DNA from: Lingula anatina | Lineage: Eukaryota; Animalia; Brachiopoda | Length of the DNA: 64,000 nucleotides | NCBI GenBank assembly: GCA_051362555.1 | Contig: CM120641.1 | Span: 9,982,001 to 10,046,000 of the forward strand | Direction: 5' to 3' | Shown: positions 1-64,000 of the stretch, piece by piece | Numbering within the stretch: the first letter of the stretch is position 1 | Layout of the letters: each line of letters begins with the position of its first letter | Program-made: the position numbers and the translations under genes | The notes under the pieces: generated by a model | What the model was told of the DNA's origin: nothing | Databases searched by the model: none | Seen by the model: the letters and a program-made list of their open reading frames with translations, nothing else

Positions 1-199
1 TTGCCAATCCCACTCGCTCTATATATGTAATAAACCCTCATATCTGTAAGTCGTGCCAATATATCCGCTTGAGAACATCCCATTTTCTTCATTTATATAT
101 AAACCTGCATATTAAATTGGTTTAATATATACGTGCTCAAAATCGTTGACATCGACAAATTGCACGCCTCCGGCCAACCATAAAGCAACTCAAAGACGC

Positions 200-1792
200 G
201 TACGTTCTTATCAGCTCTTTCGGATTGATGAGTTTTATGACTGCTCACCATAACGATTGTACAAGGTAAGAAGACAAACTAGTTATTCGAGTTGGACAAG
301 GTCATTCTTTCAATGTGTTCAGCTCTCGGTTGTAGAGGTAAGAATACCTATGCCAGGAGGTGGTCTCATTAATGTTCCTGTGTAATGACCGGGTAGGATG
401 GGGAAACCTATAAATACGTCACGACCATTGTTTGTTTGAAGCCCAAAACGTGAAAGTGTCGTAGTCATGTGGTATTACAAGGTTTGAGATGAACGCGTTT
501 TCCCCTTCAGCAAGGTAAGGTGTGTAGGTATTTTCTACAAAACGATTTACGTTTTGGGGTGTTCTCTTGTATAAATTCTTAACTTTTATCCATTTGAAAA
601 TACAAGTTATTTACTACACAAAGAATAAAAAGCACCGCTGCTGCTCATTGCGTTCCGTGGAGACACAAACCGTGTGAATTACCGCAGCGACTGATGCATA
701 TTCGCTTTCCCAAATATCCCAGAATTTGAACAGACTATTCCATTAGTACCCCCAGGTCCCGTTTAGTAGGTTGCACACTGCACTCTGTCGATATAAAAAG
801 CTTCTGTTTCCATTCCCATAAGGCATTCCATACATATGATTAATGCGATTAAGGTACAGCCAGCAATTTACAAATGGCGAGGTATAACGATTTTCTACAT
901 TTTGGGTCGAAGCGAGGATGGGGCAGATGTTCCCGTTGCAAATTATCTGTACATGTTAAGGGCGAGTAGATTTTGTCGACACTCTTTTTACCGAGAGTGT
1001 TATTGATCGTTGTTGTGAATGTAATTCATGGACGAGACCCATGTTAAAATGATCAGATGACGTATGGTTAAGCCCAAGCAGATGCCCCCTTGACAGAGTA
1101 TTATCTTGCACAGCTGCTAACCCGAGATAAATGCTTCCCTACAAATGGCGGCTTTATTGTTCATTAGTGTCCAGTCGGCGTAATTTATTCTATCTAATAA
1201 CGTATGTAAATGCGGGTTACCGAATTTGGCATAATGCATTCACACAAATGACACTTCTGGATTTTGTAATCAGATATTACGTGGAGACGTGGTTTGAAAG
1301 AAAGGGAAGACGCTTTGGTCTGTTGAAGATGGGTCGGGATGAAACGGTAGCCTAATCGACGAAGCATATCCAGACACTGAGATATTGCGTTTGTGGTTTA
1401 ATCAAAAGATTTCTTTCTACATGTCAACTACTCTTTATCGCTTTATCTTTTCAGGTTTTGGAACGCGGTGCGGTCGCAGCCCCTACCGATTCCTCAAGCG
1501 ACACACTAGGACGACAGCGTCTTTCTTCGTGTTAGTGTTGCTTCACAAGGCACAGCAGTGGCTTATTGAGAGAGAAAGAAGCAAGGAATCCATGTTAAGC
1601 ACAACTTATATACGTGTGGCTACCCATCTTTGTATGGAGTACCCTTATCATTCTTCGTCCACCATAATTTGCATGTCAAACTGCTGACGTGTGTCAGAAC
1701 TGTGTGTGTGGAGCGCAAACGTGGCGGTGAATGTAATATGTACATAGTATGTGGGACGAGTTGAATGGTTAGGTATATATGCATGTGCTGTG

Positions 1793-1827
<35 letters not shown>

Positions 1828-1850
1828 AGGGAGAGAGAGAGGGGTGCACG

Positions 1851-1884
<34 letters not shown>

Positions 1885-4671
1885 GACGCAATGGATAGAA
1901 TTTATGTTTATGAAATTTGGGTAGATTGAGTGTCGTTTCTTTATTATTCGCAAGTTGCCAGTTACAAATGTATGTAGTACGACAAATAGTTTAAGTAGTT
2001 AGTACGGTAGACCATTAACAATGTCGCATTATTTGGCACCTTCGGTTTTTTTCTCACAGTGGAGATGAGGTACAAACGCGCGATTGATGCAGAAACGACG
2101 TTTGTATAAAGCGTCCGTTACGTTTATATATTTCAACAAACAAACTAGCTCTTTCAAGAGAAGACACGATAAGAGAAGCCATTTGACAAATTAGCTGCTG
2201 CCACGGCAACTCTCAGCTCTTCAGGTCTGTAGTAGTAGGCTTGTGGTATGACAAGATCACTTCAATAACGCTCCCGGTTCCCTGACTGAAACCCATCAAG
2301 TGAAGAGGAGTCATGCCAAGTTAACGTCTTTATGTGATTGTTTCCAGTGATATGAAATGACGTGACATCTCTTTTTCTCTTGTCACTAATGAGATGTTGA
2401 TGGAACATTTTTTTTCAGACAGAAGTGAGGACCGGTGGTGAAGAGGCTGGACTGCGGGGTCATTACCTAGACGCTTCCGGCGCATTTCCCCTTTGTCAAG
2501 ATGACAAGTTATAATTATTTGTCATGCTCATGTCGTCTTTATTTTTTTCTGATCTTTAGATTTCATAATATGAAGTGCAGGTCGCGTGTTAAGGACGTCG
2601 GGGGGGGGGGGGGGTAATTTATTCAACATTCAACATTGAAGATTGGTTTGCTACAGGTTGGTTTGCAGTCATTGGGTCTATTCGATGTTATTTTTTCTTA
2701 CTTTGAGAACGTGATGACATGGCGTCGACCACCGCAAAATTTGATTTTTTTATGAGGACGAGGCAACGAAGGGTGTTGTGGAATAATATTAAGTTTCAAG
2801 GTGCAAAAATCTGTCACTCTTATATAGGTTGCCACCTTTTTGATGTTGGACTTCATTACTAATCGTGTTTTGGTTTTTAACAATCACGTTCGTTTGAAAG
2901 ACAGTGCAATTGACAAAACGGTTTTGTAGTATATACAAATATGACTGGCCCTCAAGTATGATGAAGCAAAAACTTTTGGTCACTATTTGTTTGGAGGGGA
3001 GAACAACATTAAATTTCAACCCCGCACCAACAGTCTCGCTGTTTGTTTTTTGCTGTCTTCACGCGCGGTGCCTCTCGTCTCCAAGCAGTGTAAGGACCCA
3101 GTATACAGGGCGGCGTGTTTCTCGCCCGGCCTTGAGTCGTGTGCTTGGCACTATGTCAGTTAACTGACAGTTTAGATACCATCCGACTGCCTAACGAGCC
3201 GAGAAGAACATTCAATCAACCTTGCTCGGCAGTCACTGTCATAAGCGAGGCTTTCAAACATTGCATATATATCTTCTGAGTCACCGGCAAAAGTGTAGTT
3301 TGGCGGGAGAGTGGGGTGGTTCTGTATTATTAACTACTGGCTTGTTGGTAGCTGAAATGAGCAGTGATGCGTATGACATTGTCCTGTATATCTTGTTCTC
3401 TCTGTAGAAAGTGGGTGCACAGTGAATTTGTTGATTGATCATTGGGTCTTGATTTGGAAATGGACGAAAATGAACGTGAAATATCTTGGAAGCAATTGGC
3501 CAGTAATCTTTGTTGAGATTGGATGTTTTGTCCTAGCTTGTCCATTTGGAGGGACCGCGTCTGCACTGCCTTTGGATGGACTCCAATCATGTCACGTTTC
3601 AAGAAACTGATGGACCCTTAAGACTGTCCCTAACGGTAAGAAAAGCCTCCCCTTGCGACTTTGGGGCCTTTAATTTTTCTTCCATTCATCTATAAGTTTC
3701 AGACAGATTCTCAATAAGTTTACAGGGTAGCCCGTCCACAAGGACTTCAAAACCAACACATATCTTGATGAAGGCAAATGAATCACTTCCCTAGGAGAAC
3801 ATTAACAGCGGCAAAAATGGCCATAGATGATGGATCACTAAAGCTCGGAAAATGGCGTCCCAAGTGACCCTTTTTTTTCAACATTTTCCGTTGTGGCAGC
3901 TTTTGGTGAAATTGCCCCTTTTGTAAGGGAATAGCTGTGAAATATACTGGTGTTTTGGAAAGTGTTTTGCTAGTAGCTGGGTGGTAGTATGTGTGCGTGG
4001 GAGGGAGGGTCGGAAATGGTCATCATTGTCATTGCTATGCATGTGAATGCAGCAAGTCGTATTTTACTATCTTTATACATTTATCAGCAAAATGCATTAA
4101 GTGACGATAACAGAAAAAAAAACTGTCGTCGCTCAAATGTTTTGGTGCACGAATTTTGTTTTTCATTACGGTTAAGTGCTTTTCAGAAGAGACAACGGTT
4201 GCATATCAATCGCGTTCGACAATATAGTTAATGATATTTGAAAGTCATTACAAAAGAAAATAAAGCTGGCGTCGTGTATCAGTAATGACTATTGTTTGTG
4301 GATGGGAAAACACATTATGTGATAGAAAAAGAAAACTGTACCCTTCTTTACTAAATACCATTTGTTACATGATAAACCTATCTGTTGACTTGCCAGTAAC
4401 AAGATATTCACGCAGGTCCTAATTTATGCAATCATGTTATCGGCGCTGCGTTGATAAAACAAATTGGTAACACGTTTAATGGCGCGTGGAAAATGAGTCG
4501 AAGCGATTGGTGTGGAGATTGTCAATGTTTGCGTGTGTTAGATGCAAAGTATTGGTAAATGTGAAAGTGTTCCAGTAATGATTTGCATAATAAGTGGCAT
4601 CCATTGCGCCTGCCTTGCTCTGCACGCACGCGGCTCCATGTGAACGTTACGTCATGTCATAGTGTTAGAGA
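200..4671 (+). ncRNA. putative structured non-coding primary/host transcript region upstream of mir-184
   Basis: No credible ORF. Visibly richer in GC and CpG than the rest of the window, with many local stems whose G-U pairs favour the + strand, the same strand as mir-184. Transcript boundaries cannot be determined. Confidence 0.45.
1795..1883. repeat. compound (TG)n/(AG)n microsatellite
   Basis: Direct reading. Confidence 0.95.
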
Positions 4672-4755
4672 GTTGCCACGTTTCCTTATCACTTCTTCTC
4701 GCCCGGTCTGTACTTGAGGAACTGGACGGAGAACTGATAAGGGCTTGTGGCTAAC
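4672..4755 (+). ncRNA. mir-184: microRNA mir-184 precursor hairpin (mature 3p arm 4723-4744, star arm from 4684)
   Basis: 4723-4744 reads TGGACGGAGAACTGATAAGGGC, the conserved mature miR-184. The 5' arm CCTTATCACTTCTTCTCGCCCGGT pairs with it, and the basal stem is GCCACG/TGTGGC. There is UGU at the loop start and a CNNC motif (CGTC, 4761) ~17 nt after the 3' end. Confidence 0.97.
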
Positions 4756-5368
4756 AAATACGTCGTGCACTATGCGTAAGTTGGTTTCATGAAACAAAAT
4801 TTATATTACTATTTCTACCCGCGCGAGTAACGATTCAAGAACAAGAGCTGTGTTGCGAAAATTAATAAGTATTTTATTGAAGATGACACAAATTGCAGCA
4901 TAAGAAATTTGTGATGTGGGTTTCAGAAAACCAAACGTCGAAAAGGTTATAATGGCAAAAGTGAAATGATAAATGTTTTACAATAATTTTCATTGACAAT
5001 TTTAACCATTGGAAATCAAAACAAGAAGATACATCTTCATAAATACTACGATGTGATCACGTTTTGTGGTGGTTGTTTGGACCAAAACGTCCTCCAGACA
5101 AATATTTGCAATGAATGGTTTTATTTGTAATATCCTGCATTGTTGAATCGAGCGGATGTTACCTGATTAACAGCCATGTCTAAAATACGCTCGAGTTTGC
5201 GATCAATTTAGTCTCTAAAACAATATGGGTTGAATATTGGTAAATTTTTTTACTTATTAAATAACAAGAAAACCCACTTCCAACAAACATTTGCATACTT
5301 CATAACATCGCCAAAGCGCCGGGTTAGTGTGGCCATATTTTTACATGGTTTATGACATTAAAAAAGTA

Positions 5369-5954
5369 TTAAAGCCCCAGAATTTTGACATTTTATTCAT
5401 ATATTTTTAAAGTCTAGAACTGCAGACAGAAGTACAATTGCAGTTGTAGTTATTTGTTGGCATATTTTTCATTTCAAAACTATAGTCTTCAAATTGTTGA
5501 AGATAAAATTTTTCACTGACGCGCAAGCGAGCTTATTTGTAAAATATGTAAATGCATCTCCACCGTCTAATAGAAGATGCAATTAGTAAGAAATATATCA
5601 AGTTTTCAAGTGTTATAGTTTACAAGCATCGAGCGATATTGCACAAGAAGAAAACATTTTACTGGAAGTAACTTATTTCATTTTTATTCTTACTTTTTCA
5701 GATTGACTGTTTTGTGATTGGAATTTCTATGAAATTTTGGCTGTCACATGAGACAGCTTATTTTAAAATTTTTACTTGATAACCGCAAATTTTGTGTTGG
5801 AGCCCTACTTTTTCATTTGTCGCAACAACGGTCATTTCTGTTGTGGCCAGTGAGCTGCCCAAGCCCCATTTTCTAGTTTAACCAATGGTTCAATGAATTT
5901 TGTAAAAATTTGAATTTGAAACAAAACTATAAATCTCGATGTATCGGGCTTCAT
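5369..5954. mobile_element. possible decayed TTAA-type (Kolobok-like) non-autonomous element
   Basis: TTAAAGCCC at 5369 and its imperfect reverse complement GGGCTTCA near 5946-5953; no other support. Confidence 0.25.
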
Positions 5955-6560
5955 GTCAATAAAAAATAGACATTTTTTAATAATTGTCAACAGTTGTTCA
6001 TGCTGTATATGCTAGTTAGGCCTACTTAATTAAAATCACGTGTAAAAATGTAATATATTTTGCAATATATTTCAAGAAATAAGAAAATAAATAATGTATA
6101 TATATAAAATCAAAAATAATATAATAAGACAGTAAAAAGAAAAGAAAAAAAGAATAGAATAAATTATAGACTATAAAAGTCTCGTAAGCTTTGAATCTCA
6201 CGTTAGCAACCGTTACTTTTATCGGAACGAATAAATAAATAGATATAAAAATTAGAGATTAAGTTATATGTAATTTGGATTCACAAACGAGGAGAGGTGA
6301 CAAAGATTTACAATGTTATTTTAAATGAGTAAATTGACAGGCCCTTGAATAATAAAACAATGTTAAGTTGAACTTAAGAGGTTCGAAATCGACTAGAAAA
6401 ATTAGTCTCATTGTTTACCGAGGCAATTTTTATGACTGGAATAACCCTTTTTTTAATCTAGGTTTGCCGTTTTATTTTGAACACAGAGCAAAGCTTAGAT
6501 ATAGAAATTCTTGCTTCGTCTGTGCCTCTTGCGGTAGTAATACTTTCACCCCCCCCCCCC

Positions 6561-6609
<49 letters not shown>

Positions 6610-7197
6610 AAACTTATTTGTATACTTTCATCGTTGATTGGCAGCCCTTTGTTTCTTTCGCAGTGATATCTTGGATGTCATAATGACGCCGCGGAAACAG
6701 CAATTTATTAATCAAAATTATTCTTGATCGGCAAGTGTCTGGATTTCAATCTTCTCAAAGTGTAAATTATTACCTGTAAATTAGTAGGTTAATGATGGAA
6801 TGTTCTAGCATGACAGAAAATGCGCAAACAAATATCCATACACCTCTTCAACTGGCAGCGTGTGTATTTTGCAAATGGCAAATCCAATCTTTCTTAACTT
6901 AAAGCATGCTAGACCGTTAAAAAAGCATGCTCGCTTTCAAGTAGTTGCACATCAAATGCATTTTTACACTCTCCTTTTCTGTGTAGTGCATACATAAAGA
7001 CGAAAAACGAAAACGGGTCAAAAGTCCACAAGAAAATAATGTCAAACTAGAGCTTGAAATAGTAGAGCTTTATTTCAGTGGGACTTCGTTCCTTTCACGG
7101 CTTTTTGTGACTAGACGTGTCAACTTGCTTTTAATGATGCTCATAGACGCGCGAAACTAGGTTAAAATAAAATGCAGAATACTCGCTATGCTCAAGT

Positions 7198-7228
<31 letters not shown>

Positions 7229-9335
7229 CATGGCCGGATCAAGTCGTTAATTTGCCTGTGTCACTGCATTGGTGCACGTTGTCTTTACGTTCTCAATTAT
7301 TCCAACAGTAAGTGGTCTCATGACTCTTGGGATTCTAAAATTTGGATTTGTTTCCTTGCTCAAGATTTCTCTTCAATCAATATTCTAAATGAAATTACCC
7401 CTATAATGAGCAATATATGAATCAGTTTGTAAAATAGACGCAGTTACAAGCGTAAAATGCCCTTGTTTAAAACGATCTATATGTTGTATGTACCTCATCC
7501 TTTTTTTCCCATTTACGCCCTTTCGCAACTTTCACAACTTCAGGGTATGGTTTAAGTCAATCGAGTATCCTTTACCTTTATGGGAGACTAAGCGTGAACG
7601 CATATTTCTAAGTTTTTACAATTAAAATAATTTAGATGTTTTTTAACGTGGCATGTTAAGGTATGTAGTCAACGTAACGCTAACCAGGTCAAAACTCACT
7701 TAATTAAATAAATCGCCGACTTCCCGAATCGAATATGGAGAAAAATGACAATACCAAAGGCAATTTTTTAATTTGGTTTCGTGCCTGATCAAAAGTGCTT
7801 TAGCTTATTAAGCAAATTTCCGAAAAACCATAAACTGCTAAATGCCAGTAATCAATTTGACCAATGATGGAACTTTGGAAAGCGGACGATACCCAACGCC
7901 CTCATAAATTATTTTACTTCAAATCGTGGCATTTATTTAGATGGGGCCCTTGTAATAATACGTCGCAACGTAATGCATCCGTAGTTATGCCAGATCCAAG
8001 AAAAATAACCGCTTTTCAGACAGAAACAAAAGAAAAATAGTCGTTGTTAGCAGTGAAAATGCAGTTTTATATACTTCATCAAACGTGTTTCTGTAACCCT
8101 TACTCAACCGAGACAAATGAGAAGGCAACCAGACTGAGTTTGCAAATAACAAAACCCCGATTGTGTGTAGTGCCAAGCACAACTTGCCACCGCCTGAACT
8201 GAATTCATTTCTTATAAAATATTGCAGGCGAATATTATAATGCTCTGATTTTGGAAAGTTAGATACTTGCCATCTTGCACACGTTCAAATAAAATGAAAA
8301 ATATTAAAAAAAGAACAAAGTGGTTTTTGAAGGTAGTATTAGTACTGGTTAGCAAGAAAGCACTCTAAACTGGTTCTGAACATTATTGATTGAAATTCAG
8401 TGTTCCTACAAATTAAGCCGAAAGAAAGTTACATGTACCGGGAAATTGGTCTTCATTACATTTTAAAATCTCGAATGATAATTTATAACACTTGATAATC
8501 TACTCCGTTCATTCTTCATATAACGCACTCAAATCACGTGTTCAAAGAAGTAGATTTACCAAGCAAAAATTTGAACAAATTATCTTCGGCTGGCTACTAT
8601 CAAAAACATTCTCAAAGACAAATATCACCTTTTGACAACAATTAAATGACAATTCACCAATAACTATACAATAATGACGACAAGCTGGAGCTTACTTCGT
8701 GATTGATGAAATCCTTACCATTTAACAACACCTACAAACTTTTATTCTTTTCCGGAAACTTTATTCAAAATGTATCATCGCATAAAATTAACCAGGTGGG
8801 CTTTCAGCAAACTTTGTGTAACAATATAAATAAACTCCCTCATTTCAATGTTACAATATGCAACAAAATACGGAAACCCACAAAGATTTGGCATGACAAT
8901 TATGTATTTAAACCGTCTTCTCATAAGTAGTATTTACAAATGGTACTGATCAAATCCACATTTAATGATTATTACAACTAGCAAAAGAAGTAAGACTAAG
9001 GCATTGGCATAACCTACCAAAGTAACTACTTCATTTTAAATGAAGTGTTCCATCGTATCATTTAACGGTTCCTTTCTTGGAATTATCCTTAATTTTGGTT
9101 ATTATTCAAACATTCGTGCAGTCATGTCTTTCTTATAAAACACTAATTTTTCCAAATCAATTCTCATTGTTTCTCAAGTATGCTTCACCACATTTTAACA
9201 TTCTTTAATTTCCTTGACATGATATTGCCAAATTTCACAAAACATACACGTTTCCAGATATGCACTTAATAGAACAGCTTTCTACGAAACCATGGTTTCA
9301 GCCACTCTAGTCCGATCCAAACCAAGGAGTAGCAG

Positions 9336-12300
9336 CTACTTCTTCTTGCCAGTAAGTCCAGCTCCGGCGTTGAATTTGAAGTGAATGATGTCCCCATCTA
9401 GCACAACGTAATCTCGGCCCTTCTGGAGGTACTTTCCTGCAGCCTGAAAATACACTTGTTTTTACGATTTCTTCATATGAAAAAAAAAAAAAAAAAAAAA
9501 AAAAAATCAGGCGGAAAATGATGCATTTTGATAACTTCCTAATCCACAAAACAGGTTGCTTAAAAATTAGACAGGCAGTACAGCAAAAGAGAAAAATGAT
9601 AAAGTTCTCGTTGTGTGAGTTTTTTAAAATGTTTATTTTTTTATTGTTATCATTATTAATTTATTTACTTTTTTCATCTTTTCTTTTGCATCTCCTTTGT
9701 GAATTGATTCAGATAGCCTACCCATGAGAAAATTTAAATCGTAACAGCTTTAGCCCTTTAAGTCACTATAATACAGTGACAAGAAAAGCCAAGCTAATAT
9801 CTCTGGTCTAGACAGAAACCCGTCCTAATTCTATTAATTTCCTATTTCAAATTATTTCTAGCTTTATTGTTGTAATGAAGCAGGGGCCTGTAACATGCCT
9901 TGCTGTATTTTTGAAAAAGACATAAAATGTGCCAATAATGCCAATAAATTGCCAATAGACAATTTTTTTCCAATTTTTCATTTCCTTAACCCAATTACTT
10001 ACATTAAATAGTGTATCCAGACATTTTTTCTGTACACTAAATCCACTTCATCAGTACACTTTAAACCTTTTAATATCCTTTGTTTGACAAATATTTCACA
10101 ATAATTTTTGTTGTCAATAATGAAAAAAGGGTTATATTATATTCCTCTCCTTAATACATGAATAATATGGTAAAATTGTCTAATAATTTCCTTTGCTGTA
10201 TGTTCAAAGCACTATTTTTTACTTTTTTTGATAAATAGCATGCCATTTGTAGCTTGACAAGCAATTTGCAGTGGAGCAGTTAGTAAATGTGTTTGGTCTT
10301 GTAATACTTTCTCCTTTCAAACTATTTAGCCTCAGCACAATAGTTTTCAATTTTTAAAGAAATTTTTTTTTTTTTGAAACAACTGCAAAATATACAATAC
10401 TTCACTCATTATTTGGGTAGATACAGTAAACATGTTTATTGGATGAAAGGAAATTATCTCACAACTGAAACCTCCAAAGCATCCATTCACATAAAAACTT
10501 AATTTTGATATTTATTTAATCATGCCATGCCTTCAGAGAAATATATGCATCCACAATTAGAAAATTCCACTTAAAGAGTTCAGAGGAGGCCAAATTTCAA
10601 AGAATTTTCTTTCCTGTTTTTATTTTTTGCCAAACCATGTCCTGACTACATGAGATTTTCCTTTGAGGTTGGCCCGTTTTAGAAGATGAGGTGTCAAGCA
10701 GGCACACCTGCTGTCGGAGTTACGTGATGTGACACCACTCGTTCATGCCAGGAAAAACAAACGACAGACATTGTGCCTTCCTTACTGTGCAAATTAAACA
10801 ATTTCACATACATTGTAAAGCTAGCAAAAATGTTGAATTTTCAATTTAGTTACTCAAGGTGAAATACACCAGAACTTCAGTTACAGAAATGTATTATTTT
10901 TTTCTTTGATTATTCATCTAAAAACTGAAATAATTCATTATACTGTAACTAACAGAATAAATAGCAACAGACAGAACAAGACTAAAAGTACGGGGATATT
11001 TTGGGAACCTTTTGACATTAATCAAGTAACTTATTGTAACAGTATCACATAATTAAGCACACTAAACCTCAAATTCAAGTACCTCATCAGAGATAAATCC
11101 ATCAGCATATTTAGTGAATCTCATACAAGTATATCATTACTGTTAAAATACATGAAGTTAACTTATCAAGAATATATAACAAGGATGTCCCTAAATAGTA
11201 AAAGAATAGTGCCCTGGCACGCAGCTTATTTTATATCTTGGGTTTACCCTTTCTTCAAGTCTGTGTTAAACAATATGCAATGTATTTCGTAAAATCATCA
11301 ACTAGATTCAGAGCAAGCTGAACCCTACCTTGACTGCATTTTCACTGCCCAATTCCTTGAAATCATCAAATTTCATCACCTCAGCCATGATGAAGCCTTT
11401 TTCAAAGTCAGTGTGAATTTTTCCAGCCGCCTGAGGTGCCTTGGTGCCTTTCTGAAAGCATGAAAATTTCTTAAGATAAGTTTGTGTATTTAATACATCA
11501 TCTCATCACAAATGGAATTTTCGAATATCAATTCATCAATTCAGCATTCTTGACATTTCAGTAACCAGTGATTTCATGTCAATCAAATTGGGAATACACA
11601 ATAAACATTAAAAATTTTTAAGTAATAAGGATGTTAAAATTTAAATAATAATAATAATAATAAAGGTAAAATCAAACAATCATCAAAAAGAGTAACATTT
11701 TTACACAACTAATTCAACAAAAACAGTTTTAAATGAAAAAAAAAAAATTTGCATTACATAATGTGTGCATGCGTGTGTGTGTGTGTGTGTGAGCACACCT
11801 GCGTACACGTCTGCATTAAAAATTTTGCTAGAAAATGAGCTGAGGACTTTACTCAGTCTTCAACTTTTAGAGCTTATAATATTATTTTAATTTTTTTCCA
11901 TTTTATTTTCACACTAAATACAAAAAGAAAATTAAAATAAGAAAAAACATGCCACTGGAATTTCCCAGCAGTTGGAACTGTGCATGTCCAGTAATCATTA
12001 ACTTTAGATTTTTGAAGTGTTAGACAAATATCTGTCACCACAAGACAAGTGTTAACTATGCTATTGCATGCAAGGACCATAAAACTTCTCTTCATATTGA
12101 CAGTGCCTGAAACGCATCTCTTACATAAATTTTAAGTTTTTATTACATGGTGTTTATCACTATTATATAATAACTTGCATGTAACTGACTAAATCTGTGC
12201 ATTAATATTTGTCGTAAATCTGTGCATTAATTATGTTCGTATCCCTCGTTGATAAATGTAGTTTTCACCAAATGGTACCAATGCCCTTGCAAGAGAATTC

Positions 12301-12439
12301 TAGTATGGTAATGGCAAAATAAGGAGTTTCCCTGTAAATTCTGTGGGGGTCATAAATTTCCAATCTTCAAAGTGTTTTCATTTTCTAAAGTGTCTACACA
12401 CAAACAATGCATGCACCCCCCCCAGCCCCCCCCCCCCCC

Positions 12440-12475
<36 letters not shown>

Positions 12476-15400
12476 GAATAAATAAAATAAAATAAAATAC
12501 ACAGAACAATAACTGCTGTATTTTCCTTTCCAGAAAGTGTATTCACTGTATTTTCTAAAACCTAAACAGTATACAAATGCATCAAAGTATACTAACATAA
12601 ACTTTTAAAGGCATGTTTAATAAGAAAAAAAAAAAACCACTGCACTGTACATAATCCACCTTTGCACAGCTACAGTACATTTGCTCGGATTGACTGCAGG
12701 CTTGTGGATGGCTGTGTGATTACAACAACTTCTCAACCCCATTTTAATTTTCAATATTTGTCTGTATGTGCACTTTTAGAGATGCCCAGCAACTGTAGAA
12801 TAACTCCTCAGTGGAAAGGGAGAAATGAAACGTGACTGCTAGAAATTATGTTTTTTTAGGTTGACTGCATATTATCATCACAATGTCAGTTAGAATTTAT
12901 CATGTCGTGGTTTAGCAGGGTTTTTTTTGTGTTTTCTTTTCTCTTTAGAAGAATTACAGAGCAACTGGTTGGAGGTTAGCGAACTGACATACAAGGTAGT
13001 ACAACTGGCCGACCTTTGCTACCCACATAAGTATAATTTCAATAGCACTTGGGAAATGAAATGAGTTTTAAGAGATCAAATTTTTGTGACTTTTCTTTAA
13101 GGTTTTAGAATATTTTCTTCCTACTGTTCATGTTAACTATACCTACCAGTTGGTGAAATTAGGTACCATACACTAAACCTTTTATTTCCTAATAATTTTT
13201 ACTGCCATGTTGAAATGATATGCATACATCTAAGACTCAACGATGATATCTAGCTGAAACATGTTAAACACTTATAATTTGTTTATTTTAATAATCAACA
13301 TGCCTTTCCTGAATTTTTTACAGAAATGCATTCCTTATGGCTAAAGAATTAAAACTAGCTTGGTTGCTACTTTCAAGACGAAATTTTCAATATGGCTGCA
13401 AATTTGTGAGGGGAAAAAACAGCCAGAAGCAACATATATACTGTATTTTTTATTCTAGAGATGTATTCCTTGTTGAAAGAACACATTAGGATAACTGACT
13501 ATACCCTATCAGGATCCAGTTATTAAAAAATCAAAATGGCTGCCAAAACATACAGCATAGGATAAAGAAGAGCTGCAAAATCAGTATATTTCCGGTATTG
13601 TCTAATTAAAATCATATATGAATTAAAATTTTTCTGTCCATTGTGGTATTTTGATCCTAAACTATCTCTATCAGCTTGTTTGACATTCAACTTATGTTTG
13701 GTGAAGTTGTAAGCCCCCTGAGTAGTCCAGTTGCCATTCCCAAGGGTCCCAGTGTTGAACTATGAAATGCTATTTTCTATGAGTAAAAGAATCATAATTT
13801 AGGGTTTAAAAAGTCAACTTAGCCTGGGTTTTCTTTTCAGATGCTACTTTCAGGACATTGAGCACTTTTCAAAATCACAGATGGCCACCAGGTCTTTTTT
13901 AGTTGAACAAACATAATTTACCAGCTTTTTGCCTGCCTTTTCCTTACCATTTTGGTGGCCATTTGTTTTGTTTTTTTTAAATACAATTTGTTGAGATGTA
14001 ACAAACAACTGCAACATGCACCTCTTTACTCAAAAATGCACACGTAACAAACTGTTGGCCATCTTAGATTATGCAAAATGCTCAGTGTCCTGGAAGTAGC
14101 AACTATTTTCTTTTTTCCCATGGTGGCCATATTGAAAAATGCTCAATGCTTCAGAAGTAGCAACTAAGCTAATTTTACTTCTCTAGCTCCAAAGAAGGCA
14201 TTTCTGTAAAAAAAGTTTACAGGACAAATCATTGCAGGGTGCAAAAATTAGGCCTATGAGATTGGCAACTAACTATAAGATTAGAAGATGCAAAAGATAT
14301 TTAATTTTGATCATTAAGCAGAGAAAGGGGTTAGCATGCTTCCAAGGTCAAGATTACAAGTGCAAAATTTACATATCTAAACATAAATACTACTGTTTTG
14401 CGAATGTTTTTTCTGAAGGATCAACCTGACAGCTAAGCTCCTTTGAAGTTGAACTATTGGTCTCATCCTGTCACTTTTCAGCAGCATTTTACTCACCTCT
14501 GTTCAACTTGCCCTTGACCCTCTCTTCTTAATCATTCCAATCTTTCTTATCTCTTGACCCTTACCGTGGTCCCCATCACTCCAAGTCTTTGTCAACAACA
14601 AGAGTTGGGAATAACATGTTGTTGAACAATAAGTTACTTCAAAGTGAATGAAATGTTAGAAAAATTTTGAAATGCTCAAGCCTGGTTCAAAAGTTACCAT
14701 TCTCAGGCCTCCTAGAAATCATCAGTGGACCCACTGCTCAGACGGTGAGTTCAGCAATTCAAATCCAGTACCAAGATAAATGTACATCTGGTGACATATT
14801 TCTGCACAGTTGTGTATACAACTAGCGTAACGTGACCCAAGTGATCGGCCAAAGAACAGAACTCACCTGAATGGTCCATGCTTTAACTTCATCCTCCCCA
14901 GCGGTGAAATAATACATCAACTGCAGTGCACTGTATCCAGTTAGAATTATCTTAGACAACATACTGCAAGCACACCATAATTTGAGAGTGAAAATAGTGA
15001 AAACGATTTCATAACAAAAGTTAAAAAGCTGAATGTTATAAATTGAAACACAAATTGCAATCAGCAGCTATTAGGAATCCAGGCAGAAATATCAGTTCCA
15101 TTAATAATTATGTGACATTTTACACCTCAATGTAATTTTCAAATGTTTAAAAAAAAGTTAATGGACTACTTTGAGCAATTTTTTTTAAATACTGCCAAAG
15201 GTTTAATAGATACTGTTTTAAAATTTGTTGAAACATGGAAGAATTAAAAATGAAACTGACTTTTCAATGGAAACATCAGCTATGGACAAAAAAGGAAAAA
15301 GAAATGCAGAAAAGCATTGAAAGTAAATAATTAAAAGCAGGCACTGCAAAGGCAAGACAGAACAGTAGTGCTATGACTGCTGTTCTAAGATTTGCATGTT

Positions 15401-18400
15401 CTTTATTAAACGTACTTTCCAATTGCAAAAAAAAGCCAATAACATTTTCAGTACTGCCTTAAACAATGGTTTTTGTTTTATTATTCGAAATTAGAACATG
15501 TCAGCGATTGAGCCCAGCACTACCATTGTCAGCGTTAATCAAAGGGGCCAGTTGTAAAAAAAAACTGGACCCTCCTTGACCGCTGGTCTGACCTGTACTG
15601 TCCAGGCTTTCACTTCATCTTCACCAACTGTGAAAAAATAGTGCAGTTGTAGAGCCTTGTATCCAGTCACTATAATCTTGGACAGAGCACTGAAATGTTG
15701 CATAGCAAATGTAAACTGCGGTTCCCGGTTTCATTTGGATTTAAAATTGCTATAGAAAAACAAAAGTCAAGATTAGTATTGGTTCAATCAGTGATGGAAA
15801 TAATCAAAATCTCAACAATAATCTTGACTGAGATAACCCATCCAGTTTCAGATACCTATGTGAAATTATATCAAATGCACACACATATTTTTAATGTTAC
15901 AAAAGGCATACATACACAAAAAATATGTGCTTGTATCAGTTCAACAATACACATTTTCTTTTAACCATTAAGCTTAAATAATCCAATTCGTTATCCCAAA
16001 TGTTTGTGGCACAATATAACATGCTATCAAAAAGCCAGACACATTAAAACAAGAACAATGTCCAGACTTGTAGAACCTGTCACAGGCTGCATTGGCCTAG
16101 GTATTCAAAATGTTAAAAGATTAAGTTTAAGAAGAAAAAGATTAATTACATTATCATAGAATTGCCTGACTGCAGGTAAAAATATATATTTATTATGCAC
16201 CTGGTGATTTTGTTCTCCTTTTCATAAGTCTCTCTCTCTTCTGGTGACATGTCCATTAATTTCAGCTCCAGAGACCCACTGAATGGGATGACACTGGCAC
16301 CAGGGTCATTGGCATCTACCCATTCCTTTATTTTCACCAGCCTAGAAAAAGAGGAGGTATTGTGGATGTCATGTGAACAAAAAAATTTCATAAATTCATG
16401 CTAAACTATGATAGTTATCTGTTAACAAGATGAAACATGATAAATCCTTGGTAAAATTGAAATAGATAGATTGTTTTAAAAATAAATAAATAAATAAATA
16501 AATAAGCAAACAAACAAACAAGCAAACAAACAAACAAAATAATTACATACTACAAAATATAACAAATATTACCTTTTAAAATATTCTATATAATGGATGC
16601 ACTTCTCCAAAATAAATTTTGTCTCTGTATCAATGTTAAAAACTTTCTTACTTTATCATAATCAAAGGCATGAGCATTTTCCAAAACTAAGAATAAAAAG
16701 ATATACTCACATAAAATTTCACTTACACCAGATTAGTGTGTTCACTTACCACTTGTTCTTTTTTCTGATAAAATCTTTTTCTGAGAGATTAATTAGATAA
16801 ATCATTGGCTTCAGGGTTAAGAAGAAGTGCTGGTTTATATATTCAATCTGTAAAAAAAAAAATAAATGAAATAAAATAAAAATATTTTTAAAAAAGTTGA
16901 CGTAGAATCTAGAAGTCACACAAAATAATGTAAATTGCTTAGTTTTATATTTTCCTTTACAAAATAGAAAAGTAATTTATACTAAATGCAAGTAAGATAG
17001 AAGTCAAAATTTTTGAAAATGTAATGCAATTTAATGTCAACTGCCAGTGGTGCCAGAAAAGTTTGTTTTGGGTTGAGTTGGAGGGGGTGGTTGGGAGTGG
17101 TTGGGTGGGTGGGTGGGGGTGTTGTGGGTTTGTGTTCCTGAATTCTTACACCCCATTTCCATAGATTTTTAGATCGATCTATCCCTGTGGGGAGTCTCAC
17201 TAGATTACTGTCAGCTTGGCCAGCTTAAGCATCTGTCCCGCCTACTAAAAGCTGTAAGTGGGTAATTAACCATGGTGCCCGCTCGGCTGACTGCAATTTA
17301 GCGTGAACCCCCAGGGAGTTAGGTCGATCTAAAACTTAATCTTTAGATCGATCTAAATCTCTGGGAAAGCACCCTTAGAGGAGCCAAGTTGTTTTATCGA
17401 AATGCGCTTCTCCTAAACTAACTAAAAATCAATCACCCTTACCTCTTTTGCATCATACACAGCAGCTTTTCTCAAATGCTTCTTTTCTTCTACAAGAAGT
17501 CTTTTTAACTTGCAAAAGAAATCCTAGAATCATAATAATGAGTTGTTGTTCGATATGTGTAATCCAACGAATGTGATAACAAAAGTTTTCATTTATAATG
17601 GCTGCTAAATAATGATTTAATCGAGATATACCAAAGACTTTATATGTCATTGTTTATGTAAGTAGAATGGCACACCTATCCAAAGTTTTAGTACAACTTA
17701 CATATTCAGGTTTCTTCTTCTTGTCATTTCCTCGAACTGCCAATTTTTCTAAAGATTCAAGCTGTTTCAAAATATAGTCTTCATCTTTGAGTCGCAATTC
17801 CTCCATGATGATGTCAAGGTCACGTACAGGGTCCACATCACCTTCCACATGGGTAACATCTTCATCTTCAAACACTCCTGAAAAAAAAGAGAAGTTTTTG
17901 ACAAATCTCACAAACTATTTTTGACAATTTCATTTAGTAAGCATAGTAATGATGGAAATTACTTACCTTAAATAATAGTACAATTTGCACAGTATGTCCA
18001 ATATATTTCCTCATAACACTCTAGCTCTGCTGTATATTCATTAATGATAATGTCTATTACAAAACACTCTGCACTAGGCACGTTTAAAATAAATAATGCA
18101 TCAAAAAGGGACTTTTTGGACTCTGTTAATGAAACAATAATGGGATTACAAAAATGAATCATGCAAGGTGTGTCATTTGACAGCAAATTATGTAGGTACA
18201 TAGTAGAACAGAACAGACAACTCACTGGCCATGTAGAACAGCGCATCGCAAGCACGGATGTGTGAAAGGAAGGCATTTCCAAGACCCTGACCTTCACTTG
18301 CACCCTTCACAAGACCAGCAATATCCACAACATTCAGAAATGCTGGGACCTTACTGAAAATAAATAATCAAACATCAGTGATATATCTGACAACCAGAAA

Positions 18401-19876
18401 AACCAATACTTTTTTAAAGTATTTTTTTGTCTCAAACAAAGAAGGAATTTGCTTTACTTGCTGTGATAAACTTACCTTGCTGGTTTAAAGAAATTGCACA
18501 AGAAATCATATCTTTCATCTGGTACAGGAACCCGACCTAAAATATTTTGCATGAATAAACATTTAACATTGCTTGGTGTCCAGAATCATCTCTTCATAAG
18601 ACCAAATAAAGTTATTGTGAAAACTATAGTTGAAAAAAAAATTATCACCTTCCTCTACCCTTAAAATTATCACATACCAAAATGAATTTTCTCTCTATAT
18701 ATATGTACATTTACAAAATGCAAAATTAACAAAACAAATGACTGGATAATAGTTAATATCTTTATCCATAGACACCTAACTGACTGTTAGATGGAATTTC
18801 TGTAAATGGTCTGTTCATAATGACTTACTTTCATTTGGGTCAATGGTGCAGAATGGAAAATTTTCAGCTGATGCCTGGCTTTTTGTTAAGACATTGAAAA
18901 ATGTTGATTTTCTAAAAGTAAAATAGGAGATTTATCTCATTTTCTGTGACTTAGGTAAACACCAATACATACTGACTCATTATTTCATGTCAGCATATTA
19001 ACATATATACAAATACATTTACATCTAACAGCACTTGTAACATACAAATATATTAGAAAAGTTTTTCAGTCTTATCTAAATAAGATCAACGTGCTATATA
19101 TAACCCCCAGTCTTTTATGTCAAACATCATTTGAATAATTATGCTACTCTGTGTGCAGCAGTAATGCATCATGAATTATGTCAAATTTACAGCTTTTACG
19201 AACTGAAGGCACAGTTAAGAAGGTCTAGTTTACTATCAGAAATATGAAGAAAGTGCACATTAATTTTTTTCTGACTGATTGCGTGATTAATTTATCCTTT
19301 GACATGTGAGTTTATTTGAGTTGTGTTAGAAACTGGTGGTAGTGATTTAAATGCCTTACAGGGAATCTATGTTTACTTCATATGTAACTTTAGGTGAATG
19401 GATAAATTAATGTCAATTTGAAGAATAGTATTGTCTAGACATATCAGGTTTTAACTGGTGGCAAATACCCTTCTAAAGACCCACATTTTTAAATCTGTCT
19501 ATTGCTCTTAAAATTTTTATATATTTCTAATAAGATTGAGTTTTTAGTAGTGTTAATTTTAAATGGTTCGATGAGTGTTTTAGATCCAAATATTGTAGTA
19601 ATTTTAATGATTGTAGTTATATTATCAAATGTAAGGCGCCTTGAGGTAGTATGTGAGGTACCATATAAGAAAGTTCAAACTTATTATTATTATATTAGTG
19701 TTACCCATTAGTCCTCAGCACATTGCAAAAAGTGAAAATGCTAGGTGAAGGAGAAATAAGATAATTTCTTACCCAACATTAGGCAATCCTACAATACCAC
19801 ATTTCAAGTTGGTTCCCACTCTGCCAATGAGGACTGGGGGCTTCTCCTCTGCCTCTCCCTTCTTCTTCGGAGGCAT
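9336..19876 (-). CDS. OLA1: Obg-like ATPase 1 (YchF/OLA1 family), multi-exon
   Basis: Coding exons: 19876-19773 (MPPKKKG...GIVGLPNVG), 18911-18829 ([20 protein letters not shown]), 18536-18476, 18353-18226 ([26 protein letters not shown]), 17877-17702, 17523-17443, 16847-16750, 16341-16201, [15689-15593 or 14963-14867], 11451-11329 ([24 protein letters not shown]), 9443-9336 ([13 protein letters not shown]). All introns are GT-AG with compatible phases. Confidence 0.97.
13380..14280. repeat. degenerate interspersed repeat built of AAAATGGCNGCC-like modules in an OLA1 intron
   Basis: Recurrent CAAAATGGCTGCC/GGTGGCCAT(T/A)TT motifs in both orientations and a duplicated AATGCTCA...GAAGTAGCAACTA unit (14078-14105, 14138-14166). 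Confidence 0.55.
14867..14963 (-). CDS. OLA1: OLA1 mutually exclusive exon, copy b (97 nt)
   Basis: tgcag|T ATG TTG...ATT CAG|gtgagt encodes (S)[32 protein letters not shown]; same length and phases as copy a. Confidence 0.9.
15593..15689 (-). CDS. OLA1: OLA1 mutually exclusive exon, copy a (97 nt)
   Basis: ttcag|T GCT CTG...GTA CAG|gtcaga encodes (S)[32 protein letters not shown]. Confidence 0.9.
17149..17374. mobile_element. fold-back MITE (TAGATCGATCTA family), copy 1
   Basis: Subterminal inverted repeats TTCCATAGATT..TAGATCGATCTA / TAGATCGATCTA..ATCTCTGGGAA, with TTA on both flanks. Homologous to the copies at ~49828 and ~50246. Confidence 0.8.
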
Positions 19877-19938
19877 ACTAAATACAAATGTTTATTACAA
19901 GATTTAATTATATCAATAATCGGAAAGTTGACTCTGAT

Positions 19939-19953
19939 AGCATGAGTGTTCAC

Positions 19954-19988
<35 letters not shown>

Positions 19989-20000
19989 ATGAGTGTTCAC

Positions 20001-20033
<33 letters not shown>
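19939..20033. repeat. two-copy tandem repeat AGCATGAGTGTTCACAAC(GA)n
   Basis: Direct reading. Confidence 0.9.
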
Positions 20034-20037
<4 letters not shown>

Positions 20038-20760
20038 GTAGATCACAATCCGCTAGGGGCGCTACAGTCGTAACTGTCCACGGGCAGTGAAGTGTTAAAC
20101 TGAAGTCGGCCTGCTGATAGTTCGCCTATGGAACCCCTTTTTTAAATCTCTCTTTTAGCGCTGCGTAAAAAAACTAATACAAGCCATTAACTAAATAAGT
20201 TGTAAATCAAAGAGTAAAATCCGGTCACATGATTTTCCCATGTTGCAGTCTTTGACAAGTTTCGGTTCTGCTTGTTTTAAGTTTTGCCTCTACAAAATGC
20301 TAAAAAATTTCAGGTAAGTGCTGGTATCATCTTTTTGAAATTTATATCCAGCAAAGTTTATGAAATTTGCTATATTATGTAGAAAAATCATGAAATTTGA
20401 AGGTTGCGAAGTATAGTTAATTTAATCCGCAATATTACATGATGTGAAAATTACCACAGGGAAATAGCTCTGCCCTGATTAGTCACAGGCTATGTGAGCC
20501 AGACAATAGGCTGAGCACACAAAGACACACAGGGTGCTCTGCTGCGCCTGAGTGATCACTGCTGGTCAGTGGGCACAGGTTTTGAGCTGAGAAGTGTGGA
20601 CACTTTTGGTGGATTTTTGCAGTTAAAAAACTTCAATATCTTTGTTGCTTGTAGGAATATTTAAAAAATTCCAAATGATTTCATCCGGTTTTTGCATTAC
20701 CTTTCAGATGATATAAGTATTTTAATTTTCTGATCAGTTTGAAAATTTTTCTGATATACC

Positions 20761-20868
<108 letters not shown>

Positions 20869-20919
20869 AAATTAGTCAATACTCATCTATCGTTTTTAAC
20901 AACTGTCAAAAACTACTAC

Positions 20920-21080
20920 CTGTCTAGGTTGATATAGGGGAACTATTTCAATCTTCTTTCATCACCCGGTGACGGCGTATGTTTCACAAAACGTGGAAAT
21001 CGTGTGGCCTCGTTTTCAATATTTACAAGATAGTCTTTATACTTCCTGTCAACTGTACTGCATTTCTATGAAGAATCGAT
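20920..21080 (-). promoter_or_regulatory. probable OLA1 promoter / non-coding first exon
   Basis: The OLA1 ATG directly follows an acceptor (tag|tATG at 19877), which implies an upstream non-coding exon. This CpG-containing patch has a donor-like CAG|GTAGTA at 20920. Position is inferred. Confidence 0.35.
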
Positions 21081-22698
21081 TCAAAATACATAGCAACTTT
21101 CATACCAATATTTTAATCAATTATATTTTATAAAACTGGATAAAAGGCAGGCACTGTCAACAGTAGTTGAATTTTCAGGCGTTATCCCACAGATGGCAGC
21201 ACTATCACATTCAGAGGCTTATGTTTCTAATGGTGATCCTTATTTAGCCAAGACTAATCAATAGTTAACATGTACTGGAGATATGTAAACTACGATCTGA
21301 AAAAGGAATGGCAACTGGGGAGGGCCACACCCACTGTTATTGATAAGGCATCCTTACACTCCGAATGATTGTAGTATATTTTAATAAATAAAATTACTTT
21401 TATGAAAAGCAACATAGTAGTTTTTATGCCAAAATGTTTACTTTTTTATCTTATAATATCCAACAGTTTGAATATGTTTAAGGTGCATTCCACGAGATTT
21501 CACTCCAAAATGGATCTTCCAGGCAAATAAGCAATTTTCTCACTCTCAAATCATTTATCTATCCCTCTCTACTCTTGGATTCAACCTTAGATAAAATTTA
21601 TATACGATTTTAGCTTAAAATGAGTAGCTAGTCATTATAACAAAAACAATTTTACTGTAAGCTCCAATGGAAATGTCAACATCAGGTACACTCCAGAAAC
21701 AAAATATTTAAGGGGTAAAATAATTTTTAAGGGGTATGTAAGGTTTTATAAAATGGATGGAAAAAAATAAGCATTTGGAGGAAATGCAAACCCATGGAGT
21801 GTACTGTACCTTTAATATGGATCATAAAAGTAATAACACCAAATTCATTCATCTTACTGGAATTCAGCTCAGTTTTATCCTTAGATATAAACAGAACAAC
21901 AATTCTGTAATTCTGCACAAATAAAATTATATTTAAAAAGGATTTTTACACACCTATAATTAGCATAACTCTTTGAAACTCTAGGTACAGACTGTACCCA
22001 ACCAACATTTTACATCAAATGTGAGTAGATACAGTAGGCAGGTAACACAGTTTGTGTGTAAAACTGGGTTCTAGAATTGAACAGCAATATCCAAATTCCA
22101 GAGAAAAAATGTCATCTATTGTTGGGTATGTCATCATATATATAAAATGCAACAGATATGTAATGTATTATCCATTTTATGATCTTATTTACATTTTAAT
22201 ATTTTATTCATAATCCCAGAAAGTCAATGGCAGAAAACTGATAAATCAAATGCTTTCAATTAAATGTCATATTTAATAGTATTTTCTTGCAAGTTGAGAA
22301 TTCATTTGTTTGAATTGAATAATAAGCATTCTACAATACAGTACTCCAAGAAGCATACGTTTCATGAAAACTGACTCAGTTATATATTTGTCTGCCAGTA
22401 ATTTATAACAAAAAAGTCAACATTGTCAAGTGTTTGTTGGAAGAAGAAAAAAAACTTAATATCCAATTTTTTCACATTCCCATCACATTAACATAATCAC
22501 ACAATCAGCAGAGAAATCTTGAGCAGAATGTCCCAAAACTAACTGAGCCTACATACCCATAGTACAAAATGTACAAGAAGGCAAATGTGGCATATATCTT
22601 TACAAACAAAGCTGTTATTCATAGCACCATGACATTTTATGCACATACACATTATATGCAGATATGTAAAAAAAAAAAATAAATAAAAAATAAAAAAA

Positions 22699-25600
22699 TC
22701 ACTGAAGGGTTTGGATCAGTTCAACCAATTCTACAGCCAGTTCATATTCAGAGTGCCCTTCTGGAAGTTGATTTATAATGTGACCAATCAAAGAAGCTGT
22801 ATCATGCAGAGGTATGTCAACCTGCCGTAGAGTACTCGAGTCCTGCAAGAAACAAAAATTCACACAGTGAAAGAATTAACCAACCAAAGTCATTTAGTCT
22901 AAATATCAGCTTCAATAGCAGAAAAAGTAGTATAAATGATACAAAACTCATATCACAGTTATGGCAAAAATGTTGACCAGTGTTGACAAAATACACTTTA
23001 ATCTTATCTATACTAATAATACCAAGTAAACAAACAGTTTATTTACATATGTCTTGGATTCTATCAAGCTTAACATAACCTGTCTCTAACCTGTGTTTTT
23101 AACCAAGTGGATAATCTTGGTGAAAGTTTTGAAAGTCTCTCAGCACTTGTCTCAGGCTCTCCACCCAATACAAAGTGAGCCAAGCGCTGCCCTGCCACAA
23201 GTAACAGCTGACTACCCATGATCTCATGGTCTGTCACTGTCAATAAGGCCTAGTGAGGAGAATAAAAGAATTTTGCTATTGTTACCATTATCATTGCTAG
23301 GTGGTTATTTCAAAACACACACAGGGAATACAAGAATGATAAAAACTTAAGATGCCTACTATTTTAAAACTAGCAGCTGTTACCTCAGACTGAGAGTTTT
23401 GCTTCCTGTAATTGCATTCTATCAGTAAGTCTATTTCCAATAGATGCAATGGTCATCAAAAACAAGAAAGTGTTACACATTAAATTTTCATCTCTGCTTT
23501 ACACAATACTAATGGATTTAAAAGATATCAAAGAGTGTGAAAGCAAAGTTCATTTGGACATCCAAATAGATTTCTAAAATCACCTCTTCTGCCAGCTTGT
23601 CATACCCACTGGAGTACAGTTCACAAGTGTACTGTCTCCTCAGGACATCAGCATCAATACAGAAGTCATCTGATATTGCACACAGCCGCAAGCACCATGT
23701 TTTGGCACAGGAACACCTCTCAGTGTCTGCAGGATCTGTGATCATCTGGATTGCCTGGCTGATCACACGCACGGCAAACTGACATAAAAAAATGGATGAA
23801 ATCTATTAAACACACGACTAACACAACTTGATGAACAGAAAATTATTTGTACATCAATTTTGATGAACTATTAAAAACAATGCAAAAAGATGTGTGCACC
23901 TGAAGATAAAAGTATTTTGTCCATTTGAAACAATGCTCCCCTGACTCCTCTACTTCCTTGAAAACAGATTCAGACTCGGACTGATAATGATGATGACAAA
24001 GATGCAGTCCATTGAAGGGACAGAAACAGTTTATTTTGGCCAAAAAATGGATTTTCCTGGGGTAAATGATGATTTTCCCATACTTATCAGTGGTTAATGA
24101 ATCCATTCCGACATTCAAAGTTAGTCAGTGTTCTTTTTCGAAAAAGTGTTTTGTAATAATCTTTTTAGGAGGTATAGCCATCTATGAAGGTCCACATGGT
24201 CTGATGGCAAGCACAGATTCCAAAATAATTGTGATAACCCCCGTTTTGCCAGTAAAATGGATTTTATTATATTTCATTGAGTTGTTAACTATGTTTTTAT
24301 TGTGAATTATGAATCTCGTAAGGACAGTTGTTATCCCTTTAAGCACAATATTTAAAGCTATACTAACCTGTTCTCTGTTTCTCAATATTACCATGTCAAC
24401 AGCATCCATTTTGATGTAGGGGTGAGAGGTCAAATCACAGAAGAATGCATTCTGTCCCTGTGGTATATAAAAAATACAGATTACACATGCAACCCAAGCT
24501 CTAAAAAGAAAGCACAAGCAAAGAAGCACAAGTGTTTAATAACATATTCTATTACTTGAATGTCGATCACAAAAATGCAACGGCAGTGGAAAAAAAAGTA
24601 CAAAATCCAGATAATAAATCACTGGCAGCCAGTCAGATGTGTTATTTAAAATACCTTTGTATCAAACAAGGACAGAGGCTTCACAGACTTCATACTGAAG
24701 GTCATCACAGCCTGCATAACAATACAGAGATGTAGGTGGTGCTTTAGTAGCAGGTAGTTTGTGTTGCGCTGGTCAATAGCAAGCTCGGCCAGAGAGCTGC
24801 TACTTCTTCCCACTCCCTGCCACAAGTCCTCCAAATTTAATATTGGCATTTCGCCATAGTCACAGTTTGCCTGAATTGAAGAAAAAAAAAGTCTTAAAGA
24901 TTTAGTATCAGTTAACCATTAACCTGGCACCACAATCAATGTAAGCAGTGATGGCCTGAAATAGAGACAGCAGGTCTCATATTTTAAATAATTAGTTATT
25001 TCACTATAATCACATTCTGAGACAAGGAAGCAACAGATCTATCAGGATTTTAGCAAGCACACAGATATGATAACAGACAAAATATATTTTAATTCCTATA
25101 TAGGAAAAGCATAGACCCGCAAGTTGTGTGTTTTTGTCTTAACATATTTTATTAAGTTGACCATCAAATAATCATTAATTTGGGTCATTTTTCTCTTAAT
25201 TTATTAATCAATAAATACATTCTTATAAATCCAAATCCAGTGTCTTACCTGCATCATAATTTCTATGAAGTCACGGATGTTTGCCAGAAATCCTGTAAGT
25301 GCCAAATCACTTATTCCAACCTCCTAAATAAAAGATAAAGAGAAAAAAAAACTGATGTATGCTTGGTAGACAATGAATCAAAAACCCAAAAAATGATTAA
25401 TTACTTAAATCACATTATTGTGTTAATTTGAAATTTGAACAATTCACAAATTAATAAATTTGCTTGAATAGTATTTAAAATGTAGAAACTACAGACTTAC
25501 TTTTCTACATAATCTCTCCTTTGGGACTTTTCCAACCTAATAAAAATAAATAAATAAATAAACACACACACACAAACACACATTACATATACCTATAGTG

Positions 25601-28600
25601 TTGTTATGAAAAGATTCTGCAGACAAAAATTTACCCTTTGTTAAGTTTTGTGATATAACATAATATTCTGCTGTTCAGCAAATGTCACAGATATAATCAA
25701 CGTAAAAAAATTTATAAGAGAATCTCAGTTTTAAACTATAAATTGTTTCTTATAAATATTCAGCAACATTATTTTTACCTTTTCTATTAGTTTAGCAGCA
25801 GCTTGGAGCTTCTTCAAGAAAAACATCTGCCACATCAAACTGCAAATTCCTAGAAATGATTGCCAAGACAATACATGTCATTCCACATTTCTGTCTCTAT
25901 GAAACAAAAGCCCAACCCTTAATACTACACATCAGAAAAAAATGCTTTTTATCTTGTTGCTTAAAGTATAATGGCCAAATGCACACAAACCCATGGTTTA
26001 AACATCAATTTTCTTTCCCAATTGACAAAACAACCTTTAAAATAACTTACCATGCTGCAACACTCCATTTTGAACAAGTTTTAAAAAGTCCAGGGAATGC
26101 CTTAATTTGGACACAACCTTCAAATAGAAGAGTAGCAATTCACAGTCTCTTAAAAGAGCTAATGTGATTTTTTTCAAGCAACAAAACTTATTTCTCTAGA
26201 GTGTAATGAAAATCAACAAAATTATCATACTCTGTGGCCAATGAAATGAAATGAATTACTCAGTTCCTGGTAATTATGTGCAAAAACATTTGTACAGTAT
26301 CTATTACTGAGGGGTGTTATTTGCAATGAGATTTATCTGACTAGCAAAATTCCCACCTCCGGGTCTTTGTTCCACCTTACTCCATACTCCCAGGCACAGT
26401 TAGCATACAACACATCCTGCTCCAGGCTGTGGGGAAACCTGATATGTAATGAATGTAAGAGATCTGGAAATGAATGACAGAAGTGAAAATATTACTGACA
26501 AATATCGGCTACTCGCAAAGCACAGGCTAAAAGTATTACAGAAAACTGAGTGCCTGGTTCTTTCATTCTTACTATACTATCTGGTAATGTTCAAAGTTTT
26601 CCACTTCAATGTTCTTTATAAAAAAGATGGTTTAAGTTTTAGTTTTGAGCCAAGTATATGTAAATTGAATTAAATTGTAAATTGAATTTTATTTAAAGAA
26701 ATCTGTGCCCACTTCAAAGCTGTATCATACATGCACTAAATCCATGCAAAAACTTTTTTTCACCTATATTTATAAATTTCTATTTCAGCTATTTAATTCA
26801 TTGTAAAGATAATTGATACAAAATAGATAAGACAACTTTTTGTCCCCAATTCCAGACACCCATCTTACCCGTCATATCTTTAATATCAGTTTCTAGATGG
26901 CTGCTGGTTTCAGGAGACTTGGGGCATGTTATGGAAGAATCACTACCATCACTCGATGTTCTGATGACATATGGTAGGAAAGGTTTGGTTCCTATGTCCC
27001 TTGCAGAAGCCCATTTGGCAATGATTTCTGCTATAATTCCTTAAAATTTAGAAACTATGATAGTCAGTCAAAGAGATAAAAGAAAAGTCTTGCAAATTAC
27101 TCCTCTGACTGTATGAAGATATTTTATACATGTAAATTATGGGATATCTGGTCTCCAATATAAGATTTGTTCTCGAAAATCCTGGCATAAATACACGATT
27201 TTACTTATTGGAAGAGGCTCTTTTCTTTTAAATAACAAATGGGTAGTTTCCTTTAAAACATCAACTAACTTTTCAACATAGCCATATTAACTCACCTCTG
27301 CCTCCCTCTAGCACCTTGTTCACAGACACCTCTATATCAGCTGACTTGGTCACATGACTTGTGTCGTCTGCTTCCTTCCACCTAAGCAAGCACTCCAGAA
27401 GAAGTAGATCTTCCAGCTGCTGGACAAGAATGTTCCATTTCTCATTTTCTAATGTAACTGCCTCCCATTCGGACATGTCAGTGTCTTCAGCTGCAGCTTT
27501 TTCATCCTGAGAAATGTTATTTTTGAATCTAACTTAAAGTTGCATATACAGCTTGATAAGTTTACCTAACAAGGGTAAACTTTCTCAAAGATTTTCTTTT
27601 CAAATTAATTGCTTGGAAAATTTTCTTACTGTTCTAGTAATATCTAATTTATTGACAAATGTTGTTGATTAAAAGTAAAGCTCTAAAATACACGTAAGAT
27701 TTCAAATACATCTCAATATTCTAATATCTAAGAAGAACACAAACCTTGTTTTTTCTGTATAAATACATAACACTCAAACTGACACTTCTACAAGTTTGCG
27801 CCAACATAAGTGAAGGACCAATATGGCTGGATGAACTGCATGCCGCACGGATCTTCTCCCACCAGGGGGCAGTGCGATTAGTCTCTGCTACCACCTCTTC
27901 CAGGTCTGAAAAGAATTGAAATTTAAATAAACTGGCATCATATGCAAAAGGAAAGTCATATTTAATGCTTTTTTCTTTATACAATGAAGTTAAAAATCTT
28001 GAAAATTTTGAAAATCTAATATTTATTTATTTATTTTAATCTTTGCCTCTCTCTCTACCTTTTCTCTCTGTGAATGCTTTTACCAAGCCATAGAGCCTCT
28101 CCATACAAGCTGTGGGCTGGAAGGTTTCTGACAACCAGTGGTTCCATAATAGTGACTGATGAGAAAAAAGGGGTTACAAGGTAGTATGCTGGGATTTATT
28201 CAGACTCTTAAATGACATACTGTTATAAAAAGATAATTGTTGATCAATGAGTGGCAACTACAGATGTTTGCTCAGTTTGTCATTACACAAATTAGAAAAT
28301 TCTAAGAAACATAACCTATTGGTATACTTGATACATAACAGAATATGGACATACTTTAGATTTGATTAAAAAAATCAAATTCTTTAGCTTACCATTACTT
28401 GTTCTGGTAAAATTTTGGACATCAATTTAATATCCATAACATCTTCAACTTCACAGTTTCCATTAAGACAGGTCTTAAACAAAAAGGAACCTAAAGAAAA
28501 AATACGGTACTATTCCTAATGTAATTTCCTGGAAATAGTTAATCTTGCTCACAGATCATATCCAAGTAAAATTTCAAAATCTCAAGCTAATGGATTTTCA

Positions 28601-31600
28601 ATGAAATGTATCTATTACATATTTCATATCTTGAGAACATTGAAAAGTATAAAGAGAGTGTAGACCTCCACCAAGGCAGCTCAATTCTCATTACTATTAA
28701 TTTATTAATGAATCAATACCAACATACAATAACTGATTTAAGACCTATCATGAAAAATTAATCAAAATCCGTCATTAACTTTTTGATCCAGGCTGTTAAA
28801 TGACAAACTAGCAAAGGCAAAAACAACCCCCTTGACAGAGGTAATATGTGAAACGCATATTCAACGGGGAATGCAATTACATTATCGTTAATTCACTTTC
28901 TTTATCTAAAGTGTGATGAAATATATCATACATACATACCCAACTTTTGTAACATCTCTGAATTCAAATCATGCCTTATATTGAGAGAGTAGGTCATGTC
29001 AGCCAGTTGGTCTTCTTTAGTTCTGTGAATGTGGCAAGTGAAGCAATTTAGGAACTGTGTCACTGTCAATTCGGAATCAGCAGCAAATTTCACCTTATGC
29101 TCTCTGTTATCTGCCACAAGCTGCTTGTGTTTGTTAAGTAGGTCCAGCACTTCTTCTACCTCTGACTGAGTTAGGGAAAGCAAGGCCTGGAGCGACTAGA
29201 ATGAAGGCAGGAAAATAAATAAGTGAATCAAAAGAGGATACAAGACAAAAAATGTTTATACTGAGAGAATAATGTAGGGAAGATCTCAGAGAAAAAATAA
29301 GACACTGTTCCTGATGTCCGAATTAGCAGACATACTTTTCGTTGCTTATACATCAGTTCCTTTCATAACACTATTGAATTAAAACTTTATATTACCTTTA
29401 CTTCAATATTTATCTTCAAGTATCACATGTGTAAATTAAGCTATTTATTATTAACGTAGAATGTTGGGTCTATTCCTTTTAAGTATTTTCCCAAAAAAAT
29501 TCAGCAACTGTTCAAACCATTTTACATACATTGTTAACAATTAGTAAGCAATTTTTTCACCTGTTGGGAATCCCTTTCTTTCTCAGTGCTTTCCTTTTCT
29601 GTCACTGTCTCCTCTTGTTTGCCAGCATTCAAACTATCCAGCATGCTATATGCATTCAGCAGTTCACTATATCCTTTACAAAACTGAAGCAGCATCTTAC
29701 TGTCAACATCTATTGTAACTGCATCTGAAAAAACAAGGAAAATTCATATAGCAATTAATAATATTTACTTATACATCTTTCAATAACAACCACTGGACTA
29801 AGGCTATGACAAAATTAAATTTTAAAACTTGTATTCTAATAGTATTGCATAAAAACCCTGCATCTCAATGAACTTTTTGTGAGCATATACTTTCCACAGA
29901 TTCATATTATCAGTAACTGATGGTCTGTAGTGTTCCACATGCCTTGTTGTTCTATCTGCTCTACAATGGCTGAGACCACACTGACCAAAACTTTCAATGG
30001 AATGTGTCTGGTGGTCAGAATCTTCTCCAAGCCCTGGGGACGGACATAATATGAGGTTTTGAGAATTAACAAATTTGTTCATCACTAAAGTTGTTTAGTA
30101 TCCTTGTAATTCATCAACCACATTTTACTGTTTAAAATCAACACTGATCTGCACAAGGAAGATGTACTGAAAAAAGTTATTATATGTGCTTTATGTATGT
30201 ATGACAGACATGCTATCTTATCACATATTTCAACAGAAAATGTGTAAGTTTTAAAGAAAAGAAAAGAGAAGAAAAGTAGTCAGTTAATCAATTATTACCT
30301 GTTGCCTTATGCTGGCTATCTTTATGTCATAAAGGAGACTTATAAGCTCTGTTTCTGTGGCTGAAATGTAATGATAATAATCAAGGTTAACTTCACCTAC
30401 GCATAATAAAGGCAATGCCATAGGAACCATATTATATAACAGAATATGAAATATAGCAGTAACAGCAACACAAATGTCTTTTTTTAAATTATTTACATTG
30501 ATAATTATGTGGCAAGGTTTTCTATATGTATCAGCTGGAAGATATTTAATAATGAAATGCATTCAATTATGAATGTTATGTCTTCAGTGCTGATGTGACT
30601 GTGAGTAATGTCTCTAACTTTCACACCTGTGCCATTCTGAACTTGTCTCAGTGCAGCCTTCAACTTTTTTAGCAAATGGACATCTCTTGCCCTTTTGCTA
30701 TTTTTGTCACTAAAAGAAAAAAAACAAACATTAAAAATAGAACATATTTCAGTGAAGATCTCATCGTCAATGTCAAAGGCCATATGTTAAAAAATCTTCC
30801 ATGACACTGTAGGCTTTAAATCTTACTACATGGAAAAAATGTTAACGTACAAAGCAAAGAAAGCACAAGGTATATATACATTATATACATATGCACGTTT
30901 GACACACTGATACAAAATTATTACTTCCATGAACCAAATCTCTGCATATTTGCCACCAGATAACTTGATGACTTAAATAGCACACTCACAGATCTTGAAT
31001 AATGCATGCATGTCTACACACAGATGCATTATCAGCAGTGTAACCCTTACACACAACATAGCTTACCTCAATGCAAGGTGGAATGGGACATCAACTGTGC
31101 TTAAGTTTCCATGTGGATCAAGCAGGTAGCACATAAAATGGTTCTGTTTGACACCCCTGATAGTAACATTGTTCAACCCAAGCATGCCATGTGACTGGTA
31201 TAAGAGCTGACACCATTTGCTGACACTAAAGGCAGCCACTCTAGGGCCTTGTTCTGCTGTCCATACCTAGAAACAATCATGCGTTTATTTAAAAACCATA
31301 AGGAAATCTTTCAAAAGGCGGGAAACTCCCATGGCATTCCTAACCTTGCTATAAAGTGTATTATTGTATCTGCAACTGTTAACTTTATGTACTAAAACAA
31401 TTGTAGACAAACTGTAGACCAGATACTTTCATTTCATGATGTTTTTCTTTGATCAGGCAAACAACAAAAGAAGGCAACCCTTCCCCAACCCAAATAAGAT
31501 TGTCTGTGTAAGTCACAAGAAGTTGCTTCACACTCTCCTGTATATATGCTGCATCTCCATCTGTTCCCCTTCATAAAAACACCATTTACCTCCAAGAGGC

Positions 31601-32593
31601 CCCTCCTGGGTGCATATATCACCAGGAATAACGCCAGTCTGGAGCTCTGCTCATGTGGATCCTCTTTCACCTGGACCCAGCCTACCTGAGCATCACGATA
31701 ACCTGAAATATGACAGACATTCACAACCTTTAAAGAACATGTACCTATTATTTCTCTCCAAAGATCTAAATCTGACCAAATCTGACTCTATTCTGATTTC
31801 ATTCAACATACCCCAGGCCAGTTAATAAAGTCGTAATGAGTTAATAATTTCTCATCACTTTTTGTTCACTTTATCCATTCTATATACCCAATTGCAGAAA
31901 GTGGCACACTATGACTGTCATTAGGTATTGCTATATTTGGGAAAACCGACCCTTCTGTTACCTAGAGCTGTTATTTCTTACATTCTAAATAAAAAAAAAA
32001 TTAATAAATTTTAAAAAACTGACCTTTCCACATCCTGACAGCTCTTCCCTTCAAGATATCAACTAACAAAACTCTTCCATAACTGTCTGTGACAGCAGCC
32101 AGGTTGTTGTTTGGAGAGAGTACAATGCTCTCTCCCTGTCTGTGCTTGTCTGGCAGACCACTCCTACAAACATCAGGATATTGTTGTAAAGATGTTATAA
32201 TAAGTCATCAATACAAAACTCTTTCAGTAATCTTACAAATACAAATTTCTGTGACAGCATAGAGGTATCACTGAAAATTTCCTAAAAATTAAACATAAAA
32301 TATATAAATGTATAGTATATATTATCTTCTTTTATTTAAGAAAATGGAATATGTTAGGCTAAAATCCATGTCGCATTAATATTCAGTTTTTTCGTTGAGT
32401 CAAATGGAATTCCAACCATATAAATCCATATGTATATAAATATATATCAAAAATTAAACATTAAATACATAAATGTATAGTACATATTATTCTCTTTTAT
32501 TTAAGAAAATGGAATATGTTAGGCTAAAATCCATGTCGCATTAATATTCAGTTTTTTCATTGAGTCAAATAGAATTCCAACCATATAGGTCCA

Positions 32594-32637
<44 letters not shown>

Positions 32638-35600
32638 AAATTTATAGATAACAGCTTTTGATAAATAAATTTCAATTCAACAGTGCCTTATAAACAAGGG
32701 CGTGGCTGGTTCTACTTTTGGCTTGTGTCTTTCTTTGTTTTCTTCAGTGTTATGCTTGATACCAAACCAACCACTGGAAAAAATAAAAATTGTTATTATT
32801 GTAACCCATAAAATGTTACTTTCAGGTAAATGAAAAGAAAGGAGTTTTACTCTGCTATGTCAAGGCAGTCTTTATGAGAAATACACAATATATGTAGCAG
32901 AATAATGGAACCAAATCCCATTGTCTTTTCAATACATATTATTTCTAAACACTTGTCATGTAATCGATTCAAACCAATGTCTATTAAGCAAACTATTTTG
33001 CCTGTTGATTTTCAAAAAAATTTCATGTTATCGATAAACAAGCACAATCACAGCTAACAAACTGTACTAAAAGAGACTTACTTTGGTACCTGAAATTAGC
33101 TTTACCAAAATCCCAAATGATTCCCTTACCATACATCATATAGTATAGCAAAAGCAATCTGGTGGTAATCCAAAATTATTTTCCCTTGTCTAATTTAGAT
33201 CTGTTGCGATGAGGCCTGAAAGTTACACCTTACCTTGCAGCACTAAGGAAGGCAGACTTGAGTTTATGTGCTACTGCATATGCCACATCTGATAAAAGTG
33301 GCTGAGCTGAGCCCTAAAAAATTGACAAATCACTATTGGGTAACACAATTCCTGCAACAATTTGAGAACAGCAAATAAAACACATCCATTATAAGAAAAA
33401 CAGCTGAACAAGAACTTCATATTGGACTTTGCTTTAGGTCTTATTTCCTCTCAGTGTGTAGTATTCTTCTGCCCAGGACTCTGCTTCATTAGTTTAATAA
33501 AGACAGAACTACCAATAAATGCAAGTCCAACATAGCAGACTTTACAGTTTACAAATTTACAGAAAGACATATTTACCTCCATAGCATGAAAGAAGCCCAC
33601 AAAGGGCCCAGATCCTGTGGTGGTGTATATGGCAGCTGCAGGGGGAGTGGGTTTGATGGTGGCACTATACCCACCCCACAGAGAGGCTGTCTCCAACTGG
33701 TCAAAGGCACAGGGGGTCACAACACCTAAAACAAGGAGTCTTACTTGGACATACTGTTGAAATGCTGTATTCTAAAGTGTAACGTCAATGCAGATGTACC
33801 CACTTAATTTGAAATCTAAAGATTGATTATACAATCAAACAAGATAATGAATTCTTATGAAGGTAAGATTTTCTATTCATCTGAGAAAAATTGTCATTAA
33901 AGAAAATTGACATACCAAACTCCAAGCCCTTTTGCCTACACCCCCCCCCCCCCCCCCCACACACACACACAACAGCAAATATTGAGCATGAAATATATCT
34001 TTTCAAAATATAACATTTAACTTCATTTTAATGTACTAACCACAGCTCACATGTCCTGTGACAGCATCCTGCTCTTGCAGGCCCCACTTCTTGTAAGCCA
34101 GAGGAGGAGGAGTGATGGTGTCACTACCACTGGCTGCAGCTGATATTTAGAATGAGTTAAATTATGAGAAATATTTGGGAAAAAAAGAAAAATACTTATT
34201 AAAATTCACTTCAATAAATTGGAGCAACTCATTTGAGTTCCACTGGTTAAAATATGCCTAGCTGTAGAAATTTAACAATGTTCTTAATATGAGTAACCCA
34301 TTAATACATAGGTGAATATGGAAAATCCTTATCTGTCATCTAAGGAAAGGGCCACCAAATAAAAATAATACCATAGAACTCTAAAATATCTCATATCTTA
34401 AAACACACCAAACATTTGATACCTCTAGCAACTTGGTTCCTGCATGCTCTCAAAGTCTGGAACAGACTGAAGCCATCTATTGTCACCAGAGACTTAGGAT
34501 ACAGAATGGTCAATTCTTCATGCTATAAAAGAGATCATTGTAGTTCTCCTTAATAGTGGTGTTCGAGAAGTATAAAGGTTAAAGAAAAAGCATTAGCAGT
34601 TTTAAAGTAAGTTGATACATAAAATCTAATCATACATAGAAATTAATTTGATAGAGTAGAAGGATAGGAAGGGTTTGCAAATCAATAGTTTTTTTTTTTT
34701 TTTTTTTGCTTAAGGTGCTAATATATTCTAAAACTGTTCTAAATATAAGTGTTTACATTATTTGTACCTGTTCTGATGCTGCAGCATGTCTTGGTGGTTC
34801 ATATGTTTTACATTTAAATTCCTGCACCATCTTTTCATGAAGCAGTTGTGACAACAAAAGCACTCCAGTCTACAAAAAAGAGAACAATTGCATTACTCAT
34901 TTAGGAACTTTTGTTATCACAGAATATTCTTCCACTCAAAGAAATCACAAAATGACTTCACATAAATAAATCAGTTAAAATATTCAAGAATTTAAGCAGC
35001 ACCCATAAAATCTTTAATATTCACATTTAGTATATATATAGCTACTATATGAAACAATGTCTTGAAAATAAAACTTGCAAATAAACTCCCAAGCTATAAC
35101 ATATATATTTTATTAAATCACATCATCTTTAAAATGCATAGAGAAAGGTATAATTAGATAGCTTTTTTTTAAAAGATATTTTGTTTAGAAATTTCATCAA
35201 TCTTTTAAACAAATCTTACTCAAAACAACATTGGTTGTTATTTGTGAGTGGTGTTGGGTTTGGTGTCCACTGTGTTTCATACCTCAGTATAAAACCTCAC
35301 ATAACCAGAGGTAAAGCCCACTATTACACATGTCCAGTCAGGTCCACCCTGGGTTGATCTGAATAAAGTATATAGCCAAATATCAGTGAAATTCTAACGT
35401 CATTCCTAGCAATTTTCAGACCATATCACACCACAGAAGAATCATAACTACCGACTATAGCAGTGAAATGAGTATGTTTTATCTCAGTAATGTATAACTG
35501 TTCAAAAGAACTGTAAGTGCTGGATAATCTTTTACCTGATAATTTTTGGTATAAAGACAAAGATAATACATGTATAGAATAACCATTATTCTAATATTTC

Positions 35601-37164
35601 TGAGCATTTACCTTTTTTGAGAAGCCAATGGCAGGCACAACAAGCTGGAAATCTTTTCTCTGTTAAAAACAAAATAAGGGTATTAAGGTTGCCATAAAAT
35701 TGTCTCCATAAATTAGAATGTATTATCAAATATGATTTAGCAGAACACATGTTAATCATGTTACAAAAACATTTTAATTTCCTATCAGCGCATAATGCAT
35801 TATGCTTCAAAAAAGTTTTAGACAAAAATGTCCAATTTAACAATCTACCCCATCTTCAGCTTTTCTCCTAAATGATTGTTGCATCCCTAGTAAAAAGAAA
35901 CTAAAGAATAAATAGTATTAAGACACCAAGGAGAAAAAACAAATGTTTACCCTTCTTCTTGCTTCACCACTCCTTGCCATGATATACAAAATTTTGTCTC
36001 CATTTCCCCTTCATCTGGTGTATATTTCTCTGCAAATGGTAATAAAACAATATCAATTGAACATATCCCAATGTGTGTATGCCTGAGAACAATTAATTCA
36101 TTAAAGGGATAATAACTCTTCGTATGCGACCAATATTTCACAATAAAAACCTTGTGAATAACTCATAGAAATATAATATATTCTGTTTTACCACAAAAAC
36201 AGCAGTTATAGCTTTTATTCTGATATTTGAACTTGTCTTTAGACCACGTGACCTCCATTGATGTCTATACTCTGTTAAAATCTCTTAAGAGATTTTAACA
36301 AAAAACCAAACTTTTTAGAATTAAACCAGGGACTAACTTTGAATGTAAAAATGGATTCATTAACCATTGGTAAGTACGGGAAAATTGTTGTTTACTCCAG
36401 GAAAATTCATTTTTTGGCCGAAACGAAGAGTTATTATTGCTTTAATTAAATCAATAAATTACTGTAATAGATAAAGAAAATTGGGCTTAGAAAAAAATTG
36501 TTCATTTCTAAAGATGTAAAAATCTTTATTTGTACCAATAAAACTTGAAGTTAGGTTTAATGCAAAACTGCACATGTGGAATATTGTGCAGGTATAGCAA
36601 AAGATGGATAAACCACAAAATTGTGTTGCAAATTACTTACGACTCAGAATGACAAGTTTTTCATCATAGCCAATAGCTAGCAAGTCATTAGCTGGGGACA
36701 GTGATATCTTGCAGTCCTGCAGCCAAACATGTCCCTCCCCAGGTGAACCTGTGCTATCTTCTGAACCTTCCTCCTCTTCTTTCTCTTCGTCTTCAACCTT
36801 CCAGCCCCAGTCATTCCAGTCCCCTAAAATTTAGACAAGTTATATTATTGCAGGAACTTTCTATGGGGCTTTAATGCGTGTTTTTCAATAAGTCAGTGGA
36901 AAAAATTAAAATTGATAATTAACTGCATGATTTTCAGGGACTTGACTTGCCTCAGGTGTTGGGCTTTCTCCAGGGAGCACAAATCTTACAATAACCCGGT
37001 CTTATTTTGGCTATAATAACTGCCTTCTTCATTAAAATTTACTTTAAAAACTTACCTTCACTATCTTCTTGATTTTCATCCGTATCAACTGTCAGGGGGA
37101 ACAAGAACTTTTTCACATTTCCGAGATCTTCAACACAGCAAGCAGTGCCAAGCTGGATGGACAT
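22699..37164 (-). CDS. RAB3GAP2: Rab3 GTPase-activating protein non-catalytic subunit, ~33 exons
   Basis: ATG at 37164 ([23 protein letters not shown]). Recognisable segments: 35358-35283 [25 protein letters not shown]; 32773-32687 [10 protein letters not shown]; 32163-32024 [16 protein letters not shown]; 31702-31590 [22 protein letters not shown]; 31266-31067 VPFHLAL; 25536-25501 [12 protein letters not shown]; 23778-23584 [16 protein letters not shown]; last exon 22842-22699 ending TGA. Exon phases are compatible, and two introns need GC donors. Confidence 0.95.
28642..28846 (-). mobile_element. decayed Helentron-associated (HINE/DINE-1-like) element
   Basis: GAGAGTGTAGACCTCCACCAAGGCAGC ... 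CCTTGACAGAGGTAAT is the degenerate reverse complement of the ends of the element at 58754-59143. Confidence 0.6.
32285..32636. repeat. recent ~165-bp tandem duplication followed by (CTAT)n in a RAB3GAP2 intron
   Basis: Two near-identical units, AAAAATTAAACAT...GGAATATGTTAGGCTAAAATCCATGTCGCATTAATATTCAG...CCAACCATATA, start at ~32285 and ~32450. Confidence 0.92.
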
Positions 37165-37496
37165 TTTTGTTTTCTTTCTCTCAAGATACGCCCCGCATTT
37201 AGTTATAAAGTTTCCGGTTGATTTTAAATCAATAATTCATATAACGATTTCGATATTTTTATATTAATTTACGTGAGACATGTACATTTGTGTTTCTGAA
37301 AATGCTTCAAGAGCAAATACTGTCGATGTATCTTTAAAATATTATTATGTTAAAGCCTACCTTGAATGCACTTATGCTATCATCGGAGAACTTATTTATC
37401 CTTTTTCACTAGAGCGCATTTGTGAAAAGCCAGGCTAGTGAAAATCTATTTTTAAATGATGGTTATAACTGGAACCAGCTATGAACAGTAAATGAA
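37165..37496. promoter_or_regulatory. bidirectional promoter region shared by RAB3GAP2 and XRCC3
   Basis: Divergent ATGs at 37164 (-) and 37497 (+) are separated by only 332 bp; a CCGG-containing ETS-like TTTCCGG lies at 37211-37217. Confidence 0.7.
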
Positions 37497-39525
37497 ATGC
37501 AGCAGACAGCGACATTAGATGATCTTGATATTAATCCGAGAATAATTAAAGCTCTGAAGAGAGGTATGACAGAACTGTATCTGCTTTATTAGTAAGCCCT
37601 ACAATTTCTAAGCTTGGGGTCACCCATTTTATCATCTTTTTCTCAAGTCTACACTTTTTCAGACCCCTCCCCCTTTCAGAGGGCACAAAGTGAAAAGTTA
37701 AAAATGTTGACTTTTGACAGCAATTTGGATTTTCACTGAGCATTACCCCCCCCGCCCCCCCCTTGGCGCATGATTCGTAGACTTATTGAAATGATTATAT
37801 TATAAATGGATGATCCCTTGCAGAGATTGTTCAATGTTTGATGAAAAAAAGCAGAGGTCACTTGTACTTTTATCTTACAAAGCGACAAACTTGAAATTTG
37901 GTGTACAGATAGCCATATCTGAGTGTGAATAAACCGTTTGAATTTTAAAGTTTTATCATTTACGTAGATAAAACAATACTCGTGTTTTTTTAGTGACACC
38001 ATGTATGATGTCATATTCATAAGAGTTAAAAGTTGCCCAAACTGATTTTCATCCCCTACACATTTTTACAGACACTTCATTTTTGTCACACAATAATCAC
38101 ATATATATGTAGGACTGGTCATGAACACACAATTAAAATTTTGGTTCTAAGATTTTCCCAAACAGAAATATGCCTGTTAAATGGACAAAAAAAAAACCTA
38201 AAAACAACAAAAAGCGACTTTTGAATTTGCCAAAAAATATGAAAATCAGTTAAGCACCTTTTAACAAATTTGATAAAATTGCCATATAACACCATATAGA
38301 TCATACAATAAGCTGCTCTGTGGTATATAGATGGGTGTGTAGATTATATGAAGAGTAGATAATGAACAAACATTCATGTTATTTACATTTTATTTAAGCA
38401 AAACTATTGGATTTTGGTCAAATTTTGAGTCTCTCTGCACCAGACTTGGAACGGAACACTACACTTTCAATGAGAGATGTCCATATGGTACACAGGGAAG
38501 TCGCCAAGGCTGTGAAAAAACCAGCTGTTATATCAGGTTTGTACAGATGTATCTAGTATACATGTATTTATCAAAACATTCTGAAAGCATATTTGTGTGT
38601 TTCTCATTATAAATTTAACTGAGCATTCAAAAATATGTCCGTAATCTGTCAAAATTTATACATGAGTCGATATATTTCTCCAAAAACCAAAGTTAAGGTA
38701 AAATGGACAGTATGTAAAAATGCAAATAGTGCTTTTTGTGTGAATGAATGGCTGTTAAGAATTACTGTGCATATAAAGGATTTAACAGTCCTAGATACTT
38801 ATATGTTTTTGAAATTTAACCTTCATAGCTATACAAATTTTATTTCATTGTATAATTGCAGCTCTTGAATTGTCCTCTGAATCATGTCCAGACTGCCATA
38901 AAATATTTTACCTGAGCACAGGCGATGGTTTAATTGACAAACTTCTACGAGGTATATCTGTTTTGATCTTATTAATATTCATGTTCAAATTCATGATTAA
39001 ATACCTATGCTGTAAAGAGTTTAAGCAAAAGTAGGAAAGACATTTGGTAAATTTTCATTAACAATTTTTAAAGCAATTCCTAGTGATCTACAAATATGAT
39101 TGCCACCAAAGATTTACAACATTCTCTGTTTTTATAGAAATTAAGTTTCAGAATATTCTCTATTATATCAGGAGGCATTCTATCCAAAGGCATCACAGAG
39201 GTGGCTGGAGCTAGTGCAACTGGCAAAACACAGTTTTGTATTCAGTTGTGTTTAACAGTGCAGCTTCCTAGAGCACAGGGAGGATTGGGGGGAGGTGAGA
39301 AACCTAAACATAGTATTTTCATGTGATTTTCAAAGTTTTCCTTGGACATAAAAAAGAGTTTCATAATCATCGTCAGTTCATACACAAGTGGCAATAATAT
39401 GATTGTACTTTTACGTTTTCTGAACTGCTATTCCAGTGAAATTTGACTTAAGCATAGGTGATTCTTATTGTAGTTTATGTGTATAGTGATTTGTTTGGTT
39501 AAATCCTTTAAAACATTTGCTTTCA

Positions 39526-39608
<83 letters not shown>

Positions 39609-42426
39609 CAGTGTATGAAATGGCCGCCTGCCCGGCAGCCCGAGGCTGGTAACTTTCAGGCCGGGCGGGTAAGATTTGCAAATTACCCGCCCGACGGGCT
39701 GGCTACTTTTACAGCCTATTTTCACCTTTTATTTTATCTATGTTCACAAGCTATTTCGGCAAAATATCAAATAAACTCACTGTTTTCACCCACTTTCATA
39801 GAAGCAAAGAACTAACCATAGCTTGCAATCGAATGCTCGTATCGAAATGTAACCAACAGTCTCCCTCTCTGTGGCCTCGTTTTCGAAGTTCCGTCTTTGT
39901 GATATGAAGTTGAAAGACAATTTGAAACGAGGCACATTGTTCTTAACCAGCTTCAGTGCATAGCAGATAACGTTACGTCATTGTTTTGTGTAGAGGAGAT
40001 ACCACGAGTAGCAATTTGTAGGTTGAGAGTAATAAAAATGTGAAAGTATAAAAAGTTATGATACTGATTAAATAGACTTATAGGTACATGAAGTGCTTAT
40101 AATCAACAGTAATAAGGGCAACGGAGGCAAATTAAAGGAGAATTTTACAAAATATTTGAATCCCAAAATTATGAGTGAACGTACGAGTTTACGCCGTGCG
40201 TCAGATGTAGTTCTTTTCCCACGTGCTTTCATCTTGGGCTGTCAAAAATGAAAAAATTCTATCAAGTCCGATAGAGAAGTTCACAAAAGAAAAAACAATT
40301 GTGGAAAGAAATAAAAATAACAAAGATTACGACAGAACCAAACGAAAGAGAACAAATTGGGACCCATGGAAAGGTGACTTCGATTTGCAATTAGTCGAGC
40401 AGCAACATTTTTTGTAAAACCGTAACTCGAAAGTATCACGCATTGCGACCGAGCGCAAGCATCTCGATCCAATAACTCGCCCATACTCGCCCCATATAAT
40501 ATATTGTAGCCTCTATGTGATATATATATATATAGCTATTCTCAATAAGCAATGCTTTCGAGATACGGGGCCCTGCAGGACTGTCTATGGGCCATTAGCG
40601 TGCAGGACCGTTCCCGACCGCTTTTTAAAGCTTGAAATCGATATTCAAAGGGACCCTACGTGCTAAATTCTTTCTTCTTTATTGTTAGCACAGAGATCGA
40701 TTTATTTAACAACAATATATATATTTGGTCATACTTGTTGCTATAAAGAAAAGCAAAAATTATGATAAAATGATATCACGAAATCGGAATAAAAGTTATG
40801 AATAAATTATTGAAGAAGAAATGAAACAGCCGACAAGGTGAACATAAACTGAATTGACTACCCCCGCCCTCCCCCGCCCGCTAAAGGACCCTGAAAATTT
40901 TTGGTATTTGAAATGGTGAATGGTGCCATTTGGTATGGTTTAGAACTATGATTCAACTAGTGAAAGTATTATTTCAAGAGGTGAGGTTTTTTTTACAGAA
41001 ATTAAAAGGGGGGCGTCAGGAGCCCCCTGACCCCCTCTAAATCCAACACTGACAAGGTATCATTCAGTAGAAACTCCAACCAATTTCTAAATTTCCATGC
41101 ATAAGGCATGATATTGCCCTTTCATTTCCAAATTACTCTCCCAAGAATGCATTCTATACCCCCTCAGCATACCTCTCTTAACTCTAGGGGTTATCATAAC
41201 TAGGGCAGGTAACTACATGGCCGGGCTGGTAACTTTTCAGAGTTACCTGCCCGGCGGTCTGGCTAGTAATTTCCTTGAATTTCATACACTGTATATAAAC
41301 TACATTTTTTTTGTTAGGTGCAGTGTACATATGCACAGAAGATGTTTTCCCTACAAAAAGGTTGCAACAAATGATTGGTGCATTCTGTAAAACCATGGAT
41401 AAAGAGTTCCAGAAAATACAATTTGGGGACCAAATATTCATTGAGCATATTGCAGAAAAGGTAATATCCCCCCTCACCATTTTATCAAGCAAGAACTTAC
41501 AATCTAGTGACAACATATATGATGAGTGTTATTAACTTCACTCTAACACATAAATGATTAATTAATGTTTTAAAATATTTCAGATGATTATATATTTTCT
41601 TAGATAAATTATTTCTCTAAAATTTAGGAGGACCTCATTACCTGTTTGAAGTATCGTCTACCAAAGTTACTGCAGAAAAATATAGTCAAGTTAGTGGTTA
41701 TTGATTCTGTAGCAGCCCTTTTTAGGAGTGAATACCATCTCAGCGAATCTACTAAAAGGAGCAAACAGCTTAGCTCCTTAGGTGCTATTTTACAGGAACT
41801 GAGCAGTAGCTCCAACTTCCCAGTTGTCTGTATAAATCAGGTAAGATTTTGATCAAAAGAAAATTATTTTATAGTTCTTCACCACACTTCTTATTAATGC
41901 ACTTTAATTTTTTTCAGAGATAAGCTATGATTTATTTTAGACATTTAAACCGATGGCATTGGGATAAAATTGATTATGACATGTTGAAACAATACCTTCC
42001 AGTAGCCTTGGGCATATTTGACATGATGCTCAGAGCCTACCCACCACAACTATATATCAAATAATTTAATATTATTGTAAAATCTTTATCACAAATAAGT
42101 TTTAATAAATTTTTAAAATTAAACTTTAAATTTTGCAGGTCTCTGATGTGATTAACCCGAGTGCAAAAAACCATGGCAAGCAGGTGACACCTTCCCTTGG
42201 ACTGTCCTGGGCAAATCTTGTCACCACTCGGCTCATGTTGACAAGGACAATATACAATGTTACAATTGAGCGGTCAGACACTGCTGGCAAAGTGTTGGAT
42301 AAATATGAATCTGCTGTAAGAAAACTGGAAGTGGTGTTTGCACCACACTTGCCAAAGGACTGTTGCCACTTTGTTATTAGCTGTGATGGAGTTAAAGGCA
42401 TTTTAATACAAGACACTCCTGATTGA
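37497..42426 (+). CDS. XRCC3: DNA repair protein XRCC3 (RAD51 paralog), 7 exons
   Basis: Exons 37497-37563 (LDDLDINPRIIKALKR), 38399-38536 (LSAPDLER), 38862-38951, 39172-39294 (GITEVAGASATGKTQFCIQLCLTVQLP, Walker A), 41318-41460 (GAVYICTEDVFPTKRLQQ), 41628-41840 (LVVIDSVAALFR, Walker B; VVCINQ), 42139-42426 (PSLGLSWANLVTTRLML..VFAPHLP..*). Confidence 0.96.
39529..39607. repeat. (TA)n microsatellite
   Basis: Direct reading. Confidence 0.97.
39609..41291. mobile_element. non-autonomous DNA transposon (hAT-like TIRs) in XRCC3 intron 4, probably with nested insertions
   Basis: 13-bp perfect TIR CAGTGTATGAAAT (39609) / ATTTCATACACTG (41279-41291), TATATAA on both flanks, and GC-rich GGGCNGGTAA/TTACC(C/T)GCCC subterminal modules at both ends. 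No transposase ORF. Confidence 0.8.
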
Positions 42427-42930
42427 AGAGACTGGGTCTCAGTTTTATCACTAAGAACTGGTTTTGATTAAATGTATTTGTTAAGTGTAATTGTGTCATA
42501 TGAATTCTATAACTATGAACATTTTAAAATAAATGGAATATGTTTATATCCTACCAAATATCCCAAGAAGGTTCTATTCTCAGTTTCTTCGCTATTTAAT
42601 ATGCGATGAAAAAAAAACTACCAAACGTAATTTTTGCTTGAGATGCTTTGTTGAAAATGGTAACGTCATTTTTTGGCCTTGAGTGGTGGAAGATAGATAT
42701 TTATTTATTTAGCACTACCAAAAAAAAAATATATATTGGAAAGAGAACGTAATGGCTCTTGCTGTAAGCGGTTAAGTAAGATTGAGTGTGCTCGACGTCG
42801 GAAACGAAGGCGTCCATGACGCTTACAACTTTGACGTCGTATGTTTATGACGTATTGGACACGGCACCGTGACATCGCTATGGGGCCTTTTTTGTAATAA
42901 AAACCAACAGATAAGAAAAAAACATCAAAA

Positions 42931-45320
42931 ATGCAAGACGAAGAAAACTCCTTTGAGTTGCGCACGTATGAACGCATTTCCGAGTATGTGCCAGTTGGTA
43001 AGTCAATTTTCCTAAAACTTTAAAACTTTTCTGTTTGTGTTCCGTCAAAGGGACCGCCTTCCACGTTGTCAACGTTAGTGGGGTAATATAATGCAAACCC
43101 AAATATATATAACCAATGTTTAGTTCCTTGAATAACCCATTCAATCTATTTATTTTTTTTATTTGTTCATTTATCTATGAATCTAATGTAAAAATCATTG
43201 TATCAAAAATTTCTGCTGTTATCGATCGTATAGAAATCTCAAGATGACAATTTAAATGTTTCAGAGGATACTGTAATTCAGAGGAACTTTGAGGAAGATT
43301 GGAAGAACAGCTGTCAAATATACGATGCTTTGAGAAAAGACTCGAAACTATGCGATGCAGTACTCGTTGTTGATCAGCGAGAATTCCCAGTCCACAGAGT
43401 CATCATGGCTGCCTGCAGTCCATATTTCAAAAGATTATTCACTAACCAAATGAACCCATCTTTTGATGGTGATTTTCCGATAGAATACCACATCTGTGAC
43501 AAAATAAGTGCTGGAGTTATGGAAATTATCATCAATAATGCCTACAACAGGAAGATTGATATTAACCCTGAAAATATTGAGTTATTACTATCAGTTGCCG
43601 ACCAGTTCCACATATTTGGTTTATTAAAAGCATGTGTCAATTATTTGGAAGAAAATTTGTCCGTGGAAAATTGCATTGGAATATGGATGCTAGCAAAACA
43701 CCATAACTGCCCCAACCTAGAAAGCACAGTCTTTCGATTTTTGTTAAGACATTTTACACCCGTGTCATTCTATAGCCAAGAATTCGTCCAGTGTTCCGTA
43801 GATGATTTGGTTGGTTTACTAAGTGCCGAGAACTTAAATGTGGCAAATGAAGAAATTGCGTTTGAGGCTGTCATCCGCTGGATTTCACAAGATCCAATTA
43901 ATCGCAGAAAGTCCCTCCCCGTTCTGCTCCCAAATATCCGTCTTGGATTGCTCAGCAGTGACTTTTTCTGTACACAAGTCGTGAATGACGAGTACGTCAA
44001 AGCAGAGCCCCAGTGTGCCGCAATTTTAAATGAAGCACAAAAACTCATCGATGCACTGGACAGTGAGAAATATTCTGATGTAGATTTTACCCACCCCCTC
44101 ACCTGCCCACGAGTCCCAGTTGACGTGTTGTTTGCTATCGGAGGGTGGAACACAAACAGCCCTACAAATCTGATTGAGACCTACGACACACGAGCAGATC
44201 GGTGGATCGAAGTCCTAGCACAGAGCCAAGGTCTTGGTACGTAGTTGGTATACCTAACAGTGAGAGCATTCCTGAGTAAGTCGGTTAGTACTAATCAATA
44301 ACATCATAATCCACAGGTCCCTACACATAATTAATTTTCTCTTTTCGTTTGTCATTTAACTATTTAATTCATCTATTAAGGTCCGACAGCCTATCACGGC
44401 TGTGTAACTTTGGGAGGAAAAATCTTCATCATCGGCGGATTTGATGGAGTCGAATATTACAGTCAGGTGCGGTATTACGACCCAGCAAACAAAAAGTGGT
44501 CAAAGGCCGCTCCTATGCACCACAAAAGGTAGATTGCTATTTATTTTAGATGTGTAGTAAGAAAAACTACGATATTTTCACAATTACGTTTTTATTCCAA
44601 CAGGAAACCAGTCATTTGCTTATCAAAGTGTATACGTAATCATTTGACCAAGTGACGTTATCTGTCGGATGACGTGCAAATATTTTAGTGTGACCCCAAT
44701 GTTTTAGATCGTCTTGGTAATAATGATAAAAGACTAAATTTTACTCATTAACGTAAAAATTACCTTTCAACTTGACCCTATGTTTTTCTTTACGTGGACC
44801 TCTAAGAATCAATTGACCTATTTTAATCCCCTTAAATTCGTACAAGCGATAACTCTTTTTAAGAACACGTAGGACCTACGATGAATAACTTAACAAAGGA
44901 GTTTTTTATTTAATCACAAAAAGAGTAAATTTTCTGTATGAAATCTTCATCATTTTGATTTTAATTTTATACTTTTAAATTCAAGTATATGAAGAACGTA
45001 TGCAATTTTAATTTATAATCATTTTAATTGATTCTCATGTCTTATTCTAATATTCTAATGATGTAAGACTGCAATCTTCAGGTTGCAATTTAAAATTTTT
45101 ATATAAACCAATTATTATTATTATTATAAGGTGCTATGTCAATGTTACTATCCACGATGACAAAATCTACGCCATGGGAGGCTACAACGGGGACACACGT
45201 CTAAGTAGTGCCGAAAGATACACCCCCAGTACAAATCAGTGGACACCAATAGCGCACATGCACACCGCCAGAAGTGACGCAGGCGCTTGTGCATCAAAAG
45301 GTAAAAAAAAAATAAAATAA

Positions 45321-45354
<34 letters not shown>

Positions 45355-46418
45355 CAGCAATTTTTTTAATTAAGAGTCTGTGACAAAATTAATTGCCAAT
45401 TATATTTAGAAAACAAATGTGACATCTGATGTTTTAAACTAGTTTTAAGCCATTTTCTTGTTGAAAATGATACAGTTTAGATATACTAAGCATTTTGTCA
45501 CAAGGATCATTACAACGTGATATACGCAAGGAGCCTCCATATTTTACAGATTTTGTCTTCTGCATCGGTGGTTTTAATGGCTTACACTGCTTGGACACAG
45601 GGGAGTATTATGATCCCCAAACTGAACAGTGGACCTACATAGCATTCATGTCATGCCCCAGAAGTGGAGTTGGTATGTACATGTATGCTGTATCTCTAAA
45701 TATTTATGACTGACGCCTAACACTGGGTGCTGTTAAGAAAAAATGTGTATCAATGGAATCATCTGCAAAACTGGTGCCGAAAATTGATTCTTACCTTTGA
45801 CAAGCGTTTCTAGTAGTTTAATTTTTTTATTTGAATTAAGCTTTACGTATTGCATTAAAGGAATTGATACATTTTTCTTAATTTAATAAGTTTAAAAGTA
45901 AGTTCATTTATTTAATTTTCCATAGGAATTATTATGTATCACGACTACATCTATGCTGTTGGTGGGTTCAATGGCTTGCAGCGACTTAGCACCGTGGAAA
46001 AATACGATCATATCAGAAACACATGGAAACCTGTTCCTGATTTACATGTCCAGAGAAGTAACTTCGCCATAGAGGTACGTTACCGTCAATCAGCTGCTTT
46101 GGTTATAATTTAGTGCCAATTATATTTACCAACTTCCCTGTTTGCTGTGATGGTTATAACATTTTAAATCTGCTATTGAAACCTGGCGTTTTTTAAAATT
46201 TGAGTGTTTTGTTTGTTGACTTTACTCAAATTATAAGTTTTATTTGAAACTAATATCACAAGATTGTTTCCTTGTAAATCAGGTTATAGACGACATGATT
46301 TACGTAATCGGCGGTTATAACGGAGGAGCAACAATAAAGAAGGTTGAGTGTTATGATGACAATTCTGAAGAATGGTACGTCTATAGCAAACGGTTTAATT
46401 GATATATATATATATTTC

Positions 46419-46486
<68 letters not shown>

Positions 46487-46804
46487 GAAATCTGTAAAAA
46501 AAAAAATTAGTTTTTAATCTTTAATCTCGTTTTATTTGTTAAAAAATACCGATTTCGCTAATAAGTTACCAGCTTCAAACACGGTTTACAAATGATCTTA
46601 AAAAAAAAGCGCCATATTGTTTCCCTTTCTTTTTGTATCTTATTTTCATCATCCTTATTGTAATATTAATGAGGCCAGTGACAGTTTTCGTATTATTGCA
46701 GGTACGAAGCTTATGACATGAAATACAACCGGAGCGCGCTCAGTGCGACCGTGGTGCAAGACTTGCCAAATATCAAGGATTATATCGTCAAAAGGAACAA
46801 TTAG
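42931..46804 (+). CDS. KLHL10: Kelch-like protein 10-like (BTB-BACK-Kelch, Cullin-3 adaptor), paralog A
   Basis: Exons 42931-42997, 43265-44236 (LCDAVLVVDQREFPVHRVIMAACSPYF; LFAIGGW..TNLIETYDTRADRW), 44381-44528 (AYHG..IIGGFDGVEYY), 45131-45300 (RCYVNV..IYAMGGYNG), 45550-45672, 45926-46074 (RSNFAIE), 46283-46374, 46702-46804 (RSALSA..LPNIKDY). The motifs are typical of KLHL10; strict orthology needs a tree. Confidence 0.88.
46400..46482. repeat. (TA)n microsatellite
   Basis: Direct reading. Confidence 0.95.
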
Positions 46805-47419
46805 ACCTAAACTTTCCTTGAAATAAATCAGGTTTTATATTAAAAATGATGTTTGACATTAAGTTTATGCAATAAATATCTAGCTAGACATTAACTAAGT
46901 GGATTTCTTTTTTATGTATCTTATATGCATTAATGATATCCCTTTGATTTTGAGTTGAAATCACATATCTTCCTGCGTTTTGAACTTTGTTTCCTGTCAA
47001 TCAATTGGCCAATATTGTTAATTTGTTTTAGAGCCTATTTTACATACAAAGCTGTATGTTATATATAGCATTAATAGCAATTTAACCCTGTCCCCTATTT
47101 CACCCATATGTGACAATTATAAATAGAATAACAATGACAAAATAAGTCGGTTTTGACATGATTCGTTTCCCTAGTGATTAAAACCCTAAAAACAAAATTG
47201 AAAACATGCACGCGTTTAACGTCATTATGAAGGTAAATCAATGGAAACTTTTGGCACTGACTACATGAAACATGTTTCTGCAGGCATTCGTCTTTTGTTC
47301 CCTTGTATGGATTGATGAGGACGAGGCTCCTCAACCCCCCCCCCCCCCACTTTAAATCCGCGTAAGATCATTTAAATAAAAAATTTGTCTGTCAGTGTGT
47401 GATTCAAATATACAACAAA

Positions 47420-47486
47420 GATGACGTCGTGTTGCTGTCATGTACTTCAGTACTGTGACGTCAAATTTGATACACTATGACGTCAC
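47420..47486. promoter_or_regulatory. cluster of CRE (TGACGTCA) elements upstream of KLHL10-like B
   Basis: Perfect palindromic TGACGTCA at 47456-47463 and 47478-47485 and TGACGTCG at 47422-47429, ~110-170 bp upstream of the ATG. Confidence 0.6.
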
Positions 47487-47592
47487 CTCTGCTCCGTGGA
47501 AACTAACTATCAAGGCTATTTCGTATAAAAAATGTTTCGTTAAAAAAAAGAAAATTGAAATTTGCCTGGCATAATTTACGGTTTACTGAGGC

Positions 47593-50500
47593 ATGGGCGA
47601 AGATGACCATTTTGAACACCGCACCTATGCAAAATTATCTGAAAGTAGACCGGTTGGTAAGTAAAAGCATGGTGAATCAGTTTTCGTGTTACGCGATACA
47701 AATTTTAATACGTTTTCGTTGAGAGTTTAAAGATAATCTTATGTATAGTTTTCTATGCTCTCTTTACTAATGATAAAATAGAGGCATGTAATTTCAAGAT
47801 GTTTAATGACAGAAAGGATAAGTTTGTATATATTACCCTGCATCATACATGAATTTCGAAAATTTCTACTAACTAACTAACTAATACGGCAATGCTTGGG
47901 TCTTAGGTGATATTTGGATCCAGCGTAATTATGCAGGCGACTGGAGCAATAGTTGCAAAATATATAACGAACTGAGAAAACATTCAAAATTATGTGACGC
48001 AATACTCATTGTGGATAAAAGAGAATTTCCAGTCCATCGGGTCATCATGGCTGCTTGCAGTACATATTTCAAAGCTTTGTTTACCAATCAGCTGAGTCCA
48101 TATTTCAATAGCTCTGCTCAGATTGAGTATCACATAATCGAAGGAATAGAGCCGGATATCATGGAAATCATCATTAATTATGCCTACACTGAAGAAGCTG
48201 AAATTACCCCTGAAAACATTGAATTATTACTGCCAGTTGCCGACCAGTTCCATGTATTTGGTCTACTTCGTTTATGCGTCAACTTTTTGAGACAAAACTT
48301 ATCAGTTGAGAATTGCATTGGTATTTGGATGCTAGCCAAACATCATTTCTGTACCAGTCTCGAACGCGCAGCATGTCGATTTCTGTTGAAGCATTTCACG
48401 GAGGTGGCCACTTACAGCCAAGAATTTGTTCAACTGTCCGTAGAGGAAGTACTCAGTGTACTCTGCTCAGAGCATCTTAATGCGACAAACGAAGAAACTA
48501 CATTTGAGGCTGCTATCCGTTGGATTTCACACAACCCGGAAAGTCGCAAAAGGCACATACTTGACCTGCTTCGATGTGTCCGACTCGGATGGCTAAATTT
48601 CGAATATTTTGACACCCAAATAAAGGAAAATGAATTCGTCAAAGCAGAACCCAAATGTGCTCCTCTTTTGGCCGAAGCGCAAAAACTACTGGAGACTCTT
48701 GATATTGGGATGTATAGTAACGCCGACTTTACCCACCCCCTCACACGCCCCCGCATCCCAGTGGACGTATTGTTTGTTATCGGAGGATGGACCGAAGGGA
48801 ATGCTTCCAGATTCATCGAAACTTACGACGCAAAAGCTGATCGCTGGATCCCATTATCCACTACATATGAAGACAAAGGTAAACTTGAAAACGCGTGAAT
48901 ACACATCCATTCATGTTTATAAATCGGTACATGAAGCATAGTAAAGAAAAACTTGTAGCTGGTGAGATATAGTAGCGTTGAAATTTGAAGAAATCCTCGG
49001 GTTTATTTTTTATTTTTACTTTTTTGTGTCAGTTGCGACAGCCTATCACGGTTGCGTATCACTGAGAGGTCAAATTTACGTCATTGGAGGATTTGATGGA
49101 GTTGAACATTACAATCAAGTGAGAAGTTTTGATCCAGCACGAAAGAAATGGTCCGTTATAGCTCCTATGCACCATAAAAGGTAATCTACTCCATACACCA
49201 GGCTACAGATACGATATGATAAATATGATAAGAAAGTGCATTACGTTTAAACTAACATCACTCTAGTTGTATTGGCATAGATGGCGATTGGCGTAGATCT
49301 TTAAAAAATTAAAATACATGTAGGCTTTTGGTCGCGTGTTGAATAACTGCCTTTTATGTCTATTTTATCTAGATGCTATGTCAACGTTACTGTGCATAAT
49401 GACAAAATTTATGCCATGGGAGGCTATAATGGGCATGCTCGCCTACCAAGTGCCGAAAGATATAACCCCGACACTAACCAGTGGAGCCAGATTGCGGCAA
49501 TGCATAATGCAAGAAGTGACGCAGCCGCCTGTGCGTTAAGAGGTAAAGTTTATCTTGCATTTCTTATCTCCGTCTTTCTCTCTCGCCTGGTACGCTTGAA
49601 CATAAGAATCTTTCAAGAATAAAGATAGAAAGAGACTCTATAATGTCTAAACACAAGCAATCTAACTACATACTATGCAATAAGACCCACCATTACTTTT
49701 GACGTATTTGTTTCAGAGACTAATTTCCTCCTGAGATTGTATTCGTAAAATAGAATTGTGATTTCCCCCTACAGAACAATTTTGTTCACCATGTAGCTCA
49801 GAATGATGAATTCGCCAATACGACTGTGGATCGATCAATCACCTAGGGGATTCTTTCTAAATTGCAATCAACGAAAGCAGCTTAGATGTCTGTCACGCCT
49901 ACTGAAACTGCTAGGGGGTAATTAACTATCGTTTAGCAGCTTCAGTAGGTGTGTCAGACATCTTAGCCGGTTAAGCTGAAAGCAATTTAGCGAGAAACCC
50001 CTCGGAGATAGGTCGATCCTGTTAGATCGATCTAGGTATGGGAACTCAACCCGGTCTTACTTCTTCTTCAACGGTTAGGATTTATCTGACTTTATTTACA
50101 TTCCAGACTTTGTGTACTGTATTGGCGGCTTCAATGGCTATGATTGCCTGGACACTGGCGAGTATTACAACCCTCAAACTGACCAATGGACATATATAGC
50201 GCCAATGTCAAGTCCAAGAAGTGGCGTTGGTAAGCGGTTGTCTTACACCCCATTTCCATAGATTAGATCGACCTACTTTAGATCGACCTAACTCCCTGGG
50301 GGTTCACGCTAAATAGCTGTCAGCCGGGCGGACACGAAAGTTAATTACCCTCTTACAGTTTGTAGTAGGCGGGACGGACATTTAAGTCGGATTATCTGAA
50401 AGTAATCTAGTGAGACTCCCCGCGGGGATAGATCGATCTAAAATCTATGGGAATAGAGCCTAATTAAATGTTTGAGCTGTTTGCATGTTACTGGATGGGT

Positions 50501-51634
50501 CAATTGTCAAACTCTTCATTTGAATTAATTCAAGCATTCAATTTCTATACCACATAATATGTTTATGTATATTTCTGTTATTATTCTAAAATGTCAAAAA
50601 GGAAATGTGCTTAGGATTAAACTTAATTCAAAATGTATTTTGTAACTATTAAAGATTGAATCAGTTAATTTACTATTGTGAATTACATTTATCGGATATG
50701 ATATTTATATACTCTTGAATATTTTTTCGATCTACACATTCGAATATTCTCAGGGGTTGTCATGTATCACGGCTACATCTATGCAGTTGGCGGGTACAAT
50801 GGCACACAGCGATTGAACACCGTGGAAAAATACGACCAAGTCCGAAATATATGGAAACCTGTCCCCGAACTTCATAGCCAGAGAAGCAACTTTGCCATCG
50901 AGGTGGAGTATAACAGCCAAAACAACTTCTTTTTAGTATTTTCGTTAACAAGAGAGTTGTTGCATCTCATCCGGTGGTCAAACTCTTTTTAACATCCTTC
51001 TCTTAAATGGTTACAACTGTTTAAACTTACAATAAGAAATCTCACTCTATACTTTGTTGTGTAATCAACGCCAACAGTAGATTTTTCCATTTCTTTTTTT
51101 AGCTATATTAAGCTAAAACTGTTAAACACATAACATAGCCACGGTGTTATCAGTCTTTTTCACGATATTTTATTTCTATATAGAATTCCCACTTTAATGT
51201 ATTTATCTTACCAAATTTGACTGTAATCAGCTTAATGATCTTCAACTATAGGTCACAGACGACAAGATTTTCGTCATTGGGGGTTTTAATGGCGTTACAA
51301 CAATCAAGGATGTAGAATGTTTCGATGGAAAGAGGGAAGAATGGTAAGATTTTCTTATGAAACTGCTTGGAAATAACAGAACACATTTGTTTTTTTTTCA
51401 CGAAGACCCGATCGGCTTTCCGTGCACGTTGAATTATTCTTAATTTCCATGTAACATAACATTTACAAACAATTTGGAACTTTGTCTCATGATGATTGAT
51501 GTCTCATGATATCTGTCTAATTTTGTTTTAGGTACGATGTTTGCGACATGAACCTCAACCGAAGTGCGCTTGGCGCGGCCGTGGTTAAAGACTTGCCGAA
51601 CGTCAAGGATTACATTATAAAAAGAACAAAATAA
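47593..51634 (+). CDS. KLHL10: Kelch-like protein 10-like (BTB-BACK-Kelch), paralog B
   Basis: Exons 47593-47656, 47907-48878, 49033-49180, 49373-49542, 50107-50229, 50754-50902, 51252-51343, 51532-51634 (TAA). Same intron positions and phases as paralog A, and the frame is open throughout. Confidence 0.88.
49828..50052. mobile_element. fold-back MITE (TAGATCGATCTA family), copy 2, almost fully palindromic
   Basis: GGATCGATCAATC..AGATGTCTGTCACGCCTACTGAAACTGCTA mirrors TAGCAGCTTCAGTAGGTGTGTCAGACATCT..GATAGGTCGATCC; homologous to copy 1. Confidence 0.8.
50246..50460. mobile_element. fold-back MITE (TAGATCGATCTA family), copy 3
   Basis: The interior is the reverse complement of copy 1 (e.g. 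CTCCCTGGGGGTTCACGCTAAAT vs ATTTAGCGTGAACCCCCAGGGAG); ends TTCCATAGATT / AATCTATGGGAA. Confidence 0.85.
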
Positions 51635-52928
51635 TCTCATTTTGCCTGTCCGTTTGTATGAAACGGTTTTTTTTGTCTATCGACCGGTTGCACAAACAAG
51701 GGGAAATATAGTGCCACTATCAAACCTAAAACTTTGATTACAAAATTTTAACAGTTGGTTTGAGATACGTGCCAGAAATACAACTGGTGCCGATTGCCCT
51801 TAACAATTCTGTTTGCAAAACAAGGTATATTTATGGGAACATATTAAATCGTATAGTAGACACTGGGAGTTATAATTGTAAGATTACTTTCGACGCCCCT
51901 AAATTACAGACAGAGGACATTGATAGGATTTCGCAGAACACAATCCCACATTCGGGTGTGCTTTTTGACATCCTAATGGTGAAGTAGTCTAAAACTTTTT
52001 GAGGATATTTCGGCGTTTCAGTTGTGCAAAGGTTTGTTGGTTCAGAAGTACGAAGGTTCATTTATCTGAAAATTGTGAAGATCCCTCAGTTCAAAGGTTG
52101 TTATTTCATCATCCTATAGAAATTGCATCTTGACATTTTTTCACATACAAGTTACCATGAACTACGAATTATATTCAACTTAGCAAGTACCGAATACAAT
52201 GGGCTTCAGTGAAATAATTGAAAGTACACGTAGACAACAACAGTGGAGTTAGGGGATTTTCGTAAGGGAAAAAATCCGTCTGCTCTTATAATTGTTTTAT
52301 ATCAGTTTACTAAAATTCAAATAGATTTGGACTAATTGAAACAACACTGGTTACATCATATTTAGTCTAAACTGATGTTATCTCCTACTTCAAATTGTAT
52401 GTAACAGGTTTCGAGGATGATTAAAAAAATCTCCAAAACAGCATGTATTTAAACAAGATATCTTCTTTATTTTACACAAAATCTCAAACTTGCTGCGATA
52501 TACCAATATTAAAATGTAAACTGTGATTGTATGGACGGCAACTAAACATGTATTTAGATTAATTTTCATGAGCAAGTACGTAGAAGAGAAGATTTACATA
52601 GATGAAGAAAAACACCTCCGGATAACTAGTATCGGGAAAATATAAGAAGCAACAAAAGTTGGAAACAAGCTGAAAATTTAAATAATGCACAACCAATATA
52701 TATGTCATTGGCATCACTACACTAAAAACAGCAAAGCAATGAGAAATGTGATACAAGTACCATTTTACAAATTGGAATCGACTTACTGGTAATTGAAATA
52801 ATGTTTTACCAGGCACTGAAAACGATAATTCATTAAAAAAAAAAAAACTATAAAGAACACATATCCAAATATTAAATGCCAAGTACTAGGATTTCATTAA
52901 TTCTGCGATAAACACATCACGATCAACT

Positions 52929-52972
<44 letters not shown>

Positions 52973-54123
52973 CTCACTTTTAATTATAAGTCGTCCGTTC
53001 ATTACTTCTCAGGCATGAATTTTTTCTCTTCACACCAAACACTATCATTTAAGCTATTACACTTTCACTAAATTCATCAAGGGGTTAAGCATTATCTTAA
53101 AGTGAAAATAATTTCCACTTAGTTCACTAGCCATGGAAAAAACTACATTAAGTAGATTTTAGTTAAACCCTCACAGGTAAAATGAAAGCAATATTTAAGT
53201 GAAGTGACAATTCACTGCATCTTGACCACAAGGACGCGAGCACATTTATTTAATAATAAAACACAAAAGAAGCTTAGTATAGTTCTCAGCTTTCAACAAA
53301 AGAAATCCACACTCTTATCATGATTACAAATAGATTTAAAATGTGTGACATAGCTCCAGAAATGTACACTATATACAGGTAGATATAAATACTGTAATTA
53401 CAATACTCCAGTTTCTTGATATGTCTATTAAACAGCCAGGAAATTACCTGTTCACAAACAAAACCAATGGGTTTTTTGTTTATTTGGGACCAAATCCATC
53501 AATATGTGACTTCTCACTCCCTATATTTCAATCATATAGTTTCAATCTCCTATTATTGCTTTCTTCCACATACATATTTGTATCACAGAGATATACGACC
53601 TACTTTGATTATCCCACATCAATATATGCTATATACAACTGCATGCAATAAATAAATGGGTCCTTATCTTGGATATCTTCACTTACAGATACACCAGGGT
53701 ATCATACAGAACAAATGGTTTACCATTTAAGTCTTTACTTAGTCAAAGTGTTCTCTGACACACTTGACAGTTAGAGATAATGAGAGCACAATACAAAGAC
53801 AGTGAATGTTGATGATAGAAAAAGCACTTCATATAAAATAAACATGAATACAAAAACAGTTACGGTACAGGCAATTGATGTCCTCTTAGATTTTATTAAA
53901 AAATTATGCACTACTGCTCCATCAGAAACTTGCAAATACCTGTCATGTGTCAGTGAGAAATACAGCATTAACCTGCAAAAAAAATGAACAGAGCACTTAC
54001 AGACAAGTGAAAGAAAAAAAAATCCAAAAATGTACAAAAAATTTTTTCTAACATTTTCATTTGCCATTGACTAAAATTTAGAAACTGGATTGGTTGGTAT
54101 ATAAAAATAAATAAATTTATTTA

Positions 54124-54174
<51 letters not shown>

Positions 54175-54304
54175 ATATTACATTTAAAAAGATTAATAAA
54201 ATAACAGAGATTGTTCCAAAAGCTTTTTGCAATGCAAAGTTAAAAATATTCATTCTGGTATAATAAAAATTACAAATATCTACGGCATATTACCATGTGT
54301 TGGT

Positions 54305-56491
54305 CTATACTGCAACAACATCATTCTCATCATCAATTCCATTTCCATTCACTAGCAATGAACCATCACTGGGAGGGGAACCCATGTCATCTAAATCAGG
54401 GACCAGACTTTCAATGTTCTTCTTCTTAGAAAGATCATTCAATCCTGAAAAATAAAAAATTAAAAAAATTAAAAAATATGGCTCAATAATTACAAATCAA
54501 AAACCAGACTTTCAGTGTTTTTTAAAAGAAAGGTCATTTAATCCTGGAAAATCAAAAACAAATCTGGCACAATAGTTATGAACCTTAACAATAGTTATTG
54601 CACATTTAGCAAAAAGTTACAATGGTTAAATAAAATCAGCTTTAAAAAATCATCCACATTTTTTTGGCAGCACATAAAATTTTCACCTTTTCCAAGACCT
54701 GTCCCCTGACCTCCAAGTGGAGCCAGTTTGCCCTTTCTTAATGGAGGCAAACCATTCTCATTGGACAGAGCAGGGCCATTCAGGGGAGGAATATCAGACT
54801 CTTTCCTGGGACTCTTCTTCTCCCCAAACTTGCTCCCAACTGGGACCTCTGCCTCACCCAGGTCCCCAGGAGTCTCGTCTTTATTGGTGGTGTTGATCTC
54901 CTCTGCTGGCCTTGGTGACTTTTTCTTCTTGCTTTGGTCTTGTTTGTCTTCCACACCCAAAGCTGGCAAAAAAAATGGTTTGCAAGAGTTAAGTAGAGTG
55001 TCCAGGTCTAAAATCTAATTATGGTCTTTAGTTTCTCTCGAAGCAATAAGCACTTGTAAAATGGGTGTGGTAAATAGTAATACAACAAAAGCTCCTCCAA
55101 TCTTTCTCAATCAATCAATTACAAAACCAACTGTATATTTTTGATACATATCTTTTTACATATATAAAATTTACATCGCCACCAAAATTACAACATCCTC
55201 AAACTTGACTTACCATCTTCAGGTATGTCGACTGCAAGTTTGGCACCCTTGCTGAGCCTATCACAGAGCATGCCGATGTGTTTCCTCAGTTTGCTGGTGT
55301 CCCTGGGCATAGTGAGGGGGGACGGGTTCACTGTCTGGTCCTTGGCATTCTTAGCCAGGCAGGTTCTTAGCAGGTGGGTTATTGCTGCATCTACACACTC
55401 CTCCCAGCCCTGGTACAGAAAATAATGCATAGATGAAATAATTACAAATCTAACATATACTGGTTGCAAAACAGTTCTCCTTTCAAACAGTATATTCAGT
55501 TACATTTATTCAAAATTCAAATCTCTCACTTATTATATTGAGCATATATTTTTCCCCTATATTTATTGATGTATCGCTTCAGTTGCTACATATTATCCTA
55601 CTTTTGTACAATTATATAGCTTGCTTGACAAAATTTCTGTGCTCTTTTTCAATGTATTATCTGCAAAACTAATTTGGGAAATGTAACTGATCAATTTTGC
55701 TTGGTTTCAGTGAGCACCAATGATGTGATCTAAATTTCCAATTGACCAAGGCAAACATTCCAAAAATCCTCCAATGATAATGTTCCACCATTCTACATCA
55801 GAATTATTATTATTCAAAATAAACAGAAAACGGTGACATGGCCAGTTATCTAAAATCTTGCTTTTTTAATCCTCCCACATGCAGATCTGTCTAATTCTAT
55901 TCTTCATATACATTACTCACCAGCTCCCCACTGTCCTCCACCTGGGGTGATATACTGGTCTCCAGCACTCTGAATTCCTTGTCCGTCATGTTCCCCATCA
56001 GACGGATCAGCAGATTGAGCAGACGTGTGGCACTGCTCAGGTGACTGGCTACTTTGGCTAACAGATGCTTGTTTTCCTCCACTGCCTCCCCTAATGCTAA
56101 GATCTAGAATATATATAAGACATGTCACAGAGAATGTTATGGAAACATCATGTGTGGTGTAGTTTGCATCATAACTGTCAATAAGGCTTTAGCGTGATTC
56201 TATTGTAAATTTAACTACTTGGTGGCAATTCTAGCAAAAAAAAAAAAAGACTTCTCTCAAAGTCCAAATGACCATATGTCATAGAAGATCAAACAGCTGC
56301 TGTATTGTAACAATCCCAAGGGTGGGTTACCTGTCTATATGTGCCATCCAACAGAGTGTCTAAGTTAGCAAGAGGGGATGGTGTCTTGTCCTTAAACTTG
56401 GTCAGAAGGCGTCTCTGAATTGCTCGAAACTGTGCTGCTCTCTGTCCCAATACTTCTTTCATTTGGAGATCTTTTAACCTTACCTGGAGTG

Positions 56492-56546
<55 letters not shown>

Positions 56547-59500
56547 GCAAGAGTAACATAATTTTGAAATAGAACTGAAATTCCATTCTTATGATCTCTC
56601 ACTTTCTGTAATTCTTACATCTTAAAAGTGTCTCATTGTGTGCCACTAAAAATGACTTTTCTGACAAAAAAGATGTTCCATCAAGCATGAAAAATCTGTA
56701 ATGGATTATGCCATAAAAGCAAATGAAGATACCGATATTATTCTAAGTTGATTGTTCTTCACATGATGTAGCTTAAATACATTATATCCTGTGAGTTAAA
56801 AAGACTTTAGGAATGACCACACCCAGTGGCCAGAGACACCATGACTAACTAGACAAAAATGTTCTAAGGTGCAGATTAGCAAAGTTTAAAGAAGACACCA
56901 TAATTTACAGATGTACACTTTTTTTCTACTTACTTCAAAATGGTGATCAACCACATCAAAGTATTCTGCAAGAGGCATGGTTCCCGAGAAGGAGCACTGA
57001 AAGTCTGTAGCACGACGGGCCATGAAATACTTTTCTAGTCTCTTTACTAATTCATTTGTCATAATCCACATGGCTTGAAAGACATCACTTTGTAGTCGGT
57101 AGCGCTCTAAAACAAAAATTGAGGCAACTTGATACACAGATAGTGATGATAATTCATAAACAAAAAATCCCATAATAACAGTATTTCAATTTTTTCAGGT
57201 TATATACTATCATTTTTTAAATAAATTGTCAATACATTTTTGTGACTCCCAAATCAGTTATATATCACAAAAGATAGAATAAAATTCCTTACGTGATGTT
57301 TTGGATGCTAACATTGTGACCACTACACCACCATAAAACTGAAATCCCAGAGCATTGCCAGGGCCTCCTGCATTCTCTCCAAGGAGATCTATCAAAATGG
57401 TAAAAATCAAACATAATTACATGAAATATCATGAATCTAACATTTTACAAATTTCCCTAAGACATTAACTCTTTATTTTGTACAAAAAATCCCAGAAGTG
57501 ATGTTCACAAAAACAACAAAACAGAGGTCTATAACGTTTTTTTTTGTATCATAAATAAATTGCTTTTTAAGTTTAACAGAATATTTTATTCTATACCTAG
57601 GGGAAAAAAAAGTAATAACTTTCAATTATATCTCATTTCATGAAAGGAATTTCACTTCAAGTTGAAACTCAATTGAATACAATTTCAAACTGAAAATAAC
57701 CAAGTCTGTATGATTACACTTCACAACTTACCTGGGAAAATGTCATTGAGACTAACTGGTGGTTTATTTGTATCTATTGTGACTTTGTGTGTGGCCATCT
57801 TCACGGGAAGGCATGGGTGAATAACAAGTTTAATGGGTAGTGGGATCAGGGCTTGTGCTACTCTTGGAGCCCCTGCAGCATTCTGATAGGTGGCAGTAAT
57901 TTCGGCACTAAGATCTGATGGCATAAAGTCATTCTTTAAAAAGAATGAAATTAGCACTTCCCCTGGTCTATTGGAATCTAAAAAAAAAATAAATAAATAA
58001 AAAATAAAAAAAAAATAATAAAAAATAAAGGACAAATTAATATCATTAGTTTACTTACTTAAGGGAGTAGCATGTATTAGTTATGCATTCTAAAGTCTTA
58101 AAGAAATTTTTGGTTTCAGATATCCCATCAACTATCAGATCAGTACTGTGCAATAACACAACTATGTTAAAGCTAATGTTCTCAGTATTAAATAAGAACT
58201 AATAATAACGCAATACATGGCAATGTGACAGGACAGAGTATCCTGTATCTTACCTAGTGTTGAGAACTGGTATTGTGTTTGACTTGCTGCCAGAGGAAGT
58301 GCAGTATGGACAGAAAACCGTACATTTTGAACTGCTGTCTTTGCCTTAATGCTGACCTGTGAATGCAGAAACATATTTAAATGCCTTGTTTTCTCTGCTC
58401 CTTTCTCCTTTTTATTTATTCATTTTTTTGGCAGGGTGTAGAGGGGATGAGAGTAGAGAGTGAAATAAAATGTTCCTACACATACTTATTTAAACTAATA
58501 AGTCTGTAAATATAATGTCTTTTTATTATCAATGCAACTATGTTGAGGAACAGAAAATTAGATAAATAAATACTTATTTTATGAAAACAAAGTCATAGGA
58601 AATTAAGCCAATCTAGCTTACCTTAACTGTAATAGATGGAATGGTTCCTTCACTATCTGAGATCTCTACACCTTGAGCTTGCTGAAAAATAAAATGAAAA
58701 GACAAATATAGGAATATCAAACTATCTACAAAAAGCAACCCAAACTGACTGTATTTATTACCTCCGCCAAGGAGGTTATGTTTTCACCCCTGTTTGTCTG
58801 TCTGTCTGTCATCAACATAACTCAAAAAGTTATGGACCGATTTTGATGAAATTTTCAGGAACTGTCAGAAGTGGGCCAAGGAAGAGATGATTAATTTTTG
58901 GTGGTGATCCAGATCAATAATCAATCAATAACCAAAAAACTAGGTTATGGACCGATTTTGATGAAATTTTCAAATACTGTCAGAAGTTGACCAAGAAACA
59001 GATGATTAGTTTTTGGTGGTGATCCGGATCAATAATCAATCAATCAATAATCAAAAATATCCTAAATTTAGGGGTGAAACGGCATTGGATGGAGACTTTG
59101 CTGCCTTGGCAGAGGTCTGCGCTCTCTGAGTGCTTTTTTTAGTTGTATTTACAATGTTCTGTAAATAGTTTCTTAGCCTATAACACTATTTCATGCAGAC
59201 TCATTTCCAAAACAAATGGCAACAAACTCCAAGCACCTAATTAGACCATAACACACCTTTAAAACCAACATCACTTCAAATCACTATACACTTATGGACT
59301 ATATTTTTATGCTGCTGAAGTGGGGACTTATTGGTTTAATCAGTAAGTGCACATTAAGCACATTAACAGTTGTCCAACGGTAATTATATTAATGAACAAA
59401 TACTGAGAGAATTTTGCACAAAATCTTTGCTGTACAGCTGTAACATCTTTTCAACATAATAACCAAACTTGTATACATTTTAGTTTTATTTACACATTGT

Positions 59501-62500
59501 TGAAATGAGGTTAAATCGCAAATTAAGTGCTCCTATAATGATTTGTTGTGAAAGAAAAAGGTCACAAACATTTACACACACTTAGTATTTCCCCCTCAAA
59601 GTTTATGGGGGTAGATAAGAGAGACACATAAACTAGACAGATACACTTTGTGGTTTGACAAAATCTTGTCGATGTTACATCCCCAAACAACTACACATCC
59701 ACGCCCAAGGAAAAGCAAACACCATGTGTAGCCGTGCCCATGACGTCAATTGGATAGATGACTATTCAACACGACAAAGAATGAGACCACACAACTTACA
59801 TGTAACAACTTTACTGTTTCATTTTACTTCTTTAACAACCAACCAACAAACCAAACATCAAAATTCAGACCACTTGAGACACCATGCATCACTTACATAG
59901 TGGTCACTGAACCTTAGTATGGAATTAGTAGCAAAATCTACTTCCTCTCTAGATCTGACATGATATGTTTCATAGGTGGGAAATTCCAAACCCACTGCTT
60001 GCTATCAGGTGTACAATAACAAACAAGGGCTGTGTTACTGGTTACATGTTTTGCATGCATAAAATGATATTTTTACAGAAGTATTTGGTGTAATTTAAAT
60101 TCAACATAAAATATTACATTTTTCTTCATGTAATTCTGATAGTCTGAGGAAAAATTCCGGTAAATTTTGATTCATTTTAAATCTTTTTTTTTTCTCAGCA
60201 AATTTAAGGGCAAGAACATTCGATTTTACATCCATGCATCTGCAGGTTAACATTGGTTATGAGGAGGCTTTCAGGGACCATTAATGTTTTTTCAAACACT
60301 TACAGAAATTGAATCCAACTGATCTGGAACGTGTACTTGTAGGGTAACATCATCATCTGAACTAAGGGCTGGCAACAAACCTAAAAACAGACAATACATG
60401 CAAGCTCAAATATCTGTGCATCAAAAGAAACATACCAGAAACCAATGACATAATTAAATTAATAATTTCTTTATTGTATTACATGTTAATTAATACGTGT
60501 GAGCATGTTGGTGTTATGTATATGCAAATTTGTACATTTTCTAATAAAAATTTGAATGGAATAAAAAATAGCACATGAATTTTTGGTCTACTAAGCATAA
60601 ATAGACTGAAAAAACCATGACAAAATATGGTTATCCTATATTTTGAAGCAGTGTCTGTAAATCAATGCAAACTTAAAAACCAAATCAAGTCAACTGTCTG
60701 CACAAATAACTCTCACTGGTAACACAATTAAAATATTAAAAGAGAGAAAAATTCTTGAATAAAGAGAAGGCAGCAATACTGTCCAATGTACAGAACAATA
60801 ATACCAGTAACAGAACTGCTTAAATGTTCCAAAGTATCAGATGAAATATTGACAAATATCCTGTGAATTTAAGAAAATTGTATGCATTGGACTGAATAGT
60901 GCATGGCAACAGTGTTGACAGAAGTAGGTGATGGCTAAATGTAAAGACACACTTTGCATGTACATAAGGAAATATCAATAACTCTCAGAAAAGGTATCAG
61001 AAAAAGATATACAAGAAATAGTTATACCAAATTTCTCCTCTGCAGAGCACAAGTAAAATTGAAGGACAAAAATGTCAAAATGGTACAGTATTGGAGCACA
61101 TGTATAAATTGCAATGACTGTAAATATATGTAAACTGTCAAAATAATAATAGCATAAATAATTTCAGAAGTACCATTTTCATATACCACTGACAGTAAGC
61201 ACAAAGTGCTGGATACACAAATTACATTTTTATAATTGCACAGTGGTATATACATTAATGGGAATTTATGTTCATCATTTTGCTTATCAATGAGTACATA
61301 AATTACTCTCAGAAAAAGGAATAAAACTAATTACTGGTTTTTGCAGACTGCTCCTTGATAATTTTCTGCAGCTGTTGCATTTCTTGGTCCTGGTCAGCAT
61401 AATTGATTTCTCTGGCCTCTGACTGCTGGGTGACAAATAAAGCTGGGTCTGTACCTAGATAGCTACAGTCTATGTGGCCATACTCATCTAGGGTCACTAT
61501 CACACCCTTCAAATCCCTAAAATGAAATTGTTATTTAATAAGTGACAAGAGAGAAAAATTAAGAAAAACAAAATTGCATTTTTAAAATTTTTAAAATGTT
61601 TTCAAATGAAAATTCACAATATCATAAGAGACTTGGGTTACTCACTTTATTAAAACACTTTTCCACATCTGATTCAATACTTACTGCAAACAGCAAAACC
61701 TGGCTTAATAATTTGAAATTCAAAATACCAAAATTAAAACAATAAAAATAGTAAAAAAGAAATAAATGCATAAGATATCAAATTATGGTTATTAAGTACA
61801 GAATAATACTCACTGAAAGTTTCCTCTTTTCAGCTGCACAGGTAAATGTTGAAGCTGTGCTGCCCACTTTAATGTCACGTCTTGGTACACAAGTAGCGTA
61901 TTAGTGTGGGTAGCTACCATGTAGTTAATGGTGCCCTCTGACACTGGAAAGATTATACCATTTAATCTCTTAATATAATATTTAACTGGCATTTAATTTC
62001 TGCTGATATACATAAACAACTGAATAGTGAATCTTGTTGAATTGTCATAATTTTATATTTTTTAGTAATTGATATTATTTATGCATAAAATAACCAACAA
62101 ATGTGGTTAATAATCTTAATTTTTTTCATATTTCTTATTAATGAACATTCACATGAAAATTAAAATCATTTTCAAAATATCTGGAAATAACAGTCCCAGA
62201 TGGACTCACCAGAACTGTAAGGTAGAAAACAACTTGGACTGTAGTCAAATTTCTTCATAAACTTTAGTTTTCCACCTTCTGTCAGACAGAATAAGTTTCT
62301 TTCCCCTGCAATTGGAATAATCATAGCACTATAACATCCCATGTTAATAAGGCTACATATCTATAGTTACTACAACTTTTAACCTATGAAACGATGGCTG
62401 AACAGCCATATTCCCCTCATATGGTGCATCTTGTGATGCTAAGGCAACCAAATGTTTGAATATGGTTTGCAACAACCAATTGCATGCCCAAACAAATCAC

Positions 62501-63860
62501 TTAAAATAAAGGTTAAGATAAAGGCAGAGACATAAATAGCTTTCCAATCAGAGTAATTTTTATCAGGAGCTATTATAAGAAGGTCTCAAGGCTCCATGGC
62601 AGAGGGTTACATTCAGAAGTATTTCCCTAGCATAAACAAGACATATAATGTCCATACAACTACTATATAACTCTCAAACTTGTCAGCTTAGAAAATCCTA
62701 CATATTAATAGGATTTATTATATGATACAATACGTAAAACACAATATTTCGGCTTCTAATGGAAACACAACAAGAGCAAAACCATGGACATGTTTTTGTC
62801 TGAGAAAGATATGAGAAGCCCATACCTAAAATCATGATGGCTGTTGATATATTAGGAAATGCAGTCACATATATGTCAAGGGCTTGTTCTCCCATATTAT
62901 ATGTCCAGTCAACCTGAAGAGAAATGGACATTATAAAATACACTCATTACTTCTGAAGGTTTGAATTAGACCTTTAATCTATTAATGACACTACTAAGAG
63001 AAATAAAGGCAGGTAGTTTGATATTAAAAAGAGAAATGGAATATATATATATATATACAGAGCATGGGCAAAGAAAGCAAGCACATAATACTTGTACTTG
63101 TGTATTGAGATATAGCACTGTTAGAGAAAGAGAAAGAAAATAAGCTCACTGCAACTTTTTTCCCTGTTTTTATGCTTTGTGACTCTTCTTTTGTTGCGGA
63201 ATCTGTGGCCACTGCTAGCACCTGGTATCTACAGAGATGAAAAATAAAATGAGAATATCTCATGCAGACTCATAACAATCATAAATGAAAACTATTATGA
63301 CATATTAATGAAATTTTCACAAAATAAGTCTGCAACATTGAATACCAATTTCTATGGCCAAGCAAATTACGTAAAGAAAGGTAAAATTAAATGCAGACAC
63401 AAATCAATAGCCTGACACACTCAACCCTTAACATGTTCCAGCAGCCTGACAGTTTACACATTGTCCTTATGCTCAAACAATCACACCTCCCTGGTGTGTA
63501 AACAAGTTATATTTGTGCATAGGAGACAATAATATTAACATCATTTAAATAGAATAGACAGCACTACCGTGACCTTGTTTTCAAATCTTGTTCTAACTGC
63601 CAAATGCTCAGTGCTTTGGCAAGGAGACATATGGTCCTTATTCATTAAGGTATACTACTGACACAAAAGTAATGAAAGCACTCACTTATAGCTTTCCACC
63701 TGCCTACTGGAGGACACAGTGACAAAGCTGTCTGTTACAGCAACATATTTCATTGGTCCTGGTAATAGAGCCCCAGGAAGAAAGCGACTGAATGCAAAAC
63801 AATCCTGCTCAAATACAGAGAGTGTGCCATCCATAGACTGAACACACAGAAAGTCTCGGC
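54305..63860 (-). CDS. BBS9: Bardet-Biedl syndrome 9 / PTHB1 (BBSome subunit), 5'-partial (continues beyond window end)
   Basis: Exons 63860-63686 (GRDFLCVQSMDGTLSVFEQD..LLPGP), 63228-63150, 62913-62826 (VDWTYNMGEQALDI), 62305-62210, 61943-61814 (LLVYQDVTLKWAAQL), 61516-61335 (CSYLGTDPALF), 60380-60304, 58681-58622, 58356-58254, 57977-57732, 57388-57293, 57106-56934 (ERYRLQSD), 56483-56331 (QFRAIQRRLLTKFKDKTP), 56103-55921, 55409-55214 (GWEECVDAAITHLLRTCL), 54962-54687, 54444-54305 (TAG). Confidence 0.96.
56490..56543. repeat. (AAT)n microsatellite abutting a BBS9 acceptor site
   Basis: Direct reading. Confidence 0.93.
58754..59143 (+). mobile_element. Helentron-associated non-autonomous element (HINE/DINE-1-like)
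   Basis: Subterminal inverted repeats ACCTCCGCCAAGG (58760) / CCTTGGCAGAGGT (59104), a (GTCT)n microsatellite, two internal ~115-bp tandem units (GTTATGGACCGATTTTGATGAAATTTTCA..), and a 3' stem-loop GCGCTCTCTGAGTGC followed by a T-run. This is the architecture described for HINE/DINE-1 elements. Confidence 0.8.
59897..60001 (-). CDS. BBS9: candidate extra in-frame cassette exon of BBS9 (105 nt)
   Basis: tgatag|CAA GCA...CAC TAT|gtaagt; phase 0-0, 35 codons with no stop. Confidence 0.55.
61028..61039 (-). CDS. BBS9: candidate 12-nt microexon of BBS9
   Basis: Long pyrimidine tract ..ttgtgctctgcag|AGGAGAAATTTG|gtataa; phase 1-1, matching the flanking exons. Confidence 0.45.
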
Positions 63861-64000
63861 CTGCAAGAGAAAAAGGAATGTCCTTTGAAAAAAATCTTTA
63901 TAGTAATTTCATAATTATCTTTGATTGATGGTTGAAAAACATTATTATTTGAAAAAAAAAATCTTAACTGTATGATCGTAATCAATTTTCATTACATAAT

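What the first reader, a model, noticed from the sequence alone, without database searches (positions are those of the whole stretch)
200..4671. ~4.5 kb dense array of G-U-rich hairpins leading into mir-184: candidate large structured ncRNA or hairpin cluster
Seen: local stem-loops follow almost back-to-back. Examples: 289-298/316-325 (10 bp), 538-544/550-556 inside a longer stem 521-572, 978-986/993-1001, 1314-1324/1328-1338 (11 bp, mostly G-U), 1496-1543, 2071-2078/2099-2106, 2199-2206/2241-2248, 2324-2363, 3540-3552/3569-3581 (13 bp, 4 G-U), 4100-4109/4124-4133, 4243-4251/4282-4290, 4437-4445/4449-4457, 4520-4534/4542-4557. The non-Watson-Crick positions are mostly G-U on the + strand and would be A-C mismatches on the - strand. 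That is the expected signature of folded + strand RNA rather than DNA inverted repeats, and it is the mir-184 strand. The hairpins are unrelated in sequence, so this is not a tandem repeat. Inference: a highly structured pri-mir-184/host lncRNA, or a polycistron of lineage-specific small-RNA hairpins. Most stems are shorter than the ~35 bp Drosha needs, so a structured lncRNA is favoured. Caveat: G/U-rich sequence folds readily by chance, and this was judged by eye.
Basis: partly seen in the sequence, partly recalled or inferred. Interest (0 to 1): 0.8.

Follow-up and report, generated by a model that had tools for sequence, protein, structure and literature searches.

The report
Ordinary mir-184 host transcript, unstructured
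This stretch of lamp-shell (Lingula) DNA is weakly copied into RNA and is likely just the long front end of the transcript that carries the microRNA mir-184; its many small hairpins are no more than shuffled sequence of the same make-up gives, so it is ordinary.

Summary
The window is Lingula anatina. mir-184 at 4672-4754 (+) is real, and the quoted stems can be drawn. They are at chance level: mean folding z over 200-4671 is +0.13 (120 nt) and -0.08 (70 nt), like the rest of the window. Stem counts, the best hairpin and pre-miRNA-like hairpins all match shuffles once the (TG)n microsatellite is removed. The G-U strand asymmetry is reproduced by shuffles; it comes from a G+T excess that the window's protein genes also show on their sense strand. 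Natural alleles break 9 of 11 predicted pairs. Splice-like signals lie on + only. Best reading: the unstructured 5' arm of a pri-mir-184 host lncRNA of the pri-miR-122 / Drosophila CR44206 kind. It is not a structured lncRNA and not a miRNA cluster. Interest is low.

The parts
200..4671 (+). Low-abundance non-coding transcribed region, inferred 5' arm of pri-mir-184; no excess structure
   Evidence: Stranded reads; folding nulls; no Pfam hit above cut-off in 43 ORFs; G+T 0.549, CpG o/e 0.9
4672..4754 (+). mir-184 precursor hairpin (mature 3p arm at 4723-4744)
   Evidence: Rfam RF00657, 72.2 bits; -33.5 kcal/mol, z -4.3; 32-pair unbranched stem
4761..4764 (+). CNNC motif 17 nt after the 3p arm (Microprocessor enhancer; motif recalled)
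1773..1884 (+). (TG)n/(GA)n microsatellite and its TA/TG-rich edge; source of the apparent excess of long G-U stems
4..103 (+). Candidate promoter: CCAAT at 4 and 56, TATA-like at 20 and 94 (inferred, untested; the start may lie left of the window)
   Evidence: no read ran over position 1, which is weak at this depth
265..3641 (+). Splice-like signals on + only: donors G|GTAAG after 265, 337, 514, 3635; acceptors ending at 510, 1454, 2059, 2418, 3407. Use is not shown
   Evidence: no joints listed
4259..4301 (+). AATAAA followed by a GU-rich tract, about 400 nt before the hairpin; candidate poly(A) site (untested)
   Evidence: sequence
2297..2383 (+). Best single upstream hairpin (32 pairs, 9-nt bulge, 4-nt loop, z -3.8); within the range that shuffled regions reach
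8128..11454 (-). 3' end of the convergent YchF/OLA1 gene; boundary of the locus and strand control
   Evidence: Pfam PF06071; reads

Best explanation
200-4671 is transcribed at low level on the + strand, folds no better than shuffled sequence, and is likely the non-coding 5' arm of the primary transcript of mir-184. Inferred mechanism: Pol II starts near or left of the window start and reads through to the hairpin at 4672-4754. Microprocessor then cuts the hairpin co-transcriptionally, which releases pre-mir-184, leaves the 5' arm as a short-lived by-product and probably ends transcription within 1-2 kb. The hairpins seen by eye come from a sense-strand G+T excess, likely transcription-associated, plus a (TG)n microsatellite. 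Any sequence constraint is more likely on cis-regulatory and processing signals than on RNA structure.
For: Shown: libraries are stranded, since reads on the - strand OLA1 gene have mate 1 on + (except one pair in X13). Reads over 1-5418 have mate 1 on -, apart from a trace of 0.05 in one bin of two runs. They amount to about 19, 19, 4-5 and 2 reads in X12, X13, X14, X16, estimated from depth, with 6% of each run read; none on this strand at 5806-8127. X13 has reads in the two bins around the hairpin. Structure is null in 7 analyses. Sense-strand G+T is 0.544 here without the microsatellite, and 0.526 and 0.536 in the window's - strand genes. GGTAAG occurs 4 times on + and 0 on - (shuffles 0.93; 34 of 2000 reach 4), the same sense bias as in the known genes (14 vs 3, 5 vs 0). 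No coding signal, no other Rfam family, no tRNA. Known precedents: mir-184 is embedded in CR44206 in Drosophila (PMC7286294, passages); pri-miR-122 is a ~4.8 kb lncRNA ended by Microprocessor cleavage (PMC11347158, passages).
Against: Depth is very low (mean 0.14-0.6, about 1-3% of the OLA1 3' UTR). All upstream reads come from one study (X12-X14). X15 and X16 gave none upstream and one pair each downstream; X18 gave none. No single molecule links the arm to the hairpin, the bin 3871-4257 is empty in all runs, and no start or end pile-up was listed. The upstream reads come from poly(A) libraries, which fits a non-polyadenylated 5' fragment only as carry-over. Folding z-scores cannot exclude a few short selected helices or tertiary structure.
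Confidence: 0.8

Rival explanations
1. A separate spliced and polyadenylated lncRNA (alternative first exons, poly(A) site near 4280) that ends before the hairpin or splices around it; mir-184 is made from read-through or from an intron.
For: Strand-specific donor and acceptor motifs, including a well-bounded 228-nt candidate exon 3408-3635; AATAAA at 4259 with a GU-rich tract after it; reads come from poly(A) libraries and thin out after about 3870.
Against: No joints listed (threshold 3 reads). Reads lie in the would-be introns (775-1161, 3138-3449) and not in 3450-3605 in X12. No 3' pile-up near 4280. The motif patterns were chosen partly after seeing the sites; the a priori MAG|GTRAG gives 2 vs 0.27, 45 of 2000.
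Confidence: 0.12
2. Highly structured lncRNA whose many G-U-rich helices are selected.
For: The stems can be drawn; the + strand is transcribed; allele density is lower than downstream (10 in 2072 vs 21 in 1796 bases, Fisher p=0.019, one other individual); three hairpins reach z -3.2 to -3.8 on their own.
Against: Total local folding energy is weaker than shuffles (span 60: -867 vs -923+/-16; span 100: -987 vs -1021+/-20). Pairs with p>0.8 number 217 vs 279+/-53. The best 70-nt z (-4.2) is typical of shuffled regions (minima -2.75 to -7.5 in 15 shuffles). 9 of 11 alleles break their best predicted pair, none is compensatory.
Confidence: 0.04
3. Polycistron of lineage-specific miRNA hairpins ahead of mir-184.
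For: Same strand and probably same transcript as a real miRNA; new miRNAs often arise in existing primary transcripts (recalled).
Against: 9 loosely pre-miRNA-like hairpins vs 9.5+/-2.5 in 97 shuffles, all at -25 kcal/mol or weaker against -35.5 for mir-184. No other Rfam miRNA here or in 20 of the 96 other mir-184 loci scanned.
Confidence: 0.02
4. Enhancer/promoter DNA of mir-184 with only incidental transcription; the real start site is close to the hairpin.
For: Raised GC (0.42 vs 0.33), CpG o/e 0.9, lower polymorphism, five same-strand ATGGCG motifs; strong cis-elements are reported at Anopheles mir-184 (PMC12032250, passages).
Against: Transcription is on one strand over about 5 kb, with matching compositional skew (G>C p=1e-6, T>A p=4e-4) and sense-only splice motifs.
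Confidence: 0.02

Closest known systems
Drosophila mir-184 host RNA CR44206
   Same: mir-184 lies within a longer annotated transcript (PMC7286294, passages).
   Different: No sequence comparison was made; the extent and splicing of the Lingula transcript are not mapped.
Human pri-miR-122 and other lnc-pri-miRNAs
   Same: A ~4.8 kb non-coding arm ahead of a single hairpin, inefficient splicing, transcription ended by Microprocessor cleavage (PMC11347158, passages). Size and read pattern here are similar.
   Different: Microprocessor-dependent termination is only inferred here; a candidate AATAAA lies upstream of the hairpin.
Transcription-associated compositional skew
   Same: Skew correlates with expression in Drosophila genes (PMC5786239, abstract only). 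The window's genes show a sense-strand G+T excess.
   Different: The mutational cause is not tested in Lingula; part of the skew may be selected processing signals.
Structured lncRNAs and miRNA polycistrons such as mir-17~92 (recalled as classes)
   Same: Long non-coding RNA with many drawable stems next to a miRNA.
   Different: No excess stability, no further miRNA-grade hairpin, alleles break pairs.

Membership tests
mir-184 precursor (RF00657), 4672-4754 | Covariance-model score above the family cut-off with intact mature arm | tested here: met
   72.2 vs 54.1 bits; the same 22-mer in 96 other loci
mir-184 precursor (RF00657), 4672-4754 | Unbranched ~33-bp stem more stable than shuffles, with processing motifs | tested here: met
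   32 pairs, CNNC at +17; z -4.3, 0 of 200 shuffles
mir-184 precursor (RF00657), 4672-4754 | Mature and star reads with 2-nt overhangs | not testable with these tools
   No small-RNA run was listed
miRNA host lncRNA (lnc-pri-miRNA) | Same-strand transcript upstream of the hairpin | tested here: met
   one study only
miRNA host lncRNA (lnc-pri-miRNA) | Non-coding | tested here: met
   Longest + frame 114 codons stop to stop; 0 of 43 ORFs above a Pfam cut-off; short peptides not excluded
miRNA host lncRNA (lnc-pri-miRNA) | One molecule joins the arm and the hairpin | tested here: inconclusive
   Short reads only; an empty bin at 3871-4257; reads in the bins around the hairpin in X13
miRNA host lncRNA (lnc-pri-miRNA) | Microprocessor-dependent cleavage and termination | not testable with these tools
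   Needs Drosha knock-down or nascent RNA ends
Structured lncRNA | Folding stability or defined pairing above composition-matched controls | tested here: not met
Structured lncRNA | Variants preserve pairs | tested here: not met
   9 of 11 break; mean pairing 0.77 at alleles vs 0.72 background; low power
Structured lncRNA | Significant covariation across species | not testable with these tools
   No alignable orthologue among 96 loci
miRNA polycistron | Two or more Drosha-grade hairpins in one transcript | tested here: not met

The most novel reading that the evidence does not exclude
The mir-184 host RNA of Lingula is gated by RNA processing: alternative short first exons (donors at 265, 337, 514, the last right behind an acceptor, like a 4-nt micro-exon or recursive splice site) and a poly(A) site about 400 nt before the hairpin decide whether Pol II reaches mir-184. 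That would be a tissue-specific attenuation switch for a pan-bilaterian miRNA, possibly with one or two selected hairpins such as 2297-2383.
Probability: 0.08. Interest if true: 0.45.

Novelty: new member of a known kind. Interest (0 to 1): 0.1.

Why it matters
As found it matters little: it roughly maps the primary transcript of a conserved miRNA in a brachiopod, which my searches did not find in print. It also shows a trap for reading by eye: G-U-rich stems on one strand report which strand is transcribed, through base composition, and do not report selected RNA structure. Had the structured-lncRNA reading held, a 4.5-kb folded RNA ahead of mir-184 would have been a notable new element.

Tried and rejected
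Whole-genome search: none held for this window. No RNA holder was listed among indexed runs, which is not evidence; X18 gave 0 reads and is no test. Rfam at E<=10 over 1-8500: only mir-184, its antisense and 4 sub-threshold matches. Dispersed or inverted repeats: nothing beyond simple repeats and short chance pairs. tRNA/tmRNA: 0. Coding: the 46-codon ATG frame ending at 3610 looks hydrophobic, but it has no Pfam hit and 2 of its 3 alleles change the residue, one Val to Asp, so I rejected it as a likely peptide. Degenerate mir-184 copy at 3119: an 11-nt match to the 5' arm, but z -0.37 and no 3' arm; rejected as chance. Cross-species: 96 mir-184 loci from metagenome contigs (taxa not determined) gave 6 BLAST hits outside the hairpin, E 0.06-0.71, one of them inside 200-4671. 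In 32 de-duplicated loci, upstream mean z was -0.28 sense and -0.18 antisense over 357 windows, against -5.0 for the hairpins, so no general structured leader. The 1272-nt fold of 3400-4671 has no shuffle control and was not used. Earlier findings of the scan: nothing. PMC12553114 and PMC12257675 (passages) say nothing on Lingula mir-184. MirGeneDB itself could not be consulted, and no supplements were read.

Full report
Setting. The kelch-like ORF at 47885-48898 is 100% identical, over 82% of the query, to a protein named kelch-like protein 10 of Lingula anatina, so the window is brachiopod DNA. Other genes: YchF/OLA1 on - ending near 9340, RAB3GAP2 on - around 27700-33800, two BTB-BACK-kelch ORFs on +, and BBS9/PTHB1 on -. 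CpG o/e is about 0.9-1.0 over 1-9000 and 0.24 over 9001-37000. That fits an unmethylated region beside methylated gene bodies (inference). Rfam finds one family in the window at gathering score, mir-184 at 4672-4754 (+), 72.2 bits. It has a 32-pair stem, CNNC at +17 and z -4.3.

Observation. The quoted stems exist: 10 of 11 arm pairs pair as written and one needs a bulge. The question is whether they exceed chance. In 120-nt windows against 30 dinucleotide shuffles each, mean z over 200-4671 is +0.13 on + and -0.08 on -, with z<-2 in 2 of 109 and 4 of 109. In 70-nt windows it is -0.08 (5 of 126 below -2), against -0.01 (9 of 197) in the rest of the window, p=0.71. Local folding of the whole region is weaker than block shuffles: -867 vs -923+/-16 at span 60 and -987 vs -1021+/-20 at span 100; the best hairpin is -28.0 vs -32.4+/-2.3. 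Pairs with probability above 0.8 number 217 vs 279+/-53 in 20 shuffles.

One test first looked positive: uninterrupted stems of 8 bp or more on + were 122 vs 89, with 0 of 100 shuffles reaching it. Listing them showed that most stems of 10 bp or more lie in the (TG)n microsatellite. With 1770-1895 left out, counts for 7 to 13 bp are 182, 77, 39, 11, 8, 4, 2 against 197, 82, 34, 14, 5.8, 2.4, 1.0, reached by 93-441 of 500 shuffles. Single hairpins look good when cut out by hand (2297-2383 z -3.8, 4085-4154 z -3.5, 3175-3244 z -3.2). But the same scan on 15 shuffled copies of the region gives minima of -2.75 to -7.5, against -4.2 observed. Loosely pre-miRNA-like hairpins number 9, against 9.5+/-2.5 in 97 shuffles.

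The G-U asymmetry. The + strand folds 2 kcal/mol per 70 nt better than the - strand, and shuffles do the same (-11.33 vs -9.32). The cause is composition. G+T is 0.544 without the microsatellite (G>C p=1e-6, T>A p=4e-4), and the window's - strand genes show 0.526 and 0.536 on their own sense strand. In tiles over those genes it is the - strand that has more stems, for example 130 vs 78 and 148 vs 65. So the asymmetry marks the transcribed strand, not selection on structure. The skew is not perfectly specific: 5800-8100, without reads, has 0.527 on -. Expression-linked skew is documented in Drosophila (PMC5786239, abstract). mir-184 itself folds equally on both strands.

Variation. One other individual's contigs differ at 10 sites in 2600-4671 and 21 sites in 4755-6550, none in the hairpin (Fisher p=0.019), so the region may be somewhat constrained. 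With one further allele from RNA reads, 9 of 11 break their best predicted pair. Alleles do not avoid paired sites (0.77 vs 0.72; these sums are approximate). Power is low. None of 96 mir-184 loci from other animals aligns outside the hairpin, 20 of them scanned hold no other Rfam family, and 32 show no strand-specific upstream structure. Covariation in close relatives is untested.

Transcription. Six RNA runs were laid in two calls, about 6% of each (25% of X18). OLA1 shows that the four libraries are stranded. Over 1-5418 the reads are from + strand RNA: about 19, 19, 4-5 and 2 reads in X12, X13, X14, X16, with mean depth 0.14-0.6 upstream in X12-X14 against 16-44 at the OLA1 3' UTR. There are none on that strand at 5806-8127, and one antisense pair at OLA1. 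X15 gave one pair at 6258-6550 and X18 none. All upstream reads are from one study. Bins with simple repeats are undercounted. No joints, starts or ends were listed for this region.

Signals. GGTAAG occurs after 265, 337, 514 and 3635 on + and never on - (0.93 expected; 34 of 2000 shuffles). Five acceptor-like sites lie on + and none on - (pattern chosen after inspection). CCAAT and TATA-like words lie at 4-103, with more TATA-like words at 409 and 792. AATAAA at 4259 is followed by a GU-rich tract. Reads fall inside the would-be introns, so the RNA seen is mostly unspliced or the exon guess is wrong. No ORF has a Pfam hit above cut-off (0 of 43).

How it most likely works. Shown: + strand RNA over the region, a canonical mir-184 hairpin at its 3' side, little signal beyond, no excess structure. 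Inferred: one Pol II transcript from near or left of the window start, co-transcriptional Microprocessor cleavage, decay of the 5' arm and termination soon after. This is how pri-miR-122 is described, a ~4.8-kb lncRNA ended by Microprocessor (PMC11347158, passages). In Drosophila mir-184 is embedded in CR44206 (PMC7286294, passages). Confidence 0.8. The main rival (0.12) is a spliced, polyadenylated RNA ending near 4280, with mir-184 made by read-through or from an intron.

Verdict. The dense hairpin array is not a real feature beyond composition. What lies there is a likely miRNA host lncRNA, a new member of a known kind. Searches found no paper on the Lingula pri-mir-184 (listings only; MirGeneDB and supplements not seen). 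Interest 0.1.

Noticed in passing
window:493-522: An acceptor-like tract ending at 510 is followed after 4 nt by a consensus donor (AAG|GTAAGG); resembles a 4-nt micro-exon or recursive splice site. No junction reads at this depth.
   Followed up: partly
window:874, 1145, 2719, 3852, 4479: 5 of the window's 11 ATGGCG motifs (YY1/Pho-type core, recalled) lie in this region, all on + (0.75 expected locally; not corrected for the number of words tested).
   Followed up: partly
window:3119-3129 and 4696-4706: An 11-nt word of the mir-184 5' arm recurs 1.6 kb upstream; no matching 3' arm or fold.
   Followed up: yes
window:3732-3738: A 7-nt site complementary to the miR-184 seed lies in its own upstream arm; the only one on + in the window, compatible with chance.
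   Followed up: partly
window:9001-37000, 53001-64000 vs 1-9000, 42000-52000: Sharp CpG o/e mosaic (about 0.2 over OLA1/RAB3GAP2/BBS9, about 0.9 over the mir-184 locus and the kelch pair), as expected for gene-body methylation.
   Followed up: no
window:43234-44244 and 47885-48898: Two tandem KLHL10-like BTB-BACK-kelch genes with long first coding exons.
   Followed up: partly
window:8888 and 11454-11456: Loose read ends: a shared ~20-nt insertion near 8888 in the OLA1 3' UTR relative to the window, and in X16 a second, diverged upstream-exon sequence at the 11454 junction, perhaps an allele, paralogue or second exon version.
   Followed up: no
window:19939-20034: Exact 47-nt tandem duplication around a (GA)n run; possible assembly artefact.
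   Followed up: no
L010, L021, L041, L066, L070, L075, L067, L082, L054, L047: mir-184 loci with no star arm within 50 nt of the mature arm and weak 90-nt folding where tested (z -0.9 to +0.4); may be elongated precursors, as PMC12553114 (one passage) lists for the mir-184 family.
   Followed up: no

What the first reader, a model, noticed from the sequence alone, without database searches (positions are those of the whole stretch)
1642..1661. Near-perfect miR-184 target site 3 kb upstream of mir-184 on the same strand (self-targeting/decay trigger, or relic paralog)
Seen: CCCTTATCATTCTTCGTCCA versus the exact miR-184 complement CCCTTATCAGTTCTCCGTCCA. miRNA nt 1-11 pair (one G-U at nt 7), nt 12 is bulged, and nt 13-21 pair. 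Such a match so close to the gene is unlikely by chance. Established: extensive 3' pairing with a central bulge marks target-directed miRNA degradation triggers (Cyrano/miR-7, Nrep/miR-29b), and C. elegans let-7 binds its own primary transcript. Inference A: the host RNA is bound, sliced or acts as a decay trigger, forming an autoregulatory loop. The site can also pair with GTGGCGGTGAATG (1721-1733), so access may be structure-gated. Inference B: it is the star arm of a decayed mir-184 duplicate, since AACTG..GACG..AGAACTG..TGTGG at 1679-1711 resembles a broken 3p arm.
Basis: partly seen in the sequence, partly recalled or inferred. Interest (0 to 1): 0.8.

Follow-up and report, generated by a model that had tools for sequence, protein, structure and literature searches.

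The report
Brachiopod miR-184 self-targeting site
In a lamp shell (Lingula), a 20-base stretch 3 kb upstream of the microRNA gene mir-184 pairs almost perfectly with miR-184; it is likely the leftover arm of a dead gene copy and may have been kept as a site through which the microRNA would cut its own host RNA, though a functionless relic is nearly as likely.

Summary
Window 1642-1661 (+) pairs with nt 1-11 (G7:U) and 13-21 of miR-184 from the hairpin at 4672-4754, at -31.4 kcal/mol. None of 150 shuffled microRNAs reach this, and chance is about 7e-6 per 10 kb. The window is Lingula. Stranded polyA reads show + strand RNA on both sides of the site and into the hairpin, but none covers the site. 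The site pairs better than all 67 real mir-184 star arms, and likeness to the hairpin stops at the microRNA's ends. Two weak remnants of a mature arm lie downstream (p about 0.005-0.05, post hoc). Best reading (0.42): the star arm of a dead duplicate, kept as a binding or slicing site in the host RNA. A neutral relic is close behind (0.38). It fails the loop criterion of decay (TDMD) triggers, because nt 9-11 pair. No such site occurs in 95 mir-184 loci of other animals; no lingulid relative could be tested. The structure gating is unsupported (z -0.32).

The parts
1642..1661 (+). Near-perfect complement of miR-184 nt 1-21 (G7:U, C12 bulged, A opposite nt 1); predicted slicing position between 1651 and 1652
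   Evidence: cut position inferred from the g10/g11 rule (established knowledge)
4672..4754 (+). mir-184 precursor hairpin; star arm from 4684, mature 3p arm 4723-4744
   Evidence: one read pair runs into its 5' arm
1679..1711 (+). Candidate remnant 1 of a mature arm; its AACTG lies 36 nt after the start of the CCTTATCA motif, as in the real hairpin
   Evidence: anchored p 0.01-0.05, not significant position-free
1717..1736 (+).
   Evidence: 5 edits from hairpin 4720-4740, reached by 3 of 634 windows, but not significant against the full mature arm (87 of 634); real mir-184 hairpins with offset 63-91 in 7 of 83 contexts
841..4720 (+). Sparsely transcribed + strand domain, the likely pri-mir-184/host RNA; continuity across the site not shown
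1434..1455 (+). Predicted 3' splice site (last intron base 1454) that would put the site in an exon; predicted donors at 266, 338, 515
   Evidence: crude scan with recalled donor frequencies; no spliced read seen

Best explanation
The 20 bases pair with miR-184 over 20 of its first 21 nucleotides and are likely the star arm of an old tandem mir-184 copy whose mature arm decayed, possibly kept because miR-184-Argonaute would bind, and is predicted to cut, the host RNA there and so damp its own production. Shown: the pairing, its rarity, + strand RNA on both sides, and better pairing than any sampled real star arm. Inferred: origin by duplication (about 0.7 on its own), that site and hairpin share one transcript, and that selection keeps the site. 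Predicted, untested: Argonaute binding and a cut between 1651 and 1652. A cut would uncap the hairpin-bearing 3' part, which would be lost or forced into processing; if the C12 bulge blocks cutting, the site would act as a high-affinity 3'-compensatory site.
For: (1) Not chance by position. (2) -31.4 kcal/mol against best -29.7 and median -22.9 for 67 real star arms in 24 sequence clusters; only 2 of 67 pair 20 of nt 1-21. (3) The site has C opposite G21, as only 4 of 66 star arms do, and lacks the GT/GA that follows the arm in 56 of 66; its 5' flank does not align to either hairpin flank. Likeness thus ends where the microRNA ends. (4) If either downstream remnant is real, the mature arm has diverged by 24-40%. 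At 20-30% simulated neutral change the site keeps -30 kcal/mol in only 97 and 23 of 3000 trials. (5) + strand RNA upstream (841-1200) and downstream (2200-4720). (6) Slicing-type layout: nt 9-11 Watson-Crick. miR-184 has the purine at 10 and A at 17 that speed slicing by human AGO2, and a weak pair at 7 can help (G:G tested, G:U not; PMC11100590 passages). HOXB8 is sliced despite a seed G:U (scanMiR preprint passages). (7) Tandem mir-184 copies exist: L117 holds two, 185 nt apart.
Against: No read covers the site: 0 of the 5 reads laid on 1-1785 from 4 runs. The gap from about 1200 to 2200 allows separate transcripts, and no spliced read supports the exon. The host RNA is rare in these polyA libraries. 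The site's two flaws sit where star arms have them: C12 is unpaired in 64 of 67 and G7:U occurs in 23 of 67; the L046 star arm has the same pairing pattern at -29.7. So a relic needs no selection to look like this. No comparable site in 95 mir-184 loci of other animals. The C12 bulge fails the scanMiR slicing rule (nt 2-15 paired), and single bulges are expected to disturb slicing (PMC8940178 passage). The site was noticed because it is well preserved, which weakens point 4; both remnants were scored after being seen. Slicer activity of the Lingula Argonaute was not tested.
Confidence: 0.42

Rival explanations
1. Neutral relic: the star arm of a dead tandem mir-184 copy, with no selected role. 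The copy had its own flanks and a well-paired star arm, and lost its mature arm by deletion or decay.
For: Both flaws of the site match star-arm habits; a real star arm with the same pattern exists (L046); the site is 3 edits from 2 and 4 edits from 20 of 67 star arms. AACTG sits at the same 36-nt offset as in the hairpin, and remnants score p 0.005-0.05. Tandem copies occur (L117). No conservation in distant animals; host RNA rare.
Against: The site pairs better than 67 of 67 star arms, while everything around it is near random (mature arm 8-9 edits of 22, reached by 87 of 634 background windows). Neutral change of that size rarely spares the site. A single deletion would have to start right at the arm's end and would leave no remnants.
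Confidence: 0.38
2. Decay trigger (TDMD): the host RNA uses the site to send miR-184-Argonaute to ZSWIM8-dependent destruction.
For: 9 contiguous 3' pairs from nt 13; 3' pairing energy -13.8 kcal/mol (ViennaRNA) lies within the -9.6 to -17.1 of validated triggers (another program; PMC10899785 section 11). That review notes that centrally paired targets sometimes induce TDMD and that ZSWIM8 is found throughout Bilateria.
Against: No 3-11 nt loop breaking nt 9-10; the seed match is only nt 2-6 plus A, with a wobble at 7; the host RNA is rare; a trigger co-transcribed with its own microRNA would be a futile cycle (inference).
Confidence: 0.08
3. Chance match, unrelated to mir-184 by descent or function.
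For: About 0.5 such matches are expected per 400 Mb genome, and the scan reads some 250,000 windows. Exact or one-off 19-mers of the site turn up in 9 of 117 metagenome loci with unrelated flanks.
Against: 6.8e-6 per 10 kb next to the gene; 0 of 95 other mir-184 loci, 278 kb in all, have a site at -26 or better; weak remnants point to duplication.
Confidence: 0.08
4. Mature arm of an inverted mir-184 copy, or an antisense microRNA with a changed seed on the - strand.
For: The site is 2 edits from the reverse complement of the mature arm against 5 from the window's own star arm; a 9-mer at 1717-1725 matches the reverse complement of the hairpin's 5' flank.
Against: No hairpin on the - strand; no Rfam match on either strand at E up to 10; the 9-mer is not significant (15-19% of windows); reads point to + strand RNA.
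Confidence: 0.02

Closest known systems
C. elegans let-7 / pri-let-7 autoregulatory site (Zisoulis 2012; seen only through PMC3771402 and PMC8077553 passages)
   Same: A microRNA with a binding site in what is likely its own primary transcript.
   Different: The let-7 site lies at the 3' end, is conserved and promotes processing. Here the site is 3 kb 5' of the hairpin, pairs almost end to end, is predicted to be negative, and conservation is unknown.
miR-196/HOXB8 and miR-671/CDR1as slicing sites (scanMiR preprint 10.1101/2021.06.16.448293 and PMC6223193, passages)
   Same: Near-full pairing through nt 9-11; HOXB8 also has a seed G:U.
   Different: Those targets are other genes' RNAs. Here the target would be the microRNA's own host, and C12 is bulged.
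Rtl1/Peg11 and its antisense microRNAs (PMC6223193 passage)
   Same: Complementarity that arises from the microRNA locus itself.
   Different: There the target is the opposite strand of the same bases. Here it is a separate, same-strand site, likely from a duplicate's star arm.
TDMD triggers Cyrano/miR-7 and Nrep/miR-29b (PMC10899785 section 11; PMC9880601 passage)
   Same: Long 3' pairing from nt 13 with energy in the trigger range.
   Different: No central loop, imperfect seed, low abundance.
Tandem mir-184 copies (locus L117)
   Same: A second star-like arm near the gene on the same strand.
   Different: In L117 both hairpins are intact and 185 nt apart; here only one arm is recognisable and it is 3 kb away.

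Membership tests
TDMD trigger | Seed pairing, typically an 8mer | tested here: inconclusive
   Perfect pairing at nt 2-6 plus A1, G:U at 7, pair at 8; no 6mer (2-7), 7mer or 8mer match at the site
TDMD trigger | At least 6 contiguous 3' pairs | tested here: met
   nt 13-21 paired; -13.8 kcal/mol (criterion)
TDMD trigger | 3-11 nt unpaired loop that breaks pairing at nt 9-10 | tested here: not met
   nt 9-11 Watson-Crick; only C12 bulged
TDMD trigger | ZSWIM8-dependent loss of the microRNA | not testable with these tools
   needs knockdown and small-RNA data
microRNA slicing target (HOXB8 type) | Watson-Crick pairing at nt 9-11 | tested here: met
microRNA slicing target (HOXB8 type) | Unbroken pairing over nt 2-15 (scanMiR rule) | tested here: not met
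   C12 bulged; works like such a site, not filed as one
microRNA slicing target (HOXB8 type) | Slicing-competent Argonaute | not tested
   no Lingula Argonaute sequence was fetched; PMC11114477 passages report a miRNA-class AGO in every lophotrochozoan phylum
microRNA slicing target (HOXB8 type) | 5'-phosphate fragment starting opposite nt 10 | not testable with these tools
   no degradome data; no read pile-up listed, depth too low
pri-microRNA autoregulatory site (let-7 type) | Site in the same primary transcript as the hairpin | tested here: inconclusive
   + strand reads on both sides, none over the site, no joints
pri-microRNA autoregulatory site (let-7 type) | Site conserved in relatives | tested here: inconclusive
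   absent in 95 loci of other animals, 17 with at least 3.1 kb upstream; none shares flanks with the window, so no close relative was sampled
functional mir-184 gene (Rfam RF00657) | Hairpin with an intact mature arm | tested here: not met
   no Rfam match near 1642 at E up to 10; mature arm at best 8 edits of 22; fold z -0.32
decayed mir-184 duplicate | Star-like arm | tested here: met
   3-5 edits from 56 of 67 real star arms
decayed mir-184 duplicate | Remnant of the mature arm at a hairpin distance | tested here: inconclusive
   two candidates at offsets 39 and 79, p 0.005-0.05 post hoc, not significant in other tests
decayed mir-184 duplicate | Flanks like the hairpin's lower stem | tested here: not met
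   5' flank aligns over 4 bases only; GT/GA after the arm missing

The most novel reading that the evidence does not exclude
A dead microRNA gene copy recycled as a regulator of its living twin: the star arm of a lost mir-184 duplicate was kept and sharpened into a slicing site in the shared primary transcript, so that mature miR-184 cuts its own host RNA. This would be a negative feedback loop, and a general route by which tandem microRNA duplicates leave ready-made self-target sites.
Probability: 0.25. Interest if true: 0.75.

Novelty: new variant of a known kind. Interest (0 to 1): 0.45.

Why it matters
Slicing by animal microRNAs is rare (PMC6223193 passages). The one self-regulating case that the reviews seen here name, let-7, is positive and uses a 3' site. 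A near-perfect same-strand site in a microRNA's own host would be a negative loop with a precise, testable cut. It also suggests a simple source of such sites: every tandem duplicate carries a star arm that already complements the mature microRNA. That idea can be screened across animal genomes at once. If the site is a neutral relic, it is only a microRNA pseudogene in a brachiopod.

Tried and rejected
Own-genome search for other mir-184 copies: no genome is held. Run search for 100-1780: no RNA holder listed; nine raw-read runs of the same species label were offered, six of which were laid (X1, X2, X3, X4, X5, X7). Metagenome scan: 117 loci, 95 with the canonical mature arm; none shares sequence with window 1-12000 outside the hairpin and site, so conservation in lingulids is untested. 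Ten of 77 precursor contexts were dropped before the star-arm counts because fewer than 16 of 21 mature bases paired in the 94-nt fold; several of them are long-loop hairpins. Structure gating: the seed-pairing 8 nt are open with probability 0.42 or 0.004 depending on the folding window, fold z -0.32; rejected as evidence. Minus-strand microRNA: no hairpin. Coding role: no long frame over the site. A kelch protein search did not place the organism. Literature: no paper holds both 'Lingula' and 'mir-184'; searches listed nothing on a miR-184 self-site (listings and abstract starts only). Zisoulis 2012 and Becker 2019 are not held, so the effect of a bulge at nt 12 on slicing could not be read; no supplements were opened. 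PMC7564603 and PMC4238352 passages added nothing. Earlier-findings look-ups gave nothing on this site.

Full report
Setting. The window is animal DNA. An 82-residue exon at 57733-57978 (-) is 99% identical to a protein named PTHB1-like of Lingula anatina; the next relatives are 60-61%. So this is the brachiopod Lingula anatina or a very close relative. The only Rfam match at gathering score is mir-184 at 4672-4754 on +. Its mature arm, 4723-4744, is the canonical miR-184. No whole genome is held.

The observation. The 20 bases at 1642-1661 are as quoted. They pair with miR-184 nt 1-11 (G7:U) and 13-21, with C12 bulged and an A opposite nt 1, at -30.2 kcal/mol bare and -31.4 with flanks. The gene's own star arm gives -19.4 and the next best site in the 64 kb gives -23.2. 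None of 150 shuffled microRNAs reaches -28 in the first 8 kb. A match within two edits is expected at most 6.8e-6 times per 10 kb, but about 0.5 times in 400 Mb (assumed size). The match is real, and its nearness to the gene needs an explanation.

Is it transcribed? No RNA holder was listed; nine raw-read runs of the same species label were offered. On 1-1785, four runs gave 5 reads: two pairs in X1 at about 850-1180 and one read in X7 at about 180-330; X4 and X5 gave none. On 1890-6535, X1, X2 and X3 gave 17, 4 and 4 reads and X7 none. In X1-X3, 28 of 29 reads lie in pairs whose first mate is on -, which in most stranded libraries means + strand RNA. One such pair runs into the 5' arm of the + strand hairpin, which fits that convention. 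Some pairs may be copies of one molecule. Coverage spans 2200-3750 and 4525-4720; nothing but part of one partly fitting read lies 3' of the hairpin. So there is rare + strand RNA on both sides of the site, but no read covers it, no joint is listed, and about 1200-2200 is empty. A crude scan predicts donors at 266, 338 and 515 and an acceptor at 1454, with no strong donor until 3636, which would make the site exonic (unconfirmed).

Where does it come from? A metagenome scan gave 117 loci, 95 with the canonical mature arm. With the window's own there were 77 distinct precursor contexts, 67 of which fold as ordinary hairpins; they fall into 24 clusters. The site looks like a star arm. It is 3-5 edits from 56 of the 67. 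C12 is unpaired in 64 of 67 real hairpins and G7:U occurs in 23. One real star arm, in L046, has the same pairing pattern. Tandem copies occur: L117 holds two, 185 nt apart. Downstream lie two candidate remnants of a mature arm. It is not significant position-free, but anchored it is reached by 15 of 1551 windows and 40 of 1000 shuffles, and with a profile of the 3' half by 53 of 2123 and 48 of 1000. It is 5 edits from hairpin 4720-4740 (3 of 634 windows) but 8 from the full mature arm (87 of 634). Its offset of 79 is matched by real long-loop mir-184 hairpins (7 of 83 contexts at 63-91). Both scores were chosen after the pattern was seen, and two candidates show how easily this TG-rich stretch gives one. 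I put origin by duplication at about 0.7.

Is it kept by selection? For: it pairs better than all 67 living star arms (best -29.7, median -22.9), and only 2 of 67 pair 20 of nt 1-21. It has C opposite G21, as 4 of 66 star arms do, and lacks the GT/GA that follows the arm in 56 of 66. Its 5' flank matches neither hairpin flank. Likeness thus covers exactly the bases that pair with the mature microRNA. If a remnant is real, the mature arm has changed by 24-40%; in simulation the site keeps -30 kcal/mol in 97, 23 and 4 of 3000 trials at 20, 30 and 36% change. Against: the site was picked for being well preserved; an old paralog with its own flanks could have lost its mature arm in one deletion; and none of 95 loci from other animals (278 kb; 17 with at least 3.1 kb upstream, many of them near-copies) has a site at -26 or better. 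None of those loci shares flanks with the window, so no close relative was tested. The site is not a pan-bilaterian feature at this distance; whether it is conserved in lingulids is open.

How it would work. The layout is that of a slicing target, not a decay trigger. Validated triggers have a 3-11 nt loop that breaks nt 9-10 and mostly an 8mer seed (PMC10899785, section 11 read whole plus passages). Here nt 9-11 pair and the seed has a wobble, although the 3' pairing (-13.8 kcal/mol) is in the trigger range. For slicing by human AGO2, a purine at 10 and A or U at 17 are favourable, and miR-184 has both; its G7 is unfavourable, but a weakened pair at 7 sped slicing for one of two guides tested (G:G, not G:U; PMC11100590 passages). 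HOXB8 is sliced despite a seed G:U (scanMiR preprint passages). The C12 bulge is the weak point: it fails the scanMiR rule, and single bulges are expected to disturb slicing (PMC8940178 passages). The paper most likely to settle this was not held. The predicted cut is between 1651 and 1652. It would part the capped 5' end from the hairpin-bearing 3' part and lower the supply of precursor or of spliced host RNA: a negative loop. It needs miR-184-Argonaute in the nucleus or an exported host RNA; neither is shown. Gating by structure is unsupported.

Comparison with what is known. let-7 binds a conserved site at the 3' end of its primary transcript and promotes processing (PMC3771402 and PMC8077553 passages; the original was not held). 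miR-196/HOXB8 and the antiPeg11 microRNAs slice near-perfect targets, and this is uncommon in animals (PMC6223193 passages). The Lingula site works like a cross of the two but passes the membership test of neither, nor that of TDMD triggers. Searches listed no report of it (open-access library only; listings).

Verdict. Observation confirmed. Selected self-site, likely from a dead duplicate's star arm, 0.42; neutral relic 0.38; decay trigger 0.08; chance 0.08; antisense microRNA 0.02. These odds are my judgement. A new variant of a known kind if functional; interest 0.45. One alignment of lingulid genomes would decide most of it.

Noticed in passing
L013, L032, L062, L071, L086, L087, L111 (around the mature arm): mir-184 hairpins with unusually long, structured loops: star-to-mature offset 63-91 nt against 36-48 in 70 of 83 contexts.
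   Followed up: partly
L117, whole locus (751 nt): Two intact mir-184 hairpins in tandem, 185 nt apart, with different star arms and flanks.
   Followed up: partly
window 9340-9440 (-): Last coding exon of a YchF/OLA1-type GTPase (Pfam YchF-GTPase_C, E 1.8e-6), convergent with the mir-184 unit. The name OLA1 is recalled.
   Followed up: partly
window 43234-51000 (+): Two tandem BTB-BACK-kelch genes like KLHL10, each with a first coding exon of about 1 kb.
   Followed up: partly
window 54600-58050 (-): Exons of PTHB1/BBS9, used to place the organism.
   Followed up: yes
window 1-4700: G+C is mostly 40-46% (36-39% in three 500-nt bins) with positive GC skew, against about 33% elsewhere; the step falls near the hairpin, and P1 reads stop there.
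   Followed up: partly
window 792-801 (+): TATA-like motif about 50 nt before the first X1 reads; a possible start of the host RNA, on two read pairs only.
   Followed up: no
window 3732-3738 (+): A 7mer-A1 seed match to miR-184 between the site and the hairpin, the only one on + in the window.
   Followed up: no

What the first reader, a model, noticed from the sequence alone, without database searches (positions are those of the whole stretch)
14867..15689. OLA1 carries a tandem pair of mutually exclusive 97-nt exons
Seen: two homologous exons of identical length and phase (2 to 0), both with intact splice sites and open frames: [32 protein letters not shown] and [32 protein letters not shown]. 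Many differences are synonymous, implying both copies are under purifying selection. Because 97 is not a multiple of 3, including both or neither shifts the frame, so productive splicing must pick exactly one. Established: this segment leads into and begins the TGS domain of YchF/OLA1. Inference: two OLA1 isoforms with different G-domain/TGS junction surfaces. I cannot tell from the window whether this has been described in this lineage.
Basis: partly seen in the sequence, partly recalled or inferred. Interest (0 to 1): 0.72.

Follow-up and report, generated by a model that had tools for sequence, protein, structure and literature searches.

The report
Swappable exon pair in Lingula OLA1
In the lamp shell Lingula, the gene for the ribosome-associated ATPase OLA1 carries two old copies of one exon, RNA reads show that transcripts use one or the other in sample-dependent proportions, and the choice is likely steered by competing RNA folds and would give two slightly different proteins.

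Summary
Confirmed. Coding exon 9 of OLA1 exists twice (9a 15689-15593, 9b 14963-14867; 97 nt each, phase 2 to 0, AG/GT intact). The 9a form equals the RefSeq Lingula anatina protein. RNA reads from 4 of 9 listed runs show all four predicted junctions and no 9a-9b or skip-both junction. Two runs use only 9b (0 of 84 and 0 of 83 junction reads for 9a); two use 9a in 67% and 58%. Synonymous sites are saturated (pS 0.79, pN 0.15), so the duplication is old and both copies are constrained. An unnamed metagenome contig (L003) holds a second intact pair of this exon; five clitellate-like loci spanning both flanks, and mollusc proteins, show one copy. A tree cannot tell shared from independent origin. 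A hairpin over the 9a donor and a downstream site complementary to sequences after both exons suggest docking/selector control, with modest statistics and one contrary observation. The seven substitutions miss the published ribosome and partner contacts; 9b loses two basic residues. This is a new member of a known kind. I found it neither in print nor in earlier notes of this scan, which do record such pairs in other genes.

The parts
15593..15689 (-). OLA1 coding exon 9a (97 nt, phase 2 to 0; residues 292-323, A form)
   Evidence: junction reads in X4 and X7
14867..14963 (-). OLA1 coding exon 9b (97 nt, phase 2 to 0; residues 292-323, B form)
   Evidence: junction reads in all four runs
16201..16341 (-). 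constitutive exon 8 (141 nt), spliced to 9a or 9b
11329..11451 (-). constitutive exon 10 (123 nt), receives 9a or 9b
9336..19876 (-). whole OLA1 coding span, 11 exons; the A form translates to exactly P0004 (399 aa)
15515..15600 (-). predicted hairpin over and behind the 9a donor (-33.7 kcal/mol)
   Evidence: z -4.5 in a window chosen around it; rank 2 of 351 windows by energy, 8 of 351 by z; prediction only
15540..15556 (-). candidate selector after 9a (the 3' arm of that hairpin)
   Evidence: 11 Watson-Crick pairs, a 2-nt bulge and 6 more pairs with 13018-13000, -26.8 kcal/mol; prediction only
14843..14852 (-). candidate selector after 9b (weak)
   Evidence: 10 bp with 13014-13005, -18.3 kcal/mol for the duplex; not above controls
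13000..13018 (-). candidate docking site in the intron after 9b
   Evidence: best partner in the intron for the 9a selector, and the same region is best for 9b; two read-derived alleles weaken it
14822..14866 (-). in-frame read-through after 9b (14 codons and a stop), the tail of RefSeq isoform X3
   Evidence: no distinct terminal exon evident in the read depth

Best explanation
The Lingula OLA1 gene holds two tandem copies of exon 9 that are spliced one at a time in sample-dependent proportions, the choice is likely set by competing RNA pairings backed up by decay of mis-spliced messages, and the two proteins are predicted to differ only subtly at the hinge between the ATPase and TGS domains. 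Shown: the two exons, exclusive junctions, sample dependence, age and constraint. Inferred (about 50%): by default a local hairpin hides the weak 9a donor, so 9b with its consensus donor is used; when the 9a selector instead pairs with the docking site 2.5 kb downstream, 9b is looped out and 9a is joined to exon 10. The two states are close in predicted energy, so a splicing factor or transcription rate could tip them. Inferred (about 75%): messages with both exons carry an early stop and are degraded. Inferred (about 45%): 9b removes two basic residues (K302, H307) from the last ATPase-domain helix and the first TGS strand, which would tune domain motion or RNA/partner affinity without changing catalysis.
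For: Junction reads, 9a in/out against 9b in/out: X1 0/0 vs 48/36; X3 0/0 vs 52/31; X4 10/16 vs 2/11; X7 14/18 vs 12/11; only these four joints are listed. Share of 9a 0 (upper bound 4.3%) in X1 and X3, 0.67 and 0.58 in X4 and X7. pS 0.79, pN 0.15, Fisher p 2e-8; flanking introns no more alike than shuffles. Both copies keep all 9 columns invariant among 175 distinct homologous segments. X7, a diverged individual by its many UTR differences, uses both exons and shows 8 run-specific differences in about 371 nt of constitutive coding exons but none listed in the 194 nt of 9a and 9b (p about 0.035; 14 weaker rows were not shown). Hairpin. Docking: the 9a duplex was matched by 0 of 12 real control stretches and 1 of 36 shuffles; the two-selector sum by 1 of 12 and 1 of 36. 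Freeing the selector costs 21.5 and opening the dock 2.1 kcal/mol against -26.8 gained. L003 shows the same layout: 816-834, after copy 1, pairs 18 of 19 with 2795-2813 (0 of 30 shuffles), and 2343-2361, after copy 2, pairs with the same site at 84%. Steric and U2/U12 mechanisms do not fit. No K/R at 298 or 302 occurs in only 17 of 175 distinct segments.
Against: The docking test was set up after the match was seen, so its p values are optimistic. The 9b selector is not above controls (matched by 8 of 36 shuffles and 5 of 12 real stretches). A broader complementarity scan gave no significant score for the Lingula introns (best 5 of 30), nor did the pairing of the first 100 nt after each exon (z -0.74). 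X7 carries two differences inside the docking site (3 reads each) that weaken the duplexes to -21.4 and -12.8 with no compensating change listed, yet X7 uses 9a in 58%. L003 has no significant hairpin after copy 1 (z +0.76), its pairing arms belong to a local repeat, and no non-coding sequence is shared with Lingula. All seven residue changes occur in single-exon orthologues, and the published 50S and OsGAP1 contacts lie outside the exon. Joints with under 3 reads are not listed, and tissue, stage and genotype of the runs are unknown.
Confidence: 0.65

Rival explanations
1. The pair is exclusive and regulated, but by splicing factors acting on a weak 9a donor plus decay of frame-shifted messages; the predicted long-range pairings are chance.
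For: 9a donor GTCAGA against consensus GTGAGT for 9b; both-exon stop 85 nt before the next junction; weak statistics for the 9b selector and X7 alleles that damage the dock; shortage of variants inside the exons would also fit exonic regulatory elements.
Against: The 9a selector duplex beats nearly all controls and both selectors point to one region; L003 has the same layout with an 18-of-19 match; the skip-both stop is at the edge of the recalled decay rule yet no such joint is listed.
Confidence: 0.4
2. The two proteins are functionally equivalent. Each copy is kept only because some cell type has come to splice it, so both stay under ordinary OLA1 constraint.
For: Every change is seen in single-exon orthologues; most animals sampled manage with one exon; pN between the copies (0.15) is like that between species (0.15-0.18); known contact residues are outside the exon.
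Against: All-or-none use in two runs; long retention of both copies; a second animal with an intact pair whose first copy also has V298 and V312; the rare loss of the basic residue in 9b.
Confidence: 0.45
3. The difference between runs is genetic (individuals or cryptic species that lack or silence 9a), not tissue- or stage-regulated splicing.
For: Both 9b-only runs come from one study; no DNA run of those individuals was laid; depth over the 9a bin is 0 in both.
Against: X1 and X3 reads are as close to the window as those of X4, which uses 9a (206 of 262, 161 of 199 and 151 of 196 reads at 99% or more), while the most diverged run, X7, uses both.
Confidence: 0.15
4. One copy is a dead pseudo-exon, or the pair is an assembly artefact.
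For: The RefSeq X3 protein has N for the conserved T321 in 9b.
Against: Both exons are spliced on both sides in reads, and no read difference is listed inside 9b; the copies differ at 28 of 97 nt, mostly silently.
Confidence: 0.02

Closest known systems
Homologous mutually exclusive exons from tandem exon duplication (human catalogue PMC8373072, supplementary table searched; PMC5740500, supplements searched)
   Same: Adjacent homologous exons of equal length and phase, one per transcript, swapping a short homologous protein segment.
   Different: OLA1 is absent from those tables (0 hits; ACOX1 as positive control 5 hits). Here the host is a near-universal translation factor in a brachiopod.
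Downstream docking-site/selector splicing of Drosophila 14-3-3zeta, Mhc, MRP1 and Dscam1 exons 4 and 9 (PMC6071210, abstract, introduction and start of methods read; PMC4691838, abstract and introduction)
   Same: Sequences after each alternative exon are complementary to one site in the intron downstream of the cluster; PMC6071210 proposes that such selectors arise when a stem arm is duplicated with the exon.
   Different: Here it is a prediction without conservation or mutational support, the second selector is weak, and the first selector has a competing local hairpin over its own donor.
YchF/OLA1 subfamily of Obg-family P-loop NTPases (human OLA1 2ohf; E. coli YchF-50S 8kie; PMC11814078, passages and section 7 read)
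   Same: Same three-domain protein by sequence (E 3e-193 to 2ohf) and fold.
   Different: No alternative exon in this segment among the 322 homologous proteins with the segment; one 483-aa sturgeon model repeats an identical segment, which was not followed up.

Membership tests
Homologous mutually exclusive exons | Adjacent homologous exons of equal length and phase with intact splice sites | tested here: met
Homologous mutually exclusive exons | Each exon is spliced to the same upstream and downstream exons | tested here: met
   four joints
Homologous mutually exclusive exons | Both-included and both-skipped forms absent or rare | tested here: met
   no such joint among those listed, against 261 exclusive junction reads; joints under 3 reads are not listed
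Homologous mutually exclusive exons | Both copies under purifying selection | tested here: met
   pS 0.79, pN 0.15; invariant columns kept
Homologous mutually exclusive exons | Both isoforms made as protein | not testable with these tools
   no proteomics; only the A form was read as a full-length database protein, one cluster member was not read
Homologous mutually exclusive exons | Pair conserved in related species | tested here: inconclusive
   both used in diverged X7; second pair in L003 of unresolved origin; no other brachiopod genome on hand
YchF/OLA1 | Obg-type ATPase domain, helical insert and C-terminal TGS domain | tested here: met
   Pfam PF01926 and PF06071; model and fold search
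YchF/OLA1 | G4 motif (N/T)(M/L/V)xE | tested here: met
   NLSE in P0004; motif as given in PMC11814078
Downstream docking-site/selector system | A selector after each alternative exon complementary to one shared downstream site | tested here: inconclusive
   clear for 9a, weak for 9b
Downstream docking-site/selector system | Conservation or compensatory change of the pairing across species | tested here: inconclusive
   X7 alleles weaken the dock with no compensation listed, on 3 reads; L003 has the layout with unrelated sequence
Downstream docking-site/selector system | Disruption and compensatory rescue change exon choice | not testable with these tools
   needs a minigene
Steric-hindrance exclusivity | Branch point of the second exon too close to the first exon's donor | tested here: not met
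   intron 629 nt; nearest upstream AG 67 nt before 9b
U2/U12 incompatibility | Mixed major and minor spliceosome sites | tested here: not met
   all introns GT-AG, none with the recalled U12 donor consensus

The most novel reading that the evidence does not exclude
OLA1, a near-universal ribosome-associated ATPase, has an RNA-structure-driven switch exon that is either ancestral to brachiopods and annelids or arose twice at the same exon, and it gives cell types two ATPases that differ in charge at the ATPase-TGS hinge and so in ribosome rescue or stress response.
Probability: 0.2. Interest if true: 0.65.

Novelty: new member of a known kind. Interest (0 to 1): 0.42.

Why it matters
OLA1/YchF is conserved from bacteria to humans and the job of its TGS domain is still argued (PMC11814078 proposes first contact with the stalled ribosome through it). 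A natural pair of variants that differ only at the ATPase-TGS hinge, with all-or-none use in some samples, offers a ready test of what that hinge does. A second animal with an intact pair of the same exon hints that this segment is a repeated target for diversification. It is also a two-exon candidate for docking/selector splicing outside arthropods, simple enough for a minigene. The kind of event is well known and the protein effect may be small.

Tried and rejected
No whole genome is held for this window, so genome-wide repeat checks were limited to the window. Pairing between the first 100 nt after 9a and after 9b: not significant (z -0.74); two of 36 other segment pairs near z -2.8 and one at -2.9 were not pursued, as expected among so many tests. 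A 9-bp helix over the 9b donor: fold not above shuffles (z -0.92). Upstream docking (intron before 9a against later sequence): nothing above shuffles in Lingula or L003. A tree of 22 exon sequences had no well-supported branch; AU tests rejected neither Lingula-only grouping (p 0.48) nor first-with-first (0.37) or second-with-second (0.35) grouping. Cluster members of 27 representatives gave no pair of same-species proteins that differ only in this segment outside Lingula (segments compared in 24, 52, 65; large clusters were listed only in part, 15 of 29 and 15 of 38). A review table (PMC10144078, passage) assigns an adenine contact to human 'Ser310' in the TGS domain; residue 310 of the human chain is Thr and the source paper is not held, so I did not use it. 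The model gave secondary structure only, so residue burial was not measured. Literature: 0 papers hold 'OLA1' with 'mutually exclusive exons'; none of the 25 listed or the 20 mentions OLA1 or Obg-like ATPase; searches listed nothing on this event by title or abstract. MetazExp (PMC8728262, search listing only) mentions Lingula and its database may hold the event; bioRxiv supplements and subscription journals were not seen.
Full report
Observation. On the minus strand, 15689-15593 (9a) and 14963-14867 (9b) are 97-nt exons with AG acceptors and GT donors, 511 nt after exon 8, 629 nt apart and 3415 nt before exon 10. They share 69 of 97 nt; 9 codons are identical, 16 differ silently and 7 differ in residue. 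Either alone keeps the frame; both or neither give a stop. An 11-exon model from 19876 to 9336 with 9a translates to exactly P0004, which the protein collection names Obg-like ATPase 1 of Lingula anatina. With 9b the protein is also 399 aa and differs at A292M, V298L, K302S, H307M, F309Y, V312A and V322I.

Splicing. Four of nine listed RNA runs were laid on 9000-16500. Only four joints are listed, the four predicted. Reads into and out of 9a against 9b: X1 0/0 vs 48/36, X3 0/0 vs 52/31, X4 10/16 vs 2/11, X7 14/18 vs 12/11. No 9a-9b or exon 8-10 joint reached the listing threshold of 3 reads. The 9a share is 0 (upper 95% bound 4.3%) in X1 and X3, 0.67 in X4 and 0.58 in X7. Tissue, stage and genotype are unknown, and both 9b-only runs come from one study. 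RefSeq holds the A form and a 337-aa X3 model in which 9b reads through into the intron; a third cluster member was not read, so a full-length B model may already be annotated.

Age and constraint. Synonymous sites are saturated (pS 0.79, bootstrap 0.58-0.98) while pN is 0.15 (0.05-0.26), and the flanking introns are no more alike than shuffles. Both copies keep all 9 columns invariant among 175 distinct homologous segments. X7 differs from the window at many UTR positions, yet uses both exons and shows no listed difference in them against 8 in the three neighbouring constitutive exons (p about 0.035; 14 weaker rows hidden).

Other animals. A metagenome scan kept 79 loci, the first 22 of them eukaryote-like by identity; I examined 29. 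Sixteen carry this exon between AG and GT. Fifteen closely related, clitellate-like loci show one copy, and 5 of these span both flanking exons. L003, a 3142-nt contig without flanking exons, holds two intact 97-nt copies 1451 nt apart (pS 0.64, pN 0.18); whether they are spliced is not shown. Its first copy shares V298 and V312 with 9a, but the Lingula copies share a rare S294 with each other, and a tree cannot choose between shared and independent duplication. Mollusc, arthropod and echinoderm clusters gave no alternative segment, which speaks only for annotated or assembled proteins.

Mechanism of choice. Steric hindrance and U2/U12 mixing do not fit. Inclusion of both exons puts a stop 85 nt before the next junction; skipping both puts one 47 nt before the last junction, borderline for decay by the recalled 50-55 nt rule. 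The 9a donor is followed by a hairpin that pairs the donor itself (-33.7 kcal/mol; 2nd of 351 windows by energy, 8th by z). Its 3' arm (15556-15540) can instead form 17 pairs with 13018-13000 in the intron after 9b (-26.8; matched by 0 of 12 real stretches and 1 of 36 shuffles), and the best partner of the sequence after 9b is the same region, though weakly. The two states are within about 3 kcal/mol. L003 shows the same layout from repeat-derived arms (18 of 19 pairs; 0 of 30 shuffles). Against this: the test was post hoc, broader scans were not significant, and X7 alleles weaken the dock although X7 uses 9a. I put the RNA switch at about even odds.

Protein. The exon codes the last ATPase-domain helix (293-303) and the first TGS hairpin (306-312, 316-323); Pfam's TGS model starts at 306. 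The fold matches solved YchF/OLA1 structures. Published 50S contacts are in the helical domain and the tip after helix 7 (PMC11814078, section 7), and the rice OsGAP1 contacts begin at Lys-325, which aligns just past the exon (PMC12480156 passages; alignment). All seven changes occur in orthologues, but 9b lacks a basic residue at both 298 and 302, as only 17 of 175 distinct segments do, and carries about one unit less positive charge. The same paper reports that the TGS domain shifts 10.5 A and rotates 22 degrees on ribosome binding, so a hinge-tuning role is plausible but untested.

Comparison and novelty. This is a member of the homologous mutually exclusive exon class by every feature testable here, and it works like a downstream docking/selector system without proof of membership. 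OLA1 is absent from three human catalogues' supplements and from my literature searches. Earlier notes of this scan hold no OLA1 pair but record similar pairs in HGSNAT and ACOX1 of this genome (unchecked), so such events look common in Lingula. Verdict: real, well supported, a new member of a known kind; interest 0.42.

Noticed in passing
window 17150-17400: A palindromic repeat in the intron after exon 6 gives the most stable fold in the gene and has copies near 49800-50450 (86% over 179 nt); it looks like a miniature inverted-repeat transposon.
   Followed up: partly
window 14822-14866: RefSeq isoform X3 ends by reading from 9b into the intron, which would cut off most of the TGS domain; it also has N for the conserved T321, which no read here shows.
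   Followed up: partly
window 9000-16500, run X7: This run is much more diverged from the window than the other three (16 of 250 reads at 99% or more), which suggests a distant population or cryptic species under the same label.
   Followed up: no
L003 800-1020 and 2327-2833: A roughly 120-nt palindromic repeat follows both exon copies, once after copy 1 (interrupted by another inverted-repeat element) and in four or five copies after copy 2; it supplies the predicted pairing arms.
   Followed up: partly
L001 4131-5324: An intronless, full-length OLA1 reading frame in an 85-kb metagenome contig whose exon-9 segment is 81% identical to the query.
   Followed up: no
window 11452-14866: The intron after 9b has low but steady read depth (0-2.6) in all four runs, somewhat more than the next intron, which fits slow splicing or retention.
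   Followed up: no

What the first reader, a model, noticed from the sequence alone, without database searches (positions are those of the whole stretch)
14726..14878. 5' splice site of OLA1 exon copy b is masked by a downstream antisense element
Seen (pre-mRNA, - strand): the exon end and donor UGGACCAUUCAG|GUGAGUUC are complementary to GAACUCACC-GU-CUGAG-CA-GUG-GGUCCA about 110 nt downstream (+ strand 14726-14752 vs 14859-14878). This includes a perfect 9-bp helix over the U1-binding site and a 6-bp helix inside the exon. Established: RNA pairing controls mutually exclusive splicing in Dscam1, Mhc and 14-3-3zeta of insects. Inference: a structural switch that represses copy b unless it is opened.
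Basis: partly seen in the sequence, partly recalled or inferred. Interest (0 to 1): 0.72.

Follow-up and report, generated by a model that had tools for sequence, protein, structure and literature searches.

The report
Brachiopod OLA1 switches duplicated exon
The OLA1 ATPase gene of the brachiopod Lingula splices in one or the other of two duplicated exons, in proportions that differ between samples, and the splice signal at the end of each copy is predicted to be hidden in an RNA stem that may help tune this choice.

Summary
The complementarity is there. The window is Lingula anatina OLA1. RNA reads show two 97-nt exon copies used one at a time: copy b made up 84 of 84, 13 of 39 and 23 of 55 a/b junction reads in three runs; no a-b or skip joint was listed. 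The 9-bp helix over donor b forms in 8 of 9 folding windows. The 6-bp exonic helix vanishes once the whole exon is included. The excess over chance is modest: 8 of 300 shuffles match it, and a constitutive donor of this gene also has a perfect 9-bp helix. 'b off unless opened' is not shown: b is the only form in one run. New here: donor a also adjoins a stronger structured domain (z -4.4; inner hairpin z -5.0), and a site 1.85 kb downstream can pair with elements behind either copy. That site is suggestive on raw pairing but not once folding costs count. No orthologous intron was obtained, so conservation and editing are untested. Verdict: real regulated exon pair, not found in my paper searches or this scan's notes; structural control plausible, unproven.

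The parts
9337..19876 (-). OLA1 (Obg-like ATPase 1) gene, 12 coding exons counting both copies
   Evidence: Exon ends located; exon 16201-16341 is 100% identical to the L. anatina protein P0005; human OLA1 structure 2ohf matches at E 3e-193
16201..16341 (-). upstream constitutive exon
   Evidence: joints to both copies in reads
15593..15689 (-). exon copy a, 97 nt, OLA1 residues 292-323; donor CAG|GUCAGA
   Evidence: joints 15689/16201 and 11451/15593 in X15 and X18, none in X12; translation
15530..15585 (-). 22-bp hairpin directly behind donor a; its 3' arm (15556-15540) is the candidate selector a
   Evidence: -25.8 kcal/mol, z -4.98, 0 of 200 shuffles as stable; kept in the 1001-nt fold
15503..15532 (-). 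anti-donor-a element: predicted to pair with the exon a end and donor +1..+5
   Evidence: local fold z -4.38 on a window chosen after the fact; duplex matched by 19 of 300 shuffles; not formed in the 1001-nt fold
15361..15373 (-). alternative partner of the anti-donor-a element (13 bp with 15527-15515)
   Evidence: formed in the 1001-nt fold
14867..14963 (-). exon copy b, 97 nt; donor CAG|GUGAGU
   Evidence: joints 14963/16201 and 11451/14867 in all three RNA runs; translation
14859..14878 (-). exon b end and donor: 5' arms of the 9-bp (14867-14859) and 6-bp (14878-14873) helices
14843..14852 (-). candidate selector b (10 bp with 13014-13005)
14805..14826 (-). small hairpin behind exon b that shares the loop-flanking motif ACAACUG with the hairpin behind exon a
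   Evidence: z -1.2; sequence
14726..14752 (-). anti-donor-b element (the finding)
13000..13018 (-). candidate downstream docking site: 11 + 6 bp with selector a, overlapping 10 bp with selector b
   Evidence: top ungapped helix; 145 and 45 of 6486 shuffles; not an outlier in cofolding scans
11329..11451 (-). downstream constitutive exon
   Evidence: joints from both copies

Best explanation
Lingula OLA1 carries a tandemly duplicated 97-nt exon whose copies are spliced one at a time in sample-dependent proportions, and local RNA stems predicted over both 5' splice sites likely damp their use, so that a regulator, probably a tissue- or stage-specific protein, decides which copy wins. Shown: the duplication, one-at-a-time splicing, the switch between runs, and stop codons if both copies or neither are included. 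Predicted: the helix over donor b and the structured domain at donor a. Inferred: that masking the consensus-like donor b evens its competition with the weaker donor a, and that nonsense-mediated decay removes double-inclusion and skipped products.
For: Joints (b share 84/84, 13/39, 23/55; no a-b or skip joint listed). Both copies in a row give a stop at the fourth codon of b; skipping gives a stop in the next exon. The 9-bp helix forms in 8 of 9 windows and in the 1001-nt fold. Donors b and a have the two strongest downstream duplexes of the 11 OLA1 donors (-25.9 and -24.7; 8 and 19 of 300 shuffles). The domain at donor a is among the most structured of 524 windows across the gene (z -3.7 to -3.9). 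G+C is 0.42-0.52 in the first windows behind each copy against 0.22-0.38 in the rest of the a-b intron. Run X18 differs from the window at 6 listed places in 264 nt of the flanking exons and at none listed in the 194 nt of a and b. By hand 4.4 were expected and P(0) is about 0.01, but 38 of 78 rows were not shown.
Against: No orthologous intron, so no covariation. The b region as a whole is no more stable than shuffles. Two constitutive donors score as well as a and b against their own shuffles (12 and 13 of 300), and one has its own perfect 9-bp helix. The opening energy of donor b (8.4) is below that of the constitutive first donor (8.8); donor a (6.0) is ordinary, 9 of 25 shuffles. Masking of donor a is lost in the 1001-nt fold. 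Several plain intronic places are as structured or more so. RefSeq isoform X3 has Asn for Thr in exon b, which implies a base change that would break one pair of the 6-bp helix unless it is an assembly error or compensated. Copy b is used fully in X12 despite the helix.
Confidence: 0.45

Rival explanations
1. The helices are incidental. The exon pair is an ordinary homologous mutually exclusive pair chosen by splicing proteins and cleaned up by nonsense-mediated decay.
For: p of about 0.03 for one donor picked after the fact among 11 in the gene; 9 of 99 donor-like sites reach p <= 0.05; a constitutive donor has a perfect 9-bp helix; whole-region z near 0; the frameshift alone can explain the lack of double inclusion in poly(A) RNA.
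Against: The two strongest duplexes of 11 fall on the two alternative donors; b is first of 99; the hairpin behind a has z -5.0.
Confidence: 0.33
2. A downstream docking site (13000-13018) pairs with either selector a (15556-15540) or selector b (14852-14843), as in insect 14-3-3 and Mhc. Docking would activate that copy, for b by melting the donor helix.
For: The strongest ungapped helix with its 5' arm in the cluster is a perfect 11 bp, plus 6 bp after a 2-nt bulge. The same site is the top compact partner for both the a-b intron and the first 150 nt behind b; 145 of 6486 local shuffles match the single score and 45 of 6486 the joint score. In cofolding with the site, the donor-b helix is replaced and the anti-b element folds on itself.
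Against: 1 of 33 real control chunks beat each score. Selector a is locked in the 22-bp hairpin, and in cofolding the site bound the anti-a element instead. Net binding is weak (-1.7 and -2.4 kcal/mol) and not an outlier: a about -5 against a best of -11.4 among 3965 windows, b -1 to -8 against -13.3 among 3962.
Confidence: 0.12
3. One reading: the helix keeps copy b off by default and a factor opens it.
For: Robust 9-bp helix; a is the larger share in two of three runs and b reaches 100% in the third; RefSeq models b only as a read-through last exon.
Against: b is a third to two fifths of junction reads even where a leads; donor a has its own structure; intronic depth behind b is low in X12 and X18 and no higher than elsewhere in the intron in X15.
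Confidence: 0.07
4. The anti-b element is itself a shared site that masks either donor b or donor a, so one copy is hidden while the other is free.
For: Duplex energies of -25.9 with donor b and -25.5 with donor a, in interleaved registers.
Against: For donor a it ranks only 52 of 2239 loci, against 10 of 2232 for b; part of the a pairing comes from exon homology; donor a has closer partners and this pairing did not appear in the long fold.
Confidence: 0.03

Closest known systems
Homologous (tandem-duplicated) mutually exclusive exons, e.g. human ATE1 7a/7b (PMC7797038, passages read)
   Same: Two homologous exons of similar length used one at a time; complementary elements overlap splice sites and hinder them
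   Different: ATE1 structures are conserved and proven by compensatory mutation, hide 3' splice sites and compete for one shared element; here the stems are predicted only, cover 5' splice sites, and each copy has its own partner
SMN2 exon 7 TSL2 (PMC1802598, abstract read)
   Same: A stem over the exon end and 5' splice site that would compete with U1
   Different: TSL2 is a short local stem-loop on a weak site of a cassette exon; here the partner is about 110 nt downstream, the site is consensus-like and the exon is one of a duplicated pair
Downstream docking-site/selector systems of insect 14-3-3, Mhc, MRP1 and srp (PMC6071210 parts 1 and 3; PMC4691838 passages)
   Same: Candidate site in the intron downstream of the cluster that can pair with an element behind each copy
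   Different: There the pairing is intron-intron, conserved and activating; the helix of the finding is not of this kind, and the candidate dock here fails the accessibility-aware scan
Oyster alternative oxidase with a duplicated, alternatively spliced exon (PMC5589949, search listing and start of abstract only)
   Same: Lophotrochozoan housekeeping gene with two forms from a duplicated exon
   Different: Other gene; nothing seen on RNA structure

Membership tests
Homologous mutually exclusive exon pair | Two adjacent exons of equal length, same phase and clear homology | tested here: met
   97 nt each, about 70% identical, 25 of 32 residues the same
Homologous mutually exclusive exon pair | Each copy spliced to both flanks; never both, never neither | tested here: met
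   All four expected joints seen; no a-b or skip joint listed, with a listing floor of 3 reads from 2 starts
Homologous mutually exclusive exon pair | Regulated ratio | tested here: met
   b share 84/84, 13/39, 23/55 in three runs of three studies; tissues not known to me
Splice-site-masking stem (TSL2/ATE1 type) | Predicted stable pairing over the splice site | tested here: met
   Donor b paired in 8 of 9 windows; donor a paired locally but not in the long fold
Splice-site-masking stem (TSL2/ATE1 type) | Stronger than chance and than control donors | tested here: inconclusive
   8 of 300 shuffles; first of 99 sites; but constitutive donors score 12 and 13 of 300 and one has a 9-bp helix
Splice-site-masking stem (TSL2/ATE1 type) | Conservation with compensatory changes | not testable with these tools
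   No genome held; contigs of the second organism X11 gave no orthologous piece; the metagenome scan gave 2 OLA1 loci of 117, neither with a second copy in the DNA held
Splice-site-masking stem (TSL2/ATE1 type) | Disruptive and compensatory mutations change and restore splicing | not testable with these tools
   bench experiment
Docking-site/selector system (Dscam1, 14-3-3, Mhc) | One intronic site complementary to an intronic element beside each variable exon | tested here: inconclusive
   Candidate 13000-13018: 45 of 6486 shuffles and 1 of 33 real chunks on the joint score; no outlier in cofolding scans
Docking-site/selector system (Dscam1, 14-3-3, Mhc) | Pairing elements lie in introns, not on the splice site | tested here: not met
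   For the helix of the finding, the 5' arm is the donor and exon end itself
ADAR-edited duplex | A-to-I changes within the helix | tested here: inconclusive
   No difference listed in 14726-14878, but intronic depth was about 0-3 and 38 of 78 rows were not shown
Known structured RNA family (miRNA, snoRNA) | Rfam match | tested here: not met
   Only mir-184 at 4672-4754 at gathering score; nothing over the helices or hairpin up to E 10

The most novel reading that the evidence does not exclude
Both copies of the duplicated exon keep their 5' splice sites folded away in their own stems, and one shared site far downstream unlocks only one of them at a time. This would join splice-site masking and docking-site competition in one switch, in a phylum where my searches found no RNA-pairing control of exon choice.
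Probability: 0.1. Interest if true: 0.72.

Novelty: new member of a known kind. Interest (0 to 1): 0.42.

Why it matters
OLA1/YchF is a universally conserved ribosome-associated ATPase (recalled; the PDB hits span human, plant, yeast and bacteria), and my paper searches found no mutually exclusive exon pair in it. In Lingula the switch can be complete and changes 7 residues where the G domain meets the TGS domain (domain boundary recalled), leaving every invariant residue intact. If the stems are functional, this is a compact two-exon model of structure-guided exon choice outside arthropods and vertebrates, and a test of the idea that exon duplication copies its structural controls (PMC6071210). 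If not, it remains an annotation correction: RefSeq models copy b only as a read-through last exon.

Tried and rejected
Own genome: none held. Orthologous introns: contigs of run X11 gave only short repeat-like pieces. L062 has a single copy within about 1.4 kb upstream and 0.5 kb to the next exon, and L082 is only 620 nt. The single-copy donor of L082 also folds with downstream sequence (-21.4), that of L062 does not (-8.4). Isoform pairs in other species: none differing in this exon among the clusters I opened (13 clusters, at most 15 members listed each). Apparent duplications in P0038, P0039, P0199 and P0203 are identical repeats that look like assembly or model errors. Clustering at 90% hides such isoforms, so this is weak. 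No RNA holder was listed among indexed runs; raw-read runs were laid instead. Steric hindrance between the copies: rejected on length (629-nt intron), though a distant branch point was not tested. A snoRNA or miRNA reading of the elements: no Rfam support. Homology of the two post-exon introns: a global alignment showed none beyond the donor; only a short hairpin motif is shared. Docking site as an outlier in net binding: not supported. A planned BLAST of the elements against the window, a codon comparison and a Fisher test did not run because the script machine was lost. Paper searches with no hit: 'OLA1' + 'mutually exclusive exons'; 'mutually exclusive splicing' + 'RNA pairing' + 'lophotrochozoa'. 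The library lacks most subscription papers, and I opened no supplements. Earlier findings of this scan: none on this gene.

Full report
What the locus is. The finding lies in the OLA1 gene on the - strand (19876 to 9337). The exon at 16201-16341 translates to a stretch 100% identical to Lingula anatina Obg-like ATPase 1, and that protein matches the human structure 2ohf at E 3e-193. Two 97-nt exons, a (15689-15593) and b (14963-14867), are about 70% identical in DNA and differ at 7 of 32 residues. Both keep every column that is invariant in 130 distinct homologous segments.

The exons are mutually exclusive and regulated. Raw RNA reads from three studies were laid on 11200-16450 (about 6, 6 and 25 in 100 of each run were read). 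Junction reads for b were 48 + 36 in X12, 2 + 11 in X15 and 12 + 11 in X18. For a they were 0 + 0, 10 + 16 and 14 + 18. No a-b joint and no skip joint was listed; the listing floor is 3 reads from 2 starts. X12 has no depth at all on exon a. I do not know the tissues. Including both copies puts a stop at the fourth codon of b, and skipping both gives a stop in the next exon, so decay could hide such products (inference). RefSeq has a in isoforms X1 and X2, and b only as a read-through last exon, X3, with Asn for Thr near its end.

The observed helix. The 9-bp helix over donor positions -1 to +8 has probability 0.78-1.0 in 8 of 9 windows at 37 C and 0.14-0.16 in one. The 6-bp exonic helix survives only when most of the exon is left out. 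Whole-region stability is ordinary (z 0.13; z -1.11). With the downstream intron shuffled, 8 of 300 shuffles give as strong a duplex and 2 of 25 as high an opening energy. Of 99 donor-like sites in the window it is the strongest duplex, but 9 of 99 reach p <= 0.05. A perfect 9-bp helix over the GU occurs in three independent cases, one being the constitutive OLA1 donor at 17702. Donor b matches the usual donor consensus CAG|GURAGU (recalled) and donor a does not at +3 and +6, so masking b would make design sense, but that is inference.

Donor a is followed by a 22-bp hairpin (15585-15530; z -4.98, 0 of 200 shuffles). In local folds the exon a end and donor +1..+5 pair with 15532-15503 (z -4.38 on a window chosen after the fact). 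In an even scan of 524 windows across the gene this domain scores z -3.7 to -3.9, but about five other places score as well or better. Donors b and a have the two strongest downstream duplexes of 11 OLA1 donors, yet two constitutive donors do as well against their own shuffles, and the opening energy of a is ordinary. In a 1001-nt fold the b helix and the hairpin stay, while the anti-a element pairs with 15373-15361 instead and donor a is freed from it. G+C is raised behind both copies. In the divergent run X18, 6 differences are listed in 264 nt of the flanking exons and none in the 194 nt of a and b. That hints at extra constraint (by hand, P about 0.01), but 38 of 78 rows were not shown, and the constraint need not be structural.

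A possible docking site. The strongest ungapped helix with its 5' arm in the cluster joins 15556-15546 to 13010-13000 (11 perfect pairs, 6 more after a 2-nt bulge), and an overlapping stretch pairs with 14852-14843 just behind donor b. It is the top compact partner for both. 145 and 45 of 6486 local shuffles reach the single and joint scores, and 1 of 33 real chunks beats each. In cofolding, the site displaces the donor-b helix; with the a domain it binds the anti-a element and not the selector; net binding is only about -2 kcal/mol. In scans that charge for internal structure it is not an outlier among nearly 4000 windows. I keep it as a lead at about 0.12.

Conservation could not be tested. 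No genome is held, X11 gave no orthologous piece, and a metagenome scan gave 2 animal OLA1 loci of 117, with no second copy in the DNA held. No isoform pair differing in this exon turned up in the protein clusters I opened; clustering at 90% makes this weak. Editing could not be judged at the intronic depth available. There is no Rfam family over any element.

Comparison with what is known. It is a member of the homologous mutually exclusive exon class. It would work like SMN2 TSL2 (stem on a 5' splice site competing with U1; PMC1802598, abstract) or ATE1 (competing pairings hinder splice sites; PMC7797038, passages). It is not like Dscam1, Mhc or 14-3-3, where intronic docking and selector sites pair (PMC6071210, parts 1 and 3 of 5; PMC4691838, PMC11802352, PMC10790352 and PMC7404189, passages; PMC6075143 gave only reference-list hits). 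Searches for OLA1 with mutually exclusive exons and for RNA-pairing control in lophotrochozoans found no paper; searches listed none on this exon pair by title or abstract start. The library omits most subscription papers, and no supplements were opened.

Verdict. Observation partly confirmed; interpretation partly supported. The exon switch is real and can be complete. Structural damping of both donors is my best single explanation (0.45), closely followed by chance pairing with protein control and decay (0.33). Interest 0.42; new member of a known kind.

Noticed in passing
   Followed up: partly
window 13314-14270: Several copies of a repeat in both orientations (59 nt 85%, 53 nt 83%) in the intron downstream of exon b; reads from other genomic copies pile up at about 14125-14270, so the differences listed there are not editing evidence.
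   Followed up: partly
window 15750-15775 (- strand): A branch-point-like motif and pyrimidine tract end in an AG 60 nt upstream of the acceptor actually used by exon a; using it would add a stop codon. No joint to it was listed. Possible decoy acceptor.
   Followed up: no
window 14697-14710 (- strand): A 14-nt stretch flanked by AG and GT lies just behind the antisense element, whose core also reads like a branch-point motif (recalled); a possible cryptic micro-exon, with no read support.
   Followed up: partly
window 15530-15585 (- strand): The hairpin behind donor a has the size and shape of a microRNA precursor; no Rfam match, no small-RNA data.
   Followed up: partly
P0238/P0239 and P0106/P0162: Arthropod OLA1 proteins come in forms that differ only at two residues near position 61-62 (ENK versus ESR), which suggests a separate alternative splicing event in OLA1.
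   Followed up: no
window 4672-4754 (+): mir-184 precursor, Rfam RF00657, 72 bits.
   Followed up: no
window about 23000-37000 (-), 43200-50300 (+), 55100-57200 (-): Coding stretches that look like RAB3GAP2, a kelch/BTB (KLHL10-like) gene and BBS9; names recalled from the translations, not tested.
   Followed up: no
P0023 (RefSeq X3): The public gene model treats exon b as a read-through terminal exon; reads show it spliced to the next exon in all three runs, so the full-length b isoform appears to be missing from the members I could read (2 of 3).
   Followed up: yes

What the first reader, a model, noticed from the sequence alone, without database searches (positions are those of the whole stretch)
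15511..15608. 5' splice site of OLA1 exon copy a also lies in a long hairpin, so both alternative exons share a donor-masking design
Seen (- strand RNA): the intron starts with a strong stem, GGUCAAGG/CUUUGAUU, GGG/CCC, CCAGUU/AACUGG, closed by CAGCG/CGCUG. The helix can extend over the donor (GUCAG/CUGAC) and exon end (UAC/GUA, AGCCUGG/CUGGGCU). The G-U pairs fit the transcribed strand. CAGCG and the donor GUCAG compete for the same CUG, and a second CGCUGACA copy lies just downstream (+ strand 15499-15506), so alternative registers could expose or hide the donor. Inference: both duplicated exons are controlled by independent donor-occluding stems with different sequences, unlike the usual single docking-site/selector scheme.
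Basis: partly seen in the sequence, partly recalled or inferred. Interest (0 to 1): 0.7.

Follow-up and report, generated by a model that had tools for sequence, protein, structure and literature searches.

The report
Hairpin beside Lingula OLA1 alternative exon
In the brachiopod Lingula, the gene for the ribosome-associated ATPase OLA1 has a duplicated exon whose two copies are spliced one at a time and in different proportions between samples; the RNA just behind the first copy is predicted to fold into a stable hairpin that likely dampens that copy, while decay of mis-spliced transcripts, not the hairpins, likely keeps the two copies exclusive.

Summary
The helices are there as written. The gene is Lingula anatina OLA1. 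Two 97-nt exon copies are spliced mutually exclusively: 95 junction reads for a, 148 for b, and no a+b or skip-both joint listed; one run used only b. The intronic core stem behind exon a is a real outlier (z -3.6 to -5.0, pairing probability about 1 in 5 of 5 contexts). Its extension over the exon end and donor is only modestly above chance (p about 0.02). Opening the U1 site is predicted to cost no more than at several ordinary donors. The second CGCUGACA copy is never used in the model. The better rival partner for the masking arm is an unnoticed element at 15379-15357. Exon b has a 9-bp helix over its donor, but its whole fold is not significant. Two independent stems cannot create exclusivity by themselves. 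Both wrong products carry premature stops, so decay can. No close relative could be aligned, so covariation is untested. Verdict: a likely ratio-tuning hairpin of a known kind, in an exon pair I did not find described in print.

The parts
15593..15689 (-). OLA1 alternative exon a, 97 nt, residues 291-323, weak donor CAG|GTCAGA
   Evidence: Joints 16201-15689 (36 reads) and 15593-11451 (59 reads). The a-only model equals NCBI protein P0003 with 0 mismatches.
14867..14963 (-). OLA1 alternative exon b, 97 nt, strong donor CAG|GTGAGT; 69 of 97 nt identical to exon a; 7 amino-acid differences
   Evidence: Joints 16201-14963 (75 reads) and 14867-11451 (73 reads).
15538..15581 (-). Core intronic stem-loop (+12 to +55 of the intron after exon a)
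   Evidence: -19.4 kcal/mol, z -3.65 alone; z -4.98 with the CAGCG closure. Pair probability 0.99-1.0 in 5 of 5 contexts. Its 5' arm is single-copy in the window.
15588..15608 (-). D: end of exon a plus donor GUCAG, the predicted masked segment
   Evidence: Donor G+1 pairs with arm S at probability 0.03-0.67, depending on context.
15511..15534 (-). S: 3' arm that pairs with D (first CGCUGACA copy at 15527-15534)
   Evidence: Duplex -22.6 kcal/mol, 5 of 200 shuffles; 23 of 1000 flank shuffles.
15581..15585 (-). CAGCG, rival partner of CGCUG; closes the core and displaces the donor from CUGAC
   Evidence: Probability 0.40-0.97. Closure alone is at chance level, 389 of 1000.
15499..15506 (-). Second CGCUGACA copy; present but predicted not to be used
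   Evidence: Probability 0.00 in 5 of 5 contexts. Forced ensemble -79.7 against -82.9 for the local register.
15357..15379 (-). R: downstream element complementary to all 20 nt of 15530-15511 (13-bp ungapped core 15373-15361); also folds into its own hairpin; candidate release element
   Evidence: -23.8 kcal/mol, 1 of 300 shuffles with S fixed; strongest ungapped helix in 16340-14300, but 18 of 150 shuffled introns hold one as strong. Probability 0.21-0.63. Own hairpin z -2.64.
14722..14882 (-). Exon b donor structure: perfect 9-bp helix 14867-14859 / 14752-14744 plus exon-end pairing
   Evidence: Duplex -23.8, 4 of 200 shuffles; 9 bp reached by 13 of 2000 shuffles and by 2 of the other 69 donors. 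Whole fold z -1.53 and -0.17.
14344..14361 (-). Weak candidate downstream docking site (CTTGACC), complementary to GGTCAAG in the hairpin 5' arm (15581) and behind exon b (14559, 14519)
   Evidence: 11, 42 and 163 of 300 shuffles give such a triple in 600, 1000 and 3400 nt of the intron.
16201..16341 (-). Upstream constitutive exon, weak donor CAG|GTGCAT
11329..11451 (-). Downstream constitutive exon

Best explanation
Lingula OLA1 has a tandem pair of 97-nt exons that are spliced one at a time; the intron behind the first copy is predicted to fold into a stable stem-loop whose loose base likely dampens that copy's weak donor and so tunes the a:b ratio, while exclusivity is likely enforced by frameshift-triggered decay together with cell-type splicing factors. 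Shown: the exons, their exclusive and sample-dependent use, the premature stops in both wrong products, and the complementary segments. Predicted: the core stem always forms; its base flips between near-equal registers (donor:S, CAGCG:CGCUG, S:R), so exon a's donor is only partly hidden. Inferred: during transcription arm S is complete about 80 nt after the donor and delays U1 binding. Element R, about 150 nt further on, or a protein or helicase, can take S away. Where that release is inefficient, the strong-donor exon b wins, as in run X1. Exon b's 9-bp donor helix would temper b so that a can compete.
For: Exclusive use: 95 a and 148 b junction reads in 4 of 4 runs laid, no a-b or skip-both joint listed; X1 0 a / 84 b, other runs 95 a / 64 b, Fisher p 1e-24. 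Premature stops: a+b at 14954, 208 nt before the last junction; skip-both at 11378, 47 nt before it. In C. elegans 14 of 19 non-3n clusters depend at least partly on NMD (PMC4165533 passages). The core stem is an outlier. In the -16..+82 window exon a has z -4.57; the other 17 donors run from -1.76 to +1.72 (the window was chosen for a). Donor a is weak and donor b strong (U1 duplex -6.9 against -12.2; score 7.7 against 12.4). The first 100 intron bases behind a and b are the most G+C-rich of 23 donors (0.49, 0.42). 0 of 10 coding variants seen in the reads fall in the 194 nt of a and b, P 0.015. S:R duplex 1 of 300 shuffles.
Against: All structure evidence is computed from one genome; no probing, no covariation. 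U1-site opening energy is ordinary (8 of 40 shuffles; 4 of 16 constitutive donors cost more). 3 of 21 constitutive donors have equally significant duplexes. 6 of 313 windows in the gene reach z below -3. In the model S:R does not free the donor: G+1 stays 90-100% paired, partly with 15358-15336, a duplex that is itself at chance level (82 of 300). S was one of 11 segments scanned, and over 2.3 kb the best of 12 shuffles matched S:R. The only other animal locus with two copies, L005, has no significant donor fold (z 0.58 and -0.11; 17 and 69 of 200). NMD was not tested; the skip-both stop lies only 47 nt before the last junction.
Confidence: 0.5

Rival explanations
1. The hairpin is incidental. 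It forms but does not affect splicing; proteins binding the G+C-rich intron starts and the exons set the ratio, and decay removes wrong products.
For: Ordinary U1-site opening energy. 3 of 21 constitutive donors match the duplex significance. No significant fold at either donor of L005. Exon a is the majority form in 3 of 4 runs.
Against: The core is the 2nd most stable of 313 windows and begins 12 nt from a regulated weak donor. The a and b duplexes rank 1 and 2 of 70 in energy. The transcribed strand folds 12 kcal/mol better.
Confidence: 0.22
2. A competing-pair network locks exclusivity, as in ATE1 or downstream docking-site clusters: the hairpin's 5' arm (GGUCAAG) and its twins behind exon b compete for a docking site at 14361-14344, or exon b's 3' arm masks either donor.
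For: GGTCAAG lies behind both exons, and its complement occurs once on the window's minus strand, behind the cluster; 11 of 300 shuffles for the first 600 nt. Exon b's 3' arm can pair with donor a at -21.8.
Against: The triple is at 42 and 163 of 300 shuffles in longer stretches. The 5' arm is locked in the core stem at probability about 1. Donor a with the b intron is at chance level (30 of 300; 57 of 300 for the donor alone). No upstream docking triple was found.
Confidence: 0.12
3. One reading: two independent donor-occluding stems are the main control of both exons, with the two CGCUGACA copies switching exon a's donor on and off.
For: Both donors have above-chance complements (5 and 4 of 200), and the arms are unrelated in sequence.
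Against: The second copy is unused in 5 of 5 contexts. Independent stems predict both-in and both-out products, and none was listed. The whole b fold is not significant.
Confidence: 0.08
4. The hairpin is a 3'-tailed mirtron: after exon a is spliced, the intron's first 66 nt fold from the very first G and are diced to a small RNA.
For: GUCAG at +1 can pair with CUGAC at +61 to +65, giving a hairpin of pre-miRNA size, z -4.77. 3'-tailed mirtrons begin at the splice donor (PMC4556696 passages).
Against: On its own the intron start prefers the CAGCG register and leaves 7 nt unpaired at the 5' end. The donor register has a 6x4 internal loop. No Rfam match here. The exon-end pairing would be unexplained. 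No small-RNA data were available.
Confidence: 0.04
5. The stem is an editing-complementary structure that guides ADAR to adenosines at the end of exon a, as at the glutamate-receptor R/G site (recalled, not from a call).
For: The helix spans the exon-intron border and includes exonic adenosines.
Against: No other letter was listed anywhere in exon a or b in 4 of 4 runs at a 1% threshold with at least 3 reads; depth was only tens of reads. The exonic helices are short (7, 2 and 3 bp).
Confidence: 0.03

Closest known systems
Stem-loops over a 5' splice site: MAPT (tau) exon 10 and SMN2 exon 7 (PMC7404189, passages)
   Same: A helix covers a weak donor and limits U1 binding. In SMN2 a long-distance pairing about 300 nt downstream also occludes the donor.
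   Different: Those are single cassette exons with probing and mutant data. Here there is a duplicated exon pair, a stronger intronic core with a loose base, and only computed evidence.
Human ATE1 exons 7a/7b, R1R3 against R3R4 (PMC7797038, passages and section 15)
   Same: Two tandem mutually exclusive exons; one element has two rival partners, one of which covers a splice site.
   Different: ATE1 masks 3' splice sites, and one shared element serves both exons and enforces exclusivity. Here the rival pairs (D:S, S:R) concern exon a's donor only, and no significant shared element was found.
Drosophila PGRP-LC competing pairings (PMC6191721, abstract and outline)
   Same: Competing RNA pairs include masking of a 5' splice site.
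   Different: It is a 3' variable region with a docking site, not an internal two-exon cluster.
Docking-site/selector clusters: Dscam, 14-3-3zeta, Mhc, MRP1 (PMC6071210, abstract and introduction; PMC8791459 passages)
   Same: Tandem duplicated exons; a weak candidate downstream docking triple exists here.
   Different: No conserved docking site could be shown, the arms behind a and b are not homologous, and the strong helices are local.
Non-3n mutually exclusive exons policed by NMD in C. elegans and FGFR2 IIIb/IIIc (PMC4165533 passages; cited in PMC7797038)
   Same: Homologous exons of 3n+1 length, an intron of several hundred bases between them, and premature stops in both wrong products.
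   Different: NMD dependence is untested in Lingula.

Membership tests
Tandem-duplicated mutually exclusive exons | Two adjacent homologous exons of equal length and phase with intact splice sites | tested here: met
   97 nt each, AG/GT ends, 69 of 97 nt identical.
Tandem-duplicated mutually exclusive exons | Each is spliced alone between the same flanking exons; no double or zero inclusion in mRNA | tested here: met
   Four joints found; no a-b or skip-both joint listed in 4 of 4 runs, listing needs 3 reads at 2 starts.
NMD-policed mutually exclusive exons | Exon length not a multiple of 3; wrong products carry premature stops | tested here: met
   Stops at 14954 and 11378.
NMD-policed mutually exclusive exons | Wrong products accumulate when NMD is blocked | not testable with these tools
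   Needs an experiment.
Donor-masking regulatory stem-loop (tau exon 10 / SMN2 type) | A predicted helix covers the U1 site more stably than chance | tested here: inconclusive
   Duplex 5 of 200 and 23 of 1000, but opening energy 8 of 40.
Donor-masking regulatory stem-loop (tau exon 10 / SMN2 type) | Conservation with compensatory changes | not testable with these tools
   No alignable relative: no genome held; the 100 metagenome loci are distant animals, other eukaryotes and bacteria. L005 lacks a significant fold.
Donor-masking regulatory stem-loop (tau exon 10 / SMN2 type) | Disruption changes inclusion and compensatory mutation restores it | not testable with these tools
   Needs a minigene.
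Docking-site/selector system | One site complementary to a selector beside each alternative exon, above chance | tested here: inconclusive
   One 7-mer triple; 11, 42 and 163 of 300 shuffles by stretch length; no upstream triple.
Docking-site/selector system | The selector is free to pair with the docking site | tested here: not met
   The candidate selector is paired in the core stem at 0.99-1.0 in 5 of 5 contexts, none of which reached the candidate docking site. The long-range duplex is -15.8 against -19.4 to -25.8 for the local stem.
Steric or U2/U12 exclusivity | Very short intervening intron, or mixed spliceosome types | tested here: not met
   629-nt intron with GT-AG ends. The branch point of exon b was not mapped.
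3'-tailed mirtron | Hairpin starts at the donor G with a short 3' overhang | tested here: inconclusive
   The centroid pairs +1 to +4; the minimum-energy fold leaves 7 nt unpaired.
3'-tailed mirtron | Diced small-RNA reads | not tested

The most novel reading that the evidence does not exclude
An old exon duplication in the universally conserved ribosome-associated ATPase OLA1 is steered from the donors alone: each copy's 5' splice site is held in its own stem, and exon a is switched on when a release element about 150 nt downstream captures the masking arm. This would be a transcription-timed donor toggle with no shared docking site, giving cell-type isoforms that differ at the junction of the ATPase and TGS domains.
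Probability: 0.2. Interest if true: 0.6.

Novelty: new member of a known kind. Interest (0 to 1): 0.36.

Why it matters
OLA1/YchF is conserved from bacteria to humans and acts on stalled ribosomes, possibly through its TGS domain (PMC11814078 passages). I found no report of mutually exclusive exons in it. Here 7 residues at the start of the TGS region are swapped in a sample-dependent way. If the hairpin and its release element prove functional, this compact 250-nt module is a testable case of donor-side structural control in a lophotrochozoan, outside the fly and human genes in the papers read. If not, the result is a newly documented isoform pair with an incidental hairpin.

Tried and rejected
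No whole genome is held, so repeat status of the hairpin was tested in the window only: 1 match at up to 3 mismatches. No RNA holder was listed by index; the runs came by species label, and 4 of 9 were laid, 6-30% of each. Rfam gave 2 weak matches in 9000-20000, none at the hairpin. The second CGCUGACA register was rejected. Homology of the a and b intron arms was rejected (174 of 300 shuffles as good), although both hold a CAACTG stem. Exon a pairing with the b intron (15640-15625 with about 14812-14797; 0 of 300) was picked from an all-against-all list, so its p-value is not valid; it is kept as a lead. Conservation: only 1 of 100 loci held (L005) has two copies; 15 of 48 loci with the intron-bounded exon show both neighbours and one copy. 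Among 238 of 253 proteins carrying the motif, only the Lingula pair clearly differs as isoforms. Trees of 51 exons could not tell whether the L005 and Lingula duplications are shared; protein and DNA trees disagreed. One search had three upstream exon starts off by one base; the protein models were redone. In one search the two forced S:R rows were off-register and are not used. The 12 RAB3GAP2 control donors were picked by eye and not confirmed by reads. For one search, loci were dropped if they lacked an AG before the exon, had under 200 nt of intron, held N, had no intron or were duplicates; 47 donors remained. Paper searches returned 0. Earlier scan notes held nothing relevant. No supplements were read; MetazExp (PMC8728262, search listing only) may list this splicing event.

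Full report
What the locus is. The finding lies in a minus-strand gene running from 19876 to about 9336. Its upstream constitutive exon is 100% identical to Lingula anatina Obg-like ATPase 1. Joining the exons with exon a (15689-15593) gives NCBI's 399-residue protein with 0 mismatches. Exon b (14963-14867) gives a 399-residue protein with 7 differences: A292M, V298L, K302S, H307M, F309Y, V312A, V322I. The exon covers residues 291-323 and so straddles the start of the C-terminal YchF domain at 306; human OLA1 (2ohf) aligns end to end. NCBI's isoforms X1 and X2 use exon a; X3 uses exon b and reads on into the intron. The copies share 69 of 97 nt, and 14 of the 25 codons with the same residue differ silently. 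They are about as far apart as either is from other animals, so the duplication is inferred to be old.

The exons are mutually exclusive. Reads from 4 of the 9 runs listed give four joints: upstream to a 0/10/14/12, upstream to b 48/2/12/13, a to downstream 0/16/18/25 and b to downstream 36/11/11/15. No a-to-b or skip-both joint was listed; listing needs 3 reads at 2 starts. Run X1 used only b (0 against 84); the other three were mixed (95 against 64; p 1e-24). The tissues are coded and unknown. Of 10 coding variants in the reads, 9 silent, none falls in the 194 nt of a and b, against 10 in 369 nt of constitutive exons (P 0.015). That hints at constraint on these exons but does not single out structure.

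The observation. The core stem at 15581-15538 is the solid part: z -3.65 alone and -4.98 with the CAGCG closure; 2nd most stable and 3rd by z of 313 windows over the gene; pair probability 0.99-1.0 in 5 of 5 contexts. The transcribed strand folds at -41.7 against -29.5 for the other. The base is loose. Pairing of the donor G with CUGAC ranges from 0.03 to 0.67 and CAGCG/CGCUG from 0.40 to 0.97. Given the core, the extension over the exon end is matched by 23 of 1000 flank shuffles and the CAGCG closure alone by 389 of 1000.

Is the donor unusually hidden? Two tests disagree in part. The duplex between the donor region and the next 200 nt is -22.6 for a (5 of 200 shuffles) and -23.8 for b (4 of 200), the two most stable of 70 donors. 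But 3 of 21 constitutive Lingula donors and 1 of 47 orthologous donors also reach 5 of 200 or better. The high absolute values partly reflect G+C content, which is highest behind a and b among 23 donors. The cost of opening the U1 site is 6.0 for a and 5.8 for b, reached by 8 and 15 of 40 shuffles, and 4 of the 16 constitutive donors computed cost more than a. Masking is therefore plausible but mild, which fits exon a being the majority form in 3 of 4 runs.

Which register competes? Not the second CGCUGACA: its pairing probability is 0.00 in 5 of 5 contexts. A scan of 11 splice-site segments against 16340-14000 found that the masking arm S pairs best with 15379-15357, called R here. All 20 nt of 15530-15511 pair, at -23.8, 1 of 300 shuffles of the a-b intron. 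Its 13-bp core is the strongest ungapped helix in 16340-14300, although 18 of 150 shuffled introns hold one as strong somewhere, and over 2.3 kb the best of 12 shuffles matched it. S:R has probability 0.21-0.63 in the 4 contexts that include R, and R can also fold on itself. Against a simple release model, the freed donor then pairs with 15358-15336 in the computed ensemble and G+1 stays 90-100% paired; that duplex is at chance level (82 of 300).

Exon b. Its donor is covered by a perfect 9-bp helix with 14752-14744, reached by 13 of 2000 shuffles and by 2 of the other 69 donors. The whole fold is not significant (z -1.53 and -0.17).

What makes the exons exclusive? Two independent stems act on each exon separately and so allow both-in and both-out products (inference). 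Steric hindrance between close sites is unlikely with a 629-nt GT-AG intron. The exons are 3n+1: double inclusion stops at 14954, 208 nt before the last junction, and skipping both stops at 11378, 47 nt before it. In C. elegans 14 of 19 such clusters rely at least partly on NMD (PMC4165533, passages). A classical docking site is only a weak lead: GGTCAAG behind both exons and its complement at 14352-14346 give 11, 42 and 163 of 300 shuffles by stretch length, and the would-be selector is locked in the core stem.

Evolution. A pattern scan of metagenome contigs gave 101 stretches, of which 100 loci were held. Only L005, an unnamed animal contig, has two copies, again with a weaker donor first and GTGAGT second. 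Neither donor folds above chance. 15 of 48 loci with the intron-bounded exon show both neighbours and a single copy. No isoform pair outside Lingula was clear among 238 of 253 proteins. Whether the L005 duplication is shared is unresolved.

Comparison. It works like the stem-loops over the donors of tau exon 10 and SMN2 exon 7 (PMC7404189, passages). It resembles ATE1 in having an element with two rival partners, but ATE1 hides acceptors with one shared element (PMC7797038, passages and section 15). Donor masking within competing pairs is known from PGRP-LC (PMC6191721, abstract and outline), and a hairpin modulates chicken beta-tropomyosin exon 6B (PMC9198270, passages). Docking-site systems are described in PMC6071210 (abstract, introduction and start of methods), PMC8791459 (passages) and PMC9013439 (passages, no mention of OLA1). 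Searches for OLA1 with mutually exclusive exons gave 0 papers; the listings showed none on this event.

Verdict. Observation confirmed; interpretation partly supported. The exon pair is real, and I did not find it in print. The hairpin most likely tunes the weak first exon (0.5) and may be incidental (0.22). It is unlikely to be the exclusivity mechanism alone. New member of a known kind; interest 0.36.

Noticed in passing
window 15765-15829 (-): A second hairpin (z -3.04) in the intron before exon a pairs a branch-point-like TACTAAT and the start of a pyrimidine tract that precede an AG near 15750, about 60 nt before the real acceptor; no joint to that AG was listed. It may hide a decoy acceptor or exon a's branch point.
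   Followed up: partly
window 16216-16193 with 16093-16071 (-): The weak donor of the upstream constitutive exon, which must choose between a and b, also has an above-chance complement (-19.1, 3 of 200 shuffles).
   Followed up: partly
window 15640-15625 with 14812-14797 (-): The middle of exon a can form 15 of 16 pairs with the intron behind exon b; found post hoc.
   Followed up: partly
window 15586-15579 with 14905-14898, and 15582-15572 with 14856-14846 (-): The hairpin's 5' arm is also complementary to 8 nt of exon b and to 11 nt just behind exon b's donor; the energies are within what a 2-kb region gives by chance.
   Followed up: no
window 15358-15336 (-): This stretch looks like a 3' splice site (pyrimidines, then GCAG|TGCC, similar to exon a's start) but is followed by a stop; no joint was listed. 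It is also the predicted alternative partner of exon a's donor.
   Followed up: partly
L005:855-953 and 2403-2501 (-): An unnamed animal contig carries two intact tandem copies of the same OLA1 exon, weaker donor first and GTGAGT second, suggesting a shared or repeated duplication.
   Followed up: yes
window 14866-14822 (-): NCBI isoform X3 (P0021) reads through exon b's donor to a stop after 14 codons and has N where the window has T near the exon end. It may be a modelling artefact or a retained intron.
   Followed up: partly
window 17161-17365: Nested inverted repeats (49-nt and 24-nt arms) give the strongest fold in the gene; they look like a non-autonomous DNA transposon in an OLA1 intron.
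   Followed up: no
window about 22700-28000 (-): The upstream neighbour on the same strand is a RAB3GAP2 gene (PF14656 in 3 of 4 pieces tested), ending about 2.8 kb before the OLA1 start.
   Followed up: partly
window 9000-16600: Runs X7 and X9 are mostly 95-99% alike to the window with many fixed differences, unlike X1 and X4, suggesting a distinct population or cryptic species under the same label. Their DNA would suit a covariation test.
   Followed up: no
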